Source of the DNA: a virus | Length of the DNA stretch: 64,000 nt | Direction: 5' to 3' (one strand) | IMG/VR virus record: IMGVR_UViG_3300027777_000028 | Span: 1-64,000 of that record | Shown: positions 1-64,000 of the stretch, piece after piece | Position numbering within the stretch: the first letter of the stretch is position 1 | How the letters are laid out: each line of letters begins with the position of its first letter | Translations under genes and position numbers: made by a program | Notes under the pieces: generated by a model | Databases searched by the model: none | What the model saw: the letters and a program-made list of their open reading frames with translations, nothing else | Told to the model about the DNA's origin: nothing

Positions 1-1
1 A

Positions 2-2206
2 TATTCACAGTTTGTTGCGGAAGCGGGTGCCGGTGTATTAACACCTGGTAGGTTTTACTTGATGACTGATTATCAAACTTGTTATGACCAACCAAACTAT
101 GATAATTTAAAAAATCCTATCACAACGGGTAACTATAAAACAGGAACAACAGAACCTATATTATTATTGGCAATATCTACAAACAGGTTTTCACCTACGG
201 TATATTCTACATTATACCCTCAAGATAAAATAACATACGATATAACTTGGAATACCACTGAAATCACGAGTAGCCCTGCAAAAGGTAGAATCACTGAAAG
301 AATTGATAACTTTAATAATAGAACTGATTATGATAACAGAAGTATTTTATTTAAAAGATATAATGGATATTACTATAATGAAGGACCTGGATCTGTTTTA
401 GATGGTCTTGTTGGGATAAGTGGTATAACAGGAACAACAGGTGTGTTATATGGTAATACGGGTACAACATTTAACTTAAGTTTATTTACTGGAGCAATTG
501 TTTCAGTACGAAATTTAAATCCTTCATTTTTTGAAGTTGTGTCTATTGTGAGTGCTTCTTTAGCGATTATATCAGGTGTAACAATAAGTGAAACTACCAA
601 CTCAAATTATTCTTTTGGAATTAATGATGGTAAAATGACTTATTACCAACCTAATGTAAGACAAGACCAAGTTTTTGAATATACAACATTTGGTGATGCT
701 ATTGATGAAAGTGGGGCGGTTAATAACTATATTGGTAACTATTCTAACCTACATTTAGAATTTGGTACTGGGGATTTTTTACTCGCAAACAATGTTTTTA
801 TTACAGGGGAATACACAAATAATACTATTGGTAACGGTTCTTATAATAACACATTCAATGATGATTGTGATAGCAATCAAATTGGAGATGGATTTTATAA
901 TAACTCAACAAATGATGATTTTGACGGTAATATAATTGGGGAAAATTTTAATAACAATTTTATTACATCAAATTTCAATAATAATAGAATTGGTAGTGAT
1001 TTTTATAATAATACTTTAGTGGGTGGTTCTTTTTATAGAAACAATATTGGAAATGATTTTAGGAATAATGTTTGGGAGAATTTCCTTTGGGATTTTCAAA
1101 ATAATGAAATAGGAAATCAGTTTAATAATAATAAAATTTATGATCAGTTTTATAATAATGATATTGGTAATGGGTATAATGGTAATCAAAGTTATTCACG
1201 ATTTTATCGTAATTTAATTGATAATGGATATAATGGTAATACGGTATATTCAGAGTTCTACGAAAATAATATTGGATTCAATTTTTATAATAATACTATT
1301 GGAGAAAACGGAAATATTGGGGGTACTGCTTTTAGGGGTAATATAATTGGGACCTATTTTGAAAGTAATACAATTAAATTTAATTTTTTAAGTAACAATA
1401 TTTTAAACGATTTTTACAATAATGACATATATTGTGCTTTTATAAAAAATTCAATATTAAATGGTTTTAACACAAACACAATTGGTGGAGTTAACAACTT
1501 AGGTCTTACTTTTGAGAACAACCAAATTATGAATAATTTTAAGGGTAACGATATTCAAGGTAATTTTTGGAGTAACCAACTTAAAACAAATTTTAAAGCT
1601 AATGAGATATTAGGTGAGTTTGGATATAATAATATAGGATTTGAGTGTTCACCTAATATTTTTAGTGGTATAACGACACATAACAATATCGGTGATGATT
1701 TTTCATTTAATACTTGTTACGGATCATTTTCTTACAACACAATAGGGACTTATTTCAATTCTAATGAGGTACAAGATGGATTTGGTTTTGGTGGGGCCTC
1801 ACCTCAAGGAAATAGAATCGGAAATAATTTTATAGATAATACCATCGGTGAATATTTCTACAATAATACTATTTCCGATAACTTTTACAATAACACAATT
1901 GGTGATTCATTCCAATGGAATATTGTTAATACCCAAGTTAATAATGTTTGTTTAAGTACAGGTATGTTATATGATATCACAACAGTTAATGTATTCAAAA
2001 ATAAAAATGGAGATAACAGATTATCATATTACGATGAATTAGATGTTTTAACAATAGAAACATTAACTGAGGCTCCTTGTCTAGGTGGGTTAAATGCGTT
2101 AGACATACCAGAAAATGATTTGAATTATGGACTAATAGTTTATATTAACGATATTGTTGTTTTAGATATACCTGAAGACGATTTAAATTATGGGTTAGTA
2201 ATATAA
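2..2206 (+). CDS. Tail fibre/spike-like beta-helix repeat protein (5'-truncated by window edge)
   Basis: Frame is open from position 2 through the called start at 59. Long Asn-rich ~9-residue repeats (N-x-I-G-x-x-F-x-N) typical of parallel beta-helices. Neighbours are other fibre-like genes. Confidence 0.65.
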   Translation, partial: YSQFVAEAGAGVLTPGRFYLMTDYQTCYDQPNYDNLKNPITTGNYKTGTTEPILLLAISTNRFSPTVYSTLYPQDKITYDITWNTTEITSSPAKGRITERIDNFNNRTDYDNRSILFKRYNGYYYNEGPGSVLDGLVGISGITGTTGVLYGNTGTTFNLSLFTGAIVSVRNLNPSFFEVVSIVSASLAIISGVTISETTNSNYSFGINDGKMTYYQPNVRQDQVFEYTTFGDAIDESGAVNNYIGNYSNLHLEFGTGDFLLANNVFITGEYTNNTIGNGSYNNTFNDDCDSNQIGDGFYNNSTNDDFDGNIIGENFNNNFITSNFNNNRIGSDFYNNTLVGGSFYRNNIGNDFRNNVWENFLWDFQNNEIGNQFNNNKIYDQFYNNDIGNGYNGNQSYSRFYRNLIDNGYNGNTVYSEFYENNIGFNFYNNTIGENGNIGGTAFRGNIIGTYFESNTIKFNFLSNNILNDFYNNDIYCAFIKNSILNGFNTNTIGGVNNLGLTFENNQIMNNFKGNDIQGNFWSNQLKTNFKANEILGEFGYNNIGFECSPNIFSGITTHNNIGDDFSFNTCYGSFSYNTIGTYFNSNEVQDGFGFGGASPQGNRIGNNFIDNTIGEYFYNNTISDNFYNNTIGDSFQWNIVNTQVNNVCLSTGMLYDITTVNVFKNKNGDNRLSYYDELDVLTIETLTEAPCLGGLNALDIPENDLNYGLIVYINDIVVLDIPEDDLNYGLVI
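2099..2203 (+). repeat. Duplicated 14-codon C-terminal motif (LDIPENDLNYGLIV / LDIPEDDLNYGLVI)
   Basis: Copies at 2099-2140 and 2162-2203; five codon differences are synonymous and three are conservative. Confidence 0.9.
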
Positions 2207-2259
2207 AAAATAAATAACACAATATTTATTATAAATAATAAACAAAAAAACAAAAAAAA

Positions 2260-3336
2260 ATGATACAAGGAATTAGAATAACAAGTACAAATTTATCAGG
2301 ACTAACGGCAAACGTTACTTTTTTACCCACAACTGGTGGAACTATTAATTTAGGATCTGAAGTAATACCATTTAATAATATTTCGGTTTATCCTTACGGA
2401 ACATACGAATTAGACGTTCAATTATATGATAGAATATACGAAATAGTTGTACCAGCACCGTTAACAGGTCAGAGCGCATATACTCAAACAGTAAGAGCGG
2501 TTACCGTTGACGGAGGAGCCCAACCATTTTCAGGAGCCGTATTATCTGAAGTGTGGGGAACATATACAACAGAATATATTACAAATGAAGGAATATCATC
2601 AACTGATATTGTTTTAGCTGAAGGTATTTGTTCTGATGATGTTGATGCTGCATATTTACCCGGAAATATCGGTGGATGGCCAACAAGTATTAATTCTTTC
2701 TTAGGACCATTTCAATCAGGAGGACTAGCAGGTTATCCGTTTGTTGGTAGTGTTGGATTTGGAGCATTTGCAAGTCACGTAGCAACAACTCTTGGTGGAA
2801 CTTTGTTTGTTACAAGTATGCCACACATTGGTGTTACTGAAGATGGTCGTTCAGGTAGAATGTTAAGAAGAGGTAAAGCAAATAGTTTAACCGATAATAC
2901 CTGTGGTGCCGTTGCGGGAGCAATTGACCAAGTTGTAAATCAACTAAGCTCACCTCCAGATCAAAATAACGCACCTTTTAATAATGAAAATTATTCTTTT
3001 TGGAAATTGACTGATATTTTATGGCCGTATAAAAATGTATTATCAGGTTTTACAGGTACTTCTGAAGAGATTTATAATAATCAAATGATATTTGCCACAG
3101 AAACTATTAGGGATTCAGCGTATGATTATATAATCGCAAATTTACCAGCAGCAACAACTGGAAACACCACAAATGATGTGTATTTTTTAAGTGGTATTTT
3201 TATTAATTCTGATGTTAGTTCCGGTACAACACAATTTGAGTCGTATGTCGTTGTTGATAAAGTCATGAAATATGAATATGGTATTGGGTGGAACAATATT
3301 ACTGTTAATTATATGTCCGGATTACCAATTGACTAA
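2260..3336 (+). CDS. Theta-class (LCIB/LCIC family) carbonic anhydrase domain fused to an N-terminal beta-rich virion-type module
   Basis: Motifs ICSDD (C124), FQSGGLAGYPFVGSVGFGAFASHV, PHIG (H189), GRMLRRG and TCGAV (C215) match the order of LCIB-family motifs, with the Cys-His-Cys Zn ligands intact. Confidence 0.85.
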   Translation: MIQGIRITSTNLSGLTANVTFLPTTGGTINLGSEVIPFNNISVYPYGTYELDVQLYDRIYEIVVPAPLTGQSAYTQTVRAVTVDGGAQPFSGAVLSEVWGTYTTEYITNEGISSTDIVLAEGICSDDVDAAYLPGNIGGWPTSINSFLGPFQSGGLAGYPFVGSVGFGAFASHVATTLGGTLFVTSMPHIGVTEDGRSGRMLRRGKANSLTDNTCGAVAGAIDQVVNQLSSPPDQNNAPFNNENYSFWKLTDILWPYKNVLSGFTGTSEEIYNNQMIFATETIRDSAYDYIIANLPAATTGNTTNDVYFLSGIFINSDVSSGTTQFESYVVVDKVMKYEYGIGWNNITVNYMSGLPID

Positions 3337-3354
3337 ATAAATTAAAAAAATAAA

Positions 3355-4638
3355 ATGGCAACAAAATATATTGTAAATAACGTATCGGGACAAACCATAA
3401 ATGGTGATTTAACCACGAATACTATATCGGCAACAACATATTATAATGTTTCGTCAAATTTTCAATCTGAGATACACGTAAGTCAAATAGATGGAAACGA
3501 CACTACAGGCGATGGTAGTTTGCTTAATCCTGTTGCAACTATTACTTACGCATTGACTTTATTGACAGGGTCTCGTAAAACAATTATTGTTCATCCAGGC
3601 GGTTATAATGAAAATGTTACGGTTGCAAGTGGTAATACCACAATAGCTACAACCGAGTTAACGGGTGCAAATACTCTTTTATCGGGAACTTTAACTATTG
3701 GTTCATTAGGTTCAGGTTCTCGTATTTCGGGTTTGAGGATGTCTAAGCTTGTCATTAGTGGAACCGCACAGGCTTATATAAGCAATTGTACTGTTGATAC
3801 TCAAGTTACTAAATCTTCTAGTGGTTATGTAGAGATTATTAATACAGAAATGCAATGTACTTCAGGTATTCAAATTTATGGTGCAGGTATCACTATTATC
3901 AACGGTAATAAAAATGTTGCTGTATCAGTAAGTAACGATTCAGCACAAGTCATTGTAAAAGGATGTAATAGTGTTGTTACACCTTCCGCTAGCGCGGGTA
4001 ATCTAGCTATAGTTGATTGTATTGTAACAGCTTTAGGTGGAAATGCTATAACTATTACTAATTCCGCAACAACTTTAACTTTGCTTAATAGTCAAGTTCT
4101 TGTTCAGGCAGGTAATAATGTTGCACCCATTAGCGTTGCGGGTATTTATTCAATTATTAATACCATCTATGATAAACCAAATTCATCTCTTACGGGGACT
4201 AATACTAACTCTATTGATTATTTTCAATTTATAAATGCAGATAGATTAACTATAACAGGATCAATATATTCTCCAAACATAACAGGAGCGATAACAAATT
4301 TACCATCACCATCTGGTACTGTAAATTATGATTGTTCTATTGGAACAACATTTGTTCATTTTGGGGTTGATGCAACATCGGATTGGATAGTTAATTTAAC
4401 AAATTTTGATTTACCTGATGGTTGTTCGACATCTATAAAGATAATTGCGTCAAATGCTGATATATCGGGAAATACTTGGAAAATAACAGGGTTTAAAATA
4501 GATGGAGTTCCTCAAATATGGACTAAATCATGGACTAATGGTGCTAGAAATACATTGTATATTTATAAGTTTACAATTGTAAATACAGTATCGGGTATAG
4601 TTGCGTATGGGGAAAGAACAACAACAACACCAGCATAA
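3355..4638 (+). CDS. Tail fibre/tailspike-like protein with pectin-lyase-type beta-helix
   Basis: IHVSQIDGNDTTGDGSLLNPVATITYAL resembles the DUF1565-like cap of beta-helix proteins; S/T/G/N-rich body. Confidence 0.6.
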   Translation: MATKYIVNNVSGQTINGDLTTNTISATTYYNVSSNFQSEIHVSQIDGNDTTGDGSLLNPVATITYALTLLTGSRKTIIVHPGGYNENVTVASGNTTIATTELTGANTLLSGTLTIGSLGSGSRISGLRMSKLVISGTAQAYISNCTVDTQVTKSSSGYVEIINTEMQCTSGIQIYGAGITIINGNKNVAVSVSNDSAQVIVKGCNSVVTPSASAGNLAIVDCIVTALGGNAITITNSATTLTLLNSQVLVQAGNNVAPISVAGIYSIINTIYDKPNSSLTGTNTNSIDYFQFINADRLTITGSIYSPNITGAITNLPSPSGTVNYDCSIGTTFVHFGVDATSDWIVNLTNFDLPDGCSTSIKIIASNADISGNTWKITGFKIDGVPQIWTKSWTNGARNTLYIYKFTIVNTVSGIVAYGERTTTTPA

Positions 4639-4664
4639 ATTAAAATGACTAAAAAATAAATAAT

Positions 4665-4913
4665 ATGAGAATTTGTATTTTAACAGAAAACGATAAGGTA
4701 GAACAAGTAAGAGAAGGTTGGATAAATAAAAATGTTATGAAAATACCTTGTTCATCAACAGGTGTAGAACCTGCAACACATTGGTTTTGTACCATGGCAG
4801 GATCTGAAGAAAAAATGAACTCTATTTACGCAAAGAAAAACTTATCTATTATGGAATTAGAAATTGGTCCAAAAGAATTTCTTAATAAATGGGGTCTGAA
4901 AATCATAAAATAG
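4665..4913 (+). CDS. Hypothetical protein
   Basis: 82-aa ORF with A-rich leader, co-oriented in the gene cluster. Confidence 0.6.
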   Translation: MRICILTENDKVEQVREGWINKNVMKIPCSSTGVEPATHWFCTMAGSEEKMNSIYAKKNLSIMELEIGPKEFLNKWGLKIIK

Positions 4914-5521
4914 TAAAAAATTTCATCAGTGATGATGAAGTTAATCTAATTGTTGATTGGGTTGAATCTATTAACCATACCGGAAATGATAGTAATCACC
5001 ACTTAACAGAATTATCCAAAGACCTAAACGGTAAATCGTATATGTTTGATATATCAAATACCCCACTAACTAATTACATCACAAAATTCCAATCAATATC
5101 TGACGTATCTAAAGACATATTACCAAGTTTTATTTATAAAATTATAGACAGGATCTCAGAAGAATTTAATTACCCAAAAGATAATATCTTTATTCAGGCG
5201 GTAGATATGAATAAGGGTGGTAAAATACAACCCCATTATGATGCATCAATTGATGGTTACATAAACTACAAATGCAACATTAGTGTGTTATCGGAAGATT
5301 ATAAAATTTTTATAGATGATTCTTCACCTGTAATAGAACAAAAAGACCTATACTGTTTTGAAGCTTCGTTATATAAACATTGGACCGAAGAGTTTAATTC
5401 AAGAAGGGTGTTTTTAAGTTTTGGTTTTATATTACCTTATGGCGTTTTAGGTAGAAATGAAAGTGACCCAAGAGTTAGATTAAGTCAACGAATATCAAAA
5501 TATTTTCAAAAACATAGTTGA
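4889..5521 (+). CDS. 2OG-Fe(II) oxygenase superfamily protein
   Basis: N-terminal IVKNFISDDE, HxD (PHYD), distal His (YKHWT) and RRVFLSF 2OG-binding strand. Confidence 0.8.
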   Translation: MGSENHKIVKNFISDDEVNLIVDWVESINHTGNDSNHHLTELSKDLNGKSYMFDISNTPLTNYITKFQSISDVSKDILPSFIYKIIDRISEEFNYPKDNIFIQAVDMNKGGKIQPHYDASIDGYINYKCNISVLSEDYKIFIDDSSPVIEQKDLYCFEASLYKHWTEEFNSRRVFLSFGFILPYGVLGRNESDPRVRLSQRISKYFQKHS

Positions 5522-5549
5522 TATAAAACAAAACAAAAACTATATTTAT
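5518..5549 (+). promoter_or_regulatory. Putative promoter of the DNA polymerase gene
   Basis: TTGATA(5518-5523)-17 nt-TATATT(5541-5546), overlapping the recurrent TATTTAT motif (5543-5549). Confidence 0.55.
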
Positions 5550-5562
5550 TTACGAAGGTAAA

Positions 5563-5580
5563 TGCCGACCTAATTCGGTA
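5563..5580 (+). promoter_or_regulatory. 5'-leader hairpin upstream of polB (possible translational operator)
   Basis: TGCCGA-CCTAAT-TCGGTA forms a 6-bp stem (one G-U) 25 nt before the ATG, within otherwise A-rich sequence. Confidence 0.4.
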
Positions 5581-5605
5581 GCTAATACACCAAAAGTAAA
5601 TAATT

Positions 5606-8572
5606 ATGATATCACAAGAAGAAATAAAAAATTTCCTAGAAGGAAATGATCCAGAAAAATATATCGTTTCGGTCGAATACGATTACGTCACAGACAAAAT
5701 ATTCAAAATAAAAGAAGTTCCTGGTAAAGGAAAAGAAATTCAAAAGGACACCTTAATTTCATTCGCTTGGGTTGGTGATCTTCGTGGTCTAAACTTTTAT
5801 TCATCATCAAAAGGATTACAAAAAGAGGCCATGACAAAACATGGTATTATTATAGAAAAATTAAAAACCGAAAATAATGATCGTTTAAAACGAGGACTTA
5901 CATTTATGGTTAAATCTGTTAAAGGTTATAGAAACCTTATTCAGTTTTTTAGAGAAGGCGGAGTTGATCCTTGGGGTGAAAATGTTAAAGATTTGTTAAT
6001 GATATTACCTCCAGTCGAACAATATCTAATTTCAAAAGAAAAAAGATTATTCAAAGGGTTTGAAGAATATAATGATATTCTTAGAATGGTATTTGACCTT
6101 GAGACCACATCTTTAGAACCAAAAGATGGTAGGATCTTTATGATCGGAATTAAAACAAATAAAGGGTTTAAAAAAGTAATTGAATGCACAAATGCCGATG
6201 AAGAAAGAAGGGGATTAACAGAGTTTTTTCAAATAATTGACGACATAAAACCATCAATTATCTCGGGATATAACTCATTTAACTTTGACTGGCATTGGAT
6301 ATATGAAAGATGTAAGATTTTAAATCTTGATATTAAAAAAATTGCCAAGTCTTTAAACCCAAACAAATCAATCTCACAAAAAGATTCTATGTTGAAATTG
6401 GCAAATGAGGTTGAAAAGTTTAATCAAACTCAAATGTGGGGTTATAACATTATTGATATCTTACATTCAGTTCGTAGAGCACAAGCAATTAATTCAAACA
6501 TTAAAGAAGCGGGTCTTAAATATATCACAAAATATATCGAAGCAGAAGCTCCCGATCGTGTATATGTTGATCACGACAAAATTGGATCAATGTATCGAGA
6601 TAAAGAAGATTACTGGTTGAATATTGAAAATGGAAAATATAAAAAAGTTGGCACAGACTCCAAAGTTGATGATGTGTGTGAACGACATTCAAACATTTAT
6701 ATTAAAACAACGGGAGATAATATTATTGAGCGTTACTTGGACGATGACTTGGAAGAAACCCTTTTGGTTGACGAAGAATTCAATCAAGGATCATTTTTGT
6801 TGGCGTCCCTTCTTCCAACAACATATGAAAGGGTTTCAACAATGGGAACGGCAACATTATGGAAAATGTTAATGTTGGCTTGGTCTTATAAACATAATCT
6901 TGCAATACCAGCCAAAAACGATAAGGGGAACTTCGTGGGAGGACTTTCTCGTTTGATTAGAACAGGATACTCAAAGAATGTATTAAAACTCGACTACTCG
7001 TCTCTATACCCCTCCATTCAGTTGGTTCACGATGTGTTTCCTGATTGTGATGTGACAGGTGCAATGAAAGGTCTTTTAACTTATTTTAGAAATAGTCGTA
7101 TCAAATACAAACAACTCGCCGAAGAATATGCCTCTATTGATAAAAAGAAATCAACATCTTATGACCGTAAACAATTACCGATTAAGATCTTCATTAACTC
7201 GATGTTCGGTGCCCTTTCAGCCCCACAGGTATTTCATTGGGGTGATATGGATAAGGGTGAAATGATTACTTGCACAGGTCGTCAGTATCTTCGAATGATG
7301 ATTAACTTTTTTATGGATCGTGGATATACACCTCTTGTGATGGACACGGATGGTATTAACTTTTCGGTTCCTGAAGGTGTGGAAGAAAGACGTTATGTTG
7401 GTAAAGGTCTGAATTGGAAAGTTGTTGATGGTAAAGAATATATTGGTGAAGAGGCTGATGTAATGGAGTTTAACGATCTTGCGATGAGAGGTGAGATGGC
7501 TCTTGATACTGACGGACAATGGCCTGCGTGTATTAACTTGGCTCGTAAGAATTACGCTTTGATTACGGCAAAAGGTAAAATCAAACTTACAGGTAACTCA
7601 ATCAAATCTAAAAAAATGCCAATCTATATTGAGAAGTTTTTGGATAAAGGAATTAAATTACTTCTTGATGGTAAAGGACAAGAGTTTGTCGAGTGGTATT
7701 ATGAATACGTCCAACAGATATTTGACCTTCAAATTCCTTTGATGGATATTGCAAACAAAGCAAAAGTAAAACAAACCATCGATGATTATATAATTCGTAG
7801 TAAGCAAACAACAAAGGCGGGAAGTTTAATGTCTAGACAAGCACACATGGAATTGGCAATCAAAGAGGGGTTAAATGTAAATCTTGGTGATGTAATATTT
7901 TATGTTAATAATGGATCGAAAGCATCACACGGAGACGTTCAAAAAGTTAATAAACCAAAGAAAGGTTGGTCACAAGAACAAATTGATTTGTTTTTTTCGG
8001 ATAGTTTAAAAAGTAATTTAGATTACAAACAGAAAGAAAAATTTTTACTTAACAATGGTTGGGAAAAATCTTGGTCGGAAGATAACTGGGTACGTAGTGA
8101 TGCTAAAAACAAGGAGGCAAATACCGGAATACCAACAGATTTCGCCTATCGACTTAGTAGTACCGATTCAGTTATCCAACTAAATTGTTACCGAATTGAG
8201 CCATCTGATTTAGAAAATAACCCGACAATGAAAGGTCAATATAATATTCAAAGAGCAATTGCGACTTTTAATAAACGTGTAGAACCATTACTTGTTGTGT
8301 TTAAACAAGAAGTAAGAAATGGATTGTTGGTTAAGAATCCAGAAGACCGACCATTCTTCACAAAAGATCAATGTGAATTAATTAACGGACAACCATTTGA
8401 TGAAGGCGACCAAGACAAATTAGAAGACGTTATGGAAATTTCAGATGAGGAAATGTTATTTTGGAATCGTGTTGGTGAGACACCATATCACATGTATAAA
8501 AATGCTGATGATGTCATGTGGAAATATGTACCAAAAGAAGATTTAATCAAGTTTGAGACCATCGGAGGATAG
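5606..8572 (+). CDS. polB: Family B DNA polymerase with 3'-5' exonuclease
   Basis: ExoI FDLETTS, ExoII GYNSFNFDW, motif A LDYSSLYPSI, motif B KIFINSMFG, motif C MDTDG. Confidence 0.96.
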   Translation: MISQEEIKNFLEGNDPEKYIVSVEYDYVTDKIFKIKEVPGKGKEIQKDTLISFAWVGDLRGLNFYSSSKGLQKEAMTKHGIIIEKLKTENNDRLKRGLTFMVKSVKGYRNLIQFFREGGVDPWGENVKDLLMILPPVEQYLISKEKRLFKGFEEYNDILRMVFDLETTSLEPKDGRIFMIGIKTNKGFKKVIECTNADEERRGLTEFFQIIDDIKPSIISGYNSFNFDWHWIYERCKILNLDIKKIAKSLNPNKSISQKDSMLKLANEVEKFNQTQMWGYNIIDILHSVRRAQAINSNIKEAGLKYITKYIEAEAPDRVYVDHDKIGSMYRDKEDYWLNIENGKYKKVGTDSKVDDVCERHSNIYIKTTGDNIIERYLDDDLEETLLVDEEFNQGSFLLASLLPTTYERVSTMGTATLWKMLMLAWSYKHNLAIPAKNDKGNFVGGLSRLIRTGYSKNVLKLDYSSLYPSIQLVHDVFPDCDVTGAMKGLLTYFRNSRIKYKQLAEEYASIDKKKSTSYDRKQLPIKIFINSMFGALSAPQVFHWGDMDKGEMITCTGRQYLRMMINFFMDRGYTPLVMDTDGINFSVPEGVEERRYVGKGLNWKVVDGKEYIGEEADVMEFNDLAMRGEMALDTDGQWPACINLARKNYALITAKGKIKLTGNSIKSKKMPIYIEKFLDKGIKLLLDGKGQEFVEWYYEYVQQIFDLQIPLMDIANKAKVKQTIDDYIIRSKQTTKAGSLMSRQAHMELAIKEGLNVNLGDVIFYVNNGSKASHGDVQKVNKPKKGWSQEQIDLFFSDSLKSNLDYKQKEKFLLNNGWEKSWSEDNWVRSDAKNKEANTGIPTDFAYRLSSTDSVIQLNCYRIEPSDLENNPTMKGQYNIQRAIATFNKRVEPLLVVFKQEVRNGLLVKNPEDRPFFTKDQCELINGQPFDEGDQDKLEDVMEISDEEMLFWNRVGETPYHMYKNADDVMWKYVPKEDLIKFETIGG

Positions 8573-8890
8573 TATATACCATACTCCCTGAACATTTTGT
8601 AACTCTATACAAGCACCTTTACTAATTTCTAATTCGTCCCAATCTTCATCAATTCTGTTGAGATCAGGAATAATAGTACAATTTGTTAATGATTTAATAG
8701 TGATTTTATCTGTTGTTGTTGAATTAAGTTTTAATTTACAGTGTGAGACATCTTTAACAATAATTAAAATTTCACCATTTGTGGAATATGTAGGCTCACT
8801 TAAAATTATGGTTTCGAAGGTGTTTAAATTAACTGATCGACCTCCCCTAAATACTGTTTTTCTTGTTGGTGATTCTCTATGTATTGGCAT
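8543..8890 (-). CDS. Hypothetical small beta-rich protein, possibly virion-associated
   Basis: 115 aa, downstream of the neck gene; overlaps the polB 3' end convergently by 30 nt. Confidence 0.55.
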   Translation of the reverse strand: MPIHRESPTRKTVFRGGRSVNLNTFETIILSEPTYSTNGEILIIVKDVSHCKLKLNSTTTDKITIKSLTNCTIIPDLNRIDEDWDELEISKGACIELQNVQGVWYILSSDGLKLD

Positions 8891-8895
8891 AAAAA

Positions 8896-10023
8896 TTAAA
8901 TTACATATATTTGACGAGGCATTGCTCTAAACTTTAATTGTTTGTTAAGGTTTTCTGCCAACAATGCTTCTCTCTCCATTATTTTTTCAGGACGTAATCT
9001 TGTGAGTCTACCATCTGCCCCAATAAGTTCATCAATTAATTTAGTTTTTTCGTCTTTAGCCTCGGTTGATAAAGACGCATAATCCATTTGTAAATCACCA
9101 TCAGGTGCTTTTAAATTTCCACTGAATTTACCTCTAACTCTTGCCAACGTTTCTTTACAATATGCTGTAAACCATCTTCTAACCCAAATTTGTGCCGGAT
9201 TGTTTAACTTTTCCCAAGACATTTTATTAAATGGAACATCTGAAGGTAATAAAATGATATCAGGATTATCCGCCAAACATTTATCTCTGTCACCTTGTGA
9301 AGTGTCATAATACCAATACCAAACTTGACCCTTTGATAATTCTGCGTTACCAAAGTCAAATTTACCTCCAGGTGTATTTAAAAGGTGTAATGCTTTTTTA
9401 CCTTCAGGAAGTGCGGTTATATAATATGTTAAATCACCAGCATATATTCTTCTTTGTATGTTAACCTCTTGCATTCTTAGTAACGTATCAAAAGCCGGTG
9501 TTAAATAATAACTTCCTGCCATATTACCAATTTGTGCAAGTCCACCACCACCACCAAGGCCAGTTCCAATACCAACACCAGCAAAACCTCCTAAACCAAA
9601 CATAAGATTGTTAAGTGTTGATGGGGTAAACCATAATACTTCATTTATTTCACGACCTGCAGGTATTTCATAGATTTGTTGGTTAGGAACTAATTGTATA
9701 TAATCTTTTTTAATTTCCCAATCACCACCAGCTTGTAGACCAACAATTTTAGAATATGCGTAAGTATAACGAGTTTCAAAATCTAAACTTTTAGTAATGA
9801 AGGCTCTTGATAAAGATTGTGTGTCTAAATTTAAATTATATAGTGATGTCCATTGAGATTCGGTTAACCAATCCTGTACGTATTGTGAATAATCATCAAT
9901 AGAATACTCTAAAAGAGTGTCCATCATTTCATCCTCTAATTCTACTGATCTTAAAGGTGCTCCAAGTAAATGTCTAACTTTTTGATAGAATTTACTTCTT
10001 TCTGGTTCGTTGATAATTGCCAT
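8896..10023 (-). CDS. Neck/head completion protein (T4 gp13-like)
   Basis: N-terminal VRHLLGAPLRSVELEDEMMD resembles the gp13 LGAP..VE motif; C-terminal WVRRWFTAYCKETLARVRGKF is also gp13-like. Confidence 0.75.
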   Translation of the reverse strand: MAIINEPERSKFYQKVRHLLGAPLRSVELEDEMMDTLLEYSIDDYSQYVQDWLTESQWTSLYNLNLDTQSLSRAFITKSLDFETRYTYAYSKIVGLQAGGDWEIKKDYIQLVPNQQIYEIPAGREINEVLWFTPSTLNNLMFGLGGFAGVGIGTGLGGGGGLAQIGNMAGSYYLTPAFDTLLRMQEVNIQRRIYAGDLTYYITALPEGKKALHLLNTPGGKFDFGNAELSKGQVWYWYYDTSQGDRDKCLADNPDIILLPSDVPFNKMSWEKLNNPAQIWVRRWFTAYCKETLARVRGKFSGNLKAPDGDLQMDYASLSTEAKDEKTKLIDELIGADGRLTRLRPEKIMEREALLAENLNKQLKFRAMPRQIYVI

Positions 10024-10051
10024 AATAGTTTTTTATATAAATATCTTTTAA

Positions 10052-12196
10052 TTAGATAAATATTTTACCCAACTCATTTTTATAAAAACTTATCATTTCA
10101 AAAATTTCAGAATTTTCACCTTCTAACTCTTTTACCTTATCTGTGAAATATTGAATTCTTTCTTTATAAAATTCAATTTGTTTGTTAACATCTTTTGAAA
10201 TTGATTGTTTTACCGGTGTTTTTGGAGTTTCTTTTTGTGTTGGAACTTTAAAATTACTTTGTAATGGCATTTCATAATAATAGATAAAATATGGGGGTTG
10301 TTTTTTTGGATTACTTACCGTTAACATTTTATTGTGGTCATTTCTAAACATAATGTATTTTTGTTCTGATCTATCAACATACAACATTACATCAACATTT
10401 TCACCTTTATATTTATTTTGACTATTCCACGAAGCCACTTTAAAATAATATCCCCTATCTCCACCATCAAAAAATTTAATATCGTTATTTTGATTTAGAA
10501 ATGGTTTAACTTGAAAATAAATTGTTTCTTTTCCTTTTATTTTCAAAACTATGTCTTGTCCTTTTTTTCGATCGTTGATGTCTCCTGAACAATGTTCATA
10601 CAGTTCATAAGTTATTCCTTCTTCGTCAGGATTTAAGTTATATATTTGACGAATAATATTTTTAGCATAACTTTCATTTTCCTTACCAATCTCGATTGTT
10701 CCTATATTTGGTTCTGATAATCTATCTAAATACATTCCTTCGTTTGAAAACAAATCAAATGCTCGATCTTTAATCCATGTTTTAAAGTCGGACAAACCTT
10801 CAGTTTCTTCTAACCAAATATTATATATTTCTTTTTTAACTTTACTGTTTGTATCAAAACGATTAATTATAGACCACTGACTTGTTCCACCAAATTTTTT
10901 CTCAGCGTATTCACCTCCTAAAACTCCAACTTCTGTGTTACATTTTTTGGTTTCAATTTTACCTAAACAACCGTTTTTATATTGCTTCCCATAACAACCA
11001 ACATATTGGGAATGAATTAATTCTCTTAACTTTTTTGGTGTATATGGGAACGCAAAAGTTGTGCTAATTTCATTTATATTTTCTTTTTTATCAACACTTT
11101 CTTTAATATTTTTCTTTTTTGTATGAAGGTTATATAGTTCTTCAACAAACTCCCAGTTTACCACATTCCAAAAATTGTTAATATATTCGTCTCTTTTGTT
11201 TTGGTATTTTAAATAATAAGCATGTTCCCAAACATCTAATCCTAAAATTGGAAAACCACCTTTTTTAACAATGTTCATCAAAGGGTTATCTTGATTTGGT
11301 GTTGACATTATTTTTAATTTCCCATCTTTCGCAATATACAACCAAGCCCAACCTGATCCAAAACGATCTTTAGCCGCTTCGTTAAATTCGTCCTTCATTT
11401 TTTTAATATTCCCAAAATCTTCTTTGATTTTTTTTAGAATTTCCCCTTTTGGTATTTGTTTTTTTGGTGATAACATTTTCCAAAATAGAGCATGATTAAA
11501 AGAACCTCCAGCATTATTTCTGACCTTGTTATCAAATTTTGATATTGAACGAACAATTTCTTCTAAGTCCATATCTCCATCAATATTTTTTAATGATTTA
11601 TTAAGTTTGTCAACATACCCTTTGTAGTGTTTGTTGTAGTGGACATTCATTGTTTTTGAATCGATAAATCTTGACAAGGAAGAATAAGAATATGGTAATT
11701 TTTCAATACCAATTTTTTTCATTTCAATCAACAAATTTTCTTCAATGGTTTTTTTCTCATTAATTATTATCTGTTCATTAACTAAATTTATTTTACCCTG
11801 TATTCCTTTTTGTTCATACATCAATTCTTCCATTTCAGGATTTTCTTTTTCAAACATTTTAATAAGTCTTCCCGCAAACGCATTTGCTTCGTCTTCGTTT
11901 TGACCCCCAATGTCAGGACCTTTTTTTCTTTTTAACACATCCATTTGGTATTCGTGAACCCATTCGTGAGCTAATGTTCTCATAATGTCTCGATTCATTC
12001 GATCACCAACCAATACTTTTATTATATTATCTGACATTCTACTACCTGTTGACATTTCACCTTTTTGTTGATCTAAAAAAAATATTTTTACATCGTTTTT
12101 TAAAGGAAATTCTTTTTGCAGAAGTTTTGTAAACTTATTAACAAAGTCTGTGTATTTTTTAAAATCTTTATTTTCATAATTAAATGATACTTTCAT
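10052..12196 (-). CDS. sod: Multidomain protein: HExxH zincin-like domain + Fe/Mn (Mn-type) superoxide dismutase + putative PD-(D/E)xK-like domain
   Basis: SOD at aa ~159-357: LPYSYSSL, H186, NNAGGSFNH(235), FGSGWAWL, NQDNP, D321VWEH325AYY. N-terminal HEWVH...EDEANAFAG. C-terminal E...DRKKGQD...QVK. Confidence 0.9.
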   Translation of the reverse strand: MKVSFNYENKDFKKYTDFVNKFTKLLQKEFPLKNDVKIFFLDQQKGEMSTGSRMSDNIIKVLVGDRMNRDIMRTLAHEWVHEYQMDVLKRKKGPDIGGQNEDEANAFAGRLIKMFEKENPEMEELMYEQKGIQGKINLVNEQIIINEKKTIEENLLIEMKKIGIEKLPYSYSSLSRFIDSKTMNVHYNKHYKGYVDKLNKSLKNIDGDMDLEEIVRSISKFDNKVRNNAGGSFNHALFWKMLSPKKQIPKGEILKKIKEDFGNIKKMKDEFNEAAKDRFGSGWAWLYIAKDGKLKIMSTPNQDNPLMNIVKKGGFPILGLDVWEHAYYLKYQNKRDEYINNFWNVVNWEFVEELYNLHTKKKNIKESVDKKENINEISTTFAFPYTPKKLRELIHSQYVGCYGKQYKNGCLGKIETKKCNTEVGVLGGEYAEKKFGGTSQWSIINRFDTNSKVKKEIYNIWLEETEGLSDFKTWIKDRAFDLFSNEGMYLDRLSEPNIGTIEIGKENESYAKNIIRQIYNLNPDEEGITYELYEHCSGDINDRKKGQDIVLKIKGKETIYFQVKPFLNQNNDIKFFDGGDRGYYFKVASWNSQNKYKGENVDVMLYVDRSEQKYIMFRNDHNKMLTVSNPKKQPPYFIYYYEMPLQSNFKVPTQKETPKTPVKQSISKDVNKQIEFYKERIQYFTDKVKELEGENSEIFEMISFYKNELGKIFI

Positions 12197-12197
12197 G

Positions 12198-12623
12198 TTA
12201 TCTTGGAGTGAAGAAAATTGGATATGACTCCATTACTTTTATACCTAATTGAGTGGTATATGTAACTTTAGCTTTATAATAACCCTCAACTGTTGCTGTG
12301 TAACTACTGTAAATTGCTTCAGAAATAACTTCAGATTCCAAATACCATTCCCAAACTGTAGACGTAACCATAATTGGAAATTGGGTTGGAGTCATTGCAT
12401 AAAAAGTGTCATGGTCTAAATTCACATATAATGAATTTCCAAAAACCAAACTTAATACTGTTGATTTTAAATCATCTATTTGTCCTTGTAGATTTATATC
12501 TACTTGATCGTTTTGAGAATCTTCTGAAGAAATTTTAGCTTCTAAAGATACGTCTATTAAATCCAGTGATTGTATTTCTTCTGGTAATCCATCAATTTGA
12601 CTTTGATCTAATTTTGTTGGCAT
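12198..12623 (-). CDS. Putative virion fibre/decoration protein (coiled coil + Ig-like C-terminus)
   Basis: Heptad segment LQGQIDDLKS, then the Ig-like strand pattern WEWY...SSYTATVEGYYKAKVTY. Confidence 0.45.
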   Translation of the reverse strand: MPTKLDQSQIDGLPEEIQSLDLIDVSLEAKISSEDSQNDQVDINLQGQIDDLKSTVLSLVFGNSLYVNLDHDTFYAMTPTQFPIMVTSTVWEWYLESEVISEAIYSSYTATVEGYYKAKVTYTTQLGIKVMESYPIFFTPR

Positions 12624-12643
12624 AATTTATTTTTAAATAAATA

Positions 12644-14410
12644 TCACCTTCTATTGATTAGTTTTAATATTTCTTCAGCAATATCACCACCACTTTCTTG
12701 AATTTCATCACCCATCACGGTTCTGATTATTTGTTTTTTCTTATTTAGAATGTCGTAAATTGCTCCCTCGATTGTATTTTCAAACAAAGGATAATAAACA
12801 AGGACATTTGATTTTTGACCATAACGATATGCTCTATCCTCGGCTTGTGCGTGTTCTGCAGGAACAAAAGATAGGTCGTTCATAATAACTGCTTCTGCGG
12901 ATGTCAATGTTAAACCAACACCTGCCGCCTTCAAATTTCCAACAAAAACTTTAATTTTTTCATCATTTTGAAAAGAGTCAACTGCTTGCTGTCTAAATGA
13001 ATTAGAACAACTACCATCAAGATAAACCGCATGTTTTCCAAAGTGATGATATATTGTTTGGAGTGTATCCGTAAAGTTTGTGAATATAATAACTTTTTTT
13101 CCTTGATCTATAATGTTTTCAGCAAACTCTATTGTTTGTCTTGTTTTTTCATTTGCAATTACTTTTCTAACTTTCATCAACTTTGAAAACTGAACCGTAA
13201 GTGATGAAGACTCATCGGGGTTTTTATCATACCAATCATAATAATCACCCATAAGTTCCTCATATTCTTTTGATTTTAATCTCAAATAAACGGGAGTAAT
13301 AATTTTATCAGGTAAATCTAAAACGTCTTCTTTTAATCTTCTAAGAATTTGTTTTGATGTTCGGTCTCTTAATTCCTCCAAGTTTGACGCTCCCGACACA
13401 TTCCAAACTTTTCTTTTTCCTGCCGTAAATTGAAATCCCTGACAATAACGAATCGCATATGCTTTCCAATTTTGAGCAACAGGACTTTCAATAATATTTA
13501 ATAAGTTATAATAGTTCATAGGACGAGATGTCATTGGTGTTCCCGTTAATAACCAAACTTTATCTATGTTTTTAACAAAACTATTTATGATTTTAGTTCT
13601 TTGAGCCTGTGCGTTAGAAATCATATGTGCTTCGTCCAATATTACCAAATCAAAATTGCTTTGAATTAATAAAGACTCTTCTTTCTTTTTGGGATCTGAG
13701 TCGTGGAAATTTTTTAAAATATCATAATTAACAATAACAAAATCAGATTCTGTTGAAAATTTCTTGCCTTCCGCAATAAAAATGGATCTATTAGAATAAT
13801 TTTCAATTTCACGTTGCCAATTAATCTTTAATGATGCTGGACAAATAATTAAGATTTTTTTAGATCCCGTTTCTAAAGCCGCAATGATAGTAGAAGTTGT
13901 CTTGCCTAAGCCCATGTCGTCCGCCAATATAAATCTTTTTGACCCTGTTAGTTTTTCAATTGCAATTTTCTGATGTTCAAGCGGAGGACGATGTGAATAC
14001 TTCGAATAATCAATAGTGACTGATTGAACATTGTGTGTTTTTATTAATGATGATTTTGGAATCCAAAATTCAGATAGTTTATCGTTTTCAAAAAACTTAG
14101 CCCAAACATGATATGATTTTTCTTTTTCTACCAATAATTTTTCAATATAAATTTGATCAGGTGTTTTTAACAAACATTTTTCTTCTGAAAACTTTTTAGC
14201 AAAATAAGTGTCCAACTCAACCCATTTTCGAGCAACTTTTGGTACTGAATCAAAATAATTTATAATATAATCTGCTTGAGTTCTTGTAGGATAAAATTTT
14301 GAAGAGGATTCTTTCTTATTTTTTAGGTATAAGATATAGTTATTCGAACCACTATATGTGTCTAGTAGTTCAAGGGCCTTATGTTCAACAAGAGACTTTT
14401 TGTTTTCCAA
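12644..14410 (-). CDS. SNF2-family (SMARCAL1/ZRANB3-like) helicase
   Basis: LADDMGLGKT, DEAH, LLTGTP, GVGLTL, QAEDRAYRYGQ. Likely TTG start at 14410. Confidence 0.92.
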   Translation of the reverse strand: MENKKSLVEHKALELLDTYSGSNNYILYLKNKKESSSKFYPTRTQADYIINYFDSVPKVARKWVELDTYFAKKFSEEKCLLKTPDQIYIEKLLVEKEKSYHVWAKFFENDKLSEFWIPKSSLIKTHNVQSVTIDYSKYSHRPPLEHQKIAIEKLTGSKRFILADDMGLGKTTSTIIAALETGSKKILIICPASLKINWQREIENYSNRSIFIAEGKKFSTESDFVIVNYDILKNFHDSDPKKKEESLLIQSNFDLVILDEAHMISNAQAQRTKIINSFVKNIDKVWLLTGTPMTSRPMNYYNLLNIIESPVAQNWKAYAIRYCQGFQFTAGKRKVWNVSGASNLEELRDRTSKQILRRLKEDVLDLPDKIITPVYLRLKSKEYEELMGDYYDWYDKNPDESSSLTVQFSKLMKVRKVIANEKTRQTIEFAENIIDQGKKVIIFTNFTDTLQTIYHHFGKHAVYLDGSCSNSFRQQAVDSFQNDEKIKVFVGNLKAAGVGLTLTSAEAVIMNDLSFVPAEHAQAEDRAYRYGQKSNVLVYYPLFENTIEGAIYDILNKKKQIIRTVMGDEIQESGGDIAEEILKLINRR

Positions 14411-14470
14411 ACTTAATCTTTTATAAAAGATAATCAATAATTGTATATTTATCAAGAAAAACCATTTCGT

Positions 14471-14983
14471 ATGAAGAATAATGTGCCAATAACAAGATTA
14501 GGAAAATTTTTTGGGGATCGTGATTTTGAGTTGGAAATTGAAATGGGTCAAGAATGGTTAATTGGTGATATGAACTATACTTGTGTATTGTATAGAATTG
14601 ATAGAAATAAAATTAAAACTGATGATGTTTACGGTGAAGTGGTTGAAGATGGTATTAAATTTTTACCCCCCGTTGAGTTTAATGCTTATGTAGGGATTGC
14701 TGGACCTGAAAATAAATTACTTGGGGCAACAAAATTGGATCAAGTAGAACCAGGAAATATTACAATGTCAGTTTACTTAAAAACTTTAAATGATCTTAAT
14801 ATCGATATAGATTTTGGGGATTATGTAGGATACTATGATAGTGAAAACTTTGTTAGATATTATACCGTAGTAAATGATGGTCGTGTTATTTCAGATATAA
14901 AACATACTTACAAAGGTTTCAAACCCTTTTACCGTAGTATTATTGGGGCTCCTGTTGGACCAAATGAATTTAGGGGATTATAA
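14471..14983 (+). CDS. Neck/head-closure protein (T4 gp14-like)
   Basis: DDVYGE motif, GDYV/YYTV beta pattern and position ahead of the terminator and sheath genes; ATG at 14471. Confidence 0.6.
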   Translation: MKNNVPITRLGKFFGDRDFELEIEMGQEWLIGDMNYTCVLYRIDRNKIKTDDVYGEVVEDGIKFLPPVEFNAYVGIAGPENKLLGATKLDQVEPGNITMSVYLKTLNDLNIDIDFGDYVGYYDSENFVRYYTVVNDGRVISDIKHTYKGFKPFYRSIIGAPVGPNEFRGL

Positions 14984-14999
14984 ATTAATAAAATTAATA

Positions 15000-16037
15000 A
15001 TGGCATTACCAAAACAAGTTAAACCGACATTACCTTTAACGTACCCCAAGACTCTTTTACCGAGAAGGGAACAAATAAAGGACATGATTACTAAGGATGG
15101 GACTTACCTACCTAAGTCATTACTTCATGCGGATCTTGATGGTGGATTTTTGGATTTTGTGAAGGAAAAATTTAATATTGTTTCTGAAGGAAAAAAAATA
15201 CCCGTAGTTGATATTTTAATAACAACACAAAATTGGTCTCAATTTGTTGAAACGTGGGATTTTCAAAACATTGATAAAAATATTGAGCCACCATTTTTAG
15301 CAATTATAAGAAATCCGGAAGTTAAATATGGAAATAACCCTGCGGTTATGTATAACATACCTGTTAGAAGAATGTATTATTACATGGAAATTCCAACTTG
15401 GGATGGAAATAGAAAAGGTGCCGACATTTATAAAATACCACAACCAGTTCCGATTGATTTAAAGTATACGGTAGCAATTGTATGTAATAGAATGAGAGAA
15501 GCAAATACCTTAAATCAAAGAGTTATGGAAACATTTGCATCAAGACAAGCATACCAAACAATTAACGGACATTACATTCCAATAATTAATGACTCGTTTT
15601 CTGATGAATCTGTTTTGGATTTAGAAAAAAGAAAATACTATATTCAAAAATATGATTTTACTATGATGGGGTTTTTGATTGATGAAGAACAATTCGAAGT
15701 GTCTCCTGCCATTAATAGAACTTTTCAAATGTTTGAAGTAGATACTCGTCCTGTTAAAAGACCACAGAAAAAACAAGATCCAGTTCAGTTAGGTTCAGTT
15801 ACTTTAGAATATCCAAATAGTGCAACAACAATGGAATATTATTTTGATTATGTGTGTAATTTATTTTTTGAAAACAGCACAAACATTCAAGACTATTCTG
15901 TTTACATCAATGATAATTATTATGGTGATAATGTTGATTTTATTCAAATAAATAATGGTGATACTTTAAGAATTGAAATTTCAATTGGGTTAACAAATGA
16001 AACACCAATTTTGGTATATACAAGAAAACTTATTTAA
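15000..16037 (+). CDS. Tail terminator/sheath stabiliser (T4 gp15-like)
   Basis: PQPVPIDLKYTVAI...YDFTMMGFL resembles gp15; lies between neck and sheath genes; ATG at 15000. Confidence 0.6.
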   Translation: MALPKQVKPTLPLTYPKTLLPRREQIKDMITKDGTYLPKSLLHADLDGGFLDFVKEKFNIVSEGKKIPVVDILITTQNWSQFVETWDFQNIDKNIEPPFLAIIRNPEVKYGNNPAVMYNIPVRRMYYYMEIPTWDGNRKGADIYKIPQPVPIDLKYTVAIVCNRMREANTLNQRVMETFASRQAYQTINGHYIPIINDSFSDESVLDLEKRKYYIQKYDFTMMGFLIDEEQFEVSPAINRTFQMFEVDTRPVKRPQKKQDPVQLGSVTLEYPNSATTMEYYFDYVCNLFFENSTNIQDYSVYINDNYYGDNVDFIQINNGDTLRIEISIGLTNETPILVYTRKLI

Positions 16038-16198
16038 ATTTCTCCGTATATATCTTTCTTATCTTTACACTTTTCCATTATTAGATTTTCTAAAAATTTA
16101 TACATTTTAATACCCCTCTTATCACAATACTTTTTTAAGACATCATGAACTTTGGCGTCTATTTTTAGATTTTTTATTGTTTTAACATCTTTATCCAT
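16034..16198 (-). CDS. Small ribbon-helix-helix (CopG/Arc-like) DNA-binding protein
   Basis: KNLKIDAKVHDVLKKYCDKRGIKMYKFLENLI beta-alpha-alpha pattern; has its own upstream TATTTAT on the minus strand. Confidence 0.6.
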   Translation of the reverse strand: MDKDVKTIKNLKIDAKVHDVLKKYCDKRGIKMYKFLENLIMEKCKDKKDIYGEI

Positions 16199-16279
16199 AG
16201 TGGTAGAAAAAAGGCAGAATAAAATCATACCAACATATAAATACTTTTTATTATGTAAAGTTTTTGATAAAAACCAAAG

Positions 16280-16286
16280 TATTTAT
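16280..16286 (+). promoter_or_regulatory. TATTTAT putative phage promoter motif (sheath copy, representative of 16)
   Basis: Also at + 2223, 5543, 14446, 19728, 20635, 22152, 24064, 36564, 41054, 44624, 45523, 47895, 57330 and - 10037-10043, 12637-12643, 16237-16243; each is oriented with the downstream gene. Confidence 0.65.
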
Positions 16287-16319
16287 AGTAAAAATAAATA
16301 ATTAAAAGTATTTTACAAT

Positions 16320-19300
16320 ATGGCAACTAACAGTAAGGTTTTTGTTTCGCCCGGTGTGTATACTTCTGAAGTTGACTTAAGCTTTGTAGCCCAAAGTGTC
16401 GGTGTAACTACATTAGGTATAGTTGGTGAAACTTTATTAGGTCCAGCTTTTGAACCTATTTTCATTACAAATTTCACAGAATTTGAAAGCGTATTTGGAC
16501 CAACGTCCCCAGAAAAATTCGTAAACACTCAAATTCCAAAATACGAAGCATCGTATATCGCTAAAGCTTATTTACAACAATCTAACCAATTGTTTGTTAC
16601 AAGAATTCTTGGTTTATCAGGATATGATGCAGGACCATCTTGGTCTGTAACAACTGTGGCTAACGTAGATCCATCAACAATTGGTGTTTGGTGTTTAAGT
16701 TCAGTTACGGATTATACAACTTGTGAAACTACTTGTGTTACTCCTAAAGAATTAACATTTACAGTTCCTTTTACCGCATGTACAAACTCTGTAACAACAA
16801 TCGGATATAACGCTAATTTCCCTGATGAAATTCAAGATATTCTTTTCACTCAATTTGAACAATTCAATGGATCAACGTCCACATTAGATTCACAAATCAG
16901 AAACTTAATTTTTGATGTAATAACTGATTCTAATCCATATATGGCGGAAGATGAATACATTTCATATTTTGGTTCAATAGACACTCAAGATTATAATACC
17001 TTAGAAGGTGCGGGATGGACAGCGGCAACTAATGTGTTTAATGTTCCTTCAGTTTCACTTGATGATACAAGTTTAACATCGCCATTAAATGATGCTTGGT
17101 ATTACGCTTTATTTACAAACACAGGAAATACTCACTACAGTGGTTATTCATTCTTTACTTATGTTTCAGGTTTGACTGCTTATTATCCTAACCCTACACC
17201 AACACCACAAGCAACAGCGTCTCCAACGCCAACTCCTTCATTTGTAAATCCTTGTATTACACCTTCACCATTTACATCACCAACACCAACTCCTACACCT
17301 GTTAATATCGATTGTTATTCAGGAACTATTGTTGGTAAAATTTATTACTATACAGGTACTTCATATGTTAATTATGATAATGTAGTTGTTGGAACATTAA
17401 GATCAAGAGGTATTTCAACTTATACAAACGCAACTAACCCAACATATTCAGTAACAGGAACATCTGACGTAACACTTAATATGACTGGACAATATTCGGC
17501 AGTATTGAAAAATCCTTATTCTACATTTGGTGTAAATGTAATTGATAAGTTTGGAACAAGTTATTCATTTGAAACTTCTTTTACACAAAATGATCCGGAA
17601 TATTGGTCAAAAGTATTTGGTGTTTCCAATTTCCAAAAACCAAGAATTGAAGTTCCAGTATTTGCTGAAGAAAACTTCCAGTCATGGTTAAATTACTCTT
17701 GGAAAAAAGGTTACATTAGAGGTTTAAATCCTAATTTAATTGCTCTTGACTCAGCTCAAAGTGGTGATCCAAATTCAATTGGTTGGTATTTAGATAAATG
17801 GCAAACACCAGTTTCACCTTTTGTTGTTTCAGAATTAAGAGGTAATAAAGTTTATGACCTATTTAGATTCTATACAGTTTCTGACGGTGACGCAGCAAAC
17901 ACATTGATTAAAATTTCAATTATTAATCAATCATATAATAACTTAACGTTTGATGTATTGATTCGTAGCTATTTTGATACAGATGCAAATCCTGTTGTTC
18001 TTGAGAAATTTACTAATTGTGCTATGGATCCGGGACAAAATAACTTTATCGGAAATAAAATTGGTACATTAGACGGAGAATACGCACTTAACTCAAGATA
18101 TGTAATGGTTGAGATGAGTGAAGATGCTCCAATCGACACACTACCTTGTGGATTCAACGGATTTAACTTTAGAAATTACGCAGGAGCTAATTCACCATTC
18201 CCAATTATCAAAGGAAAATATGATTTCCCTGGTGAAGTTATTTATAACCCACCATTTGGTTTATCTTCAGGAAATGATGATGCACTTACAAGTCCAGGTG
18301 ATAATGTAAGAAGAACTTATTTAGGTATTTCAAATTCTTATGGATGGGATCCAGCGTTCTTTGAATATGTCGGTAAAAGAAACCCAATTAATTCTTGTGA
18401 TATTGATGGTCTTCCATTTAATTATAGATCTGAAGGTTTCCACATGGACGTAAACGCAAGTGGTTTAACGATCGGACCTGAGTTTTCTACAAGTGGTGAA
18501 CCAAGATTTGTTTGTGGTAATTCATCATTCCTTACAGAACCTGAATCACCTACAAATGCTTATTACAGATTATTCGCACGTAAATTCACATTCTTAGTTC
18601 AAGGTGGATTTGATGGATGGGATATTTACAGAGAATGGAGAACAAATACTGACGAATATCAAATTGGTAGAAGAGGATTCCTTAACGGAGCTTGTCCATC
18701 ATCAAGATATCCTACCGCAGTTGGTTGGGGAGCATTTAAAGAAATTTCTTTGGGTGACGGTACACAAAATTTTGCTAACACCGACTACTACGCATACTTG
18801 TTAGGACAACAAACATTCGCTAACCCTGAAGCAACAAACATTAACGTTTTTGTTACACCTGGTATTGATTATGTAAATAACAGTAATTTGGTTGAGGATG
18901 CGGTTCAAATGATTGAATTCAACAGAGCAGATTCACTTTATGTTTGTACAACTCCTGACTACGACTTATATTTACCAACAACAACCGGTATTGATGGGTT
19001 TATCTACCCTACAGAAGCGGTTAATAATTTGGAAACCACAGGAATTGACTCAAACTATACGGCTACTTACTATCCGTGGGTATTGACAAGAGATAGTGTA
19101 AATAACACTCAAATCTACATTCCACCTACGGCTGAGGTAACAAGAAACTTAGCCTTGACAGATAACATCGCGTTCCCTTGGTTCGCAGCGGCGGGTTACA
19201 CTCGTGGTATTGTTAATTGTATCAAAGCTCGTAAGAAACTAACACAAGAAGATAGAGATACTCTTTATGTTGGTAGAATTAACCCAATTGCGACTTTCTC

Positions 19301-19670
19301 TGATGTTGGTACTGTAATTTGGGGTAATAAAACTCTACAAGTTAGAGAATCCGCTCTTGATAGAATTAACGTAAGAAGATTATTATTACAAGCACGTAAG
19401 TTGATTTCAGCAGTATCTATTAGATTGTTGTTTGAACAAAACGACGCACAAGTTAGACAAGACTTCTTAAACGCTGTTAATCCAATCTTAGATGCCATTA
19501 GAAGAGACCGTGGTTTATATGACTTCCGTGTAACCGTTTCGTCTTCTCCTGAAGATTTAGATAGAAACCAATTAACAGGAAAAATCTATATCAAACCTAC
19601 AAGAGCTCTTGAATTTATTGATATTACTTTCTACATCACTCCAACAGGAGCGTCGTTTGAAAATATCTAA
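16320..19670 (+). CDS. Contractile tail sheath protein (gp18-like) with large insertions
   Basis: N-terminal SPGVYTSEVDLS; C-terminal PWFAAAGYTRG, INPI, WGNKTL, RINVRRLL, IKPTRALEFIDITF. Confidence 0.96.
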   Translation: MATNSKVFVSPGVYTSEVDLSFVAQSVGVTTLGIVGETLLGPAFEPIFITNFTEFESVFGPTSPEKFVNTQIPKYEASYIAKAYLQQSNQLFVTRILGLSGYDAGPSWSVTTVANVDPSTIGVWCLSSVTDYTTCETTCVTPKELTFTVPFTACTNSVTTIGYNANFPDEIQDILFTQFEQFNGSTSTLDSQIRNLIFDVITDSNPYMAEDEYISYFGSIDTQDYNTLEGAGWTAATNVFNVPSVSLDDTSLTSPLNDAWYYALFTNTGNTHYSGYSFFTYVSGLTAYYPNPTPTPQATASPTPTPSFVNPCITPSPFTSPTPTPTPVNIDCYSGTIVGKIYYYTGTSYVNYDNVVVGTLRSRGISTYTNATNPTYSVTGTSDVTLNMTGQYSAVLKNPYSTFGVNVIDKFGTSYSFETSFTQNDPEYWSKVFGVSNFQKPRIEVPVFAEENFQSWLNYSWKKGYIRGLNPNLIALDSAQSGDPNSIGWYLDKWQTPVSPFVVSELRGNKVYDLFRFYTVSDGDAANTLIKISIINQSYNNLTFDVLIRSYFDTDANPVVLEKFTNCAMDPGQNNFIGNKIGTLDGEYALNSRYVMVEMSEDAPIDTLPCGFNGFNFRNYAGANSPFPIIKGKYDFPGEVIYNPPFGLSSGNDDALTSPGDNVRRTYLGISNSYGWDPAFFEYVGKRNPINSCDIDGLPFNYRSEGFHMDVNASGLTIGPEFSTSGEPRFVCGNSSFLTEPESPTNAYYRLFARKFTFLVQGGFDGWDIYREWRTNTDEYQIGRRGFLNGACPSSRYPTAVGWGAFKEISLGDGTQNFANTDYYAYLLGQQTFANPEATNINVFVTPGIDYVNNSNLVEDAVQMIEFNRADSLYVCTTPDYDLYLPTTTGIDGFIYPTEAVNNLETTGIDSNYTATYYPWVLTRDSVNNTQIYIPPTAEVTRNLALTDNIAFPWFAAAGYTRGIVNCIKARKKLTQEDRDTLYVGRINPIATFSDVGTVIWGNKTLQVRESALDRINVRRLLLQARKLISAVSIRLLFEQNDAQVRQDFLNAVNPILDAIRRDRGLYDFRVTVSSSPEDLDRNQLTGKIYIKPTRALEFIDITFYITPTGASFENI

Positions 19671-19688
19671 ATTTATCAGATCATAAAT

Positions 19689-19718
19689 AAGGGGGGAACA
19701 TTAGTTCCCCTTTTTTTT
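19689..19718 (+). terminator. Rho-independent terminator after the sheath gene
   Basis: GGGGAAC-ATTA-GTTCCCC followed by T8. Confidence 0.85.
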
Positions 19719-19738
19719 AATTTAAGATATTTATTGTT

Positions 19739-20569
19739 ATGAATTACAAAAATTTTGTAAAAGATATAATTACAGAAATTATTAGTGATCAATTAAAACC
19801 AACAATGAAGTATTATGCTTTTGATTGGGATGATAATCTAATGTATATGCCGACCAAAATTTATTTGAAAGACGATAAAGGAAAAAGTGTTGGTATGTCA
19901 ACTGAAGATTTTGCAGAATACAGAACTGAAATTGGTAAAGAACCTTTTAATTACAAAGGACACAAGATTGTTGGTTTTGACGACGAAGCTTTTAGAGATT
20001 TTAGAGTTCATGGTGATAAAGAATTTGTTAAAGACTCTATAAAATCTCCAACAGGACCTTCTTGGAATGATTTTGTTGAGGCGGTCAATGATGGGTCTAT
20101 ATTTTCGATTATCACAGCAAGAGGTCACACCCCTAGTGTTTTAAAAAATGCTGTTTATAATTTAATTAAAAAGAATAAACACGGGTTAAACGAAAAAACT
20201 ATTGTTAAAAATCTTAAAAAATATAGAGATCTTGCAGATGAAGACGAATTATCTGATGATGATATTATTAGATATTACTTAGATATGTGTAAATTTTATC
20301 CTGTAACGTTTGGTCAGGGTTCTGCTGCTAATCCCGAACAATTAAAGGTGGATGCAATGAGAGAGTTTATGTCTTATGTTCAAAAACTTTCTAGACAACT
20401 GCAAGAAAAGGCATTTATGAAAAACAAAATCAGTAATTATTTTATACCTTATATTGGTTTTTCTGATGATGATTTAAGAAATGTTCAAATTATGAGAAAG
20501 AATTTTGATGATGAAGATGAATTAAAAATTTATCATACTAGTAAGGAAGGTAAAACTAAATATGAATAA
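19739..20569 (+). CDS. HAD-superfamily phosphatase-like protein
   Basis: Motif I AFDWDDNL, motif II IITARG, conserved Lys (QLKV), motif IV GFSDDD. Confidence 0.75.
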   Translation: MNYKNFVKDIITEIISDQLKPTMKYYAFDWDDNLMYMPTKIYLKDDKGKSVGMSTEDFAEYRTEIGKEPFNYKGHKIVGFDDEAFRDFRVHGDKEFVKDSIKSPTGPSWNDFVEAVNDGSIFSIITARGHTPSVLKNAVYNLIKKNKHGLNEKTIVKNLKKYRDLADEDELSDDDIIRYYLDMCKFYPVTFGQGSAANPEQLKVDAMREFMSYVQKLSRQLQEKAFMKNKISNYFIPYIGFSDDDLRNVQIMRKNFDDEDELKIYHTSKEGKTKYE

Positions 20570-20676
20570 CTGGTCTAGTTAATAGATTATTTAAAAAAAA
20601 ACAGAAGTAAATAGAAAAATTTTTAATAAGATACTATTTATAATAAAAATAAAACAAAAAACTAAAAAAAAACAAT

Positions 20677-21165
20677 ATGGCTGATTTATTAATGAAAATG
20701 CCAATCCCTTATGAACCGAAAAGGGAGAACCGATGGATACTTAGATTTCCGTCGTCACTTGGGATCAATGAGTGGTATGTTGAAACAACGTCAAGACCAA
20801 AACTTACAATTGCTTCGACAGAGATTCAGTTTTTGAATACTTCAACTTATGTTGCTGGTCGTTTCACTTGGGGAGAGTTACCTGTAACATTTAGAGATCC
20901 AATTGGACCTTCTGCGTCTCAAGCGGTTATGGAATGGATTCGTTTATGTGCTGAGTCAGTAACAGGACGTATGGGTTATGCTGCGGGATACAAGAAAAAT
21001 GTTGATCTTGAAATGTTAGACCCAACAGGTGTTGTTGTTGAAAAATGGATTTTAGAAGGAACTTTCCTTTTAGGATATGATGGGGGATCATTAACATATT
21101 CATCAGATGGTGTAGCAAAAATAAGTTGTCAGATGAGAATGGACCGTTGTATATTGGTTTATTAA
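20677..21165 (+). CDS. Tail tube protein (gp19-like)
   Basis: YEPKRENRWIL, YVAGRFTW, YKKNVDLEMLDPTG..VEKWILEG; 162 aa, downstream of the sheath. Confidence 0.9.
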   Translation: MADLLMKMPIPYEPKRENRWILRFPSSLGINEWYVETTSRPKLTIASTEIQFLNTSTYVAGRFTWGELPVTFRDPIGPSASQAVMEWIRLCAESVTGRMGYAAGYKKNVDLEMLDPTGVVVEKWILEGTFLLGYDGGSLTYSSDGVAKISCQMRMDRCILVY

Positions 21166-21242
21166 TCACATATATTTTTTTTATTTAAGAATTAAATGTT
21201 TACTAACAATAACATATTCTTATTTTTATTATAAAAAATAAT

Positions 21243-22013
21243 ATGGAACAAGATGTTTATCAAGCAGGACAAGCTGAATTCAATTTACCTCATGATGTGA
21301 TACAACTACCTAGTCAAGGTAAATTTTACAAATCAAAAAAGAAATCTGTAAAGGTTGGTTATTTAACCGCAGTTGATGAGAATATCATTGCTGAAGCGGA
21401 TTATAAAAAAAGTATAACAGAAAGTATTATATTTCCTTTATTAAGAAATAAACTTTATGAAAAAGATTTAAGACCCGAAGAACTTGTTGATGGTGATGTT
21501 GAAGCAATCCTTTTATTTTTACGAAATACATCATTTGGACCTGAATACACTGTTAGTTCTATTGATCCAGAAACTGATAAAAGGTTTCAAACGACAATTA
21601 GTTTAGACGAATTAAATTACAAAAAAATTAATTATGAACCAAATGAAGATGGATATTTTGAAACCAAACTTCCTGTGTCAGGATCAAGAGTAAAATTAAA
21701 AATCTTGAATATGGGTGAAAAATTTGAAATTGAAAATATCTTAAAATCATATCCAGCAGGAAGAGTGACTCCAACTATTACTACAAGATTATTAAAACAA
21801 ATTGTTGAAATTGACGGAGATTCTGACAAAGGTAATATTGCAATCTTTATTGAAAAGATGCCAATTGCTGATTCCAAATATATTAGAAAGTTTTTATCTG
21901 AAAATGAACCGAGATTAGATCTATCAAAAGAAGTAATAGCCCCGTCAGGAGAAAGAGTAGTGATCGACATTACTTTTGGGGTGGAGTTTTTTCGGCCTTT
22001 CTTATCAATATAA
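21243..22013 (+). CDS. Baseplate hub assembly / tail assembly chaperone (T4 gp26-like)
   Basis: LPSQGKFY...LTAVDE, GDVEAILLFLRNTSFG and C-terminal FGVEFF; lies between tube and tape measure. Confidence 0.75.
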   Translation: MEQDVYQAGQAEFNLPHDVIQLPSQGKFYKSKKKSVKVGYLTAVDENIIAEADYKKSITESIIFPLLRNKLYEKDLRPEELVDGDVEAILLFLRNTSFGPEYTVSSIDPETDKRFQTTISLDELNYKKINYEPNEDGYFETKLPVSGSRVKLKILNMGEKFEIENILKSYPAGRVTPTITTRLLKQIVEIDGDSDKGNIAIFIEKMPIADSKYIRKFLSENEPRLDLSKEVIAPSGERVVIDITFGVEFFRPFLSI

Positions 22014-22146
22014 AACAACAATTTTAGACGAATTTTATTATTTCTCAAAAATATTTAGAACACAATATTCTGAATTTTTGAATATGCCAACGTATGTAAG
22101 GAAGTATCTTATAAATAAATTTGTTTCTGAAAGCGAAAAGAAATAA
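21988..22146 (+). CDS. Unannotated +1-frame ORF (gp51-like extension of the chaperone), probably reached by frameshift
   Basis: +1 frame reads FFGLSYQYKTTILDEFYYFSKIFRTQYSEFLNMPTYVRKYLINKFVSESEKK*, filling the gap before the TMP; it has no early ATG. Confidence 0.65.
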   Translation, partial: FFGLSYQYKTTILDEFYYFSKIFRTQYSEFLNMPTYVRKYLINKFVSESEKK

Positions 22147-22174
22147 AACAATATTTATTTAAAAATAAGTTTAA

Positions 22175-24028
22175 ATGCCTAGTTACGAAAATTTAAGTAC
22201 TGAAAAGTTAATTAGAGAACTTAAAGACCGAGATGCGACTATAGATTATCAAGATGGTAAAATTAGAAATCTTCAACGAGCTCAATCTTCAACTCAATCT
22301 TCATCATTTGAAGAAAGTGCAGACTCTTATAATGTATGGGTGGCAAATCTAGACGGAATTACAAATAAATTACTTTCAACAGCAAAAGAATATAGTGAAG
22401 CCATAAATCCATTGAATTCAGATGCTTTTGCAAAACTAGACGAATACGGAACAGGACTTCAAGCAACTTTTGGTTTAGGAAAGGAAAGGATGGAAGAGTT
22501 CAAAAAAACCATCGCAGACGTTGCTCCTGAATTAGCTAAGATGGGGATTGACGAAGCCAAAATAGCCGAAAAAGTTGGTGACATAATGAGAGGATTGGGA
22601 ACTACCGCAAGTTTAAGTACAAAAGCTATTACTGAATTAGCGGCGGTGTCAAAAGTTACTGGAGAACAAGAGGAAACTTTAGCTGCCAATTTTAAAGAAG
22701 TCGGAGTATCAATTAATGATGTTGGTTCAGAAATGAAAACAGTAATTGATTACGCTAAAAATGTCGGAGTTTCTGTTAAAGGAGTTTCAAGTGATGTTGT
22801 TTCAAACTTAAACAAAATGAATTTGTATAACTTTGATAACGGTATCAAAGGTTTAGCAACTATGGCGGCAACATCACAAAGAATTGGTCTTAAAATGAGT
22901 GAAGTCTTTTCGTTTTCTGAAAAAATATATAATCCTGAAGGAGCAATAGAAATGGCAGCGGGATTACAAAGACTTGGTGTAACCGCCAGTGGATTGTTAG
23001 ATCCTTTAAAGGCAATGGATTTGGCAGCGAATGATCCTGAAGGATTACAAAAAGAAATGATAAATATTACCAAAGAGTTTACAACATTTAATGAAAAAAA
23101 TGGTAAATTCGAAATACTTCCAGGTTCTAAAAGAAGGTTAAGAGAAATTGCGAAAGAAATGGAAATACCTGTGGAACAATTGGCAAAAATGTCAATTAAC
23201 GCAGCAGACTTTGATATGAAAATGAAACAAATTAAATTTCCTTCATTAGCCGAAGGTGATGAAGAAACAAAACAACTCATTGCCTCAATGGCACAATTAG
23301 AAGGTGGTGTCGCAAAAATACAAGTTAAACAAGAGAGTGGTGAGGTTGTTACAAAGGCTGTTGAAGAATTAACACCACAAGACATTGCCGAATTAAAAAA
23401 GGCAAACGAAGACTCATCTAAAAGTTTGGAAGAGTTGGCGGTAGAACAATTATCAGTTCAAGAACAAACTTTAGCATATTTTAAAAGTGGTGAATTAGCA
23501 CTTAAAATGGGAAAAGCGACATCACCTAGTTTAAGTAGATTTTATGGAGCAGTTGCTAAAACCAATCTTGCGGTTGCTAAAAACGTAAGTAAAGCCGTAG
23601 GAGGTACAGAGGGTGTTAGAAATGAAATGCAAAACCTAGCAGGTCCTGCTGAAGGATTAATTAAATCCTTAATGGATGGTAATAAGGCAAATGTTGCAAT
23701 TTATAGTGAACAATTACAAAAAAATACTCAAGATATATTTGATAAATTAGTACCAAAAGGTTCGGCTTTAGTAACAGATATTGCTAAAGACGTTTCTACA
23801 ACTTTTGCTGAAACATATAAAAATGTGGGAAATCCTGAAAATAAAGAAACAAAAACAGTAACTCATAAACACGAAGGTACTCTTATTTTGAAGGGAGAAG
23901 GTAATGTAAACGGTGTGACACAAAGGAACATTAACGATTTATTATCTGACCCGAGTAATGCAAGTCAAACTAATTTCTTGTTGAATGGTGGGTCTGAACC
24001 AAGCGCAGCGACAGGTAAGAAAAATTAG
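22175..24028 (+). CDS. Tape measure protein (putative)
   Basis: Ala/Lys/Glu-rich helical 617-aa protein directly after tube and chaperone. Confidence 0.7.
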   Translation: MPSYENLSTEKLIRELKDRDATIDYQDGKIRNLQRAQSSTQSSSFEESADSYNVWVANLDGITNKLLSTAKEYSEAINPLNSDAFAKLDEYGTGLQATFGLGKERMEEFKKTIADVAPELAKMGIDEAKIAEKVGDIMRGLGTTASLSTKAITELAAVSKVTGEQEETLAANFKEVGVSINDVGSEMKTVIDYAKNVGVSVKGVSSDVVSNLNKMNLYNFDNGIKGLATMAATSQRIGLKMSEVFSFSEKIYNPEGAIEMAAGLQRLGVTASGLLDPLKAMDLAANDPEGLQKEMINITKEFTTFNEKNGKFEILPGSKRRLREIAKEMEIPVEQLAKMSINAADFDMKMKQIKFPSLAEGDEETKQLIASMAQLEGGVAKIQVKQESGEVVTKAVEELTPQDIAELKKANEDSSKSLEELAVEQLSVQEQTLAYFKSGELALKMGKATSPSLSRFYGAVAKTNLAVAKNVSKAVGGTEGVRNEMQNLAGPAEGLIKSLMDGNKANVAIYSEQLQKNTQDIFDKLVPKGSALVTDIAKDVSTTFAETYKNVGNPENKETKTVTHKHEGTLILKGEGNVNGVTQRNINDLLSDPSNASQTNFLLNGGSEPSAATGKKN

Positions 24029-24083
24029 TAGGTATATACTCCTTCAAAAAAATACATAATATCTATTTATAGAATAAAGTAGT

Positions 24084-27000
24084 ATGGCCGAAAGTTTTTT
24101 ATCGTTTGGTAATTCAGAATCATTTAGGAAACAGTTATTAGTTAGAAACCTAGTACCATATGGTGTGCCCGGAGCTTACACATCACCGTCAAACCCAATT
24201 AATTACGAAACCAATTTAACCGTAACTAACGTAATTGATTCACCAAATAACTATGTGTCAACGAATTTATTTGCAAAAGATTTATATCCTTTAAATGAAT
24301 ATGGACCTGAAGGAGGATTTGGTAATCCTATTGGGATTAATAGTATAGCATCAACTAACAATCCCGAAGGAACAAATCAAGGTCCTTATCAACCAAATGA
24401 CACTGTACTAGATGTTGTTAATGAGTTTTATATTGAAACTGCTTACGTCACTAACAAGTGGGGTCCTAGTGGTGGTTATAAAGATTTAGTAATTATCACT
24501 GATCTACAAAATAATGGAAACATATATCAACCGTATTGGGATCCAGGATATTATAGTTATTCATCATATCCCACTTTTAATATAGTATTCCAAAATGATC
24601 CTGTAGGATCAAATGGTCCTTTATCTTCAGATAGTTTTATTGCACAAATAGGTGCTTCACAATTAAAATTTGCTTTTGATGAAAGAGTTGCTCAAGAACT
24701 ACAACAAGCGACCGTAGGTGTTATTAACTTGGATACAATAAGCGATCCTTTTTCAGCAAGTTTATTAGCGACAGGACAACAACCATTTTTCATAAGAGAT
24801 TGGAAAATCACTGTTCCCGAAAATCCTGTTTTAGCTGCCGTTTCATTGGCAAATAGATTAACAGGAACTTATTTTCCTGTTTCATTTATTCCTGGTGATT
24901 ATTTTAGTAATGACAACCCAATCAACAAACCACAAACAGAAGCGGCTCTTGGTGTTGCAAATAGTTTGACAGGTGGATTGTTAGCACCAATAATGAACAA
25001 ATACAGAAATCCATCTGAAGTATTTGTTGCAAACACAGGAAACGGACAAAGATCCGCATTATTTTCGGCTTTAGATTATAACTTATATAGACCAGCATAT
25101 AACAGAGGAGTAATTGGAGGGCTTATCGCCAATGCATCTGCTGCTGTTAATAGATTATTCGATCAAGATAAAGCTCAGTCGTCGGGATATTATGTTGGAA
25201 GTGAAAACGCCGAACCATCACAAATAGATGGACCACCAAACCAACTTCCCGTTAATCAATTTGGAGTTCAACAACAGAGTATTGTTTATGGACCTCAAGA
25301 ATTGGGTATATTATATGAAGGAAATGAAGAAAAAATAAAATTTGGATTTAAAGGAAAATCATATACTGATGGTGGTGGAACTTCAGGACAATTAGTATGG
25401 ACTTCACCAAAATACAAACCAAATGCCGGATTTAGAGCGACAGAAGGAGGAGGTGCCGGAAGTTTAGACGATGAGTTTAATCAAATATCTGCAGATTATT
25501 TACAATATCAATCAACAGATATTGAGTTCAAACCTGGATCTATTTTATATGAAACACAACAATTAGTAAATTCTGCCGATCAGGTTCAGGGTCAAGCAAG
25601 ATTAAAACATGTCGGAACAGCAATTAATCAAGTTTCAAAAGTTTTTAACGATGGATATAAAGAATTAACAAAAGGTTCAAGAGTATTATCATATGTTAAT
25701 CAAGCGGATGGAACACAAGCAGGTTTAGAATACTGTAGAGTATTTCAAAAAGATACACCATATTATACTTATGCTGATTTACAAAAAACAGATGGTATTA
25801 CAACCGCAGGAAGAAGAGCGGATTATTCAATATTTGATAACACTTATAATTTGAATATTGCCCCTATCAAAAACCCTGGTTCAACTAATATCGTCGATGG
25901 AAAAGTTAAAAAATATATGTTTTCAATTGAAAACTTGGCATGGAGAACTTCTGACAGACCGGGATATACCTACGATGACCTTCCTGTTTGTGAAAAAGGA
26001 CCGAATGGTGGTAGAATTATGTGGTTTCCACCTTATAACTTAAAGTTTTCAGATGATGCAAAACCAGATTTTAATCAAACATCTTTTTTAGGAAGATCAG
26101 AACCAATTTACACATACAAAAATACAAGTAGATCAGGTCAATTAAGTTGGACAATACTTGTCGATAATCCATCTATGTTGAATACTATTGTAGAAAAACA
26201 AATGAAAGGTGTTGCAAGAGAAAGAATTCAAAGTGTAATTGATTCGTTTTTTGCTGGATGTACAAAATATGATATGTATGAATTGGGTATAAAATTTAAC
26301 ACAATACCAACCAAAGATTTATACACATATCAACAAATATTAAATAATCCTAGACTTACTTCAGAAGAACAAGTCCAAGTTTTACAAAGTTTACCTGTTA
26401 ATCAAAATAATACTAACTCGAATAGTTCATCAGGTGCTGACACAAACTCAAACACAACAGGGGAGGGAAATCAAACACAAGATAATACACCTCCAGATTA
26501 CAATTGGAGTTCATATGAAGGACTTGGGTTCTATTTCGAAAACGATGTCCCTGGTGGACCTAATGGAACTAAACCGGGTGAAAACAAAACGCTAGGAACA
26601 TCGGCAAGTAATTTTGATGTTTATTACAATCAATATATTGGATTAAAAGGTACATATAATGCCAAAGCACCTCAATATGTAAATTCAAACGGAGAAATAT
26701 TTAATAAGGCGGCAATTCCAAACTTTTTTAGTGAAGTTATTGAAGGAAACTTTAATACAGTTCAAAATGACCTAATGAAAAAAATTGATGATGTTTTGGT
26801 AAAACGAAATGGAAGTATTACTTTAGAAATGTTAGGATCGGCATCAGCACCACAAGAAAAAGCGTATAACGTTAAATTATCAGAAAGAAGAAATGATTCA
26901 GTTAAAAAATGGTTTTTGAATTACAAATTATCTGACAATCAAACAATACAACAATACGGGGACAAATTCAAAATAATTTTGAATTCACAAGGAGAGGAAA

Positions 27001-29177
27001 CCGTTATACCTCAAACAAGAGCAATTGCTTCAGGAACTCCAGAAACAAATGATATTAGTGTTACAAACTCTAAAGGGGGTGACATTTTATCGGCAAGTAT
27101 TAATTGTACTGTTAATAGTTTTGCGGTAACCGACAAAGGAGTAAAAATACCCGATCAAACAACACCAACTGAAGCACAATGGTATAGTGTTCCTGCGATG
27201 GCTTGTAGACGAGTTGTAATTCAAAAAATAACGGCAGTTATAAAACCAAATCCTGTAACACCAAAAGAACCTGTACCAAAAAAGGATGAAAAAGTTAATA
27301 ATCCACAAAATCCTTTAACCGCAACAACACAAAGTATTAAACCTGAACCTCAAATTACTGTAGAACAAAAAATTAAGGAAGGAATATCAAAAAAGATATT
27401 AAGAAATCTTTTTACCGAGTGTGATTATTTTGAAATAATTAAAGAAACAAATCCAATGGTGTATGAAACAATAAAAGATAGTATTAAATATTTTAGTCCT
27501 ACTTTTCACTCAATGACACCAGAAGGTTTGAATTCAAGATTAACATTTTTACAACAATGTACGAGACCTGGTCAAACCATACCAATCATAGGACCTGATG
27601 GAAGACCAAAATATAACGATGCGTTAAACACATCATTCGGTGCACCACCAATTTTAGTATTGAGAGTTGGTGATTTTTATCATACTAAAATTGTCCCAAC
27701 ATCATTAGGTATAGCATATGAGCCAATATTATTGGATATGAACCCTGAAGGTATCGGAGTTCAACCAATGTTAGCAAACATAAGCTTAAGTTTTAATATT
27801 ATTGGAGGAATGGGACTAAAAGAACCAGTTCAGGAGCTTCAAAATGCGTTGTCGTTTAATTATTATGCGAACACTGAAATTTTTGATGAAAGAGCTGTGT
27901 CGACTTATGATACAAGTAAATTGGATAAATACGTGGTTGATAAAATAACAGGAGGACTTCCACCGGTGACACAACAACAACAGGCGGTAATTAACAGCGT
28001 TCAACCAAAAAAAGGAGGTAGTACTGTAGGTACTATTGTCGACACGACTACTATGGATTATGCTGGATTATATGATTCTTTACAAACTAAACTACAAGAA
28101 TATTTCAAAGCGTATTATGATTCGATAAATAAAACCACTACGGATTATTCTTATGGGGCAACACTTATATCGTTAAAAAATAAAAATTATACTGAAGGTG
28201 AATTATCCCCATATACAAGCCAAAAAACAAAAACAATCCTCTATGGTAAATCAAATGAGTATCAAGGATTTATAGACAATCTTGTAAAAGAAGTTCAAAA
28301 AGATATTAATCAAGGAGATAATCCAATACTTAAAGTTGTGAGCGATAGATCAGGTGGTATTACAGGAAAACAAAAAAGAGAACTACAAGAAAAGTTAAAA
28401 TCACAAGTATCAAAAGGTCAAATTGATATTTCAAATACAATAACAAACAATAATACAAATATTGTTCAAGTAGAAACTGATCTTAATTATATTTTTAGAC
28501 AACTCGATGTTGTTGCCTCAAAACTGGACGGAAGTTTATTACAATCCAATGAACCAGTATTGTATGACTTAAGCGGCAACACATTTTTTGATCCTACGGA
28601 AAATAGTGGATCTATTTTTGATGTTTTTACAAATAAAGTTCCCAAAACAATTGAAGATTTCAATAAATTAATTCTAAGTTTCGATTTTAATCCAGACTTC
28701 TTTAAAAAATCTAATTCAACGTTAGACAACGGAAACGGGTGTAGTTTTGTTGAAGGAAATAGTCAAGGATATTTAGTAAACTGCCCTACTAATAGATATT
28801 ATAGTTTGATGTGTCCATACTTTACAAACTCTGAAAAATTTCAAAATATGGTCAATGAATTAATTAGTGGTCCTGAAGTTAAAGGAGATACTAAAGGACT
28901 GACCGATCAGATAAAAGATGCATGTAATGACTTGAAAAAGGAATATGAAAGTTTTCAAAAATTTTGGACAGATCAATTAAAAAAGATTATTGACGATCAG
29001 GTATATAAAACAGTAACAACTTGGAAAATACCTGATAACACAATTAAAACGTGTTCATATGTAACACCTGCTGAAGGGGATATAAAACAAAAAACTAAAA
29101 GGATAAAGGACCTTTACTCAAACATTAATTTAAATGATGATAAAAAATCATTCAACGGAAAAGTAACATTTAACTAA
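24084..29177 (+). CDS. Large baseplate hub / tube-initiator-like protein with internal OmpA-like domain
   Basis: GRSEPIYTYKNTSRSG and PPILVLRVGDFY tube-initiator-like segments; OmpA-C-like GSASAPQEKAYNVKLSERRNDSVKKW...QGE...CRRVVI. Confidence 0.6.
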   Translation: MAESFLSFGNSESFRKQLLVRNLVPYGVPGAYTSPSNPINYETNLTVTNVIDSPNNYVSTNLFAKDLYPLNEYGPEGGFGNPIGINSIASTNNPEGTNQGPYQPNDTVLDVVNEFYIETAYVTNKWGPSGGYKDLVIITDLQNNGNIYQPYWDPGYYSYSSYPTFNIVFQNDPVGSNGPLSSDSFIAQIGASQLKFAFDERVAQELQQATVGVINLDTISDPFSASLLATGQQPFFIRDWKITVPENPVLAAVSLANRLTGTYFPVSFIPGDYFSNDNPINKPQTEAALGVANSLTGGLLAPIMNKYRNPSEVFVANTGNGQRSALFSALDYNLYRPAYNRGVIGGLIANASAAVNRLFDQDKAQSSGYYVGSENAEPSQIDGPPNQLPVNQFGVQQQSIVYGPQELGILYEGNEEKIKFGFKGKSYTDGGGTSGQLVWTSPKYKPNAGFRATEGGGAGSLDDEFNQISADYLQYQSTDIEFKPGSILYETQQLVNSADQVQGQARLKHVGTAINQVSKVFNDGYKELTKGSRVLSYVNQADGTQAGLEYCRVFQKDTPYYTYADLQKTDGITTAGRRADYSIFDNTYNLNIAPIKNPGSTNIVDGKVKKYMFSIENLAWRTSDRPGYTYDDLPVCEKGPNGGRIMWFPPYNLKFSDDAKPDFNQTSFLGRSEPIYTYKNTSRSGQLSWTILVDNPSMLNTIVEKQMKGVARERIQSVIDSFFAGCTKYDMYELGIKFNTIPTKDLYTYQQILNNPRLTSEEQVQVLQSLPVNQNNTNSNSSSGADTNSNTTGEGNQTQDNTPPDYNWSSYEGLGFYFENDVPGGPNGTKPGENKTLGTSASNFDVYYNQYIGLKGTYNAKAPQYVNSNGEIFNKAAIPNFFSEVIEGNFNTVQNDLMKKIDDVLVKRNGSITLEMLGSASAPQEKAYNVKLSERRNDSVKKWFLNYKLSDNQTIQQYGDKFKIILNSQGEETVIPQTRAIASGTPETNDISVTNSKGGDILSASINCTVNSFAVTDKGVKIPDQTTPTEAQWYSVPAMACRRVVIQKITAVIKPNPVTPKEPVPKKDEKVNNPQNPLTATTQSIKPEPQITVEQKIKEGISKKILRNLFTECDYFEIIKETNPMVYETIKDSIKYFSPTFHSMTPEGLNSRLTFLQQCTRPGQTIPIIGPDGRPKYNDALNTSFGAPPILVLRVGDFYHTKIVPTSLGIAYEPILLDMNPEGIGVQPMLANISLSFNIIGGMGLKEPVQELQNALSFNYYANTEIFDERAVSTYDTSKLDKYVVDKITGGLPPVTQQQQAVINSVQPKKGGSTVGTIVDTTTMDYAGLYDSLQTKLQEYFKAYYDSINKTTTDYSYGATLISLKNKNYTEGELSPYTSQKTKTILYGKSNEYQGFIDNLVKEVQKDINQGDNPILKVVSDRSGGITGKQKRELQEKLKSQVSKGQIDISNTITNNNTNIVQVETDLNYIFRQLDVVASKLDGSLLQSNEPVLYDLSGNTFFDPTENSGSIFDVFTNKVPKTIEDFNKLILSFDFNPDFFKKSNSTLDNGNGCSFVEGNSQGYLVNCPTNRYYSLMCPYFTNSEKFQNMVNELISGPEVKGDTKGLTDQIKDACNDLKKEYESFQKFWTDQLKKIIDDQVYKTVTTWKIPDNTIKTCSYVTPAEGDIKQKTKRIKDLYSNINLNDDKKSFNGKVTFN

Positions 29178-29179
29178 AC

Positions 29180-29503
29180 ATGGGATTACAATATTGGAAT
29201 AGATATACAGATTTTTTAATAAATGGACAACAAACTGTTGTTCCGTATGTTCAGTTGCCTTCAAAGACTTCAGACAAAAATTATATATATATTATTGGTC
29301 AGTCTAGGTTGGACAAAATTTCACAACAATTTTATGGATCTCCGTATTTTGGATGGTTGATCCAAGCGGCAAATCCGCAATATTCAGGAAACGAATATGC
29401 AATACCTGATGGTGCGGTATTGACAATTCCATTTCCTTTAGTAGCTTCATTACAAGATTATAAAAACTCTTACGAAAACTATTTCTTCTATTATGGTAGA
29501 TAA
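29180..29503 (+). CDS. LysM-like baseplate protein (gp53/tail-X-like)
   Basis: RLDKISQQFYGSPYFGWLIQAANP...IPDGAVLTIP. Confidence 0.75.
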   Translation: MGLQYWNRYTDFLINGQQTVVPYVQLPSKTSDKNYIYIIGQSRLDKISQQFYGSPYFGWLIQAANPQYSGNEYAIPDGAVLTIPFPLVASLQDYKNSYENYFFYYGR

Positions 29504-32500
29504 TCAAGAAAATATATTAGTAGAACTTGACTATGATAACATAAGCCTTATTGATCCTAACAAAGTTATTGACGAACAAGGTAATGTTAAAGATAGGTTA
29601 GTTAAACAAGAAGATTTGGTGTATTACGCAAATTTGGAGTGTAATGTTTTGCCAAGGACAAAACTAGCGGTTGGTTCTGCGATGAACGATTCACAAAGAA
29701 CTATATCTGTTGCTAAAATTAATTTTTTGAATCCTGGAAATAAAACATTCATGGACACCGCTTGGTCAGATGAACTAACAGGTAAAGGAACTTTACAAGG
29801 TAAGGGGGTTAATCAACCAAGACAAACGGCAGTAAAAAATCCCAATCAAACTAACGATTATTATATAACTCAAAACTTATGGTCAAACGGAACACCTGGA
29901 GCAGTTGATAATGGATTTTTGGGTATGAAATCAATAAAAATGTCAATTGGAACTGACTTCTTACCCCAAATTGATGTTGAATTAGAAGACATTAAAGGAA
30001 GAGCTCTTTTTGAAAGTGGAAATAATTCCCCATATGCGGCATTTTTCCAACTACCATACCCCCAATTTACTTTAACTCTAAAAGGGTATTACGGAAAGGC
30101 AATAAAATTTCCAATAATGCTTCAATCGTTCACATCAACGTTTGATCCTGGAACACACAATTTTCAAATAAGATTAAAATTTTACGGGTATAAATATACC
30201 CTTCTATCATACGTTAATTTTGGAGCTCTTATGGCAGTTCCACAAATGTATAGAAACAATGTAACACAAACACCAGTATCTAAAACACAAGGAAATCAAC
30301 AATCAAGTTCTGATACGTTAGCAACAACTTTAAGTGTTAGTCGAGGGTATCAGAAAATGAGAGAAGTTTATTCTGATTATAAATCAAAAGGATTAATACC
30401 TGATGATTTTCCTGAAATCACATTAAATCAATTAAAATATCGCTTACAGAAATTTATTGATGACGTTCTGAGTCAATTTGAGAAAGAAAATATGGGAGTT
30501 TTATCCGATATGACTTTGTACACAAATAATTTATTAGCATACCAACAAAAAATATTTTTATACGCAAATGCTTCTTGGTATGGAACTTTTATGGATAGAG
30601 ATAATCCCATTGTCTTAAAAGAAAATTCACAAAATGTTTACATCTTTAAAAAAGAATTAGATGCGAATAAAAGATCTGAAGGTGTAACAAAATTAAAAGG
30701 AGACATTGAACAATACAATGACGTATTAAATCAAAATGGAGTTTTCGGTATAAACGGAAAATATACAGTTGGTGGAATTACAACAAAATCAAACATTGAC
30801 GTTCCAATTAGTTTGAAAACACTACAAAAAAAAATCACAATATCCGACATTGATTTTGTAAAAACATATACCGCACAAAAAAACGCACCAAAAGGAAATT
30901 ACAAAGAATCAGATGATGTAATTGTACAATTTAAACAAACGTTACAATCACAATTACTTGTTAATGATAACACCACTTACTTTTTTGAAGGACCGAACTC
31001 ATTTATGAGTATAACCGATAACATTGCAAAAACCGCATCTGAAACAAGAAAAAAAGTTGAAACAGAAATAACAGCAAGTTTATCGTCAAAATTCAATTCA
31101 CAAGGAAATGGTGGTTTGGGATTTATTCCATCTATAAGAAATGTTTTGGCAGTTTTTTATTGTCAAGGCGAAACGTTTTTGAGACTATTAGACGAGGTTC
31201 ACAAAAAGGCTTGGGATCAAAGAGAAAATCAATATAGAAGAGCGGCAATTTTTGGTAACTCATCAACAGCACCAAGTGTTGATTTAAAGACATCAACACA
31301 AAACAATGAACCAATTTATCCTTGGCCACAAGTGTTAAAGGAATCTGTTGGTGAAGATAATAAAGAAAAATTTGAAATCATCTATCCTGGAGACCAAACG
31401 GTTGCCAACACATATAGAGCATATAGTCCTGAAGTTTGGCCAGAAGTTGAGTTTGTAGAACAATTTATAAAAGGGTATACAGAAAGGCAGTTAAACAACA
31501 ACGACTCAAAAGTGTTTGAAACTAACTTTAAACCATTAAGAATTTCTTTAAATGCGATTGATTTCCCAACAACAAATCAAATATTCCAAAACAAAGAAGA
31601 GTCAAAATATTTTTATGAAATATATGAAAGGTTATTACTAAACTCCTTTTATAGTAATTTTAATAGAAAAAGCGGATATCCTTTGGCAATGTATGAAGTT
31701 GAATCGGAAGACGAAGCTATAAACATTCTTCAAAGTTTGGGAAGCGACAATCCATTTTTAAGTAAAATATTAAAAGAATACCTTTTGGATTCAAATAATT
31801 ATGTTTCATTTTTGAAACATATATCAAACGAAGGACAAGGTGAAAGTTGGCAAACATATATAAGAGGTGAATTTGTTACACCATATATCAAAAACGAGGT
31901 TATCAATCCAAACCGAATAATTAATAATGAAATATTTAACTCATTAAAATCACAACCCGATGTTTCTTTATCAAGCCCAAAAAATTTAGCAAATATTGAT
32001 AAATATTTAACGGGTAGTTCGGCATCAAATGAGTTTGACTTTATTGACACTTACCCATTGGTTGATTTAAATTGGGATAAAAATAATTTGGCAGATGGTA
32101 AAAGTTTAAATAATGCTAAAGAAGCTTTTGACACAAAACAAGTTATACAATATAACAACATACATAAAACAATAACAAATTTTGGATTATCAACTACAGT
32201 AAATGACATTAGACCATTTACGTATTTTAATTTTCAAAACTTAAATGTAACACCTGACACAACAAATTTAAAAACTTTTTATAACACAAGAACTTATTTT
32301 AACCAACTTATAACGGAGGGTAACCTATATTATAGTAATTATTCTAACTATCTCGATGCTAGTCAGACAACATCTATGTTAAACACACCATATTTTATTA
32401 ACGCAATTCAAAAAGGGGTTTTTAACTTTAGATATAAACAAACTGATTTAGCACCATATAAGTTAGGTGCTTATTTGTTTTTGAATAGTTTACCTTTGGC

Positions 32501-35500
32501 AACGTTGAGAGAAAAATACAAAACCAGTTCAGGTCAAGCAACCACAGATTTGGATTATATTTTATCTACAATGAAAAAATTTGGTGCGGTTCATAAATTA
32601 CCATATTCTTGGATTTTAAAATATGGATCAATATGGCATCGTTACAAAATTTACAAAGAAACTGGTGTGGATATTTTAGATGAAGTTTGGCAAGATTTTA
32701 ATTATAAAAAAAATTGGGATCCAGCAAATTCAGCAACAACATATACCTATAATCTTACAATAGATGGAACACCAAGAAATTTAGTTTTAGATAACACGAC
32801 AGGAACACCTCCATTTACAGATATAAACACAGGATTTTATCCACAATTAATCGATGATTTTAATGTTTTTTTACAAGGATTAAAATTATTTAGTGGTCAA
32901 ACACAAGTGAGCGGATCTTGTGTTAGTCAAAATATTACAGGAACTTGTGAAACTTTTCAAGTTACAGGAACATGTTCTACAAATGGTACAGGAATTACAA
33001 TTAATTCTATATCTAAAAATTATATCAAAGTTCCACACACAATATATTTACCCTCATTGAACGCTAACATACAACTTGTTTCACAAGTAAGTGGAACAAC
33101 AGGGGGAACAGGTTATTATACAACACCATTAAACTTTAACGCGGCATTTACCGGATTAGACTTCGTCTTGGGGACATTTGCTGATATAACAAACACATCA
33201 CCTTACCCATTACAAATCGGACAAATTTTAAGTGGTAGTTCATCTATATCTGCAACCACCATACAAAGTGTTTTTAGTGCGTCAACAGGAACAACCTCAA
33301 TTTATGAAGTTAGTAAAATTTCCGCAGAGACATTCAATTATACGGTATTGAATCCACCACTACAAATTACATCAATAGATTTAAATGTTATTTCAGGTGG
33401 AACAATACTTAATGGGCCATATTTGAATGGTAATGTTATTATATCGTCACAAATCTCAGGAACAACGGGAGGTGTAGGACTTTATTCGACATCAACAATA
33501 CAACCACCCACAACATCATCATTTGTTGTTCAAGGGGCATTTATTCAAGGAATTGGATCACCACAAATACAAAATCTCATTAATAATGAAAAATTGGTTT
33601 TATTAAACACAACTAACTCAACCATTTTTGAATTACCAGGTTTTGATCCAAATAGTATCACTAGATCTATGAGAGTTAGTCCTTGGTCAGTAATTGTTAG
33701 TTCATCAACTCAACCTGATTTTTATTATGTTTTACCATCTTTTGGTTCTAATGTTAATCAGGCCAAAGAGGAAGCTTTTAAAAACGGAACTATGAAAGTT
33801 GAACTTTCTAATAATCCTGCGATGTTTAATGGTACGGTTAGGTTATTTTGGAATGTTCCTCAATATGGTTGGTTTGATAATTCAAAACTAAAAAAAAATA
33901 ATCCAGAAACATATCTTAAAAAGATATTAAACGAACAAAAAGATCAACAAAACTTTTTAATAACAGGTGATGACACTGAATACACAAGTATAGAAGAACT
34001 ATTTACAACTTTTGACATTTCTGTTTTAGATAATTTTGAATCAGAATTTTTAAATTTTAGTCGGTCATTATATGATTATGTGGATACATTACCAAACCCA
34101 ATTTCCCAACAAGAAAAAACAAAAACTTCTCAAGGTGAAATTACTTCAGATTCAAATACTGAAAAAGGATATAAAAACTTTCATTACTTGATGAGACAAT
34201 TACTTGTCATAAATAAACCATCAGGAGATTCACCCGAAACAAGACTTGAAAATATAATTTCAAACCAAAACGACACTTTCCAACAAATTTTAGGTGGATT
34301 TATAAATTATGACGTTTGTTTTAAGTTTGGAAATCCTTCAAATTTTGATAGAAGATTATTTTATACTTTTTCTACAAGATATATTGAAGACCCAATAATA
34401 TACGGTCCTTATGAACAAGGAAATTTACCACCTCAAGTAAGTTTATCACAATCTAAACAACAAAATCCTAAAACATGGGAGGCTTTAGAATATTATGTTG
34501 GCAATTCATCGATACCAAAATTGAAATATTCAAATAATGGATCATATATAACAGATTTTTTCATTGACCTGAATGTTTTATTTAATGAAAAAAATGTTCA
34601 AGACTTTGCTCCAATAATTAAAATATATGCAACTCAAAAACTGGCAAATAATAATTTGAATCTAAATAGTTTTTATAAACTTATGGATGCCTATATTGAT
34701 GACTCAAACAAATATGTAGGAAACGTTTTAAACACGATGTTACCTGCGGTTAGAAAACAATTACCAAACATTTTTATAAGTGAAGACGGATCTGCAAATA
34801 GAGCAGATTTAGAAGCTGGTTTTACAGAACAAACAAGAACAGAACTATGGGAAACATTTAAGGCGTTAAACGATACATGGATTGCAGGATTTGATTTTCA
34901 AAATAAAACTTTATTTGAAGATGTTATGTTGGTGGATAGAGCTAGTAGAAATGTGGGTGATAAAGTATTAGTTGATATTTACGGAATTATTAATTTATTG
35001 GAAGATGGATCAACAGAAAAAAATAAAGGAAGTAGTTCATATAAAAATACTTTATTAGATATGGTTACGACCATTTTAGTTGAAAACAATTTTCAGCACT
35101 TTATGTTACCGGCATATGTTAATTTCTATAATGTACAAGACGCACAAAAAAACCCAACACCAAGACCTGATGGGACAATGGAATTTGGTAATATGTTATT
35201 TGGTACTTTTTTAAATGTTGATTATAGACAAAGTTCTCCAAAATTTTTGTGTTACTATGTTAGTAAGCCAAGTGAACATTTAAATATGAATAACAATATT
35301 GATTATAGATTTAGAGACGATGCTTTTGATTTAAGAAGGGCAAGTGATAATCCTTTAATTGAAAATCAAGCAACCAAAATAGATTGGGACAAATCAAATA
35401 AAGTTGTTGGTTTTAATGTTGATCCAACAAAAGAAAATCAACAAATATTTAAATCTTTTAGCGTTTCACAAGATCCGGGAAAACCAACAAGTGAATCTTT

Positions 35501-36548
35501 ACAGATTTTGGATCAAATGGCCAATGTTGAAAAAAACAGACGATCATCTACACAAAGTGTTTCATTATTTAATTTATATAAGAATAGAAGTTATAGTTGT
35601 TCTGTTGATATGATGGGATGTGCTTTGATACAACCAATGATGTATTTTAATATTAGAAATATACCTATGTTTTCTGGACCATATATGATTACAAAAGTAA
35701 GTCACGATGTTTCTGAAAATGGATTTAATACGGTTTTTGAAGGAATAAGACAACCCTTTTATAGTTTACCAACAGTAGATAATTTTTTACAAACCTTAAA
35801 TGTTAAAATTCTTTCACAATTACAAAGTAAAATACAAGAAAATGAATCAAAACAAAAACAAGATTCTGCAAATGTATTGTTTCAAGCACAAAATACAATT
35901 GCGAATTTACAATCTCAAGACACTTTAACTAAAAATCAAGATTGTGCAAATCAATTAAATAGTAGGTATAATAATTTTACAGGAGTAGATACTCCACAAC
36001 CAACATCTATTTCAGTAAAAACATTTTTAAATGAATTAAGAAACATTTTAATTGAATTAAAATATGATATGACAGGAGATACTACATATCAAACAGCGGC
36101 GTCAGTTTTTACATTCGTGTTTGTTGACTCAGGAAATAATAATGGAACAGAACTAAGTGCTTATGAAAATAATTACAGCACAATAAATTTACAAGAAGTT
36201 TATGGTGACACTTTCTTTGAATTTATAAATAGAAAGTATTTTTGTGTTTCAAGAGGAACGGATAAAAATTTACCAATTGTTGCTTTTAGATCTTTAAAAG
36301 ATTTTATAAAGTTTGTTTTACTTAAAGTTGGAAATATCCCAACGTTCTTGAATCAAGACGAAAGTAAGTTTTCACAATATGGTGATAACTCTCCACCATA
36401 TAATTTGGCTAAACAATATGTGTTACATTATCCGATCAATCAAAACGCCGATGTTTATACTAAAATTGAGGCGGACAACAATCAAATTGAATCATTAAGG
36501 TCAGAATTTTTAAAAGCTTATCAAATTTTTAAATCATTGTGGTCCTAA
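29493..36548 (+). CDS. Very large baseplate hub/tail structural protein
   Basis: 2351 aa; YSCSVDMMGCALIQPMMYFNIRNIPMFSGPYMITKVSH resembles a gp27/gpD-type hub end; follows the LysM gene. Confidence 0.55.
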   Translation: MVDNQENILVELDYDNISLIDPNKVIDEQGNVKDRLVKQEDLVYYANLECNVLPRTKLAVGSAMNDSQRTISVAKINFLNPGNKTFMDTAWSDELTGKGTLQGKGVNQPRQTAVKNPNQTNDYYITQNLWSNGTPGAVDNGFLGMKSIKMSIGTDFLPQIDVELEDIKGRALFESGNNSPYAAFFQLPYPQFTLTLKGYYGKAIKFPIMLQSFTSTFDPGTHNFQIRLKFYGYKYTLLSYVNFGALMAVPQMYRNNVTQTPVSKTQGNQQSSSDTLATTLSVSRGYQKMREVYSDYKSKGLIPDDFPEITLNQLKYRLQKFIDDVLSQFEKENMGVLSDMTLYTNNLLAYQQKIFLYANASWYGTFMDRDNPIVLKENSQNVYIFKKELDANKRSEGVTKLKGDIEQYNDVLNQNGVFGINGKYTVGGITTKSNIDVPISLKTLQKKITISDIDFVKTYTAQKNAPKGNYKESDDVIVQFKQTLQSQLLVNDNTTYFFEGPNSFMSITDNIAKTASETRKKVETEITASLSSKFNSQGNGGLGFIPSIRNVLAVFYCQGETFLRLLDEVHKKAWDQRENQYRRAAIFGNSSTAPSVDLKTSTQNNEPIYPWPQVLKESVGEDNKEKFEIIYPGDQTVANTYRAYSPEVWPEVEFVEQFIKGYTERQLNNNDSKVFETNFKPLRISLNAIDFPTTNQIFQNKEESKYFYEIYERLLLNSFYSNFNRKSGYPLAMYEVESEDEAINILQSLGSDNPFLSKILKEYLLDSNNYVSFLKHISNEGQGESWQTYIRGEFVTPYIKNEVINPNRIINNEIFNSLKSQPDVSLSSPKNLANIDKYLTGSSASNEFDFIDTYPLVDLNWDKNNLADGKSLNNAKEAFDTKQVIQYNNIHKTITNFGLSTTVNDIRPFTYFNFQNLNVTPDTTNLKTFYNTRTYFNQLITEGNLYYSNYSNYLDASQTTSMLNTPYFINAIQKGVFNFRYKQTDLAPYKLGAYLFLNSLPLATLREKYKTSSGQATTDLDYILSTMKKFGAVHKLPYSWILKYGSIWHRYKIYKETGVDILDEVWQDFNYKKNWDPANSATTYTYNLTIDGTPRNLVLDNTTGTPPFTDINTGFYPQLIDDFNVFLQGLKLFSGQTQVSGSCVSQNITGTCETFQVTGTCSTNGTGITINSISKNYIKVPHTIYLPSLNANIQLVSQVSGTTGGTGYYTTPLNFNAAFTGLDFVLGTFADITNTSPYPLQIGQILSGSSSISATTIQSVFSASTGTTSIYEVSKISAETFNYTVLNPPLQITSIDLNVISGGTILNGPYLNGNVIISSQISGTTGGVGLYSTSTIQPPTTSSFVVQGAFIQGIGSPQIQNLINNEKLVLLNTTNSTIFELPGFDPNSITRSMRVSPWSVIVSSSTQPDFYYVLPSFGSNVNQAKEEAFKNGTMKVELSNNPAMFNGTVRLFWNVPQYGWFDNSKLKKNNPETYLKKILNEQKDQQNFLITGDDTEYTSIEELFTTFDISVLDNFESEFLNFSRSLYDYVDTLPNPISQQEKTKTSQGEITSDSNTEKGYKNFHYLMRQLLVINKPSGDSPETRLENIISNQNDTFQQILGGFINYDVCFKFGNPSNFDRRLFYTFSTRYIEDPIIYGPYEQGNLPPQVSLSQSKQQNPKTWEALEYYVGNSSIPKLKYSNNGSYITDFFIDLNVLFNEKNVQDFAPIIKIYATQKLANNNLNLNSFYKLMDAYIDDSNKYVGNVLNTMLPAVRKQLPNIFISEDGSANRADLEAGFTEQTRTELWETFKALNDTWIAGFDFQNKTLFEDVMLVDRASRNVGDKVLVDIYGIINLLEDGSTEKNKGSSSYKNTLLDMVTTILVENNFQHFMLPAYVNFYNVQDAQKNPTPRPDGTMEFGNMLFGTFLNVDYRQSSPKFLCYYVSKPSEHLNMNNNIDYRFRDDAFDLRRASDNPLIENQATKIDWDKSNKVVGFNVDPTKENQQIFKSFSVSQDPGKPTSESLQILDQMANVEKNRRSSTQSVSLFNLYKNRSYSCSVDMMGCALIQPMMYFNIRNIPMFSGPYMITKVSHDVSENGFNTVFEGIRQPFYSLPTVDNFLQTLNVKILSQLQSKIQENESKQKQDSANVLFQAQNTIANLQSQDTLTKNQDCANQLNSRYNNFTGVDTPQPTSISVKTFLNELRNILIELKYDMTGDTTYQTAASVFTFVFVDSGNNNGTELSAYENNYSTINLQEVYGDTFFEFINRKYFCVSRGTDKNLPIVAFRSLKDFIKFVLLKVGNIPTFLNQDESKFSQYGDNSPPYNLAKQYVLHYPINQNADVYTKIEADNNQIESLRSEFLKAYQIFKSLWS

Positions 36549-36584
36549 ATAAAATAATACAGATATTTATAATAAAAATTATAT

Positions 36585-36809
36585 ATGAATACAAAACTTA
36601 TATTAGATAACTACTTGGGTAAAAACACAAGAGTTTCAGAGAAGGATAAAGGTAATGGTTACAAAGAAGTTTGTGATTTAGATACTGGAGACTGCTACAC
36701 AGTAAGAATGAAAGATGGTTTAATTGAAAGAGTTGACAACACTAAAAATTCTTTTAAAAAAATCCAAGTTGAGACCAAGAATGGTATAAAAACATTATTA
36801 AACGGATAG
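36585..36809 (+). CDS. Hypothetical protein
   Basis: 74 aa with CDLDTGDC; upstream TATTTAT. Confidence 0.6.
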   Translation: MNTKLILDNYLGKNTRVSEKDKGNGYKEVCDLDTGDCYTVRMKDGLIERVDNTKNSFKKIQVETKNGIKTLLNG

Positions 36810-36810
36810 T

Positions 36811-37497
36811 ATGAAATTAGATGAAAAAATATTAGAAGAAATCGCAAGATATAGATCAATCAACAACTATATTACAGAGCAAGAAGTTCCACCACCACCT
36901 GGAGACGTTCCACCACCACCTGTTGATCCGGCAGCGGCCCCATCACCTGATGCAGGAGCATCCCCAGCACCTGACGCAGGAGCAGCCCCAACACCACCAG
37001 CAGCTCCTGAAGGAGAACCAATTGATGTTGGTGCAGATCCTGACGTTGAAGAGGTTGGAGCAGAAGGAGAAGAAGGTGAAGGAGAAACTGAAGAGTTGGA
37101 CATCACTGATTTGGTTGATTCTCAAAAAACAATGGCAGACAAACAAGAAGAATATTTTGAAAATCTTTTTGGTCAAATAAAGAAAATGGAAGAAAAATTG
37201 TCAGAAATGGATAGTTTAGTTCAAAAAATAGATTCGTTAGATTCTAAAGTTGAAAAATATAGACCAAAAACGGCACAAGAAAAACTACAATTAAGAAGTT
37301 TAGATTCAGGACCATTCAAACAAAATTTGGCAGACTTCTTTAAAGACAAAGAAGAGGAAATGGAAAAAACAGGAAAAAACGAATACGTTTTAACCCAAGA
37401 CGAAGTTGAAAATTTTAGCCCATCAGAAATTGAAAAATCATTTAATGAACCAATGGAAGATGAAGACGACATATTATTGAATAGATATAATTCGTAA
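36811..37497 (+). CDS. Acidic Pro/Ala-rich coiled-coil protein (possible prohead core/internal head protein)
   Basis: Leader ILEEIARYRSINNYITEQ, PPPP/PDAGA low-complexity tract, acidic coiled coil. Confidence 0.5.
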   Translation: MKLDEKILEEIARYRSINNYITEQEVPPPPGDVPPPPVDPAAAPSPDAGASPAPDAGAAPTPPAAPEGEPIDVGADPDVEEVGAEGEEGEGETEELDITDLVDSQKTMADKQEEYFENLFGQIKKMEEKLSEMDSLVQKIDSLDSKVEKYRPKTAQEKLQLRSLDSGPFKQNLADFFKDKEEEMEKTGKNEYVLTQDEVENFSPSEIEKSFNEPMEDEDDILLNRYNS

Positions 37498-37499
37498 GG

Positions 37500-37534
37500 T
37501 ATAAGGTCACAAATTGTGACCTTATATTTTTTTT
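37500..37534 (+). terminator. Rho-independent terminator
   Basis: TATAAGGTCACA-AAT-TGTGACCTTATA (12-bp perfect stem) followed by T8. Confidence 0.88.
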
Positions 37535-37545
37535 AAGAATACCAT

Positions 37546-37574
37546 TTGACTATAACTTTTTATACCCTTATACT
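37546..37574 (+). promoter_or_regulatory. Sigma70-like promoter for the SSB/recombination operon
   Basis: TTGACT-17 nt-TATACT, just after a terminator and 32 nt before the SSB ATG. Confidence 0.7.
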
Positions 37575-37606
37575 TTTTACATATAAACTTTTAATTTTAA
37601 TTTTAC

Positions 37607-38470
37607 ATGGCGACAAATGTTTTAGACGCGGTTTTGGCTCAATATGAAAGTTCAAAACAAAGTGGTTCTTCTTCCACTTCAAAAATGTCACAAGAAGAAA
37701 GAATGAAAAAATATTTCGCAGCTCTTTTGAAAGAGAACGAAAAACAAGGACAAAAACGTGTTCGAATTTTACCAACAACAGACGGATCTTCACCCTTCAA
37801 AGAAGTATGGTTTCACGAAATTTCATTGGATGGAAAATGGCAAAAATTCTATGATCCAGGAAAAAATGACAATGAAAGATCACCTTTGAATGAGGTATAT
37901 GAAGAACTTATGTCAACAGGAAAAGATTCTGATAAAGAATTGGCAAAACAATATAAGGCTCGCAAATTCTATATCGTTAAAGTTATTGACCGAGATAACG
38001 AACAAGATGGAGTTAAATTTTGGAGATTCAAACATAACTACAAACAAGAAGGAATCTTAGACAAAGTTATTCCAATTTGGAAAGCAAAAGGAGATATCAC
38101 AGACCCAACAACAGGACGAGATCTAATTTTGGAACTAACCAAAGCCAAAACACCAAAAGGAGCATTTTACACAGTTATTCAAACTGTAATGTATGATGAC
38201 CCATCACCAATTTCTAAAGATGAAGATCAATTAACAGAATGGGTTTCAGATGAAATGACATGGGAAGATGTTTATTCAAAAAAACCTGTTGAATATCTTG
38301 AAGCAATCGCAAGAGGAGAAACTCCACGTTGGGATTCTGAAAAAGGTGGATATGTTTATGCAAACGATGAAACCGCAGAATTTTCTATGGGAGGATCAAA
38401 ATCCAAATCAATTAACGAAGTTGAAGATCCACAAGCAAACGATCAGGTTGACGAAGAATTACCATTCTAA
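37607..38470 (+). CDS. Single-stranded DNA-binding protein (T4 gp32-like)
   Basis: VRILP, YIVKVIDRD...VKFWRF, DITDPTTGRDLIL; acidic C-terminal tail ending DEELPF. Confidence 0.85.
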   Translation: MATNVLDAVLAQYESSKQSGSSSTSKMSQEERMKKYFAALLKENEKQGQKRVRILPTTDGSSPFKEVWFHEISLDGKWQKFYDPGKNDNERSPLNEVYEELMSTGKDSDKELAKQYKARKFYIVKVIDRDNEQDGVKFWRFKHNYKQEGILDKVIPIWKAKGDITDPTTGRDLILELTKAKTPKGAFYTVIQTVMYDDPSPISKDEDQLTEWVSDEMTWEDVYSKKPVEYLEAIARGETPRWDSEKGGYVYANDETAEFSMGGSKSKSINEVEDPQANDQVDEELPF

Positions 38471-38489
38471 AAAAAACCAAAGTATTATC

Positions 38490-38523
38490 AAAACACCGAT
38501 TTACAATGTCGGTGTTTTTTTTT
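38490..38523 (+). terminator. Rho-independent terminator after SSB
   Basis: AAAACACCGA-TTTACAATG-TCGGTGTTTT with an extended T tract. Confidence 0.75.
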
Positions 38524-38546
38524 ATCATTAAATTAAATAGAAAATT

Positions 38547-39554
38547 ATGGCAATTAAGAAAAATGATTTTAGTTCATTAAAAAAGAAATTTTCCACATCA
38601 GCAAAATATAAACCACAAAGATTTTTTGATTTGGGTCAACCTTTTTTGGATGCTGTGGGACTTCCTGGTCCTGCTATGGGACATATAAATATGTTTTTGG
38701 GACATTCAGATACAGGAAAAACAACAGCACTTGTTAAAACTGCGGTTGACGCTCAAAAGAAAGGTATTCTTCCTGTGTTTATTATTACAGAACAAAAATG
38801 GAGTTTTGATCACGCAAAACTTATGGGTTTTGACTGTGAAGAAGTTGTCGACACCGAAACAGGTGAGTTAGAATGGGACGGGTTTTACATATTTAACAAT
38901 AACTTCAATTACATCGAACAAATTACAGATTACATTAATGAATTATTAGATGCTCAAGAAAAGGGGGATTTGGATTATTCTTTATGTATTATGTGGGATT
39001 CAGTTGGATCTGTTCCTTGTAAAATGACTTACGAAGGTAAAGGAGGAAAGCAACATAATGCTAGCGTTTTAGCAGACAAAATCGGTATGGGAATCAATCA
39101 AAGAATTTCAGGATCACGTAAGTCTGACTCTAAATACGAAAATACTTTAATTATCGTAAATCAGCCTTGGGTGGAGTTGCCGGATAATCCTTTTGGACAA
39201 CCCAAGATTAAAGCAAAGGGCGGTGAGGCAATTTGGTTAAACTCTTCATTGGTATTTTTATTTGGTAATCAAAAGGGTGCAGGAACAACAAAAATTACAG
39301 CAACAAAAGACAAAAGAACTGTAAAGTTCGCATCAAGAACAAAAGTGTCAGTTATGAAAAATCACATCAATGGACTTGGTTTTGAAGATGGGAAAATAAT
39401 TGTAACACCACACGGTTTTTTACCTGGCAAGGAAGCGTCTGAAGAAAAAGCATCAATCGAACAATACAAGAAAGATTATGCTGAATATTGGAAAGAAATA
39501 ATTGGAGTCGATGGTGACTTTGATTTGAAAGCAGAAAAAGAAGAAGTAGAGTAG
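38547..39554 (+). CDS. uvsX: RecA/UvsX-like recombinase
   Basis: Walker A GHSDTGKTT, Walker B IMWDSVG, IIVNQ, KGGEA. Confidence 0.88.
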   Translation: MAIKKNDFSSLKKKFSTSAKYKPQRFFDLGQPFLDAVGLPGPAMGHINMFLGHSDTGKTTALVKTAVDAQKKGILPVFIITEQKWSFDHAKLMGFDCEEVVDTETGELEWDGFYIFNNNFNYIEQITDYINELLDAQEKGDLDYSLCIMWDSVGSVPCKMTYEGKGGKQHNASVLADKIGMGINQRISGSRKSDSKYENTLIIVNQPWVELPDNPFGQPKIKAKGGEAIWLNSSLVFLFGNQKGAGTTKITATKDKRTVKFASRTKVSVMKNHINGLGFEDGKIIVTPHGFLPGKEASEEKASIEQYKKDYAEYWKEIIGVDGDFDLKAEKEEVE

Positions 39555-39575
39555 TAATAATTTAAAAGACAAGAA

Positions 39576-40586
39576 GTGTCAAAAACGTTATTGGTTGACG
39601 GAAACAACCTATTAAAAATCGGATTTCACGGAGTAAGAGATTTCTTTAATAAAGGAGAACACGTTGGGGGTATTTGGCACTTTCTAAATACCCTAAAACG
39701 TTTCCTTGACGAGAATAACTATAACAAAGTAGTTGTGTTTTGGGATGGAGAAACAAGTTCATCACAAAGAAGATTATTATATCCAAAATACAAACTTAAT
39801 CGTAAAACTAGTAACCCCGAAGATTTTAAAGAAGAATCGTTTTTAAAACAAAAACAAAGGGTTAAAGAATACCTTGAGGAAATGTTTGTTAGACAATTGG
39901 ACGTTGAAAATTCAGAAGCCGATGATCTGATTGCTTATTATTGTCAGATTTCTGAAGACGAAAGTAAAACAATATTTTCGACAGATAGAGACCTTACACA
40001 ACTTATTTCTAAAGATGTGACAATATATTCACCAATAACAAAAAGGTATTATAAGAATGGAGATACGATTAAAATTGATCAAATAGAGATTCCCCACTAT
40101 AATGTTAAAACATATAAAATATTAACTGGTGATAGTTCAGATAATATTGATGGTATTTTTTATCTTGGTGAAAAAACTTTTGTAAAATTATTTCCTGAAA
40201 TACTTGAAAAGGAAATTAGTATTACTGATATTTTAACAAAAGGTGAAGAATTATTAAAAGAACAGAAAGAAAATGTGGTTTTAAAAAATCTTTTAAGTGG
40301 AAAAACAAAAGAGGGAATATTTGGGGACGAGTTTTTTGTTATTAACGAAAAATTAGTTGACTTATCAAAGCCTTTGATTTCCGAAGAAGGAAAAGAGTTA
40401 GTTCGATCGTATTACTCTGAGTCGTTGGATCCAGACGGAAGGGGACACAGGAATTTAATTCGTATGATGATGGACGACGGATTCTTTAAATACTTACCAA
40501 AGGGTGACGACTCGTGGGTAAATTTTTTAAAACCATTTTTAAAACTATCAAGAAAAGAAAAAAGTAAGTTTAGAAACAAAAAGTAG
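39576..40586 (+). CDS. 5'-3' exonuclease / flap endonuclease (T4 RNase H, Pol I 5'-exo family)
   Basis: LLVDGNNL, YKLNR, EADDLIAY, STDRDLTQL, LTGDSSDNIDG..GEKT; GTG start. Confidence 0.92.
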   Translation: MSKTLLVDGNNLLKIGFHGVRDFFNKGEHVGGIWHFLNTLKRFLDENNYNKVVVFWDGETSSSQRRLLYPKYKLNRKTSNPEDFKEESFLKQKQRVKEYLEEMFVRQLDVENSEADDLIAYYCQISEDESKTIFSTDRDLTQLISKDVTIYSPITKRYYKNGDTIKIDQIEIPHYNVKTYKILTGDSSDNIDGIFYLGEKTFVKLFPEILEKEISITDILTKGEELLKEQKENVVLKNLLSGKTKEGIFGDEFFVINEKLVDLSKPLISEEGKELVRSYYSESLDPDGRGHRNLIRMMMDDGFFKYLPKGDDSWVNFLKPFLKLSRKEKSKFRNKK

Positions 40587-40600
40587 AAACCAAAAAAACT

Positions 40601-41050
40601 ATGAAAGAACAAGAAATAACAAAAGTAGAATTTTTGTTAATGTGTAATGAAAACATTGTTGTCCAAAGATTTTTTAATGTTAGAGGATTCAATAAAAACG
40701 CTCACAAATCAGAAAATTTTTATGATCATATTAATTCGTTGTGTAACGAACTACAATATGATTTAAAGATGAGATCTGTAAGTTATTTATTGACTAATCA
40801 ATACGAGATTTTTGAAAATCCCGAAATCTTAAACACATCAATTACGGATGGTCCAGAAAAATTTAATTTAATTATTAAGGTTGGAGACCTGACAATTTGT
40901 CATAGGCAGTTTGATGCCAAAGTATACCCTCCGAAGGTAAGATACACCGTAGACCTACGCCCAAAGTTAAAAACGATAATGGCTGGTCTTACTGACATTT
41001 TTTCAGGTAAGAAATTTAATTATTTTTATCCCGAACTTATCAAAAATTAA
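40601..41050 (+). CDS. Hypothetical protein in the replication cluster
   Basis: 149-aa co-oriented ORF. Confidence 0.65.
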   Translation: MKEQEITKVEFLLMCNENIVVQRFFNVRGFNKNAHKSENFYDHINSLCNELQYDLKMRSVSYLLTNQYEIFENPEILNTSITDGPEKFNLIIKVGDLTICHRQFDAKVYPPKVRYTVDLRPKLKTIMAGLTDIFSGKKFNYFYPELIKN

Positions 41051-41083
41051 TAGTATTTATCATACGAAAGGAGAAACAAGACA

Positions 41084-42484
41084 ATGGCAACGAGTAAAAA
41101 TTTTGAGTATTTAGGAAATACATTTCAATTACAACTTTTAAATCAAATTATAGTAGACAAAGATTTTTCACATTCTATTATTGATGTAATTGAGAACAAC
41201 TATTTTGAAAACAAATACTTCAAAATAATCATTCAAATGGTGAGGGAATATTATTTAAAATATGATCACACACCATCATTTGAAACCCTTGAACAAATAA
41301 CTAAATCTGAACTTCAGCAGGAATTAGCATCCAAGATTGTAATGGACACAATCAAGAAAATTAAGGATGCACCTATTGATGGCGTAGGTTTCGTTCAAGA
41401 AAAGGCTTTAAAATTCTGTAAACAACAAGAACTTCAAAAGGTAATGGGTCAGGCCCAAAAGATCATTGACGGAGGTGAGTTTGAAAACTACGACACTTTA
41501 GAGGAGTTGGTTAAGACAGCACTTCAAGTAGGAGCAAAAGACACATCAATGACGGATATATTTTCGAACCTTGATCAAGTGTTAGAAGAAGATTACAGAC
41601 ACCCAATTCCTATGGGAATCCCTGGTATTGACAGACTACTTAAAGGTGGTTTGGCTAAAGGAGAAATCGGTGTAATCTTAGCACCAACTGGTGTGGGTAA
41701 ATCAACAATTTTAACAAAGATTGCTAATCACTCATTTAATCTTGGGTTTAACGTCCTTCAAGTCTTTTTTGAGGACAATCCAAAGGTTATTCAAAGAAAG
41801 CATATCACGTTGTGGACAAAGATTCACCCTGACGATTTGTCAGGAAAAAAAGACGAGGTAATGAAAAAAGTCAAAGAAGTTGAAGAGTCGATGCCAAATA
41901 AGTTGATAATGAAAAAGTTACCTTCAGATACAATGACTATGTTACAAATCAAAAATCAAATTAGAAAAATTATTTCTGATGGGATTAAAATTGACATGGT
42001 GGTTTTAGATTATATTGATTGTGTTGTTCCAGACAAAAACTTGGGTGATGAATGGAAAAGTGAAGGTTCGGTAATGAGAGCATTTGAGGCAATGTGTCAC
42101 GAAATGGATCTTGTTGGGTGGACTGCAACACAAGGAAATAGGGCATCAATTTCATCAGAAGTTGTTACAACAGACCAAATGGGTGGGTCAATTAAAAAGG
42201 CACAAGTTGGTCACGTAATCATATCGGTAGCAAAAACATTACAACAAAAAGAACTTAAACTGGCAACAATCGCGATAACCAAGTCAAGAATTGGGGATGA
42301 CGGAATTGTGTTTGAAAATTGTAAATTTGATAACGCAATGATTGAAATCGACACAGAAAGTTCAATGACGTTCTTGGGAATTGAAGAACAAAAAGAAGAA
42401 AGACAAAGAGAAAGGGTAAAAGAACTTATTAAAAAACGACAAGAAAAGGAGTCACAAAAGCCACAATCTCCGGTAAATAATTAA
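41084..42484 (+). CDS. Replicative DNA helicase (DnaB/gp41-like)
   Basis: Walker A APTGVGKST, VVLDYID, WTATQGNR, KSRIG. Confidence 0.92.
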   Translation: MATSKNFEYLGNTFQLQLLNQIIVDKDFSHSIIDVIENNYFENKYFKIIIQMVREYYLKYDHTPSFETLEQITKSELQQELASKIVMDTIKKIKDAPIDGVGFVQEKALKFCKQQELQKVMGQAQKIIDGGEFENYDTLEELVKTALQVGAKDTSMTDIFSNLDQVLEEDYRHPIPMGIPGIDRLLKGGLAKGEIGVILAPTGVGKSTILTKIANHSFNLGFNVLQVFFEDNPKVIQRKHITLWTKIHPDDLSGKKDEVMKKVKEVEESMPNKLIMKKLPSDTMTMLQIKNQIRKIISDGIKIDMVVLDYIDCVVPDKNLGDEWKSEGSVMRAFEAMCHEMDLVGWTATQGNRASISSEVVTTDQMGGSIKKAQVGHVIISVAKTLQQKELKLATIAITKSRIGDDGIVFENCKFDNAMIEIDTESSMTFLGIEEQKEERQRERVKELIKKRQEKESQKPQSPVNN

Positions 42485-42510
42485 ATCACAATTTTAAAAA
42501 TTAAAAAAAA

Positions 42511-44370
42511 ATGGATATTTCACAAAGAATATTAAGCGACATTACGGTGTATATGAAATACGCAAAATTTGTCCCTGACTTAAACAGAAGAGAAACTTGG
42601 GAAGAGTTGGTGACAAGAAACAAAGAAATGCACCAAAAAAAATACCCCCAAATCAAAGAAGAGATTGAGGAAGTATATCAAATGGTATATGACAAAAAAA
42701 TTCTTCCATCTATGAGATCTTTACAATTTGGTGGAAAACCAATTGAGATTTCACCAAACAGAGTTTACAATTGTGCTTATTTACCAATTGATCATGCTGA
42801 TGCTTTTTCAGAAACAATGTTTTTGCTTTTAGGTGGAACAGGAGTTGGTTTTTCGGTTCAAAAACATCACGTTGATAAACTACCCGAAATTAAAAGACCA
42901 AACCCAAATAGAACAAGAAGATATTTGATTGGAGATTCTATCGAAGGATGGGCTGACGCAATTAAAGTATTAATTGAATCTTATTTAGGATTAAAATCAT
43001 CAACACCAATTTTTGATTTTTCTGACATCAGACAAAAAGGAGCATTGTTGGTAACATCAGGGGGAAAGGCACCTGGACCACAACCACTTAAAGATTGTAT
43101 TCATAATATCACAAAAGTATTTGAATCAAAACAAGATAGTGAAAAATTAACACCAATCGAAACTCACGATATTGTATGTCATATTGCTGACGCAGTTTTA
43201 GCTGGAGGTATTAGAAGAGCAGCACTTATCAGTTTGTTTTCTGCTGATGATGAAGAAATGATTTCTTGTAAATCAGGAAATTGGTGGGAACAAAACCCAC
43301 AAAGAGGAAGAGCAAACAATTCAGCAGTTTTACTTCGTCACAAAATAACCAAAGAATATTTTATGGATTTGTGGAAAAGAATTGAATTATCAGGAGCAGG
43401 TGAACCAGGAATTTATTTATCAAATGATAAAGATTGGGGAACAAACCCTTGTTGTGAAATCGGTCTTCGTCCTTACCAATTTTGTAATTTATGTGAAGTA
43501 AACGCATCTGATATTGAATCACAGGAAGACTTTGAAAAAAGAGTAAAAGGGGCGGCGTTCATTGGAACATTACAAGCAGGATATACAGACTTCCATTATC
43601 TTCGTGATGTATGGAAAAGAACCACAGAAAAAGATGCTCTTATTGGTGTTGGAATGACTGGTATTGGATCAGGAGTTGTTTTAGGTTATGATATGGAAGC
43701 GGCCGCACAGGCAGTTAAAGATGAAAACGAAAGAGTCGCTGAACTTATTGGAATTAATAAGGCTGCAAGAACAACCACAGTTAAACCATCAGGAACATCA
43801 TCTTTGGTATTGGGAACTTCATCAGGAATTCACGCTTGGCATAATGACTATTATTTAAGAAGAATCCGTGTTGGAAAAAATGAAGCAATTTATTCTTATC
43901 TTGCAATTAATCACCCCGAACTTGTTGAAGATGAATACTTCCGTCCACACGACACTGCGGTAATTACAATTCCACAGATGGCACCTGAAGGATCAATTTT
44001 ACGATATGAGTCCGTATTTGAGATGTTAGAAAGAGTTAAAAAAGTTTCAAAAGAGTGGATTAAAACAGGGCATAGATCAGGACAAAATAGTCATAACGTA
44101 TCTGCAACAGTTTCAATCAAAGAAAATGAGTGGGAATTAGTTGGAGAATGGATGTGGAAATCAAGAAAATTTTACAACGGCTTATCAGTATTACCTTATT
44201 CAAACCATACTTATACCCAGGCACCTTTTGAAGATTGTAACAAAGAAGATTTTGAAAGATTGTTAAAATCACTAAAAAATGTTGATTTAACAAAAGTAAT
44301 TGAATTACAAGACAATACAAATCTTAGTGGTGAAGCGGCTTGTGCTGGTGGAGCCTGTGAAATAGTATAG
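42511..44370 (+). CDS. nrdJ: Class II (adenosylcobalamin-dependent) ribonucleotide reductase
   Basis: RRETWEE, YNCAY, GTNPCCEI, TVKPSGT and C-terminal CAGGACEI redox pair; no small subunit nearby. Confidence 0.92.
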   Translation: MDISQRILSDITVYMKYAKFVPDLNRRETWEELVTRNKEMHQKKYPQIKEEIEEVYQMVYDKKILPSMRSLQFGGKPIEISPNRVYNCAYLPIDHADAFSETMFLLLGGTGVGFSVQKHHVDKLPEIKRPNPNRTRRYLIGDSIEGWADAIKVLIESYLGLKSSTPIFDFSDIRQKGALLVTSGGKAPGPQPLKDCIHNITKVFESKQDSEKLTPIETHDIVCHIADAVLAGGIRRAALISLFSADDEEMISCKSGNWWEQNPQRGRANNSAVLLRHKITKEYFMDLWKRIELSGAGEPGIYLSNDKDWGTNPCCEIGLRPYQFCNLCEVNASDIESQEDFEKRVKGAAFIGTLQAGYTDFHYLRDVWKRTTEKDALIGVGMTGIGSGVVLGYDMEAAAQAVKDENERVAELIGINKAARTTTVKPSGTSSLVLGTSSGIHAWHNDYYLRRIRVGKNEAIYSYLAINHPELVEDEYFRPHDTAVITIPQMAPEGSILRYESVFEMLERVKKVSKEWIKTGHRSGQNSHNVSATVSIKENEWELVGEWMWKSRKFYNGLSVLPYSNHTYTQAPFEDCNKEDFERLLKSLKNVDLTKVIELQDNTNLSGEAACAGGACEIV

Positions 44371-44372
44371 TT

Positions 44373-44600
44373 ATGACTGTAAATGCATCAAACGATTGGA
44401 TACAACAATTATATGTTCAGGAGACATCAAAAAAATCTCCTGAACCTGATTTTTATGAAAATGAAAACGGAAAAATTGTTATGACCAAATCTTACCATAT
44501 TAAGAGGGGTTCTTGTTGTGGATCAAAATGTTTAAATTGTCCCTACGAACCGAAATATGTCAAAGGAAATAAAATCGTAGAAAAATCACTAAGAAATTAG
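44373..44600 (+). CDS. Small Cys-rich protein (DUF5522-like)
   Basis: FYENENGKIVMTKSYHIKRGSCCGSKCLNCPY. Confidence 0.7.
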   Translation: MTVNASNDWIQQLYVQETSKKSPEPDFYENENGKIVMTKSYHIKRGSCCGSKCLNCPYEPKYVKGNKIVEKSLRN

Positions 44601-44611
44601 TGATTTTTTTT
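44581..44611 (+). terminator. Rho-independent terminator
   Basis: AAAAATCACTAA-GAAA-TTAGTGATTTTT with T tract. Confidence 0.75.
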
Positions 44612-44634
44612 ATATATCTAAACTATTTATTTGT

Positions 44635-45402
44635 ATGTCGAATATTATTTCAGAAGAAATTCAAAAGATTAGAAAAATGATGCTCTTGGAAGAACTAGTC
44701 CAAGAAGACGGAGCCAAGAAATTAAAACAAACTTTAGATATTCTACAAAAAAAAGATAAAGTTTTACTTTTGAGTTGTTCAAACAGATTTAACTGGGACC
44801 CTAAAAACATAGACGTTCCAAAATCAAAGATACTTGCAATGTATTTGAATGAGGAACTTGGAAAAAAATCTGTATTTATGGATGTGTCAGAACTTAAAAT
44901 ATTTCCTTGTGAGGGTAATGTTTCAAGGGAAGAAGGGAATAGTTGTGGTGTATTAAAATCATTATTAAAAGATAATAAAAAAAATCCTTCAGGTCATCAT
45001 AGGTGTTGGGCAAGTTTAAATAATAAAACTGATGAATTATGGAAGATCAGTAAAGAATTATTTGAATCAGACGCTGTGGTATTCTTTAGTTCAGTAAGGT
45101 GGGGACAAGCCAATATGTTTTATCAAAATCTAATAGAAAGATTAAATTGGATTGAAAACATGCATACCACTTTAGGTGAAAAAAATATTGTTAAAGATAT
45201 TGAAACAGGTTTTATTTGTGTTGGTCAAAATTGGAATGGTGAAAATGTCACAGAAACCCAAATGGAGGTTCATAAATTCTATGGATTCAAACCCAATAAA
45301 AAACTATATTGGAATTGGCAATATACAACCGATGCGTATGACGAAAGTAAATCTTCTTACAAAAAATCCCACAAAAAATTCATTGATGATATGGGTTTAT
45401 AA
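44635..45402 (+). CDS. Flavodoxin-fold NAD(P)H-dependent FMN reductase / iron-sulfur-flavoprotein-like protein with N-terminal leader
   Basis: VLLLSCSNR, LKIFPCEG...CG...RCWAS, DELWKISKELFESDAVVFFSSVRWG, QNLIERL. Confidence 0.75.
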   Translation: MSNIISEEIQKIRKMMLLEELVQEDGAKKLKQTLDILQKKDKVLLLSCSNRFNWDPKNIDVPKSKILAMYLNEELGKKSVFMDVSELKIFPCEGNVSREEGNSCGVLKSLLKDNKKNPSGHHRCWASLNNKTDELWKISKELFESDAVVFFSSVRWGQANMFYQNLIERLNWIENMHTTLGEKNIVKDIETGFICVGQNWNGENVTETQMEVHKFYGFKPNKKLYWNWQYTTDAYDESKSSYKKSHKKFIDDMGL

Positions 45403-45536
45403 AATCGGTTATTATAAATATAAATCATCGTCATAGGACAAAAAAAATATCCGATGTGTTTTTTCAAGATAGGTCGGGATTTTTTATTTAATGTAATTTT
45501 TACTTAAAAAAAACCTAACCTATATTTATATGTGAT

Positions 45537-45995
45537 ATGGCAAATGGTATTACTTATGGAATTTCTTTCCCTTTTGTTGACTCTTTCACAGGACGATATT
45601 TGGACGTAACAAATTCAACTGAAGGTGAAATAAGGGCTAATTTGGTTCATTTATTACTAACAAGAAAAGGATCGAGATATTTTTTACCTGATTTTGGAAC
45701 AAGACTTTATGAGTTTATATTTGAACCATTAGACGGACCAACTTTTTCTGATATTGAAGCCGAGATAAGAAGTACGATTGGAACTTATATGCCAAATTTG
45801 CAAGTAACCAATATAAGTGTTGAACCGGCATCTGCGGGTTTAGAAGATAAAGGTTATACCGTGAATAGAGATGGAGAAAGGGAGTTTAAAGTTACAAATA
45901 TCGCAACTTTAGAACACACCGCAAAAATTAAAATAGATTATCGTATAACAGATTCGGCTTTTGAATCTCAAGATTTTATCATTATCAATATTTAA
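45537..45995 (+). CDS. Baseplate wedge protein (gp25-like)
   Basis: IRANLVHLLLTRKGSRYFLPDFGTRLYEFIFEP. Confidence 0.9.
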   Translation: MANGITYGISFPFVDSFTGRYLDVTNSTEGEIRANLVHLLLTRKGSRYFLPDFGTRLYEFIFEPLDGPTFSDIEAEIRSTIGTYMPNLQVTNISVEPASAGLEDKGYTVNRDGEREFKVTNIATLEHTAKIKIDYRITDSAFESQDFIIINI

Positions 45996-46001
45996 TATTA
46001 T

Positions 46002-47843
46002 ATGGCTGAGAAAAAAATTTCCTATACCGTAAGGGACTTTCAAGGAGTTAGAACTGAATTAATTAATTTTACAAGAACTTATTATCCTGATTTGGTTCAA
46101 AACTTTAATGATGCAGGTATTTTTTCTGTGATGTTAGATTTGAATGCTGCGGTTACGGATAACTTGAATTATCAAATTGATAGAAGTATTCAAGAAACCG
46201 TATTACAATTTGCACAACAAAAAAATTCGGTATATAATATTGCAAGAACTTATGGATTAAAAGTTCCTGGACAAAGACCATCGGTTGCTTTAATTGATTT
46301 TTCAATTACGGTTCCGGCTTTTGGAGATAGAGAAGATTTGAGATATTGTGGTGTTTTACGAAGAGGATCACAAGTTAATGGTGGAGGACAACCATTTGAA
46401 ACGGTATATGATATTGACTTCGCGTCACCAATCAATGCTGAAGGGTCACCAAATAGAGTTAAAATACCTAACTTTGATTCAAGTGGAAAACTATTAAATT
46501 ATACAATTGTCAAAAGAGAAGTTGTTGTTAACGGTATTACAAAAGTATATAAAAGGGTAATAACACCAAATGATTCGAAACCTTATTTAGAATTATTTTT
46601 ACCTGAAAAAAATGTATTAGGAATTACTAGTGTTTTATTGAAACCTGGAACTCAATATTCAACAATACCAAATCCACAAGACTTTTTAACTTTGGGACAA
46701 GAAAGATGGTATGAGGTTGACGCATTAGTTCAAGATAGAGTTTTTATTGAAGATCCAACGAAAACTTCAGATCAACCAGGTATAAAAGTAGGAAGATATA
46801 TTACGACATCAAACAAATTTATTTCTGAATATACACCACAAGGATTTTGTAAAATGACGTTTGGTGGGGGAAATATTTCTGCTGATGAACAATTAAGACA
46901 ATTTGCAATTGATGGAAAAGGATTTGATTTGAGTAGGTATACAAACAATTATGCTTTGGGAGCGGCTCTTTCACCAAATACTACATTATTTGTTCAATAT
47001 AGAATTGGTGGTGGTTTATCAAGTAATTTGGGTATTAATACAATAAATCAAATTGGTACGGTTTCATTTGCAGTAAATGGACCTTCACAAAGTGTTAATA
47101 ATAGTGTTATTAATAGTTTACAATGTAATAACGTAACTGCAGCAATTGGAGGAGCAAATCCACCAACAACTGAAGATGTTAGAAATTTGGTGTCTTTTAA
47201 CTTTGCAGCTCAAAACAGAGCGGTAACCGTAAATGATTATAATTCACTTATTAGAACTATGCCATCTCAATTTGGGGCACCAGCAAAAGTTGCTATCACG
47301 GAAGAAAACAACAAAATAAGAATTAAAATGTTGTCTTATGACGCTAATGGAACTTTAACAAATGTTGTATCAAACACCTTAAAACAAAATGTTGCAAATT
47401 ATTTATCAAACTACAGAATGATAAATGATTATATATCTATTGAGGCCGCTGATACAATAGACTTGGCTGTCACAGTTGACGTAGTTTTAGATAATAGTCA
47501 AAATCAGGGAGCAATCATTTCAAAAACAATTCAAATTATTACGGACTTCTTTAATCCGTTAGTTAGAAATCTTGGTCAAAATGTTAATATCTCTGAATTG
47601 AGAAGATTAATTCAATCAGAAAATGGAATTGTAAGTATTACAGATGTTTTATTCTTTAATCAAGTTGGAGGTCAATATTCGTCAAGTCAAACTTCTATGC
47701 CGTATGCAGATCCTGTTACAAGACAAATTCAACCAACGGCAGATACTTTATTCGCAACACCAACACAAACTTATCAGATTAGATATCCAAACAAGGATAT
47801 TAATGTTAGAGTTTTGAACCTGAAATCAGTAAACTTCTCTTAG
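46002..47843 (+). CDS. Baseplate wedge subunit (gp6/baseplate J-like)
   Basis: RDFQGVRTEL, YRIGGGLSSN, GGANP, AQNRAVTVNDY. Confidence 0.88.
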   Translation: MAEKKISYTVRDFQGVRTELINFTRTYYPDLVQNFNDAGIFSVMLDLNAAVTDNLNYQIDRSIQETVLQFAQQKNSVYNIARTYGLKVPGQRPSVALIDFSITVPAFGDREDLRYCGVLRRGSQVNGGGQPFETVYDIDFASPINAEGSPNRVKIPNFDSSGKLLNYTIVKREVVVNGITKVYKRVITPNDSKPYLELFLPEKNVLGITSVLLKPGTQYSTIPNPQDFLTLGQERWYEVDALVQDRVFIEDPTKTSDQPGIKVGRYITTSNKFISEYTPQGFCKMTFGGGNISADEQLRQFAIDGKGFDLSRYTNNYALGAALSPNTTLFVQYRIGGGLSSNLGINTINQIGTVSFAVNGPSQSVNNSVINSLQCNNVTAAIGGANPPTTEDVRNLVSFNFAAQNRAVTVNDYNSLIRTMPSQFGAPAKVAITEENNKIRIKMLSYDANGTLTNVVSNTLKQNVANYLSNYRMINDYISIEAADTIDLAVTVDVVLDNSQNQGAIISKTIQIITDFFNPLVRNLGQNVNISELRRLIQSENGIVSITDVLFFNQVGGQYSSSQTSMPYADPVTRQIQPTADTLFATPTQTYQIRYPNKDINVRVLNLKSVNFS

Positions 47844-47918
47844 TAATTTATTTTTTTCAACTTATAACTATTTTTATCAAAATAGCAAATAAACTATTTA
47901 TGAAAAAACGTTTTTTTA

Positions 47919-50900
47919 ATGGGTAAGTCGTATAGAATAAGAACTGAAGTTGGTGTAGACAAATACATAAATGTAAATTTAGAACAAGATTGGGAATCTT
48001 TAGAGATATTGTCTTTAAAGATTTTGGCAAACGATGTGTATACTCGTTTTTGTTCTGACTATGGTGTTGTCACGGGTAGAGTTTTTGTAAACGGAGGATT
48101 TGGATTACCAAACGCTAAAGTCTCTGTTTTTATTCCGTTGGATGCTGCTGACGAATTAAACCCCGTAATCTCAGAATTATATCCATATAAAACAATAACT
48201 GAAACCAACGCGGATGGTTATAGATATAATCTATTACCTAAATTACCTTCATATAACGGACACGTCTCGACAGGATCATTTCCGAATAAGGGAGATGTTT
48301 TAATGGACGGATCGTATATTGAGGTATACGACAAATATTATAGGTTCACCGTAACAACAAATGAAAGTGGTGATTTTATGTTTTTTGGTGTTCCAGTTGG
48401 AACTCAAACAATCGTAATGGATGTTGATTTATCTGACATTGGTTGTTTTTCATTATCACCACAAGATCTAATACAACAAGGATTAGCAACCGAAACTCAA
48501 GTTAATGGGGCCAAATTTAAATCATCAACAAACCTAAGAGAGTTACCACAAATTAAAAATTTAGTTTTTGACGTTGATGTTCGACCATTTTGGGGTGATG
48601 CAGAACTTTGTCAAGTTGGAATAACACGAGTTGATTTTGATTTAACAAAACAAGCAAATATCAACATACAACCTACGGCGATTTTTATGGGGTCGATTAT
48701 CTCGACAACTGATGACGACGCTTTAAAGGTAAGTTGTAAACCAAAAAATAACACGGGTAATTTATGTGAATTAGTTGCAGGACCTGGTGAAATTCAAGCA
48801 ATTAGACAAACCATATTTTCGGATGATAATGGACTTCCGATCTTAGAAAGATACCAAATAGAACAAGAAGGAAAGGTTATTGATGCTGACGGAACTTATT
48901 TATTAAATGTACCAATGAACCTTGATTATGTTTTTACCAATGAGTTCGGACAACAAGTAATATCTAATGATCCAAAAAAAGGAATACCAACAAAAGGGAA
49001 ATATAGATTTAGGTTTAAGTGGCAAAACGAACAAGGACTTCAAGGAAGTTTTCAAAGAGCAAATTTTTTAGTTCCAAATATTAAAGAATATGGTTGGAAT
49101 AACACATATAATTCATCAAACGACCCATTCACCAATTTATCACCAGGAACTTATACATATCCATCAATACCTGCTGGATCAATTACGGGTTTAACAGCAA
49201 CAAATAATTTTGGTGTTAATTTAGGTCTGTCACAACCTACAACAAATAATGTTAGTTCATATTCAATTTATCTTAATGGTCAATTGTATATTGGAAGTTT
49301 AAATTCAATACCTTTTAATATTGGTGATACGATACAAATTGTTGCAACTCCTGTTGATTCATCTCAACCTCAATCAATCGTATTTACATCATATCAAGAG
49401 GAGTTATTTAATTTGTTAAGATCATACGCTTTTAGTACAGATTGGGATGATTATGCTAATGTACAAGAAGCTCTTAACTGTGAAGACACATTTTATGAAT
49501 TTCATTATAATAAGGTATATACCACCGCCATGTTTTTGGACCGATATAAAAAAGGTATTGGTAGAGCAAAACATTTAGGTATTAAAGAAATTGATAATAG
49601 ATCTTGTAAATCAACCGTCAACACATTTCCAGTAAACGACATTATTAGAAATTTTGACGCAATATTTTTTGTTTTTAATATTCTTATAAACATTCTAACA
49701 TTTCCAATTTTAACTCTTTTATTTGTTGCTCATTTTATTTCATTTTTATGGCCAATATTAAAGTATGTTCTTATTATATTGGGTATTGTGTTGACAATAC
49801 AGGCGGCCACTGATCTCCAAAATGTTTTTGAAAACACTTCTGAAGTTATAGAGGCAACACTAAGTGCGATAAGTGTTAATTTAGGAGGTCCTGTTGTAGA
49901 TACTGGTGCGTTAATAAAGTCCGTTAGGTTACTTATAAAACAATTTATACTAATTGCAAAGGCAGCTTTTTCAGTAGTATTAGCAGCTTCGTTTACTGCA
50001 TTTGCAATATTTGCCGCAGCAAAAATAAAAGGATTTCCAAGAATTGGATTACCAATGATTTCATATCCTGATTGTACAAGTTGTGATTGTGACTGTAAAA
50101 ATGCAGACATGAGTGATGATTTTGACTCAAATTCTGTTTACAATGAAATTAATACCGCAGCACAATCATCAGGTGGGGGAACAAACAATACTGTGTTGTC
50201 AACACCAAAAACATTGATTGCTCCTGTGAATTCTTCCGCGGCATATGCATTAGATCATCCAAATTTAAAAAATGATCCAAATAATAATGACCCTTTTCCT
50301 CCTTGTAAATCATTAACAACTTTGATTGGTAACGGTGATATTACTATTGACGTTGTTGTTAAGGCTTCTTTAGATTATATAAGAATTGCTTCTGGATCTG
50401 ACGTTATTAGTTCAACAGACCCAAATAGGTATTTACCAAATGAAGCTTATTTATTAAAAGCACCACAACCATTTTTATTTACCGCAGATAAAAATCCAGG
50501 GGCGGACGATAGATCTTTTGCATATCCTACTTCTGTGACATTTTCACAAAAATTAAATGAATTTAACACTAGAGACAAATACTTCAAAAGTAGTACAACT
50601 TCAGCATTTGGTAGTGGTGTAAATAGGATTAAAACAGTTGTGAATCCAACATCAGGATCAACACCATATGAAGATCAGGTTATAGTTGTATTAATGAATC
50701 CTGGATCTACAGAATCATTAGGTGTTGGAAACGTAGTTACATTCCAAGATCCAAATTATATGGATTCAGGATCTACTCTAAGAATGGTAAATTTGACGGG
50801 AGCAACAACAAACCAATTTCAAAATAACTCAATAACAGGAACGACATTAACAGGTCAAACATCTATATCAATAAATTATGCAAACCCTAATAATCCTTTA

Positions 50901-53561
50901 GGATCATTGCCCGCCACGATCGTCATTAACTCACCACAAGTTAGTCAAAAGCCTGTAATTGGTAACCCCCAAGTTGAGCAGTCATACCTTCAATATCCCA
51001 CAGATCTTGAGTACTTCCAATTAATAACAGGTGTGACTTATAGTGATTTTATTAATCAGTCAAATTATACAACTGCTTCAGGGTTTTTCCCCCAAGATTA
51101 TTTACTACACGACATTAGTTATGTTGCCCCATGTGGTGCTAGTAAGACTCTTAATAATATAATTGGAGTAATGGAAAATTACCAAACCTATGAAATTTGT
51201 ATTTTCGTAAGAGGTGTAGATCCGTTTACCGCAAAACAAACTATATCTTATGACTTATCTAAAATATTTGGTAAATCTTATGGGAATATTTCAATACAAG
51301 GTGATTATTATTTAAATGTTCCAATACAACCATTACCCACATCATTAAAACCTACGACACATAACACAGTAAATAATGGAAATCAAACATTATATTTCCC
51401 TTCATTTACTTTTACGCCTGATCCGACACAATATACCGCATTTACTTCTAACTTACCATATTATTATTTAAGTACTGATGATGTTTTATCTACGAACTAT
51501 TCGCCATATCCAGGTCAATGGCAAACAAATCAACAAAGTACCACATCACTCCAACAAACAATTGCTAATGGACGCAATATTCCAACATTAATACAACCTA
51601 CATCCTTTTATACTGTCGGTGGGACATATTTAAGATGGGTAAATGATTTTCAGTCGACAAGTTTCTACATGCAAACAGGAAACAATAATAGTAACCCACC
51701 TTGTAATCAAGATTGTCAAAAGGGTGAATATTTTAATACTGGTTCAACATTTTATACTTTTGTTAATAGTATGGGTAATTTATCAGCACTGTATTCTCCT
51801 GCATATTATAGATACGGATTGTCTCCAATATCATTTCCAACTGTAAATAGTAATCGTATTGTGATGAGATCTGATAGATTACCAACTTCATCAAACGTAC
51901 AAAACGGACCATCAGGAACACAAACAGGATATGCTTTACATCAAAATGATAATTTTTCATTTTACACCCAAAATGGAAGTCAAAGTCAACCAACAATCAG
52001 TGCTGGTGGAGACTTGGTATCTGGTGAATCTCAAGATGACGATCCGGTTACATCAGGATTAACAGAAACACTAACTTGTGAAGGAATGGTTCCTTTGGCT
52101 TGTTATACAGGATCAGGAAGTAATGTTGGGGTAGTTCCTTCGGGACAATGTTCAGTACCCGAAAATAGAATGGTTAACGGATGTTATTGTTTATTAAATT
52201 ATATAGAAACAGATATTCCGGTCTTCAAAAAATTATATTTAATTCCAGAATACTTTAGAGATGCTAGATTGTTTTTAGAATGGAAAACAAGATTTACGAT
52301 GAATTTTGCAGCTTGTAGAGGAGTTTTTGCTCAAGTTTTTCAAAACAATTGGGTAAACGGAGTTTTGTATATGTTTAATTTTAATAAAAGAACAACATTC
52401 AATATTTTAACACAACCAAATTATAATTATTGTGAAAATGTTATAGTTTTTAACGAACTTACAAATAATTTCTATTATAGGTCTTCCCCTTGGAATGATA
52501 CAATACAAGAATTTATTGGAAAAAATTCCCCTAGTTATAACTCACAAAGTTTTTTATCAAATTTTCCTGGATTTGGTTATAATGAAAAACAAATACAATT
52601 TCCAACAACCGTTGTTGACTTGGGGCCAAGAGATTATTTCATAAATGAAGTTTGTTGTTCTTCAGGTATTGATGGTTTTGGTTCTTATTATGCAAACCAA
52701 TTAAAAGCAACGTCATACCAAGACAACTCTGACATTATACAACTTGGATTTCTTTCTAGAATACTTAATGATGGTGTTAGACAAAGAATGTTACCCATTC
52801 CAAGTGGGGATAATTCTACTGAAGGAAAAGGCATAATTCAATTTTTCAATAGCACACGAGGTGGATATAGAATTGATGGTGATTGGGCTCAAATGTTATC
52901 AATAAATTCAGAATGGAAAGTTTTGCCGTTTATTACTGAAAACTTACCTCAGCCAAATCCAAATCAATATATTTTCTTTGGTGATAATGGGGCACCAAAT
53001 GCTGACCTAATTAAACCTGTTATGGGATTATTTTTCCAAACTCCAACACCAAACTTAAGATATAGAAAAATAGAATCACCTGGAATTGAAACCTATAATT
53101 TTACACCTTTAATTGAGGAAAAATTTGGGTATTCAAAATCACAAGTTGTTCCAAACTACAAGTGGTCTTTAAAAAAGAGTAGTCCATCATCAAACATATT
53201 TGGAACTGAAGATAATAACTGGTATACAAATACAATAGGTCCGGGAGGAGCAGGAGGCGTTGGAGGATTCTATAAGAAAAAATACCAAGATTTAGATTTT
53301 ACAACGTTAAATGAAAAATATATTACAACAACCACTAAATTAGGTTATATTGCTAATTATGATATTAATGGAAATCCTGATCCACAACCACTTCCAAATA
53401 CAATCATACAAGGACAACCTATTGGAGTTGCCAATCAACCAATAGGATTGAATCAAGCAATTATAGTAGGTGCTCCATACCACTTCTATTTTGGGTTAAA
53501 TAACGGAAAAACAGCCGTTGATAGATTTTATAAACTTTATGTTTCAACAGTAGAAGAATAA
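47919..53561 (+). CDS. Large baseplate/tail-associated protein with internal hydrophobic (TM-like) segments
   Basis: 1880 aa following gp6; N-terminal prealbumin-like strands (GVVTGRVF...TNESGDFMFFGVPVG); hydrophobic block at ~49660-50030. Confidence 0.5.
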   Translation: MGKSYRIRTEVGVDKYINVNLEQDWESLEILSLKILANDVYTRFCSDYGVVTGRVFVNGGFGLPNAKVSVFIPLDAADELNPVISELYPYKTITETNADGYRYNLLPKLPSYNGHVSTGSFPNKGDVLMDGSYIEVYDKYYRFTVTTNESGDFMFFGVPVGTQTIVMDVDLSDIGCFSLSPQDLIQQGLATETQVNGAKFKSSTNLRELPQIKNLVFDVDVRPFWGDAELCQVGITRVDFDLTKQANINIQPTAIFMGSIISTTDDDALKVSCKPKNNTGNLCELVAGPGEIQAIRQTIFSDDNGLPILERYQIEQEGKVIDADGTYLLNVPMNLDYVFTNEFGQQVISNDPKKGIPTKGKYRFRFKWQNEQGLQGSFQRANFLVPNIKEYGWNNTYNSSNDPFTNLSPGTYTYPSIPAGSITGLTATNNFGVNLGLSQPTTNNVSSYSIYLNGQLYIGSLNSIPFNIGDTIQIVATPVDSSQPQSIVFTSYQEELFNLLRSYAFSTDWDDYANVQEALNCEDTFYEFHYNKVYTTAMFLDRYKKGIGRAKHLGIKEIDNRSCKSTVNTFPVNDIIRNFDAIFFVFNILINILTFPILTLLFVAHFISFLWPILKYVLIILGIVLTIQAATDLQNVFENTSEVIEATLSAISVNLGGPVVDTGALIKSVRLLIKQFILIAKAAFSVVLAASFTAFAIFAAAKIKGFPRIGLPMISYPDCTSCDCDCKNADMSDDFDSNSVYNEINTAAQSSGGGTNNTVLSTPKTLIAPVNSSAAYALDHPNLKNDPNNNDPFPPCKSLTTLIGNGDITIDVVVKASLDYIRIASGSDVISSTDPNRYLPNEAYLLKAPQPFLFTADKNPGADDRSFAYPTSVTFSQKLNEFNTRDKYFKSSTTSAFGSGVNRIKTVVNPTSGSTPYEDQVIVVLMNPGSTESLGVGNVVTFQDPNYMDSGSTLRMVNLTGATTNQFQNNSITGTTLTGQTSISINYANPNNPLGSLPATIVINSPQVSQKPVIGNPQVEQSYLQYPTDLEYFQLITGVTYSDFINQSNYTTASGFFPQDYLLHDISYVAPCGASKTLNNIIGVMENYQTYEICIFVRGVDPFTAKQTISYDLSKIFGKSYGNISIQGDYYLNVPIQPLPTSLKPTTHNTVNNGNQTLYFPSFTFTPDPTQYTAFTSNLPYYYLSTDDVLSTNYSPYPGQWQTNQQSTTSLQQTIANGRNIPTLIQPTSFYTVGGTYLRWVNDFQSTSFYMQTGNNNSNPPCNQDCQKGEYFNTGSTFYTFVNSMGNLSALYSPAYYRYGLSPISFPTVNSNRIVMRSDRLPTSSNVQNGPSGTQTGYALHQNDNFSFYTQNGSQSQPTISAGGDLVSGESQDDDPVTSGLTETLTCEGMVPLACYTGSGSNVGVVPSGQCSVPENRMVNGCYCLLNYIETDIPVFKKLYLIPEYFRDARLFLEWKTRFTMNFAACRGVFAQVFQNNWVNGVLYMFNFNKRTTFNILTQPNYNYCENVIVFNELTNNFYYRSSPWNDTIQEFIGKNSPSYNSQSFLSNFPGFGYNEKQIQFPTTVVDLGPRDYFINEVCCSSGIDGFGSYYANQLKATSYQDNSDIIQLGFLSRILNDGVRQRMLPIPSGDNSTEGKGIIQFFNSTRGGYRIDGDWAQMLSINSEWKVLPFITENLPQPNPNQYIFFGDNGAPNADLIKPVMGLFFQTPTPNLRYRKIESPGIETYNFTPLIEEKFGYSKSQVVPNYKWSLKKSSPSSNIFGTEDNNWYTNTIGPGGAGGVGGFYKKKYQDLDFTTLNEKYITTTTKLGYIANYDINGNPDPQPLPNTIIQGQPIGVANQPIGLNQAIIVGAPYHFYFGLNNGKTAVDRFYKLYVSTVEE

Positions 53562-55360
53562 TGGTAGATCCGACAACAAATATAATTTTATCGACCCAAA
53601 GATATAAGGGAGCACCAAAAACAGATCAGTTTATCAATGTTCCTTTCGCACAAACAAATAAAGAACTTATTGAATTTGATAGAAGCGTTGATTTAAATCT
53701 TGCAACCGTTTTTGATGAAGAAAGACAACAATCTACAATATTTAGACCTGTAACCAAGTATTCTGTCATATTTGAAAATGCTTATACAGGATCAACAACT
53801 TATGTTCCATTTAGAGATAATCTTTATTATACAAATGCTTTGTCAAACGCAATATCGTATTATCCTTCTGGAAATAATCCATCAGTTCCACCACTTCCAA
53901 CAAATCAAAATGTTGCTTGGGATGGATTTCCTCAATACCCCGAATTTGATTTTATAAGAACTGATAATGATGTTCTTGGATATACAATTGGAAACGGAAG
54001 ACATTTGGATTTTAAATCAGTAAGTGCAACAACATACAATTGGTCTCATTATTTAAGTTATGTTTATCAAAATGATTATAACAAAAATCTTTATGCGATT
54101 GAACCAAATACAAACATTTCTTGGAATTGGGTGGCTTCAGACGGACTTCCTTATTATGTAATTGTTGGTAGTGATCAAACAACAAGAGTTATTAGTTTTA
54201 AGTGTCCTGTTATGCATGGTTTATCTGTTGGAGAATCCGTTCAATTATCTACTAATTATAATGGAAATGAATTTTTTCAGGTAACCAGTTTGGGTGATCC
54301 TGCATCGGGATCGGATGAATACATTTTTAATATTAGAAACGTTGGTTATACAGGAAATACTTTTTTAACTTTTACACAAGGGACATTCAAAAGGGTTATA
54401 AATGTTTCAAATTCTGCTGATACAATTAGCAAATATTATGTTAGAAAACATAAAATATTGACAAACCCCGAATGTGCGGTTTTGGTAAATGCGGGATTTG
54501 AACAAAATGTTTATAACAATAAAACCAAGTGTGAAGTAAAGGCATTAACACCAAATCAAAAACAACGAACATCTGTTAAAGAAGGTGCAAGATCATATAC
54601 ATTATCTTTTAATTGTGATGTGGATATTCTTGATTTATTGGATAACGAAAACAGACCTGTTAGTGAATTATTTTTTACAACAGTTTGGAGAGGTTATTTT
54701 GGTTGGACACAAAAATTAAAACAAGGTTGGTATTTTAATACTTATTTGGATCAAACAAACCCACAAATTTGGTGGGATCAAAATAATCCTGATTCTAATA
54801 CAAGTATAATCCAAAATCAATATAATTCATTAGTGAATCAAGGTCCGTTTTTTTATAATGAACTATTAAACACAGGAGATACAATAGACGGAGATTATTG
54901 TGAATGGAATAATTTTGAACAACTTGAAAGAGTAATTTCATTATATCAACATAAAATAACATATAACGAAAATTGGTTTAGTTTGTCAGCAACCACGTTG
55001 ACACCAAATAACCAATATGGTTATTTTTATCAACCACATAGCCCAATTCAGATCAGGGCTTTTTCTGACTATATTGAGGAAGGTAGTTCTTTGAATGTTG
55101 TTGGAATACCTGATTATGCTTATTACTCAACGATGAACGCACTATTTAGATGGAGAGATTTATATCCTTATGGGTTTATTGATACAGATGGTGTTGGGGT
55201 TGATTTTCCGTTTTTAAATAATTCTCATTATCCGTTTACAAACACAATATTTAGAGTTACACCCGAAAATTACAATATACCGAGTGATTATGCTCAAACT
55301 GGAGCAGTTCCTGTGAACATAACAACAATTGCAGACCCAACGGCCGATGAATGCGAATAG
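53561..55360 (+). CDS. Putative virion structural protein
   Basis: Translationally coupled (TAATG) within the baseplate operon. Confidence 0.55.
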   Translation: MVDPTTNIILSTQRYKGAPKTDQFINVPFAQTNKELIEFDRSVDLNLATVFDEERQQSTIFRPVTKYSVIFENAYTGSTTYVPFRDNLYYTNALSNAISYYPSGNNPSVPPLPTNQNVAWDGFPQYPEFDFIRTDNDVLGYTIGNGRHLDFKSVSATTYNWSHYLSYVYQNDYNKNLYAIEPNTNISWNWVASDGLPYYVIVGSDQTTRVISFKCPVMHGLSVGESVQLSTNYNGNEFFQVTSLGDPASGSDEYIFNIRNVGYTGNTFLTFTQGTFKRVINVSNSADTISKYYVRKHKILTNPECAVLVNAGFEQNVYNNKTKCEVKALTPNQKQRTSVKEGARSYTLSFNCDVDILDLLDNENRPVSELFFTTVWRGYFGWTQKLKQGWYFNTYLDQTNPQIWWDQNNPDSNTSIIQNQYNSLVNQGPFFYNELLNTGDTIDGDYCEWNNFEQLERVISLYQHKITYNENWFSLSATTLTPNNQYGYFYQPHSPIQIRAFSDYIEEGSSLNVVGIPDYAYYSTMNALFRWRDLYPYGFIDTDGVGVDFPFLNNSHYPFTNTIFRVTPENYNIPSDYAQTGAVPVNITTIADPTADECE

Positions 55361-56153
55361 AATAAAAATAGTAAAAGACGATATAAATAAGTTTGTTAAT
55401 ATACCAATTAACATGCAATGGGATTTTATGGGTCGAGACGATAGTATTTCGGAATATGAAATCGATGCGATTAAACAAGTTACAGGTGTAGCGGCAGATT
55501 TTGAAATCGCAAGATTTGCTCATAACGTATTTTACAATCAAGATTCTGCGATAAATTATGAATTTAACTTTTATGATGATTCACAACCCATAACCGCAAA
55601 TACAGTTGGAAACTGGTCTTCATCATATTTAAATAACGGATTTTCAGTTCAAGACATTTATTATTTTTCAAAACCTTTTACAAAGTCTTTTTTCAAACTT
55701 GATTTTTATGACACAAAAGAAGAAAAAACACAACAAATATATTTGTCAATTATTCTTCCCGTTCAACAAGGATTAACACAAACCGCAGTTTTATCACCAC
55801 TTGTCCCCCCAGTTGAAATTAAAAAACCAAAAATGGTGTTAGATTATATTGGGGCAGATAAAGAAGGGTTTTTTGTATATTGGTTAAGAAGTAGAGATTT
55901 TATTGACATATCAACTTTTTTTATGACCGCCAAGTTTTTTGATGGAAGAGAAGGAGTTTTTAAACAAATGACAAATACAAGACAAGATTTAATCACACCT
56001 AATAAATTCCAATTCAACAATGAGGACTATTTTTATTATAAGGTGGATTTGGATTATAACAATAAAACTTACGAAGTGTTTTCGACATCAACAACTCTTA
56101 GGGTTGGAGATTCAAACTCACCGATAATTTGGTATGAATATGTTAACCCATAA
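55347..56153 (+). CDS. Putative virion structural protein
   Basis: ATG at 55347 overlaps the previous gene; aromatic/Asn-rich. Confidence 0.55.
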   Translation: MNANRIKIVKDDINKFVNIPINMQWDFMGRDDSISEYEIDAIKQVTGVAADFEIARFAHNVFYNQDSAINYEFNFYDDSQPITANTVGNWSSSYLNNGFSVQDIYYFSKPFTKSFFKLDFYDTKEEKTQQIYLSIILPVQQGLTQTAVLSPLVPPVEIKKPKMVLDYIGADKEGFFVYWLRSRDFIDISTFFMTAKFFDGREGVFKQMTNTRQDLITPNKFQFNNEDYFYYKVDLDYNNKTYEVFSTSTTLRVGDSNSPIIWYEYVNP

Positions 56154-57328
56154 TGGAATTACAAGAATATAAGTTTATTGTTTCACCAGAAAATATCAAA
56201 AGTGATATTATTTTTGTTAATTATACAGGTGAAACAGATATTACAACAATTATTGATCCGTGTTGTTTAACGGCAACAACCACAAGTGCGACAACAACAG
56301 GAACAACTGGTGTTTATCTTCCTATGTCGTATGTTTTAAGTGGAAACACAGGAGGAACTTCATTTTTAACAGGTTTATCTGTTAACATATTGATAACAGA
56401 GTCTGCGGTTGATCTTGGATATTACACTCCCTTTGATGGTTTAATATTACAGGCCGACGTATTAAACAATTTTATTGTAACCGCAAACACAATAAATCCA
56501 TATACTTACACATTTTATAATACGTCAGATTTAGAGTTTATTAAGTTTTTACAACTTGTTACATACACATTAGATTGGGGAGATGGATCACCACCACAGG
56601 CGGTTTTGGGAATAACACCTATTTTTCATACGTATCCTACGGCAGATAATAATTATACGATAACCTTGACTGCCAACTCGCCTTGGGGAATATCAAAAGT
56701 TCAAAAACCGGTTTTAACACCATATAGTGCCGCTACAATACCAAACCCACAAGGATCAATAACTTTTTATCCTGCTGGTGGATCGTGGTCTGCTAACCCA
56801 ATAAGTTATGACTATATCTTTACGGGAGATTCAAATACAAACATCAACGACTACTATTCATACAACTACACTTCAGTTCCTTTTTTAATTACAGGTTTTA
56901 CAGAATCAACCTTAAATGATTTGGCACAATTTGGACCAAAAATTAATTTGGCAGGAGGAAAATATAAATTGGGAATACAAGTAACAGGAAACACAGGAGG
57001 TATTGGTACTTACTATGGGGTTGATCCAACGGGAACTTATAGCGCCTACACAATGAACGGAACGATTTATCACGATTATGAAAATTTTACAATTTATTTT
57101 ACAGACTCATACGGATTAGTTCCTGGTGAATTAGAATTATCAGCAATAACAAAAAATGAAGCACTATTGAATGTTATTGACCAACCAGAAATTATAACTA
57201 ATGTTTATATTGAAAGGGGGAAATACACACCTTTAGAAAATGTTATGAGATTAGGTGAGGTTGATAACATGGGTGATTTAGAAAAATACGGATACAAATA
57301 TTTTACAATAGAAAAAGTATCAACATAA
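56153..57328 (+). CDS. Virion protein with PKD-like domain
   Basis: YTLDWGDGSP...HTYP...YTITLTANSPWG PKD signature. Confidence 0.6.
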   Translation: MELQEYKFIVSPENIKSDIIFVNYTGETDITTIIDPCCLTATTTSATTTGTTGVYLPMSYVLSGNTGGTSFLTGLSVNILITESAVDLGYYTPFDGLILQADVLNNFIVTANTINPYTYTFYNTSDLEFIKFLQLVTYTLDWGDGSPPQAVLGITPIFHTYPTADNNYTITLTANSPWGISKVQKPVLTPYSAATIPNPQGSITFYPAGGSWSANPISYDYIFTGDSNTNINDYYSYNYTSVPFLITGFTESTLNDLAQFGPKINLAGGKYKLGIQVTGNTGGIGTYYGVDPTGTYSAYTMNGTIYHDYENFTIYFTDSYGLVPGELELSAITKNEALLNVIDQPEIITNVYIERGKYTPLENVMRLGEVDNMGDLEKYGYKYFTIEKVST

Positions 57329-57355
57329 CTATTTATAAAAAAGTAATATTAAAAT

Positions 57356-58261
57356 ATGGCAACGGGAAATTATGGCGTAATAAGACCTTCAGATGTTAGT
57401 CCTGAAGATGTACAAATCGTGTTAGTTTATACAGAATCAAGAGATGACACACAAAATTTTACATTAACAACTTTGAACGCACAAGACGTTCTTAGACCTT
57501 ATTTTAATAATAATGCCACGGGAGGAAGTTCAGTAGAAATACTTGGTGGTTTATATAATCTAAAATTACCAGCAGACCAATTCAATAAATTGGGAATCTA
57601 TACTTTGATGATTAGACCTGCAGAAATTAGAACAATAATTACTGATTGTGGTGTTTTATCTGCATTACCAAACGTTAAAGGAATTGTAATTGATTTGAAT
57701 AATGTTCCGGCACAAAGTCGAAACAAATTTGTAAATCAAGGATTAGTTGGATTTAGAGTTGAATATTTAAATCCTGATGGAACAAAAATACCAAACTTTT
57801 TTAGAATTATCACATCATCTTTTTATTGTGAACCTGTGGTTCAAAACCTAACAAACACAATTCAAAAATCTATTAGATATAAATATGTTGAAGGAGCAAC
57901 TAACTTGTTATTTTGCACATTGTCTCCGTCATCATCACCAACTAATAAACCAAGTGCGACCCCTTATATTGGACAACCAAACCAAAGTATTATCATTACA
58001 AACACATACTTTAATCCAATAAGTACTGAGATTGAAATTGTTGACCAAGACATTTCAACACTTGCAATTGCTCTTTACGGAAACCAAACTAAATCTATTG
58101 AGGATGGTATTTACACCATTTACGATGCTAATAACAATATATACAAACAATACAACTTGTATGAAATTAAAGATCAGTTTAACGCTCTTCTTTATGAAGT
58201 TAGACAAGATCGTGGCGAAAATATCGATTTCTCAAAGGCGTTTAATAATATAACAGCTTAA
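57356..58261 (+). CDS. Putative virion structural protein
   Basis: 301 aa, upstream TATTTAT, inside the structural operon. Confidence 0.55.
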   Translation: MATGNYGVIRPSDVSPEDVQIVLVYTESRDDTQNFTLTTLNAQDVLRPYFNNNATGGSSVEILGGLYNLKLPADQFNKLGIYTLMIRPAEIRTIITDCGVLSALPNVKGIVIDLNNVPAQSRNKFVNQGLVGFRVEYLNPDGTKIPNFFRIITSSFYCEPVVQNLTNTIQKSIRYKYVEGATNLLFCTLSPSSSPTNKPSATPYIGQPNQSIIITNTYFNPISTEIEIVDQDISTLAIALYGNQTKSIEDGIYTIYDANNNIYKQYNLYEIKDQFNALLYEVRQDRGENIDFSKAFNNITA

Positions 58262-61248
58262 TGGCAACAAATAAATTTACTTGTCCACCTCAAAGTAGTG
58301 CGGCAAATCAATTCTCTAACAATTTGGTTGGAGTTCAGTTGGTTACCGGTGGAGGATTAACGCAAGCAAATTTTAATTTTACAACAGGTATTTCAGAAAA
58401 ACAGAATCGAACTTTTACGATTGGAACTTTTTCTGACCCTATCAATTTGCAGTCCATGAATATGGAAAACAATATTGAATCTGCAGAAATTTTAGCCAAC
58501 AATTATAGAGTTTATCCAAATTACGATTTATCACAAGTTACAAACTTTACACAATACGGATCTTTGGTTAAAAGATTATCAACTTCAGTTACAAAGATCA
58601 TTAACTTTTTTCCTGCGGGATTGGAAGTTTCTCCAAGTACACCAAAGTTCATAACACAAGAAACCGCAATCAACATTTCATACGACTCGGTAGAAAACGA
58701 CACAACATTTGAAGTTTATTTATCATCAATTCAAAATCCATTTGAAATTGATTATTCTACCAATTCAGAAATAAACATGATGTTTAATGAAATGGAAGTT
58801 TCTCCATTACGAAATATGAAATTACAATATAAAAAGTATGTTTTATATGTTAATGGAAATCAATACCCTGTAAATTACTTATACCCAACAGATAGTTCAT
58901 CAACAACATTAAAACTTATTGTAGACGGAAACCCATTTCAAGGAAACCAAATTTCTTATGATTATTTAATTGTTAGACCAAGCGATTATGAAACGAACAA
59001 AGTTTTTAATTTAGATTTTGATCCGGTCGAAAACTTTTTATTAAATAGACAAATTACACCTGCATATACCGCAACATTTACCGTACCTGTGGAACAAGAA
59101 AACGGGACATTCATTTTGACCAACGACACGGCAACTTGGCCAAGAGCAGGATTTTGGAATTTGGATATTAGATCTGGTTCTTTTGACAATTATTTGACAA
59201 AAATTAATGATTTTGCATATAATATGGATCAATATACCACAAATATTGTATCTAGATTTTTAACAACAGGTGCTCTTAAAGAATTTGACACACCTGATCA
59301 AAGGTTTGAAAAACTACTTCAAATATACGGAAGAAGTTTTGATGAAACAAAAACATTTATAAGTGCTTTAGGAAACATCAATAGCATTCATTATACAATT
59401 CAAAACGATATTCCTTCACAATTATTAAAAAATTTGGCACAAACATTAGGTTGGGTTACGAATTTTTCACCAATATCTAATGAAGAACTATTACAGGCTG
59501 TGTTCACAACTCAACCAAATACTTTTCCTGGTCTACAAATAGGACAAACACCAGAGGAGATAAATTATCAGTTTTATAGAAATTTAATTCTAAACTCGGC
59601 ATATCTTTTCAAATCAAAAGGGACAAGAAAATCTATTGAATGTTTATTAAGAATGATCGGAGCCCCTGAGGCAATTACCGAATTTAATGAATATGTTTAT
59701 CTTGCCGACCAAAGAATTAATATGAGCGAGTTTAATCAACAATACGCTCAAATTAGTACTGGTACATTATTAACACAAATTCCCGTTTATGATACAACCG
59801 ATGTTTATTCAATTCAGGGAATTTCATATACAGGATTTACAACGACATCAACAAATACAAATGTTCTAACGACAAGAACCGACTATCCTGTTGATGAATT
59901 TGGTTGTCCTAAAATGCCAACACCAACAGAAACATACTTTTTTCAAATAGGAGGTGGATGGTTTGAATCGACACCACAACATAGAATGCCTGAATTCGCA
60001 GTTCCGACAAATGCGGTTTTTACAGGAAACAATCCAAATTATCAAACACAACTTTTACCTTTTAATTATGGTGAAGAGTATTTGCAAGTTTATAGACATT
60101 TTCCTTATATGGATATGGGTTTTAAATTAAGAAACGTTATTGACAACAAAAAAAGTTGGGTAGACACAAATTCAACTTTGAGAACAAGTTTTGATGGGGG
60201 ATTTAATTCATATTATAATGTTGGAGAAGAATGTTTGGTCTTGAATGTTAAAAATGTTGATATAATGATGAATCCAGCTCAAGGGTTGGCTTATGATGTT
60301 TGGTATATGTCAAACAAATATAATTTTCCAATACCAGAACAAGGATTATTTTATCAACCACCTTCCCCATGTTATGTACCGAACCCATATCCAAAATTAG
60401 GTGGGGTTGATTGGACCACAATTGTTCCAAAACCAAAACAAAAAACTTTCTTTGAATTTGCTCAAACTTTTTGGCGAAACATGATCAATACAAGAAATCG
60501 TCAATTTATTACTGATGGAAAAACAGGAGGTTACCCAACACTACAATCAATATATTGGAGATATTTAGAATCACAAAAATTAGCAGGAGTGCCAAATGAC
60601 AACTTTACTTATCAAACTATGATTGATTATGTAAATGGGATGGGAGATTATTGGATTCAAATGATTGAACAAATGGTTCCAGCAACAACTATTTGGAATA
60701 CGGGAACAAGATTGGAAAATTCAATATTTCATAGACAAAAATTTGTGTGGAGAAGACAAGAAGGTTGTAAGTTTCTTCCAATTCCTTGTAAACCTTGTAA
60801 TCTTACAACACAACTATATGTCTTGGATTGTCCGGTACAACAAGTTACTTGTGGTTTATATCCCTGGTCTACTGATCCAAACACAACATCATTTGGTATT
60901 GTTTTGGCTCAAACTATGTTAGATTTCTTCACATCACAAGGGTTAGATCCAAATAATTGTCAAATAAATACTATTGTAAGTAATTGGTTTGTTGATGTGA
61001 GAGTGAATGGAACAATATTAACACAATATGGTTTCTTTGAAGGTATAGGAACAAATGGATTCCCAACTAGTAGTCAATGGGTGACGGCATTATCCGAAGC
61101 TTTCGATGGTTTACTAACCGATGGGTATAGTTATAATATTGATGAAACGGATCAAGAGATTGTCGTATTTAATAATAATTGTCAACCAAATTTTGACGAA
61201 CTCCAAATTAATGTTGGAATAAACTTCGAGGTGTATTGTAACGGATAA
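58261..61248 (+). CDS. Baseplate wedge / tail protein I-like (gp7/P2 gpI-like) protein
   Basis: LLKNLAQTLGW...YRNLILNSAYLFKSKGTRKSIECLLRMIG is the gpI-like signature. Confidence 0.65.
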   Translation: MATNKFTCPPQSSAANQFSNNLVGVQLVTGGGLTQANFNFTTGISEKQNRTFTIGTFSDPINLQSMNMENNIESAEILANNYRVYPNYDLSQVTNFTQYGSLVKRLSTSVTKIINFFPAGLEVSPSTPKFITQETAINISYDSVENDTTFEVYLSSIQNPFEIDYSTNSEINMMFNEMEVSPLRNMKLQYKKYVLYVNGNQYPVNYLYPTDSSSTTLKLIVDGNPFQGNQISYDYLIVRPSDYETNKVFNLDFDPVENFLLNRQITPAYTATFTVPVEQENGTFILTNDTATWPRAGFWNLDIRSGSFDNYLTKINDFAYNMDQYTTNIVSRFLTTGALKEFDTPDQRFEKLLQIYGRSFDETKTFISALGNINSIHYTIQNDIPSQLLKNLAQTLGWVTNFSPISNEELLQAVFTTQPNTFPGLQIGQTPEEINYQFYRNLILNSAYLFKSKGTRKSIECLLRMIGAPEAITEFNEYVYLADQRINMSEFNQQYAQISTGTLLTQIPVYDTTDVYSIQGISYTGFTTTSTNTNVLTTRTDYPVDEFGCPKMPTPTETYFFQIGGGWFESTPQHRMPEFAVPTNAVFTGNNPNYQTQLLPFNYGEEYLQVYRHFPYMDMGFKLRNVIDNKKSWVDTNSTLRTSFDGGFNSYYNVGEECLVLNVKNVDIMMNPAQGLAYDVWYMSNKYNFPIPEQGLFYQPPSPCYVPNPYPKLGGVDWTTIVPKPKQKTFFEFAQTFWRNMINTRNRQFITDGKTGGYPTLQSIYWRYLESQKLAGVPNDNFTYQTMIDYVNGMGDYWIQMIEQMVPATTIWNTGTRLENSIFHRQKFVWRRQEGCKFLPIPCKPCNLTTQLYVLDCPVQQVTCGLYPWSTDPNTTSFGIVLAQTMLDFFTSQGLDPNNCQINTIVSNWFVDVRVNGTILTQYGFFEGIGTNGFPTSSQWVTALSEAFDGLLTDGYSYNIDETDQEIVVFNNNCQPNFDELQINVGINFEVYCNG

Positions 61249-63434
61249 TGAGTATATCAATTTATAATTTAAACGTAACGGGAGATTGTAGTAATACAAA
61301 TTCAGGTAGTGTATTTTTTAACATTACAGGAACAACACCCCCGTTTGCAGTTACCTGTATTACCTCTGGTTGTCCATTACCAACATCAGCAGCCACATTA
61401 AGTTATTCGGCATCAAGTTTATCAGCAGACACTTATTTTTTACAAATTATTGATGGGGCTTCTAACTCTTATTTACAATCAATTTACATATCATCAGGAA
61501 CAACCGCCACGATTGATTCATTAAATACAAGTTGTGGTTTAGAAAACGGAGAGATTACAGGATTTACTTCGGGTGTTTATGGTATTGCAACATTTACACT
61601 TTATGATGGGGATGATAATTATGTGAGTTCTGCCACAACACCAAACTCAAATTATGTATTTACAAGTTTATCGGCAGGAACATATTATATTGTTGCTAAT
61701 GACGGAGGTGGTTGCACAGGAATTACCGCATCTGTCATTTTAACCCCATCAACGGGACTTACATTTGGGGCATATGTTGTAAATGACGGAAGTTGTATAG
61801 GAACTCCAAGTGGAAAAATATTTATAACGGGATTAACACTTCCTGTTTCAGCATATACAATAACTTGGTCTCCAAATGTCGGATCACAAACAGGAACAAC
61901 AATTACAGGATTAACAAGTGGTGTTTATTTGGCGACCATAACAGATCCTAATAATTGCACGACAACAAATTCATTTACCGTAAACTCTGTTGGAGCATTA
62001 ACTTCAGCAGGTTTTATAACAATATCTCAACCAACTTGTTTTTCTAATAATGGGTCAGTTGAGTTTATAATAACAGGGGGGACTGCTCCATATTTTTTTA
62101 GTGGATCATCAGGTCAAGTTGAAATTACTTTTAATGACTCGGTTATTTTTACGGGACTTTCTTCTGGTGGTTATAGTTTTTTAGTCACAGATGCAGGTCT
62201 TTGTACAATTTATGATTCGGTTTCTTTATTAACACCAAACTCGTTTAGTACCGTTGCTGTTAATACAACACCATCAACTTGTTCTGTAAATGACGGAACA
62301 ATACAAGTAATAGTTGATAATGGTTTTGCCACAGAACCAAGTTTATTAATATCAGTGTCTGGTACATCAGGAACACAACAAATTGGAACATTAGGAAACC
62401 CAAGTCAAACATTTTATGGATTACCAAACGGAACTTATTTGGTTATTGTTGAAACGGCAGGTTGTACATACACTGCAACAACAAATATAACGTCTATTAG
62501 TTTATATACCGTAAGCGCAACAACAACAGGAACTACTTGTGGGTCAAGTAATGGTGTGTTACAAGTTTTAGTGTCCACTGGTGGAACATTACCTTATTTA
62601 TTCACATTAGTTGGACCTTCTTACGCTCCTGTATCAACAACAACACCTGTAGGAACATTTACAAACCTTAGTTATGGGAATTATGTTCTTACGGTACAAG
62701 ATTCAGGATCTCCTTCGTGTATTCAAACATTTCCTGTTTATATTAGTTATAGTCAAAATGTGTTTTTCAATCTTTATCCCAATCAACCATTCAACGGAAA
62801 TGACGGGTCAATAACCACAATTATTACATCAGGTGAACCTCCATTTACTTTAACGTGGTCTGGTAATGTTTCAGGACAAACAGGGTCTACAATAACAGGT
62901 TTAACATCAGGATCTTATTCATTAACCGTAACAGATTCTAGTGGGTGTACGTTAACAAAAACCATAAAGTTATCGGGAACAAAAAAATATAGTAATTACA
63001 GATATTATAATATTTGTGAAAACACATTTGAAGATAGTGGAACAATTACCAAAAGAGATATTAGATCTATGTATTTGGAAGGATTTTCGGATCTTACAAG
63101 TGGAGATACTAATTGTATAATAAATGACGCGACATTTTCAATATATGCTCAAATCGGATCTCAATCTGCTCAAACTCAGTTTTTTGTTTCAACAGGATCA
63201 ACCGATTATCCAAGTGATTCACTTTGGGCACAAACAATTACAAACACATTAGATTCGTTTTTAGGTATATCAGGAACAACGGTTGATATTATATCAAATA
63301 GAATTACGGTTAAAACAACATGCGAAGACATACCAAAAGGATGTATAATTGAACCAATAAATCCATTACAAGATAATCAAATAATTGTAAATCTAATTAT
63401 TGATTACGACATATCTTGTGTTTCGTGTTCTTAA
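61248..63434 (+). CDS. SprB-repeat-like Ig/adhesin virion protein
   Basis: About 7 repeats of C..NxG.I....GG..PY...W.....TGLxxGxYxxxVTDxxGC. Confidence 0.7.
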   Translation: MSISIYNLNVTGDCSNTNSGSVFFNITGTTPPFAVTCITSGCPLPTSAATLSYSASSLSADTYFLQIIDGASNSYLQSIYISSGTTATIDSLNTSCGLENGEITGFTSGVYGIATFTLYDGDDNYVSSATTPNSNYVFTSLSAGTYYIVANDGGGCTGITASVILTPSTGLTFGAYVVNDGSCIGTPSGKIFITGLTLPVSAYTITWSPNVGSQTGTTITGLTSGVYLATITDPNNCTTTNSFTVNSVGALTSAGFITISQPTCFSNNGSVEFIITGGTAPYFFSGSSGQVEITFNDSVIFTGLSSGGYSFLVTDAGLCTIYDSVSLLTPNSFSTVAVNTTPSTCSVNDGTIQVIVDNGFATEPSLLISVSGTSGTQQIGTLGNPSQTFYGLPNGTYLVIVETAGCTYTATTNITSISLYTVSATTTGTTCGSSNGVLQVLVSTGGTLPYLFTLVGPSYAPVSTTTPVGTFTNLSYGNYVLTVQDSGSPSCIQTFPVYISYSQNVFFNLYPNQPFNGNDGSITTIITSGEPPFTLTWSGNVSGQTGSTITGLTSGSYSLTVTDSSGCTLTKTIKLSGTKKYSNYRYYNICENTFEDSGTITKRDIRSMYLEGFSDLTSGDTNCIINDATFSIYAQIGSQSAQTQFFVSTGSTDYPSDSLWAQTITNTLDSFLGISGTTVDIISNRITVKTTCEDIPKGCIIEPINPLQDNQIIVNLIIDYDISCVSCS

Positions 63435-63437
63435 GTT

Positions 63438-63662
63438 ATGGCAAATCAAGTAACCATATATACCATTTCAGGTTTAACAACCCCATTTAGTGGATATTGT
63501 TGTGATGTATATGGAAATCAATGTTCTTATATTGGAATAATTAGTAGTTTACCAACAACAATAACATTACCAATTCAATTCAACACAGCCCCTGCGATAG
63601 GATTAAAACTAATCAAAGATAATGGATGTGAAAGAATAGAAACAATTAACTGCACCTCATAA
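63438..63662 (+). CDS. Small Cys-containing putative virion protein
   Basis: 74 aa at the end of the structural operon; ends IKDNGC, similar to the preceding repeats. Confidence 0.55.
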   Translation: MANQVTIYTISGLTTPFSGYCCDVYGNQCSYIGIISSLPTTITLPIQFNTAPAIGLKLIKDNGCERIETINCTS

Positions 63663-63696
63663 TACACTTGTTTTAAGTTTTTCATATAATTAAAAT

Positions 63697-64000
63697 ATGA
63701 AAGAAATTTTATTTGTTTCGGCACAACCTGACGTTCCTTATTTCATTTGGCAAATTAAATTATACGTTAACAATTTTATTGAAAACGGAATCGACCCAAG
63801 TCAAATTCACGTTGTGTTAGGACTTGTTCAAGGAAAAACAAAACCATCAAAAGAATCTGAAGAGTTAAAAAACTTAAATATAAATATTCATTATTTTGTT
63901 GACGAAAGAATAAAAAAACATTACATCCCGTCAATAAAACCATATTTAATTTCAAAATGGATTCAATCAAATACAAAGTTTGGTGAATTATTCTTCTTAC
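63697..64000 (+). CDS. Putative glycosyltransferase (HPAT/SGT-like N-terminus), 3'-truncated and missing from the ORF track
   Basis: ATG at 63697, open to the window end: MKEILFVSAQPDVPYFIWQ...HYIPSIKPYLISKW...LFFL, resembling YxxWQ and YxxxNKP motifs. The DxD motif would lie just beyond the edge. Confidence 0.45.
   Translation, partial: MKEILFVSAQPDVPYFIWQIKLYVNNFIENGIDPSQIHVVLGLVQGKTKPSKESEELKNLNINIHYFVDERIKKHYIPSIKPYLISKWIQSNTKFGELFFL

What the first reader, a model, noticed from the sequence alone, without database searches (positions are those of the whole stretch)
2260..3336. Phage theta-class (LCIB-type) carbonic anhydrase fused to a virion-like module among fibre genes
Seen: aa ~85-350 carry the LCIB/LCIC motifs in order (ICSDD; FQSGGLAGYPFVGSVGFGAFASHV; PHIG; G-x-x-x-R-x-G; TCGAV), with putative Zn ligands C124, H189 and C215 intact. 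The first ~65 aa are a T/G-rich beta module like those in virion proteins. The gene sits between two fibre-like genes and has the TATTTAT motif of the structural genes. Known: LCIB-family theta-CAs act in algal CO2-concentrating mechanisms and have bacterial homologues; I know of no described phage example. Inference: a virion-displayed or late-expressed CO2/HCO3- enzyme that could alter local pH or bicarbonate, or a CA fold co-opted as a structural/receptor-binding domain.
Basis: partly seen in the sequence, partly recalled or inferred. Interest (0 to 1): 0.88.

Follow-up and report, generated by a model that had tools for sequence, protein, structure and literature searches.

The report
Phage LCIB-type carbonic anhydrase on handle
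An uncultured giant lake-water phage encodes a complete algal-type (LCIB/theta) zinc carbonic anhydrase joined to a small N-terminal "handle" that related phages also put on adhesin-like proteins, so the enzyme may ride on the virus particle, but neither that nor its activity has been tested.

Summary
ORF 2260-3336 (+, 358 aa) matches Pfam LCIB_C_CA (E 5.6e-29). Its AlphaFold model (pLDDT 93.5) superposes on 6kfs and PtLCIB4 (Z 27, rmsd 2.2-2.4 A). C124, D126, H173, H189, R203 and C215 are invariant in 63 family members. The enzyme domain is predicted to form the family's homodimer (score 0.91, best control 0.00), with these motifs at the interface.

Residues 1-70 are a separate beta-sandwich module. 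It also heads at least 55 other protein clusters with unrelated C-termini. In a 91%-complete relative, three such paralogues, two with DUF285 repeats, lie between the terminase and portal genes. That places them in the head block, not a tail-fibre block.

The "between fibre genes" claim is weak. The gene always sits just upstream of PolB, and its neighbours are variable and unidentifiable. TATTTAT is a real upstream motif, but not only of structural genes.

All viral LCIB domains form one well-supported branch, apart from the Bacteroidota and diatom rows. None was found in cultured phages or viral UniProt models. Habitat is freshwater lakes. Weak hints point to a Bacteroidota host.

Enzyme activity and virion location are untested. 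This scan has already reported the same gene family on at least 14 other genomes, so the finding is a recurrence, not a first sighting.

The parts
2223..2237 (+). Promoter-like element TATTTAT (2223-2229) directly followed by TATAAATA (2230-2237), 22-37 nt before the start codon, then an A-rich leader with no Shine-Dalgarno sequence
   Evidence: TATTTAT precedes 23 of 81 genes against 2.5 expected. A core ATATTTAT(A/T)AAT is kept 15-38 nt before the ATG in diverged orthologous loci. TATAAATA alone is not clearly enriched (21 against 12.8, sd 3.8). Function as a promoter is inferred.
2260..3336 (+). Whole gene: 358-aa two-domain protein (handle plus LCIB-type carbonic anhydrase), stop codon included
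   Evidence: Full-length orthologues of 45-93% identity occur on 53 IMG/VR contigs. dN/dS is about 0.2.
2260..2469 (+). N-terminal handle, aa 1-70: a small all-beta (sandwich, Ig-like) module
   Evidence: AF2 gives six strands at pLDDT 81-96. At least 55 other protein clusters with different C-termini start with it at 43-66% identity. Structural matches are weak: Z about 6 to beta-sandwich domains and one 77-residue match to an uncharacterised phage protein.
2470..3333 (+). LCIB/theta-type (beta-CA fold) carbonic anhydrase domain, aa 71-358
   Evidence: Pfam PF18599 E 5.6e-29. VIA-align gives 6kfs Z 27.2, rmsd 2.2 A, 242 of 248 residues, and PtLCIB4 Z 26.9. Foldseek TM 0.80-0.81 on the targets. 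Homodimer score 0.91 against best control 0.00.
2629..2637 (+). Codons C124-S125-D126: first zinc ligand and the active-site Asp (aligned to PtLCIB4 C46-S47-D48)
   Evidence: C124 and D126 are invariant in 43 phage orthologues and in 63 diverse family members.
2776..2778 (+). Codon H173, aligned to PtLCIB4 His88 (the residue changed in PDB 5b5z)
   Evidence: Invariant and in the predicted dimer interface. Alignment.
2824..2826 (+). Codon H189, second zinc ligand (aligned to PtLCIB4 His102)
   Evidence: Invariant. Alignment.
2866..2868 (+). Codon R203, the family's invariant Arg in the RRG motif
   Evidence: Invariant in 63 of 63 rows and in the predicted dimer interface, residues 203-207.
2902..2904 (+). 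Codon C215, third zinc ligand (aligned to PtLCIB4 Cys126)
   Evidence: Invariant. Alignment.
2..2206 (+). Upstream neighbour: Asn-rich protein with ~9-residue repeats, 5' end cut by the contig end. Context only; highly variable between relatives.
   Evidence: 35-90% identity across loci where the CA gene is 78-93% identical. No Pfam, PHROG or PDB match. 27-nt repeats.
3355..4638 (+). Downstream neighbour: 427-aa ORF with a weak tail-protein profile match, a variable insert. Context only.
   Evidence: phrog_4577 E 1.2e-7. Present only in L017 and L050 among the related loci.

Best explanation
The gene encodes a two-domain protein. Residues 71-358 are a genuine member of the LCIB (theta, beta-CA-fold) family. 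The domain binds one zinc through C124, H189 and C215. It keeps the active-site Asp (D126), the His matching PtLCIB4 His88 (H173) and the family's invariant Arg (R203). It pairs into the family's homodimer, with the active-site motifs at the subunit interface. It therefore most likely interconverts CO2 and bicarbonate. Residues 1-70 are a small beta-sandwich handle that this group of lake phages places at the N-terminus of many unrelated, mostly adhesin-like proteins. The most likely role of the handle is to dock its cargo onto the phage particle. The gene carries the upstream motif shared mainly with virion genes, so it is probably made late and assembled onto the particle. There the enzyme would act outside the cell, at the host surface. 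Shown: family membership, fold, residue conservation, modularity of the handle and purifying selection. Inferred: catalysis, dimer formation in vivo, late expression and attachment to the particle (head or tail undecided).
For: Family and fold: Pfam E 5.6e-29. PDB sequence matches to 6kfs at 3.4e-14 and PtLCIB4 at 2e-10. AF2 model pLDDT 93.5 and pTM 0.85. Z 27.2 and 26.9 with rmsd 2.2 and 2.4 A over nearly the whole of 6kfs and PtLCIB4, against Z about 12 for classical beta-CAs.

Active site: C124, D126, H173, H189, R203 and C215 are invariant in 43 phage orthologues down to 45% identity and in 63 family members down to about 23% identity. dN/dS is about 0.2.

Dimer: score 0.91 (median of three runs), best of three controls 0.00. 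The runs agree in at least 95% of contacts and the partner's pLDDT is at least 90. In the tool's calibration the mark was reached by 20 of 30 proteins solved as pairs of one chain and 1 of 23 solved as single chains. The interface holds residues 125-131, 148-156, 160-166, 173 and 203-207.

Handle: of the 57 clusters that matched the handle profile, at least 55 have unrelated C-termini. These include DUF5122 beta-propeller and phrog_15511 proteins. In the 91%-complete relative G402, three large paralogues (803, 744 and 1040 aa) lie between TerL and the T4-type portal, two of them with DUF285 repeats. Other phage lineages put the same enzyme domain on different N-terminal modules.

Expression: the TATTTAT motif precedes the sheath, baseplate and other virion genes and is kept before the CA gene in diverged lineages.
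Against: No virion proteomics exists, and no known virion protein carries the handle. Nothing else in the 98 kb held for this phage has the handle. The gene lies beside PolB and behind a glycosyltransferase region in all relatives, not inside the sheath-baseplate block. The motif also precedes the DnaB-like gene. A two-fold enzyme does not fit the three-fold symmetry usual for fibres. [quoted passage not shown] 2016), so an intact site does not prove activity. The dimer pass may reflect the solved PtLCIB4 dimer.
Confidence: 0.5

Rival explanations
1. Intracellular auxiliary metabolic enzyme. The protein stays in the infected cell and speeds CO2/bicarbonate exchange to feed carboxylations needed for phage production (carbamoyl-phosphate, purine and fatty-acid synthesis) or to buffer pH. 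The handle would serve localisation or assembly inside the cell, not the particle.
For: The gene lies next to PolB, with a ribonucleotide reductase and other replication and nucleotide genes in the window. A Fe/Mn superoxide dismutase domain lies 7 kb away. [quoted passage not shown] Stand-alone LCIB-type enzymes occur in 49 of 401 sampled species of the phylum of a Chitinophaga MAG (Bacteroidota), so such hosts use the enzyme in the cell.
Against: It does not explain why a folded 70-aa handle, shared with repeat-rich adhesin-like proteins, is conserved on the enzyme at dN/dS 0.22. It also does not explain why several phage lineages mount the domain on different N-terminal modules.
Confidence: 0.25
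2. Non-catalytic use of the fold. The zinc site is kept for stability, and the domain acts as a binding or structural tip, for example a receptor-binding or decoration domain.
For: CrLCIB and LCIC show no activity in vitro (PMC5876011). The handle's other cargoes look like binding domains: DUF285 repeats and a beta-propeller.
Against: Residues beyond the three metal ligands (D126, H173, R203) are invariant across the whole phage branch and the cellular family. The protein is far less variable than its neighbour (78-93% against 35-90% identity), unlike typical receptor-binding tips.
Confidence: 0.13
3. Packaged and ejected protein. The handle targets cargo into the head, and the enzyme enters the cell with the DNA and acts at the start of infection.
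For: The handle paralogues of the relative G402 lie between terminase and portal, in the head and packaging block.
Against: To my knowledge, capsid-targeting signals such as T4's are short cleaved peptides, not folded 70-aa domains. Large repeat-rich adhesin-like cargoes are unlikely internal proteins. No conserved protease-type cleavage motif was seen at the domain border: an L-S-E at aa 95-97 is not kept in diverged members.
Confidence: 0.07

Closest known systems
PtLCIB4 of Phaeodactylum tricornutum (PDB 5b5y; LCIB family, also called theta-CA, a subgroup of the beta-CA fold) and the 'CCM related protein' of PDB 6kfs
   Same: Same fold over the whole enzyme domain (Z 26.9 and 27.2, rmsd 2.4 and 2.2 A). 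Same Cys-Asp...His...His...Arg...Cys pattern. Same predicted two-fold dimer with the conserved motifs at the interface.
   Different: Only 20-23% identity. The phage protein lacks the Arg of the CSDEVxRP stretch (it has CSDDVDAAY), but that Arg is not conserved in the family at large. It carries a 70-aa N-terminal handle and is encoded by a phage, with no link to a pyrenoid or thylakoid.
Chlamydomonas LCIB and LCIC (PDB 5k5w, 5b5x)
   Same: Same family and fold (Z 20.6 and 20.0).
   Different: More distant (14-15% identity). They showed no activity in vitro (PMC5876011). They act as a complex around the pyrenoid.
Stand-alone bacterial LCIB_C_CA proteins of the phylum of a Chitinophaga MAG (Bacteroidota)
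   Same: Same domain. Found in 49 of 401 sampled species, 226-278 aa.
   Different: 23-33% identity over most of the domain (up to 45% over short stretches), with no handle. They fall outside the viral branch in the tree.
Other phage LCIB-type enzymes (the P0125 type on 200-kb IMG/VR contigs; paired genes in L074)
   Same: Same viral branch of the family (40 rows, SH-aLRT 99). The enzyme is also mounted on an N-terminal module.
   Different: A different N-terminal module (about 134 aa) and different genome positions. Some phages carry two adjacent copies.
[quoted passage not shown]
   Same: Same reaction, presumably. Viral carriage of a CA is not unprecedented (bioRxiv 10.64898/2026.01.21.700432; giant-virus beta-CAs appear only as weak fold matches).
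   Different: A different class. Those are stand-alone enzymes read as metabolic genes, without a shared handle.

Membership tests
LCIB family (Pfam PF18599 LCIB_C_CA; theta-CA, a subgroup of the beta-CA fold) | Profile match above the curated threshold over most of the domain | tested here: met
   101.5 bits against a cut-off of 25, E 5.6e-29, profile positions 10-217 of 223. Repeated on the genome at 102.3 bits.
LCIB family (Pfam PF18599 LCIB_C_CA; theta-CA, a subgroup of the beta-CA fold) | Fold superposable on solved LCIB-family structures and closer to them than to classical beta-CAs | tested here: met
   6kfs Z 27.2, PtLCIB4 Z 26.9, CrLCIB Z 20.6, against about 12 for classical beta-CAs. 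The model has pLDDT 93.5.
LCIB family (Pfam PF18599 LCIB_C_CA; theta-CA, a subgroup of the beta-CA fold) | Cys-His-Cys zinc ligands (PtLCIB4 Cys46, His102, Cys126; ligand identity from my knowledge of Jin et al. 2016 and the beta-CA paradigm) | tested here: met
   C124, H189 and C215 align to these positions (the numbering agrees with the S47R and H88A entry names). They are invariant in 63 of 63 family rows.
LCIB family (Pfam PF18599 LCIB_C_CA; theta-CA, a subgroup of the beta-CA fold) | Active-site Asp two residues after the first Cys, plus the His and Arg named as important for active-site integrity (CrLCIB His162 and Arg194; PMC5876011) | tested here: met
   D126, H173 and R203 are invariant. 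H173 aligns to PtLCIB4 His88. The equivalence of R203 to CrLCIB Arg194 is by motif position and was not checked in a structure.
LCIB family (Pfam PF18599 LCIB_C_CA; theta-CA, a subgroup of the beta-CA fold) | Homodimer with the active site at the subunit interface | tested here: inconclusive
   Prediction score 0.91 against best control 0.00, with the conserved motifs in the interface. A like dimer is solved, so the pass may be from memory. It is a prediction, not a measurement.
LCIB family (Pfam PF18599 LCIB_C_CA; theta-CA, a subgroup of the beta-CA fold) | Zinc-site geometry (ligand atoms within bonding distance of one metal) | not testable with these tools
   Model coordinates are not delivered to the script box. 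Only alignments and scores were available.
LCIB family (Pfam PF18599 LCIB_C_CA; theta-CA, a subgroup of the beta-CA fold) | CO2 hydration or bicarbonate dehydration activity | not testable with these tools
   Needs a purified protein and an assay.
Phage virion-attached (fibre or decoration) proteins with a shared N-terminal anchor | One N-terminal module on several proteins with different distal domains within a phage group | tested here: met
   At least 55 other clusters carry it. There are 5 copies in G402 and G405, and 3 in G403 and G406.
Phage virion-attached (fibre or decoration) proteins with a shared N-terminal anchor | Gene located inside an identifiable virion gene block | tested here: inconclusive
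   The CA gene lies beside PolB with unidentifiable neighbours. The handle paralogues of G402 lie between TerL and portal.
Phage virion-attached (fibre or decoration) proteins with a shared N-terminal anchor | Presence in purified particles, or a known docking partner | not testable with these tools
   No cultured relative exists. The nearest cultured PolB is 24% identical.

The most novel reading that the evidence does not exclude
A catalytically active carbonic anhydrase dimer is displayed on the surface of a giant freshwater phage through a plug-in handle. It works outside the cell, changing CO2, bicarbonate or pH in the boundary layer of the host envelope during adsorption or penetration. 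The host is possibly a Bacteroidota cell. This would be a virion-borne enzyme that acts on an inorganic substrate, not on a polymer.
Probability: 0.3. Interest if true: 0.85.

Novelty: new variant of a known kind. Interest (0 to 1): 0.6.

Why it matters
To my knowledge, the virion-borne enzymes described so far cut polymers such as capsules, lipopolysaccharide and peptidoglycan. A particle-mounted carbonic anhydrase would be a different kind of tool, one that alters local inorganic chemistry. It would also show that the LCIB/theta family, mostly known from algal CO2-concentrating mechanisms, has a large virus-specific branch in lakes. If the enzyme instead works inside the cell, it adds a fourth CA class to the known viral auxiliary genes and points to bicarbonate supply as a bottleneck for giant-phage replication. 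The handle is also of practical interest as a natural plug-in system for mounting cargo on these phages.

Tried and rejected
1. A missing Asp-Arg dyad. The solved relatives read CSDEVxRP and the phage reads CSDDVDAAY, so I suspected a dead site. Across 63 family members that position is mostly Ala, Ser or Gly, while R203 in the RRG motif is invariant. The worry was dropped.

2. The first AF2 run, on 18 close orthologues, gave pLDDT 52 and was discarded. An 88-row alignment gave 93.5.

3. My first ORF extraction gave 499-540-aa 'fusions' in L046-L048. These were frame artefacts. L048 has a 127-aa handle-only ORF followed by a 359-aa CA gene.

4. The handle on the upstream neighbour: full-length homologues of the Asn-rich protein do not carry it.

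5. Cultured phages (INPHARED): no tblastn match for the protein or for the handle alone. The tool warns that records of the window's own genome may be left out.

6. BFVD viral structures: no LCIB-like match at E <= 0.001.

7. GTDB genomes: no close relative of the phage protein.

9. The ESM Atlas search with the handle gave no usable hit.

10. Expression. Contigs from one lake metatranscriptome library (X20) cover the CA gene of a ~90%-identical relative (2325-3396). A second library (X19) covers only neighbouring genes. Such libraries can hold DNA, so this is not evidence of transcription.

11. TATAAATA as a T4-type late promoter: 21 sites against 12.8 expected and no consistent placement. 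Not used as evidence.

12. No tRNA genes in the 98 kb.

13. The Jin et al. 2016 paper is not held. Its points are cited second-hand from PMC5876011 or marked as my own knowledge.

Full report
**What is there**

The window is the first 64 kb of a 98,376-bp IMG/VR viral contig that CheckV rates 34% complete. The whole genome is therefore probably near 290 kb. It encodes a tail sheath, a baseplate wedge, a family-B DNA polymerase, a DnaB-like helicase, a UvsX-like recombinase and a ribonucleotide reductase. That makes it a large contractile-tailed phage. GC content is about 31%.

**Identity of the enzyme domain**

- Pfam LCIB_C_CA (PF18599) matches aa 102-333 at E 5.6e-29, 101.5 bits against a cut-off of 25.
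- By sequence the nearest solved structures are 6kfs (E 3.4e-14) and PtLCIB4 5b5y (E 2e-10).
- A first AlphaFold run on 18 close orthologues failed with pLDDT 52. With an 88-row alignment that added distant relatives, the model reached pLDDT 93.5 and pTM 0.85.
- Foldseek puts PtLCIB4 and 6kfs first, with E about 5e-15 and TM 0.80-0.81 on the targets.
- VIA-align gives Z 27.2 (rmsd 2.2 A, 242 of 248 residues) for 6kfs, Z 26.9 for PtLCIB4, about 20 for Chlamydomonas LCIB and LCIC, and about 12 for classical beta-CAs.
- The structural alignment starts at residue 71, so the enzyme domain is aa 71-358.

**Active site**

From the HMMER alignment to PtLCIB4, the mapping is: C124 to C46, D126 to D48, H173 to H88, H189 to H102 and C215 to C126. 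This numbering is consistent with the S47R and H88A entry names in the PDB.

These five residues and R203 are invariant in 43 phage orthologues down to 45% identity. They are also invariant in 63 family members down to about 23% identity.

I first suspected a defect, because the solved relatives read CSDEVxRP and the phage reads CSDDVDAAY. That Arg is not conserved in the family, whereas R203 in the RRG motif is. A review citing Jin et al. 2016 names a His and an Arg (CrLCIB His162 and Arg194) as the residues whose disorder explains the inactivity of CrLCIB (PMC5876011). By motif position these correspond to H173 and the R203 region.

dN/dS among close orthologues is about 0.2 in both domains.

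**Dimer**

Two copies of aa 73-358 gave a score of 0.91 (median of three runs), with 0.00 for the best of three controls. The runs agree in at least 95% of contacts and the partner's pLDDT is at least 90. In the tool's calibration the mark was reached by 20 of 30 proteins solved as pairs of one chain and by 1 of 23 solved as single chains.

The interface contains residues 125-131, 148-156, 160-166, 173 and 203-207. These are the conserved motifs around the metal site, as expected for this family. A PtLCIB4 dimer is solved, so this pass shows likeness and does not prove that this protein pairs.

**The N-terminal handle**

A profile search of 1.84 billion representatives found 1051 relatives. 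Many match only residues 1-70 or 1-90, always at their own N-terminus. An HMM of the handle picked out 57 clusters. Two of these (P0121, P0141) are forms of the CA protein itself. The other 55 have lengths from 83 to 829 aa, are 43-66% identical over the handle, and have C-terminal parts that match nothing in this phage.

Their cargoes include a DUF5122 beta-propeller, phrog_15511 proteins and Asn-rich proteins of about 700 aa. The AF2 model shows six beta strands. Structural matches are weak: Z about 6 to beta-sandwich domains, and one good 77-residue match to an uncharacterised 740-aa phage protein.

In this phage's own 98 kb, only the CA gene carries the handle. In larger related records there are 1 to 5 copies.

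In the 91%-complete 272-kb relative G402, three large handle-bearing genes (803, 744 and 1040 aa) lie in a row between the large terminase and the T4-type portal gene. Two of them carry 8-10 DUF285 repeats.

This changes the picture in two ways. The handle's other cargoes look like binding proteins that make most sense on the outside of a particle, which favours display. But their position is the head and packaging block, not a tail-fibre cluster. Together with the two-fold enzyme, a decoration-type or monomeric docking mode is at least as likely as a three-fold fibre anchor.

**Genomic context**

- Across 53 IMG/VR loci the CA gene always lies 0.1-2.5 kb upstream of PolB.
- The upstream Asn-rich repeat protein varies from 35 to 90% identity where the CA is 78-93% identical.
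- The downstream 427-aa ORF (phrog_4577, 1.2e-7) occurs in only two loci.
- Further upstream in relatives lie a glycosyltransferase and unidentifiable genes.
- So 'between two fibre genes' cannot be confirmed.

**Upstream motif**

TATTTAT is truly enriched before genes: 23 of 81 against 2.5 expected, usually 11-42 nt before the start. This includes the sheath gene and the genes that follow it, and the large 1697- and 1880-aa ORFs, but also the DnaB-like gene. A core ATATTTAT(A/T)AAT is kept before the CA gene in diverged lineages. I read it as a phage promoter element, probably late. The timing is inferred.

**Evolution and distribution**

A maximum-likelihood tree of 117 domain sequences places every IMG/VR sequence, plus 23 unlabelled metagenome sequences, in one cluster. 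This cluster has 40 rows, SH-aLRT 99 and a long stem of 0.85. It stands apart from 12 Bacteroidota sequences and from a cluster holding a diatom sequence. The tree is unrooted and most rows are unlabelled, so no donor is claimed.

Other phage lineages mount the domain on a different N-terminal module, and some carry two adjacent copies.

- No match was found in 50,697 cultured-phage records.
- None was found among viral UniProt models at E <= 0.001.
- No close relative was found in 185,579 GTDB species genomes.
- In the phylum of a Chitinophaga MAG, 49 of 401 sampled species carry a stand-alone LCIB-type gene. The twelve compared were 23-33% identical to the phage domain over most of its length.

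**Habitat and host**

The DNA is held by freshwater and lake metagenomes of 17 studies. Two independent runs laid on the window gave near-identical contigs.

Several weak hints point to a Bacteroidota host:
- Only 3 of 70 genes have a Shine-Dalgarno-like motif, and the leaders are 48% A.
- ORF 61248 has a SprB-repeat match at the threshold.
- The handle paralogues carry DUF285 repeats.
- The nearest cultured PolB is from Salinibacter phages, at only 24% identity.

That Bacteroidota make little use of Shine-Dalgarno sequences is my own knowledge.

**Literature**

Full-text searches found no paper linking LCIB or theta-CA with phages. [quoted passage not shown]

**Earlier notes of this scan**

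The same orthologous gene and related phage LCIB genes have already been reported on at least 14 other genomes, with the same reading. I reached the shared points independently before opening those notes.

- the terminase-portal position and DUF285 cargo of the handle paralogues;
- the homodimer test for this orthologue;
- the check that the 'missing' Arg is not a family feature;
- the tree;
- the host hints;
- the caution that the fibre context is unproven.

**Verdict**

The gene is a real and intact LCIB-type carbonic anhydrase on a modular phage handle. Enzyme activity is likely. Attachment to the particle is plausible but unshown, and the site (head or tail) is open.

Noticed in passing
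window 10052-12196 (- strand): A 713-aa ORF contains a complete Fe/Mn superoxide dismutase (Sod_Fe_N 1e-19 at aa 164-242, Sod_Fe_C 2e-41 at aa 248-352) embedded between about 160 aa and 360 aa of unassigned sequence. With the carbonic anhydrase, this is a second small-molecule metalloenzyme fused to other parts in the same phage.
   Followed up: partly
window 61248-63434 (+ strand): A 728-aa ORF near the baseplate genes has a SprB-repeat match just at Pfam's threshold (28.2 bits against a cut-off of 28). SprB is, to my knowledge, the gliding-motility adhesin of Bacteroidota, so this is a possible host hint.
   Followed up: no
whole contig G000 (98 kb): Only 3 of 70 genes have a Shine-Dalgarno-like 4-mer within 20 nt of the start, and the leaders are 48% A. 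No tRNA genes were found.
   Followed up: partly
L099 4830-16007 (G402:C1:13829-25006): In a 91%-complete 272-kb relative, four large genes lie between the large terminase and the T4-type portal. Three of them carry 6-10 DUF285 repeats (1062, 803 and 744 aa), and three start with the same handle as the carbonic anhydrase (803, 744 and 1040 aa).
   Followed up: partly
L074 6001-8067: A 202-kb viral contig of another lineage carries two adjacent LCIB-type genes (ORFs 6001-7206 and 7210-8067) that fall in different sub-branches of the viral cluster.
   Followed up: no
L051 5692-8022: In another lineage the LCIB domain (aa 149-364) is embedded in a 776-aa protein with a ~400-aa C-terminal extension of unknown kind.
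   Followed up: no
L048 5989-6372 and L025 9332-9592, 10498-10725: Small ORFs (127, 86 and 75 aa) consist of little more than the handle. In L048 one lies directly upstream of the CA gene.
   Followed up: no
window 3396-4252: A contig from a lake RNA library (X20) joins 3396 to 4252, skipping 855 nt of the 427-aa downstream ORF. This fits a related strain that lacks most of that variable gene.
   Followed up: no

Follow-up and report, generated by a model that had tools for sequence, protein, structure and literature searches.

A three-module gene in a T4-like jumbo myophage

The window analysed here, the first 64,000 nucleotides of IMG/VR virus record IMGVR_UViG_3300027777_000028, belongs to an uncultured T4-like jumbo myophage and contains an ORF (P0001, Table 1) in which a zincin-like N module, a superoxide dismutase (SOD) and a nuclease-like C-terminal module (C1) are joined by two linkers. 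This ORF is a genuine three-module fusion, and over 100 metagenomic relatives retain it at full length: the homology searches yielded 1304 matches of 392-1250 aa, the full-length ones sharing 52-99% identity with P0001 and lying on contigs of up to 290 kb. Its position agrees with the preliminary description, which had reported three unrelated domains in one ORF, and the zincin fold, the SOD and the C-terminal family were all recovered. The whole protein has no match in PHROGs, and searching cultured-phage records at the DNA and protein levels turned up no fusion, only SOD-only matches and one stand-alone N domain, from Synechococcus phage S-SRM01.

The adjoining 141-aa ORF is probably co-transcribed with the fusion gene and is missing at this spot in many relatives. 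The promoter-like TATTTAT motif upstream of it also precedes sheath, tube-region and baseplate-region genes, and is found at -12 of the ATG of the fusion gene in 53 of 61 distinct relatives. The conserved downstream 375-aa gene has a TATTTAT motif of its own (10037-10043).

Table 1. Features of the fusion gene and its surroundings (window coordinates; a slash follows the Glu of a candidate site).
Feature	Coordinates	Strand	Evidence or remarks
Whole ORF P0001, 714 aa	10052..12196	-	zincin - linker - MnSOD - linker - C1 module; full-length homologues
N module, aa 1-128, minimal zincin (gluzincin-like)	11813..12196	-	AF2 pLDDT 89, VIA, invariant columns
N-SOD linker, aa 129-161, predicted as one long helix	11714..11812	-	hydrophobic-x-E at E141, E147, E158
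Fe/Mn superoxide dismutase, Mn-type signature, aa 162-357	11126..11713	-	Pfam, PDB match, ligand positions
SOD-C linker, aa 358-379, predicted disordered	11060..11125	-	E366 (NIKE/S), E376 (NINE/I), L/I at -2
C1 N-subdomain, aa 380-490, Cys-rich	10727..11059	-	invariant columns, confident AF2 model
PD-(D/E)xK-like core, ~aa 491-650	10247..10726	-	Foldseek, VIA, invariant E, D, Q, K columns
C-terminal helical hairpin, aa 661-714, semi-conserved [LI]xE at E690 and E700	10055..10216	-	
141-aa ORF adjoining the fusion gene	12198..12623	-	a single base separates its stop codon from the ATG of the fusion gene
Promoter-like TATTTAT ahead of the 141-aa ORF	12637..12643	-	
Conserved downstream gene, 375 aa	8896..10023	-	weak, partial PHROG match: head-tail adaptor (neck) protein

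The superoxide dismutase module

Both Pfam domains of the enzyme score above their gathering cut-offs, namely Sod_Fe_N (PF00081; residues 165-243, 1e-19, 71.2 bits versus 27) and Sod_Fe_C (PF02777; residues 249-353, 2e-41, 140.6 bits versus 20.9), and the nearest solved structure is the MnSOD 6gsc (2.8e-65). Within this family, enzymes of the Mn type are recognised by a Gly-Gly pair together with a Gln in the C-terminal domain. All four metal ligands (H186, H235, D321 and H325) are present, as are the Mn-type second-sphere residues: the pair G230-G231 before the second His, and Q302 in NQD (Q302-D303). The module is intact and, judged by these signature residues, of the Mn type, as had been proposed from the same ligands and the GG and QD residues.

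Two flanking families absent from Pfam

The N module carries HEWVH at residues 77-81 (H77-E-x-x-H81), invariant across relatives, and NEDEAN at 100-105; in the predicted model G97-G-Q-N-E101 sits 20 residues past H81, with E101 near the beginning of helix 99-118. Relatives keep the predicted zincin active site in full, and the module ends in an invariant M-Y-E128. Its VIA matches (Z of 10.1 for 1oz9, 9.7 for M30, 9.6-9.2 for M1 and 8.8 for Wss1) are almost all zincins among the 50 best rows, and Foldseek ranks Wss1 first (E 0.012). The N-terminus of the protein is predicted as a folded β-strand of this fold (strand 3-7). A Pfam search of residues 1-160 at E ≤ 1 gave no match, the thresholds of Peptidase_M78, SprT-like and MPTase-PolyVal not being reached; traces below the cut-off were seen for SprT-like (E 0.047, in one relative) and DUF6055 (~1e-3). 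Relaxing the limit to E 1-10 recovered nothing for the N and C modules, and their profiles matched no PDB sequence beyond the SOD. The metalloprotease-like character claimed for this domain is borne out as a zincin fold related to zincin hydrolases (VIA Z 8.8-10.1), but the label 'M78-like' is not supported, Pfam giving no match.

C1 begins with a subdomain marked by C-x8-C-x9-C and a conserved W-S-x-x-N-R-F-D-T-N. In the predicted layout of the core, E508 lies on a long helix, D548 opens a β-strand and Q562-V-K564 occupies the following strand; the columns of E508, D548 and K564 are invariant, and the place of the second acid is taken by Q562, likewise invariant. The minimum for PD-(D/E)xK enzymes is two acids and one Lys (PMC3384342), a set that C1 possesses. 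Foldseek matches 2ost (I-Ssp6803I) with E 3e-3 and probability 1.0, and the VIA scores reach only Z 6.7 (2ost), 6.0 (Hjc) and 5.9 (NhoI), the best matches being all from the PD-(D/E)xK superfamily; these matches concern the core, and the Cys-rich residues 380-490 were barely covered. A weak lead from the ESM Atlas is PDDEXK_5, on 11% of the members of a rank-6 cluster (score 0.83). On these models, aa 380-714 form a new family with a putative PD-(D/E)xK-like core (E508, D548, Q562-x-K564), an assignment weaker than that of the zincin. The nuclease-like C domain of the preliminary description thus stands as to its residue pattern (D542-x3-G546-x-D548 ... Q562-V-K564), whereas the fold is less secure. 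The alternative C modules and repeat modules of relatives matched nothing in Pfam.

Conserved glutamates in the linkers

The linkers had been described as dense in sites of the kind cut by T4-type prohead proteases. The motifs listed (LVNE, IINE, TIEE, LLIE, NIKE and NINE) are all found. Composition alone would give roughly 9 [LI]xE sites in this protein, not far from its actual 12; however, 5 of these lie in the two linkers, which account for ~8% of its length. Conservation across relatives is a stronger signal than the site count in this single sequence. Among 34 non-redundant full-length relatives, counted as homologous sequences and not as independent events, E366 and E376 are both invariant and have L or I at P3 in 31/34 and 34/34, respectively, within flanking columns that are variable (1.6-3.0 bits). 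In the same set E128 and E158 are invariant, while E141 is kept in 32 and E147 in 28. Every one of the 122 (likewise homologous) family members that have anything downstream of the SOD carries an [LI]xE with its Glu 17-23 residues past the NWxFV anchor; these members span at least 5 distinct downstream modules and include distant forms in which the SOD comes first. The motif has a background rate of 19% per 13-aa window.

Folded linkers had been named beforehand as a point against processing, and here the two differ: predictions give disorder for the SOD-C linker (pLDDT <50) and a single helix for the N-SOD linker. Amphipathic helices rich in K, E, I and L, such as the one predicted there, yield [LI]xE by composition. 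The fusion protein has no N-terminal T4-style targeting propeptide: its first 100 residues are devoid of [LI]xE, the first of which lies beyond residue 140. A position-weight matrix built from ten leaders of the relative G001 (see below) scored at best -0.6 on the linkers, against a shuffle median of 1.7. Because the profile scores no higher on them than on shuffled controls, the linkers of this protein are not claimed as copies of the leader.

Modularity and leaders among relatives

At this locus, relatives show free exchange, splitting and duplication of the modules, and stand-alone modules begin or end at the sites; the preliminary description had proposed to check whether these domains occur as separate or shuffled genes with similar linkers. 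Hundreds of stand-alone copies of the 128-aa zincin are found in phage contigs; stand-alone N-domain genes of 128-129 aa end in MYE, and N+SOD genes (362-365 aa) end 2-5 residues short of the first SOD-C site. Forms without the zincin (P0088, P0117, P0281 and P0289) retain the same sites. Stand-alone C1 homologues and 147-aa modules start with MKIIITE-type leaders; L147 shows NIITE/NQSDKIN ahead of the fused 147-aa module, and the three free copies begin with MKIIITE/NQSDKIN. The strict leader has a frequency of 0.76% among background ORFs. The pairing of SOD and C1 recurs down to 16-40% identity (P0281, P0289, P0298, P0303 and UniProt A0A6J5L953), and in other lineages a SOD flanked by [LI]xE is embedded in proteins of 1250-1640 aa.

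The 98-kb record from which the window was taken gave no Peptidase_S77 match, because it is a fragment (34% complete) in which the head module is absent; it also holds no strict-leader ORF. The collinear relative G001 (83-87% nucleotide identity, 93% complete) has the T4 gene order of portal, three small ORFs, Peptidase_S77, scaffold-like ORF and Gp23, with matches to Portal_T4 (2.6e-76), Peptidase_S77 (1e-22) and Gp23 (2.8e-73). The S77 gene occupies L081:14047-14775 on the minus strand. Its Gp23 carries FLINE/A near residue 60 and its scaffold-like protein carries SLKES, SINES and NLIES. At least 13 ORFs of G001 begin with an MK-I-I-I-T-E-x-Q leader, whose codons vary synonymously.

A candidate head-processed polyprotein and its alternatives

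Starting from the observed domain identities, site conservation, modularity and the Peptidase_S77 of G001, we infer packaging, cleavage, delivery and the roles of the enzymes in the host. The fusion gene would be a late-expressed string of cargo modules, namely a small zincin metallohydrolase, a Mn-type SOD and the nuclease-like C1. The precursor would enter the prohead, where a T4-type (Peptidase_S77, gp21-like) protease would cut after the conserved Glu of [LI]-x-E in both linkers, and perhaps again in the C-terminal hairpin, giving products of ~128 aa (zincin), ~208 aa (SOD) and ~340 aa (C1). The released modules would travel into the host with the DNA; the SOD would presumably clear superoxide near the incoming or packaged DNA, and the zincin and the nuclease-like module would presumably act on host or DNA targets. 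We consider this scheme the best of those weighed, though about evenly balanced between right and wrong. The cleaved polyprotein of the preliminary description gains real but indirect support from the invariant linker Glu with L/I at P3, the disordered SOD-C linker, the site present in 122/122 members, the module ends and the S77 protease of G001, but the leader and the profile match that would go with it are missing. A broader form of the idea, in which T4-like jumbo phages of lakes string leader-plus-cargo cassettes into polyproteins cut in the head, so that one gene supplies several injected enzymes including a Mn-SOD, is put forward tentatively and may well prove wrong.

The protein might instead stay uncleaved, as a cytoplasmic enzyme of several domains produced late in infection. 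The linkers would then be spacers, and the SOD, tethered or complemented by the zincin and C1, would keep oxidative damage to DNA in check during replication or packaging. The persistence of the SOD-C1 pair at low identity suits such functional cooperation, and the predicted helix of the N-SOD linker, the position of the stand-alone zincin of S-SRM01 in a cluster of replication genes and the resemblance of the zincin fold to, among others, the Wss1/SprT DNA-protein crosslink proteases (Z 8.8) point the same way; with Q562 in the position normally held by a catalytic Asp or Glu, C1 could possibly serve in DNA binding only. We nevertheless find this account unlikely, as it leaves unexplained an invariant Glu with L/I at -2 in a variable, disordered linker, the use of the same motif as an N-terminal leader by stand-alone modules, and the swapping, splitting and duplication of modules at the locus.

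Self-processing, in which the N-terminal zincin of a polyvalent protein cuts its own linkers before or after delivery, would fit the full conservation of its active site and the proposal that zincin MPTases, as a hub domain of polyvalent proteins, free the other domains (PMC5512222). It is improbable, however: the zincin-less forms keep their sites, leader-bearing stand-alone modules have no zincin in cis, the Pfam MPTase-PolyVal family is not matched, and the motif is the known specificity of the S77 protease that the lineage encodes. Processing by the prohead protease is more plausible than processing by the zincin. Lastly, an assembly or gene-calling artefact joining separate genes has next to no probability: the gene is split in L123 (190-aa and 506-aa ORFs), but over 100 independent contigs, drawn from JGI, ENA, Logan and NCBI, carry an intact ORF of 700-716 aa. 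This recurrence of full-length homologues across separate assemblies excludes the assembly chimera against which the preliminary description had cautioned.

If the precursor is packaged and cut, it would represent a phage polyprotein strategy for virion cargo and would take the T4 capsid-targeting paradigm beyond a few small internal proteins, to large modular fusions of enzymes, the SOD being a delivered effector and not a mere auxiliary metabolic gene. The Mn-SOD would then be the first phage-delivered antioxidant enzyme, serving the incoming genome or acting against ROS-dependent host responses, and packaged and injected proteomes might be read from sequence through the grammar of [LI]xE boundaries. 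Literature searches found nothing relevant on virion-packaged phage SOD and no description of a zincin-SOD-C1 fusion or of an MKIIITE-type leader system. Whether or not packaging occurs, two families missing from Pfam, the 128-aa zincin and the nuclease-like C1 module, are delimited with confident models and conserved predicted catalytic residues.

Comparison with known systems

The head cargo of T4 comprises IPI-III and Alt, which bear a capsid targeting sequence and are trimmed by the prohead protease gp21; this enzyme cleaves after L/I-X-E, and the internal proteins are loaded via N-terminal propeptides of 10-19 aa (PMC9026906). The present lineage resembles this system in its T4-type head module with Peptidase_S77, in the conserved [LI]-x-E at module boundaries, in the short common N-terminal leaders that end in the motif among relatives of the modules, in the hypervariable and modular locus and in the late-type motif upstream of the gene. 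Unlike T4 cargo, the putative cargo fusion places several modules in one precursor with internal sites, lacks an N-terminal leader and includes a SOD, and the leader of its relatives (MKIIITE-x-Q) differs from that of T4.

Polyvalent proteins (Iyer et al. 2017, PMC5512222) likewise combine unrelated enzymatic domains with a zincin metallopeptidase in one polypeptide, and are expected to act as early-phase effectors, delivered with the DNA and freed by proteolysis. The zincin of the fusion differs in having no Pfam MPTase-PolyVal match, and the word 'superoxide' does not occur in the main text of that paper.

With bacterial Mn SODs (PDB 6gsc and 5a9g) the phage enzyme shares ~48% identity over the entire SOD fold, together with the four ligands and the Mn-type residues, but it is flanked on either side by a leader-like linker and a further module. 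As modelled, the C1 core has in common with the PD-(D/E)xK nucleases I-Ssp6803I and Hjc a long helix with a Glu, followed by three strands bearing D and x-K; in contrast to them, it has Z scores of only 6-6.7, a Q for the second acid, an added Cys-rich N-subdomain and helical hairpin, and no Pfam family.

In phiKZ-like giant phages, head and inner-body proteins are cut at S/A-X-E by a gp21 homologue (PMC9026906). The Glu-cut pattern, the many proteins concerned and the redundant sites in propeptide regions are comparable, whereas the P3 preference differs and the phage lineage is unrelated. We know of no SOD cargo reported in these giant phages. Taken against these systems, the gene is best regarded as a variant of T4-style head cargo or of polyvalent proteins.

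Domain composition of the fusion protein

The three domains proposed in the preliminary description are encoded by one genuine fusion gene, full-length homologues of which (52-99% identity) were found on many independent contigs, some of 270-290 kb, from several archives; the fusion search returned 1304 matches sized 392-1250 aa. The central superoxide dismutase (SOD, aa 162-357) is intact: Pfam Sod_Fe_N (aa 165-243) and Sod_Fe_C (aa 249-353) both match well over threshold, the nearest solved structures are bacterial MnSODs (top 6gsc, E 2.8e-65), and the ligands H186, H235, D321 and H325, together with the Mn-type G230-G231 pair and Q302, are where they had been placed.

Pfam and PHROG searches with the N-terminal module (aa 1-128) returned no match, the suggested M78-like assignment thus finding no counterpart in Pfam, and the module lies outside every curated family. 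An AlphaFold model from 36 homologues is nevertheless confident (mean pLDDT 89), and exhaustive structural comparison retrieved almost solely zincin metallohydrolases (Z 10.1 for YbeY-like 1oz9, 9.7 for M30 lugdulysin, 9.2-9.6 for M1 aminopeptidase catalytic domains and 8.8 for Wss1). The H77-E-x-x-H81 motif, originally read as metalloprotease-like HEWVH, is invariant and is followed by G97-G-x-N-E101, the H81-to-E101 spacing being that between thermolysin's second His and Glu ligand. Fold, motif and spacing argue that the modelled module is a minimal gluzincin-like hydrolase with its site residues intact. Stand-alone genes for it are common (377 matches; 128-129 aa, 55-66% identity), and their products stop precisely at ..MYE, equivalent to E128 of the fusion. 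A homologue annotated as hypothetical (32% identity) lies in the replication cluster of the cultured T4-like cyanophage S-SRM01, flanked by pyrophosphatase and cytidyltransferase, and could provide an experimental handle.

No family matched the C-terminal module (C1, aa 380-714), the confident model of which (pLDDT 89, pTM 0.80) comprises a Cys-rich subdomain (aa 380-490), a core (aa ~491-650) and a helical hairpin (aa 661-714). The core best matches PD-(D/E)xK nucleases (I-Ssp6803I, Z 6.7, Foldseek E 3e-3; Hjc, Z 6.0; NhoI, Z 5.9). The nuclease-like character proposed earlier is upheld in part: invariant residues occupy canonical sites (E508 in a long helix, D548 at a strand start, Q562-x-K564 in the next strand), but the fold scores are modest and Gln (Q562) replaces the second acid of the motif, leaving a putative nuclease. 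The C1 family is small (71 clusters at 50% identity) and occurs alone (~320-390 aa), as SOD+C1 without zincin, and twice within one protein. UniProt A0A6J5L953 (uncultured phage, 501 aa, named superoxide dismutase) is a structural match at 16% identity.

Modularity and genomic context

The family is strikingly modular. Zincin occurs alone, with SOD (362-365 aa), with SOD and C1, and, as zincin+SOD, joined to at least three other, mutually unrelated C modules; further forms carry inserted ~110-aa repeats or begin with SOD. Modules are thus found both separately and shuffled, with an [LI]xE site, the putative cut site ending in Glu, kept after SOD. At one relative's locus (L123) the gene is split within the N-SOD linker region into 190-aa and 506-aa ORFs; a frameshift, a sequencing error or a naturally split gene could each account for this.

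The window is AT-rich (GC ~31%) and carries large myophage genes, including baseplate- or fibre-region proteins of very large size; its record is a 98-kb fragment of 34% estimated completeness, from which the head module is absent. A gene of the theta/LCIB-type carbonic anhydrase family, preceded by TATTTAT, stands amid the fibre-region genes. The fusion locus is constant: on one side lies the SNF2 helicase, on the other a conserved 375-aa gene (weak PHROG match to adaptor (neck)) plus a 115-aa gene. What varies across relatives is the cargo. The 141-aa ORF is inserted in the window's lineage only; its stretch is unalignable in the close relative G001 and is therefore a second variable spot. 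In another relative (L147), the helicase has an apparent intein-like insertion with a LAGLIDADG-type block directly ahead of its Walker A motif. TATTTAT precedes the sheath gene and many tail/baseplate-region genes and probably marks late transcription; among 61 distinct relatives, 53 have it at position -12 relative to the ATG of the fusion gene itself.

Features of the window and of related sequences
Sequence	Feature	Position	Strand	Remarks
Window	LCIB_C_CA protein, 358 aa	2260-3336	+	Pfam, 5.6e-29
Window	PolB-type DNA polymerase	5606-8572		
Window	Fusion ORF, 714 aa	10052-12196	-	
Window	141-aa ORF	12198-12623	-	no family match; abuts fusion gene, helicase side
Window	TATTTAT	12637-12643		upstream of 141-aa ORF
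Window	SNF2 helicase	12644-14455		
Window	Tail sheath, 1116 aa	16320-19670		
G001	Portal			Portal_T4, 2.6e-76
G001	Prohead protease			Peptidase_S77, 1e-22, 81 bits
G001	Scaffold-like protein, 507 aa			acidic
G001	Capsid protein			Gp23, 2.8e-73
G001	Leader ORFs (examples)	34441-35028, 35028-35378, 236607-236939, 237417-237836		
L083 (S-SRM01)	Zincin homologue	164797-165195		
L123	Split fusion gene	5001-7145		
L147	SNF2 helicase, 789 aa	2603-4972	+	5' of fusion gene
L147	Three tandem 147-aa genes	6607-7962	+	

Linker glutamates and leader peptides

The linkers had been described as dense in [ILV]-x-E. Five of the 12 [LI]xE sites in the window protein do fall in the two linkers, but the protein-wide total is close to the ~9 expected by composition, and helical K/E/I/L-rich linkers yield such sites by composition. 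Conservation is more telling: across 34 non-redundant full-length relatives (related sequences, not independent events), E366 and E376 never vary and are preceded at the second position by L/I in 31 and 34 sequences, respectively, while flanking columns have entropies of 1.6-3.0 bits. E128, the last residue of the zincin module, is invariant as well. Since the SOD-C linker is predicted to be disordered, packing does not explain these glutamates. The N-SOD linker, a predicted single helix, is less informative (E158 invariant, E141 in 32/34, E147 in 28/34).

Module boundaries coincide with these sites. An [LI]xE lies 17-23 residues past the NWxFV anchor in all 122 members with sequence after SOD, whatever the downstream module (background 19% per 13-aa window), and two-domain forms end 2-5 residues ahead of it. 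In L147 the repeat module fused to zincin-SOD is preceded by ..NIITE/NQSDKIN (slash, putative cut), and its three free copies, encoded in tandem downstream of the fusion gene, all start MKIIITE/NQSDKIN. Similar leaders (MKIIITE, MKIRINE, MKFVITE and the like) open ~10 of 22 stand-alone C1 homologues, against 0.76% of 662 background ORFs for the strict form. In other lineages SOD lies, again flanked by [LI]xE, within multi-domain metagenomic proteins of 1250-1640 aa (P0347-P0350, P0354-P0360), some with Zeta_toxin and AAA_33 domains, whose N-termini end in ..LLE or ..LTE.

G001, a 272.6-kb contig of 93% completeness, aligns collinearly with window positions 5541-21648 (83-87% nt identity), its fusion gene being 83% identical, and has the T4 gene order of portal, three small ORFs, protease, scaffold-like protein and Gp23. 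Its Gp23 carries ..FLINE/A around residue 60, a position similar to that of the T4 gp23 maturation site, and the scaffold-like protein contains SLKES, SINES and NLIES. At least 13 otherwise unrelated G001 ORFs start with MK-I-I-I-T-E-x-Q, several with TATTTAT closely upstream; synonymous codon variation points to selection on the peptide, and the leaders look like a genome-wide leader-plus-cargo system. T4 gp21 cleaves after L/I-X-E; unrelated internal proteins of T4 are loaded by means of N-terminal propeptides of 10-19 aa, which the protease then cuts off, and Alt is shortened at its N and C termini (PMC9026906).

Interpretation

The invariance of the linker glutamates, the coincidence of sites with module boundaries, the leaders that free modules carry and the S77 protease of the lineage are most simply accounted for if the fusion is head cargo that the prohead protease cleaves to give three enzymes, a reading to which we give roughly even chances. 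The window protein itself begins with a folded zincin strand, without a leader, and a G001 leader profile scored no part of its linkers above shuffles; that it acts uncleaved, as a DNA-associated antioxidant or repair enzyme, is a credible though less probable reading. Self-processing by the zincin, by analogy with what has been proposed for polyvalent proteins (PMC5512222), appears improbable. An assembly artefact can be dismissed, given the full-length homologues on independent contigs.

Cultured-phage records yielded no cultured relative carrying the fusion, and full-text literature searches turned up no description of a phage SOD packaged in virions. Cu,Zn-SODs are known from the virions of giant eukaryotic viruses. 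The survey of polyvalent proteins (PMC5512222) does not use the word 'superoxide' in its main text. We regard the fusion as a putative variant of T4-type head cargo or polyvalent proteins.
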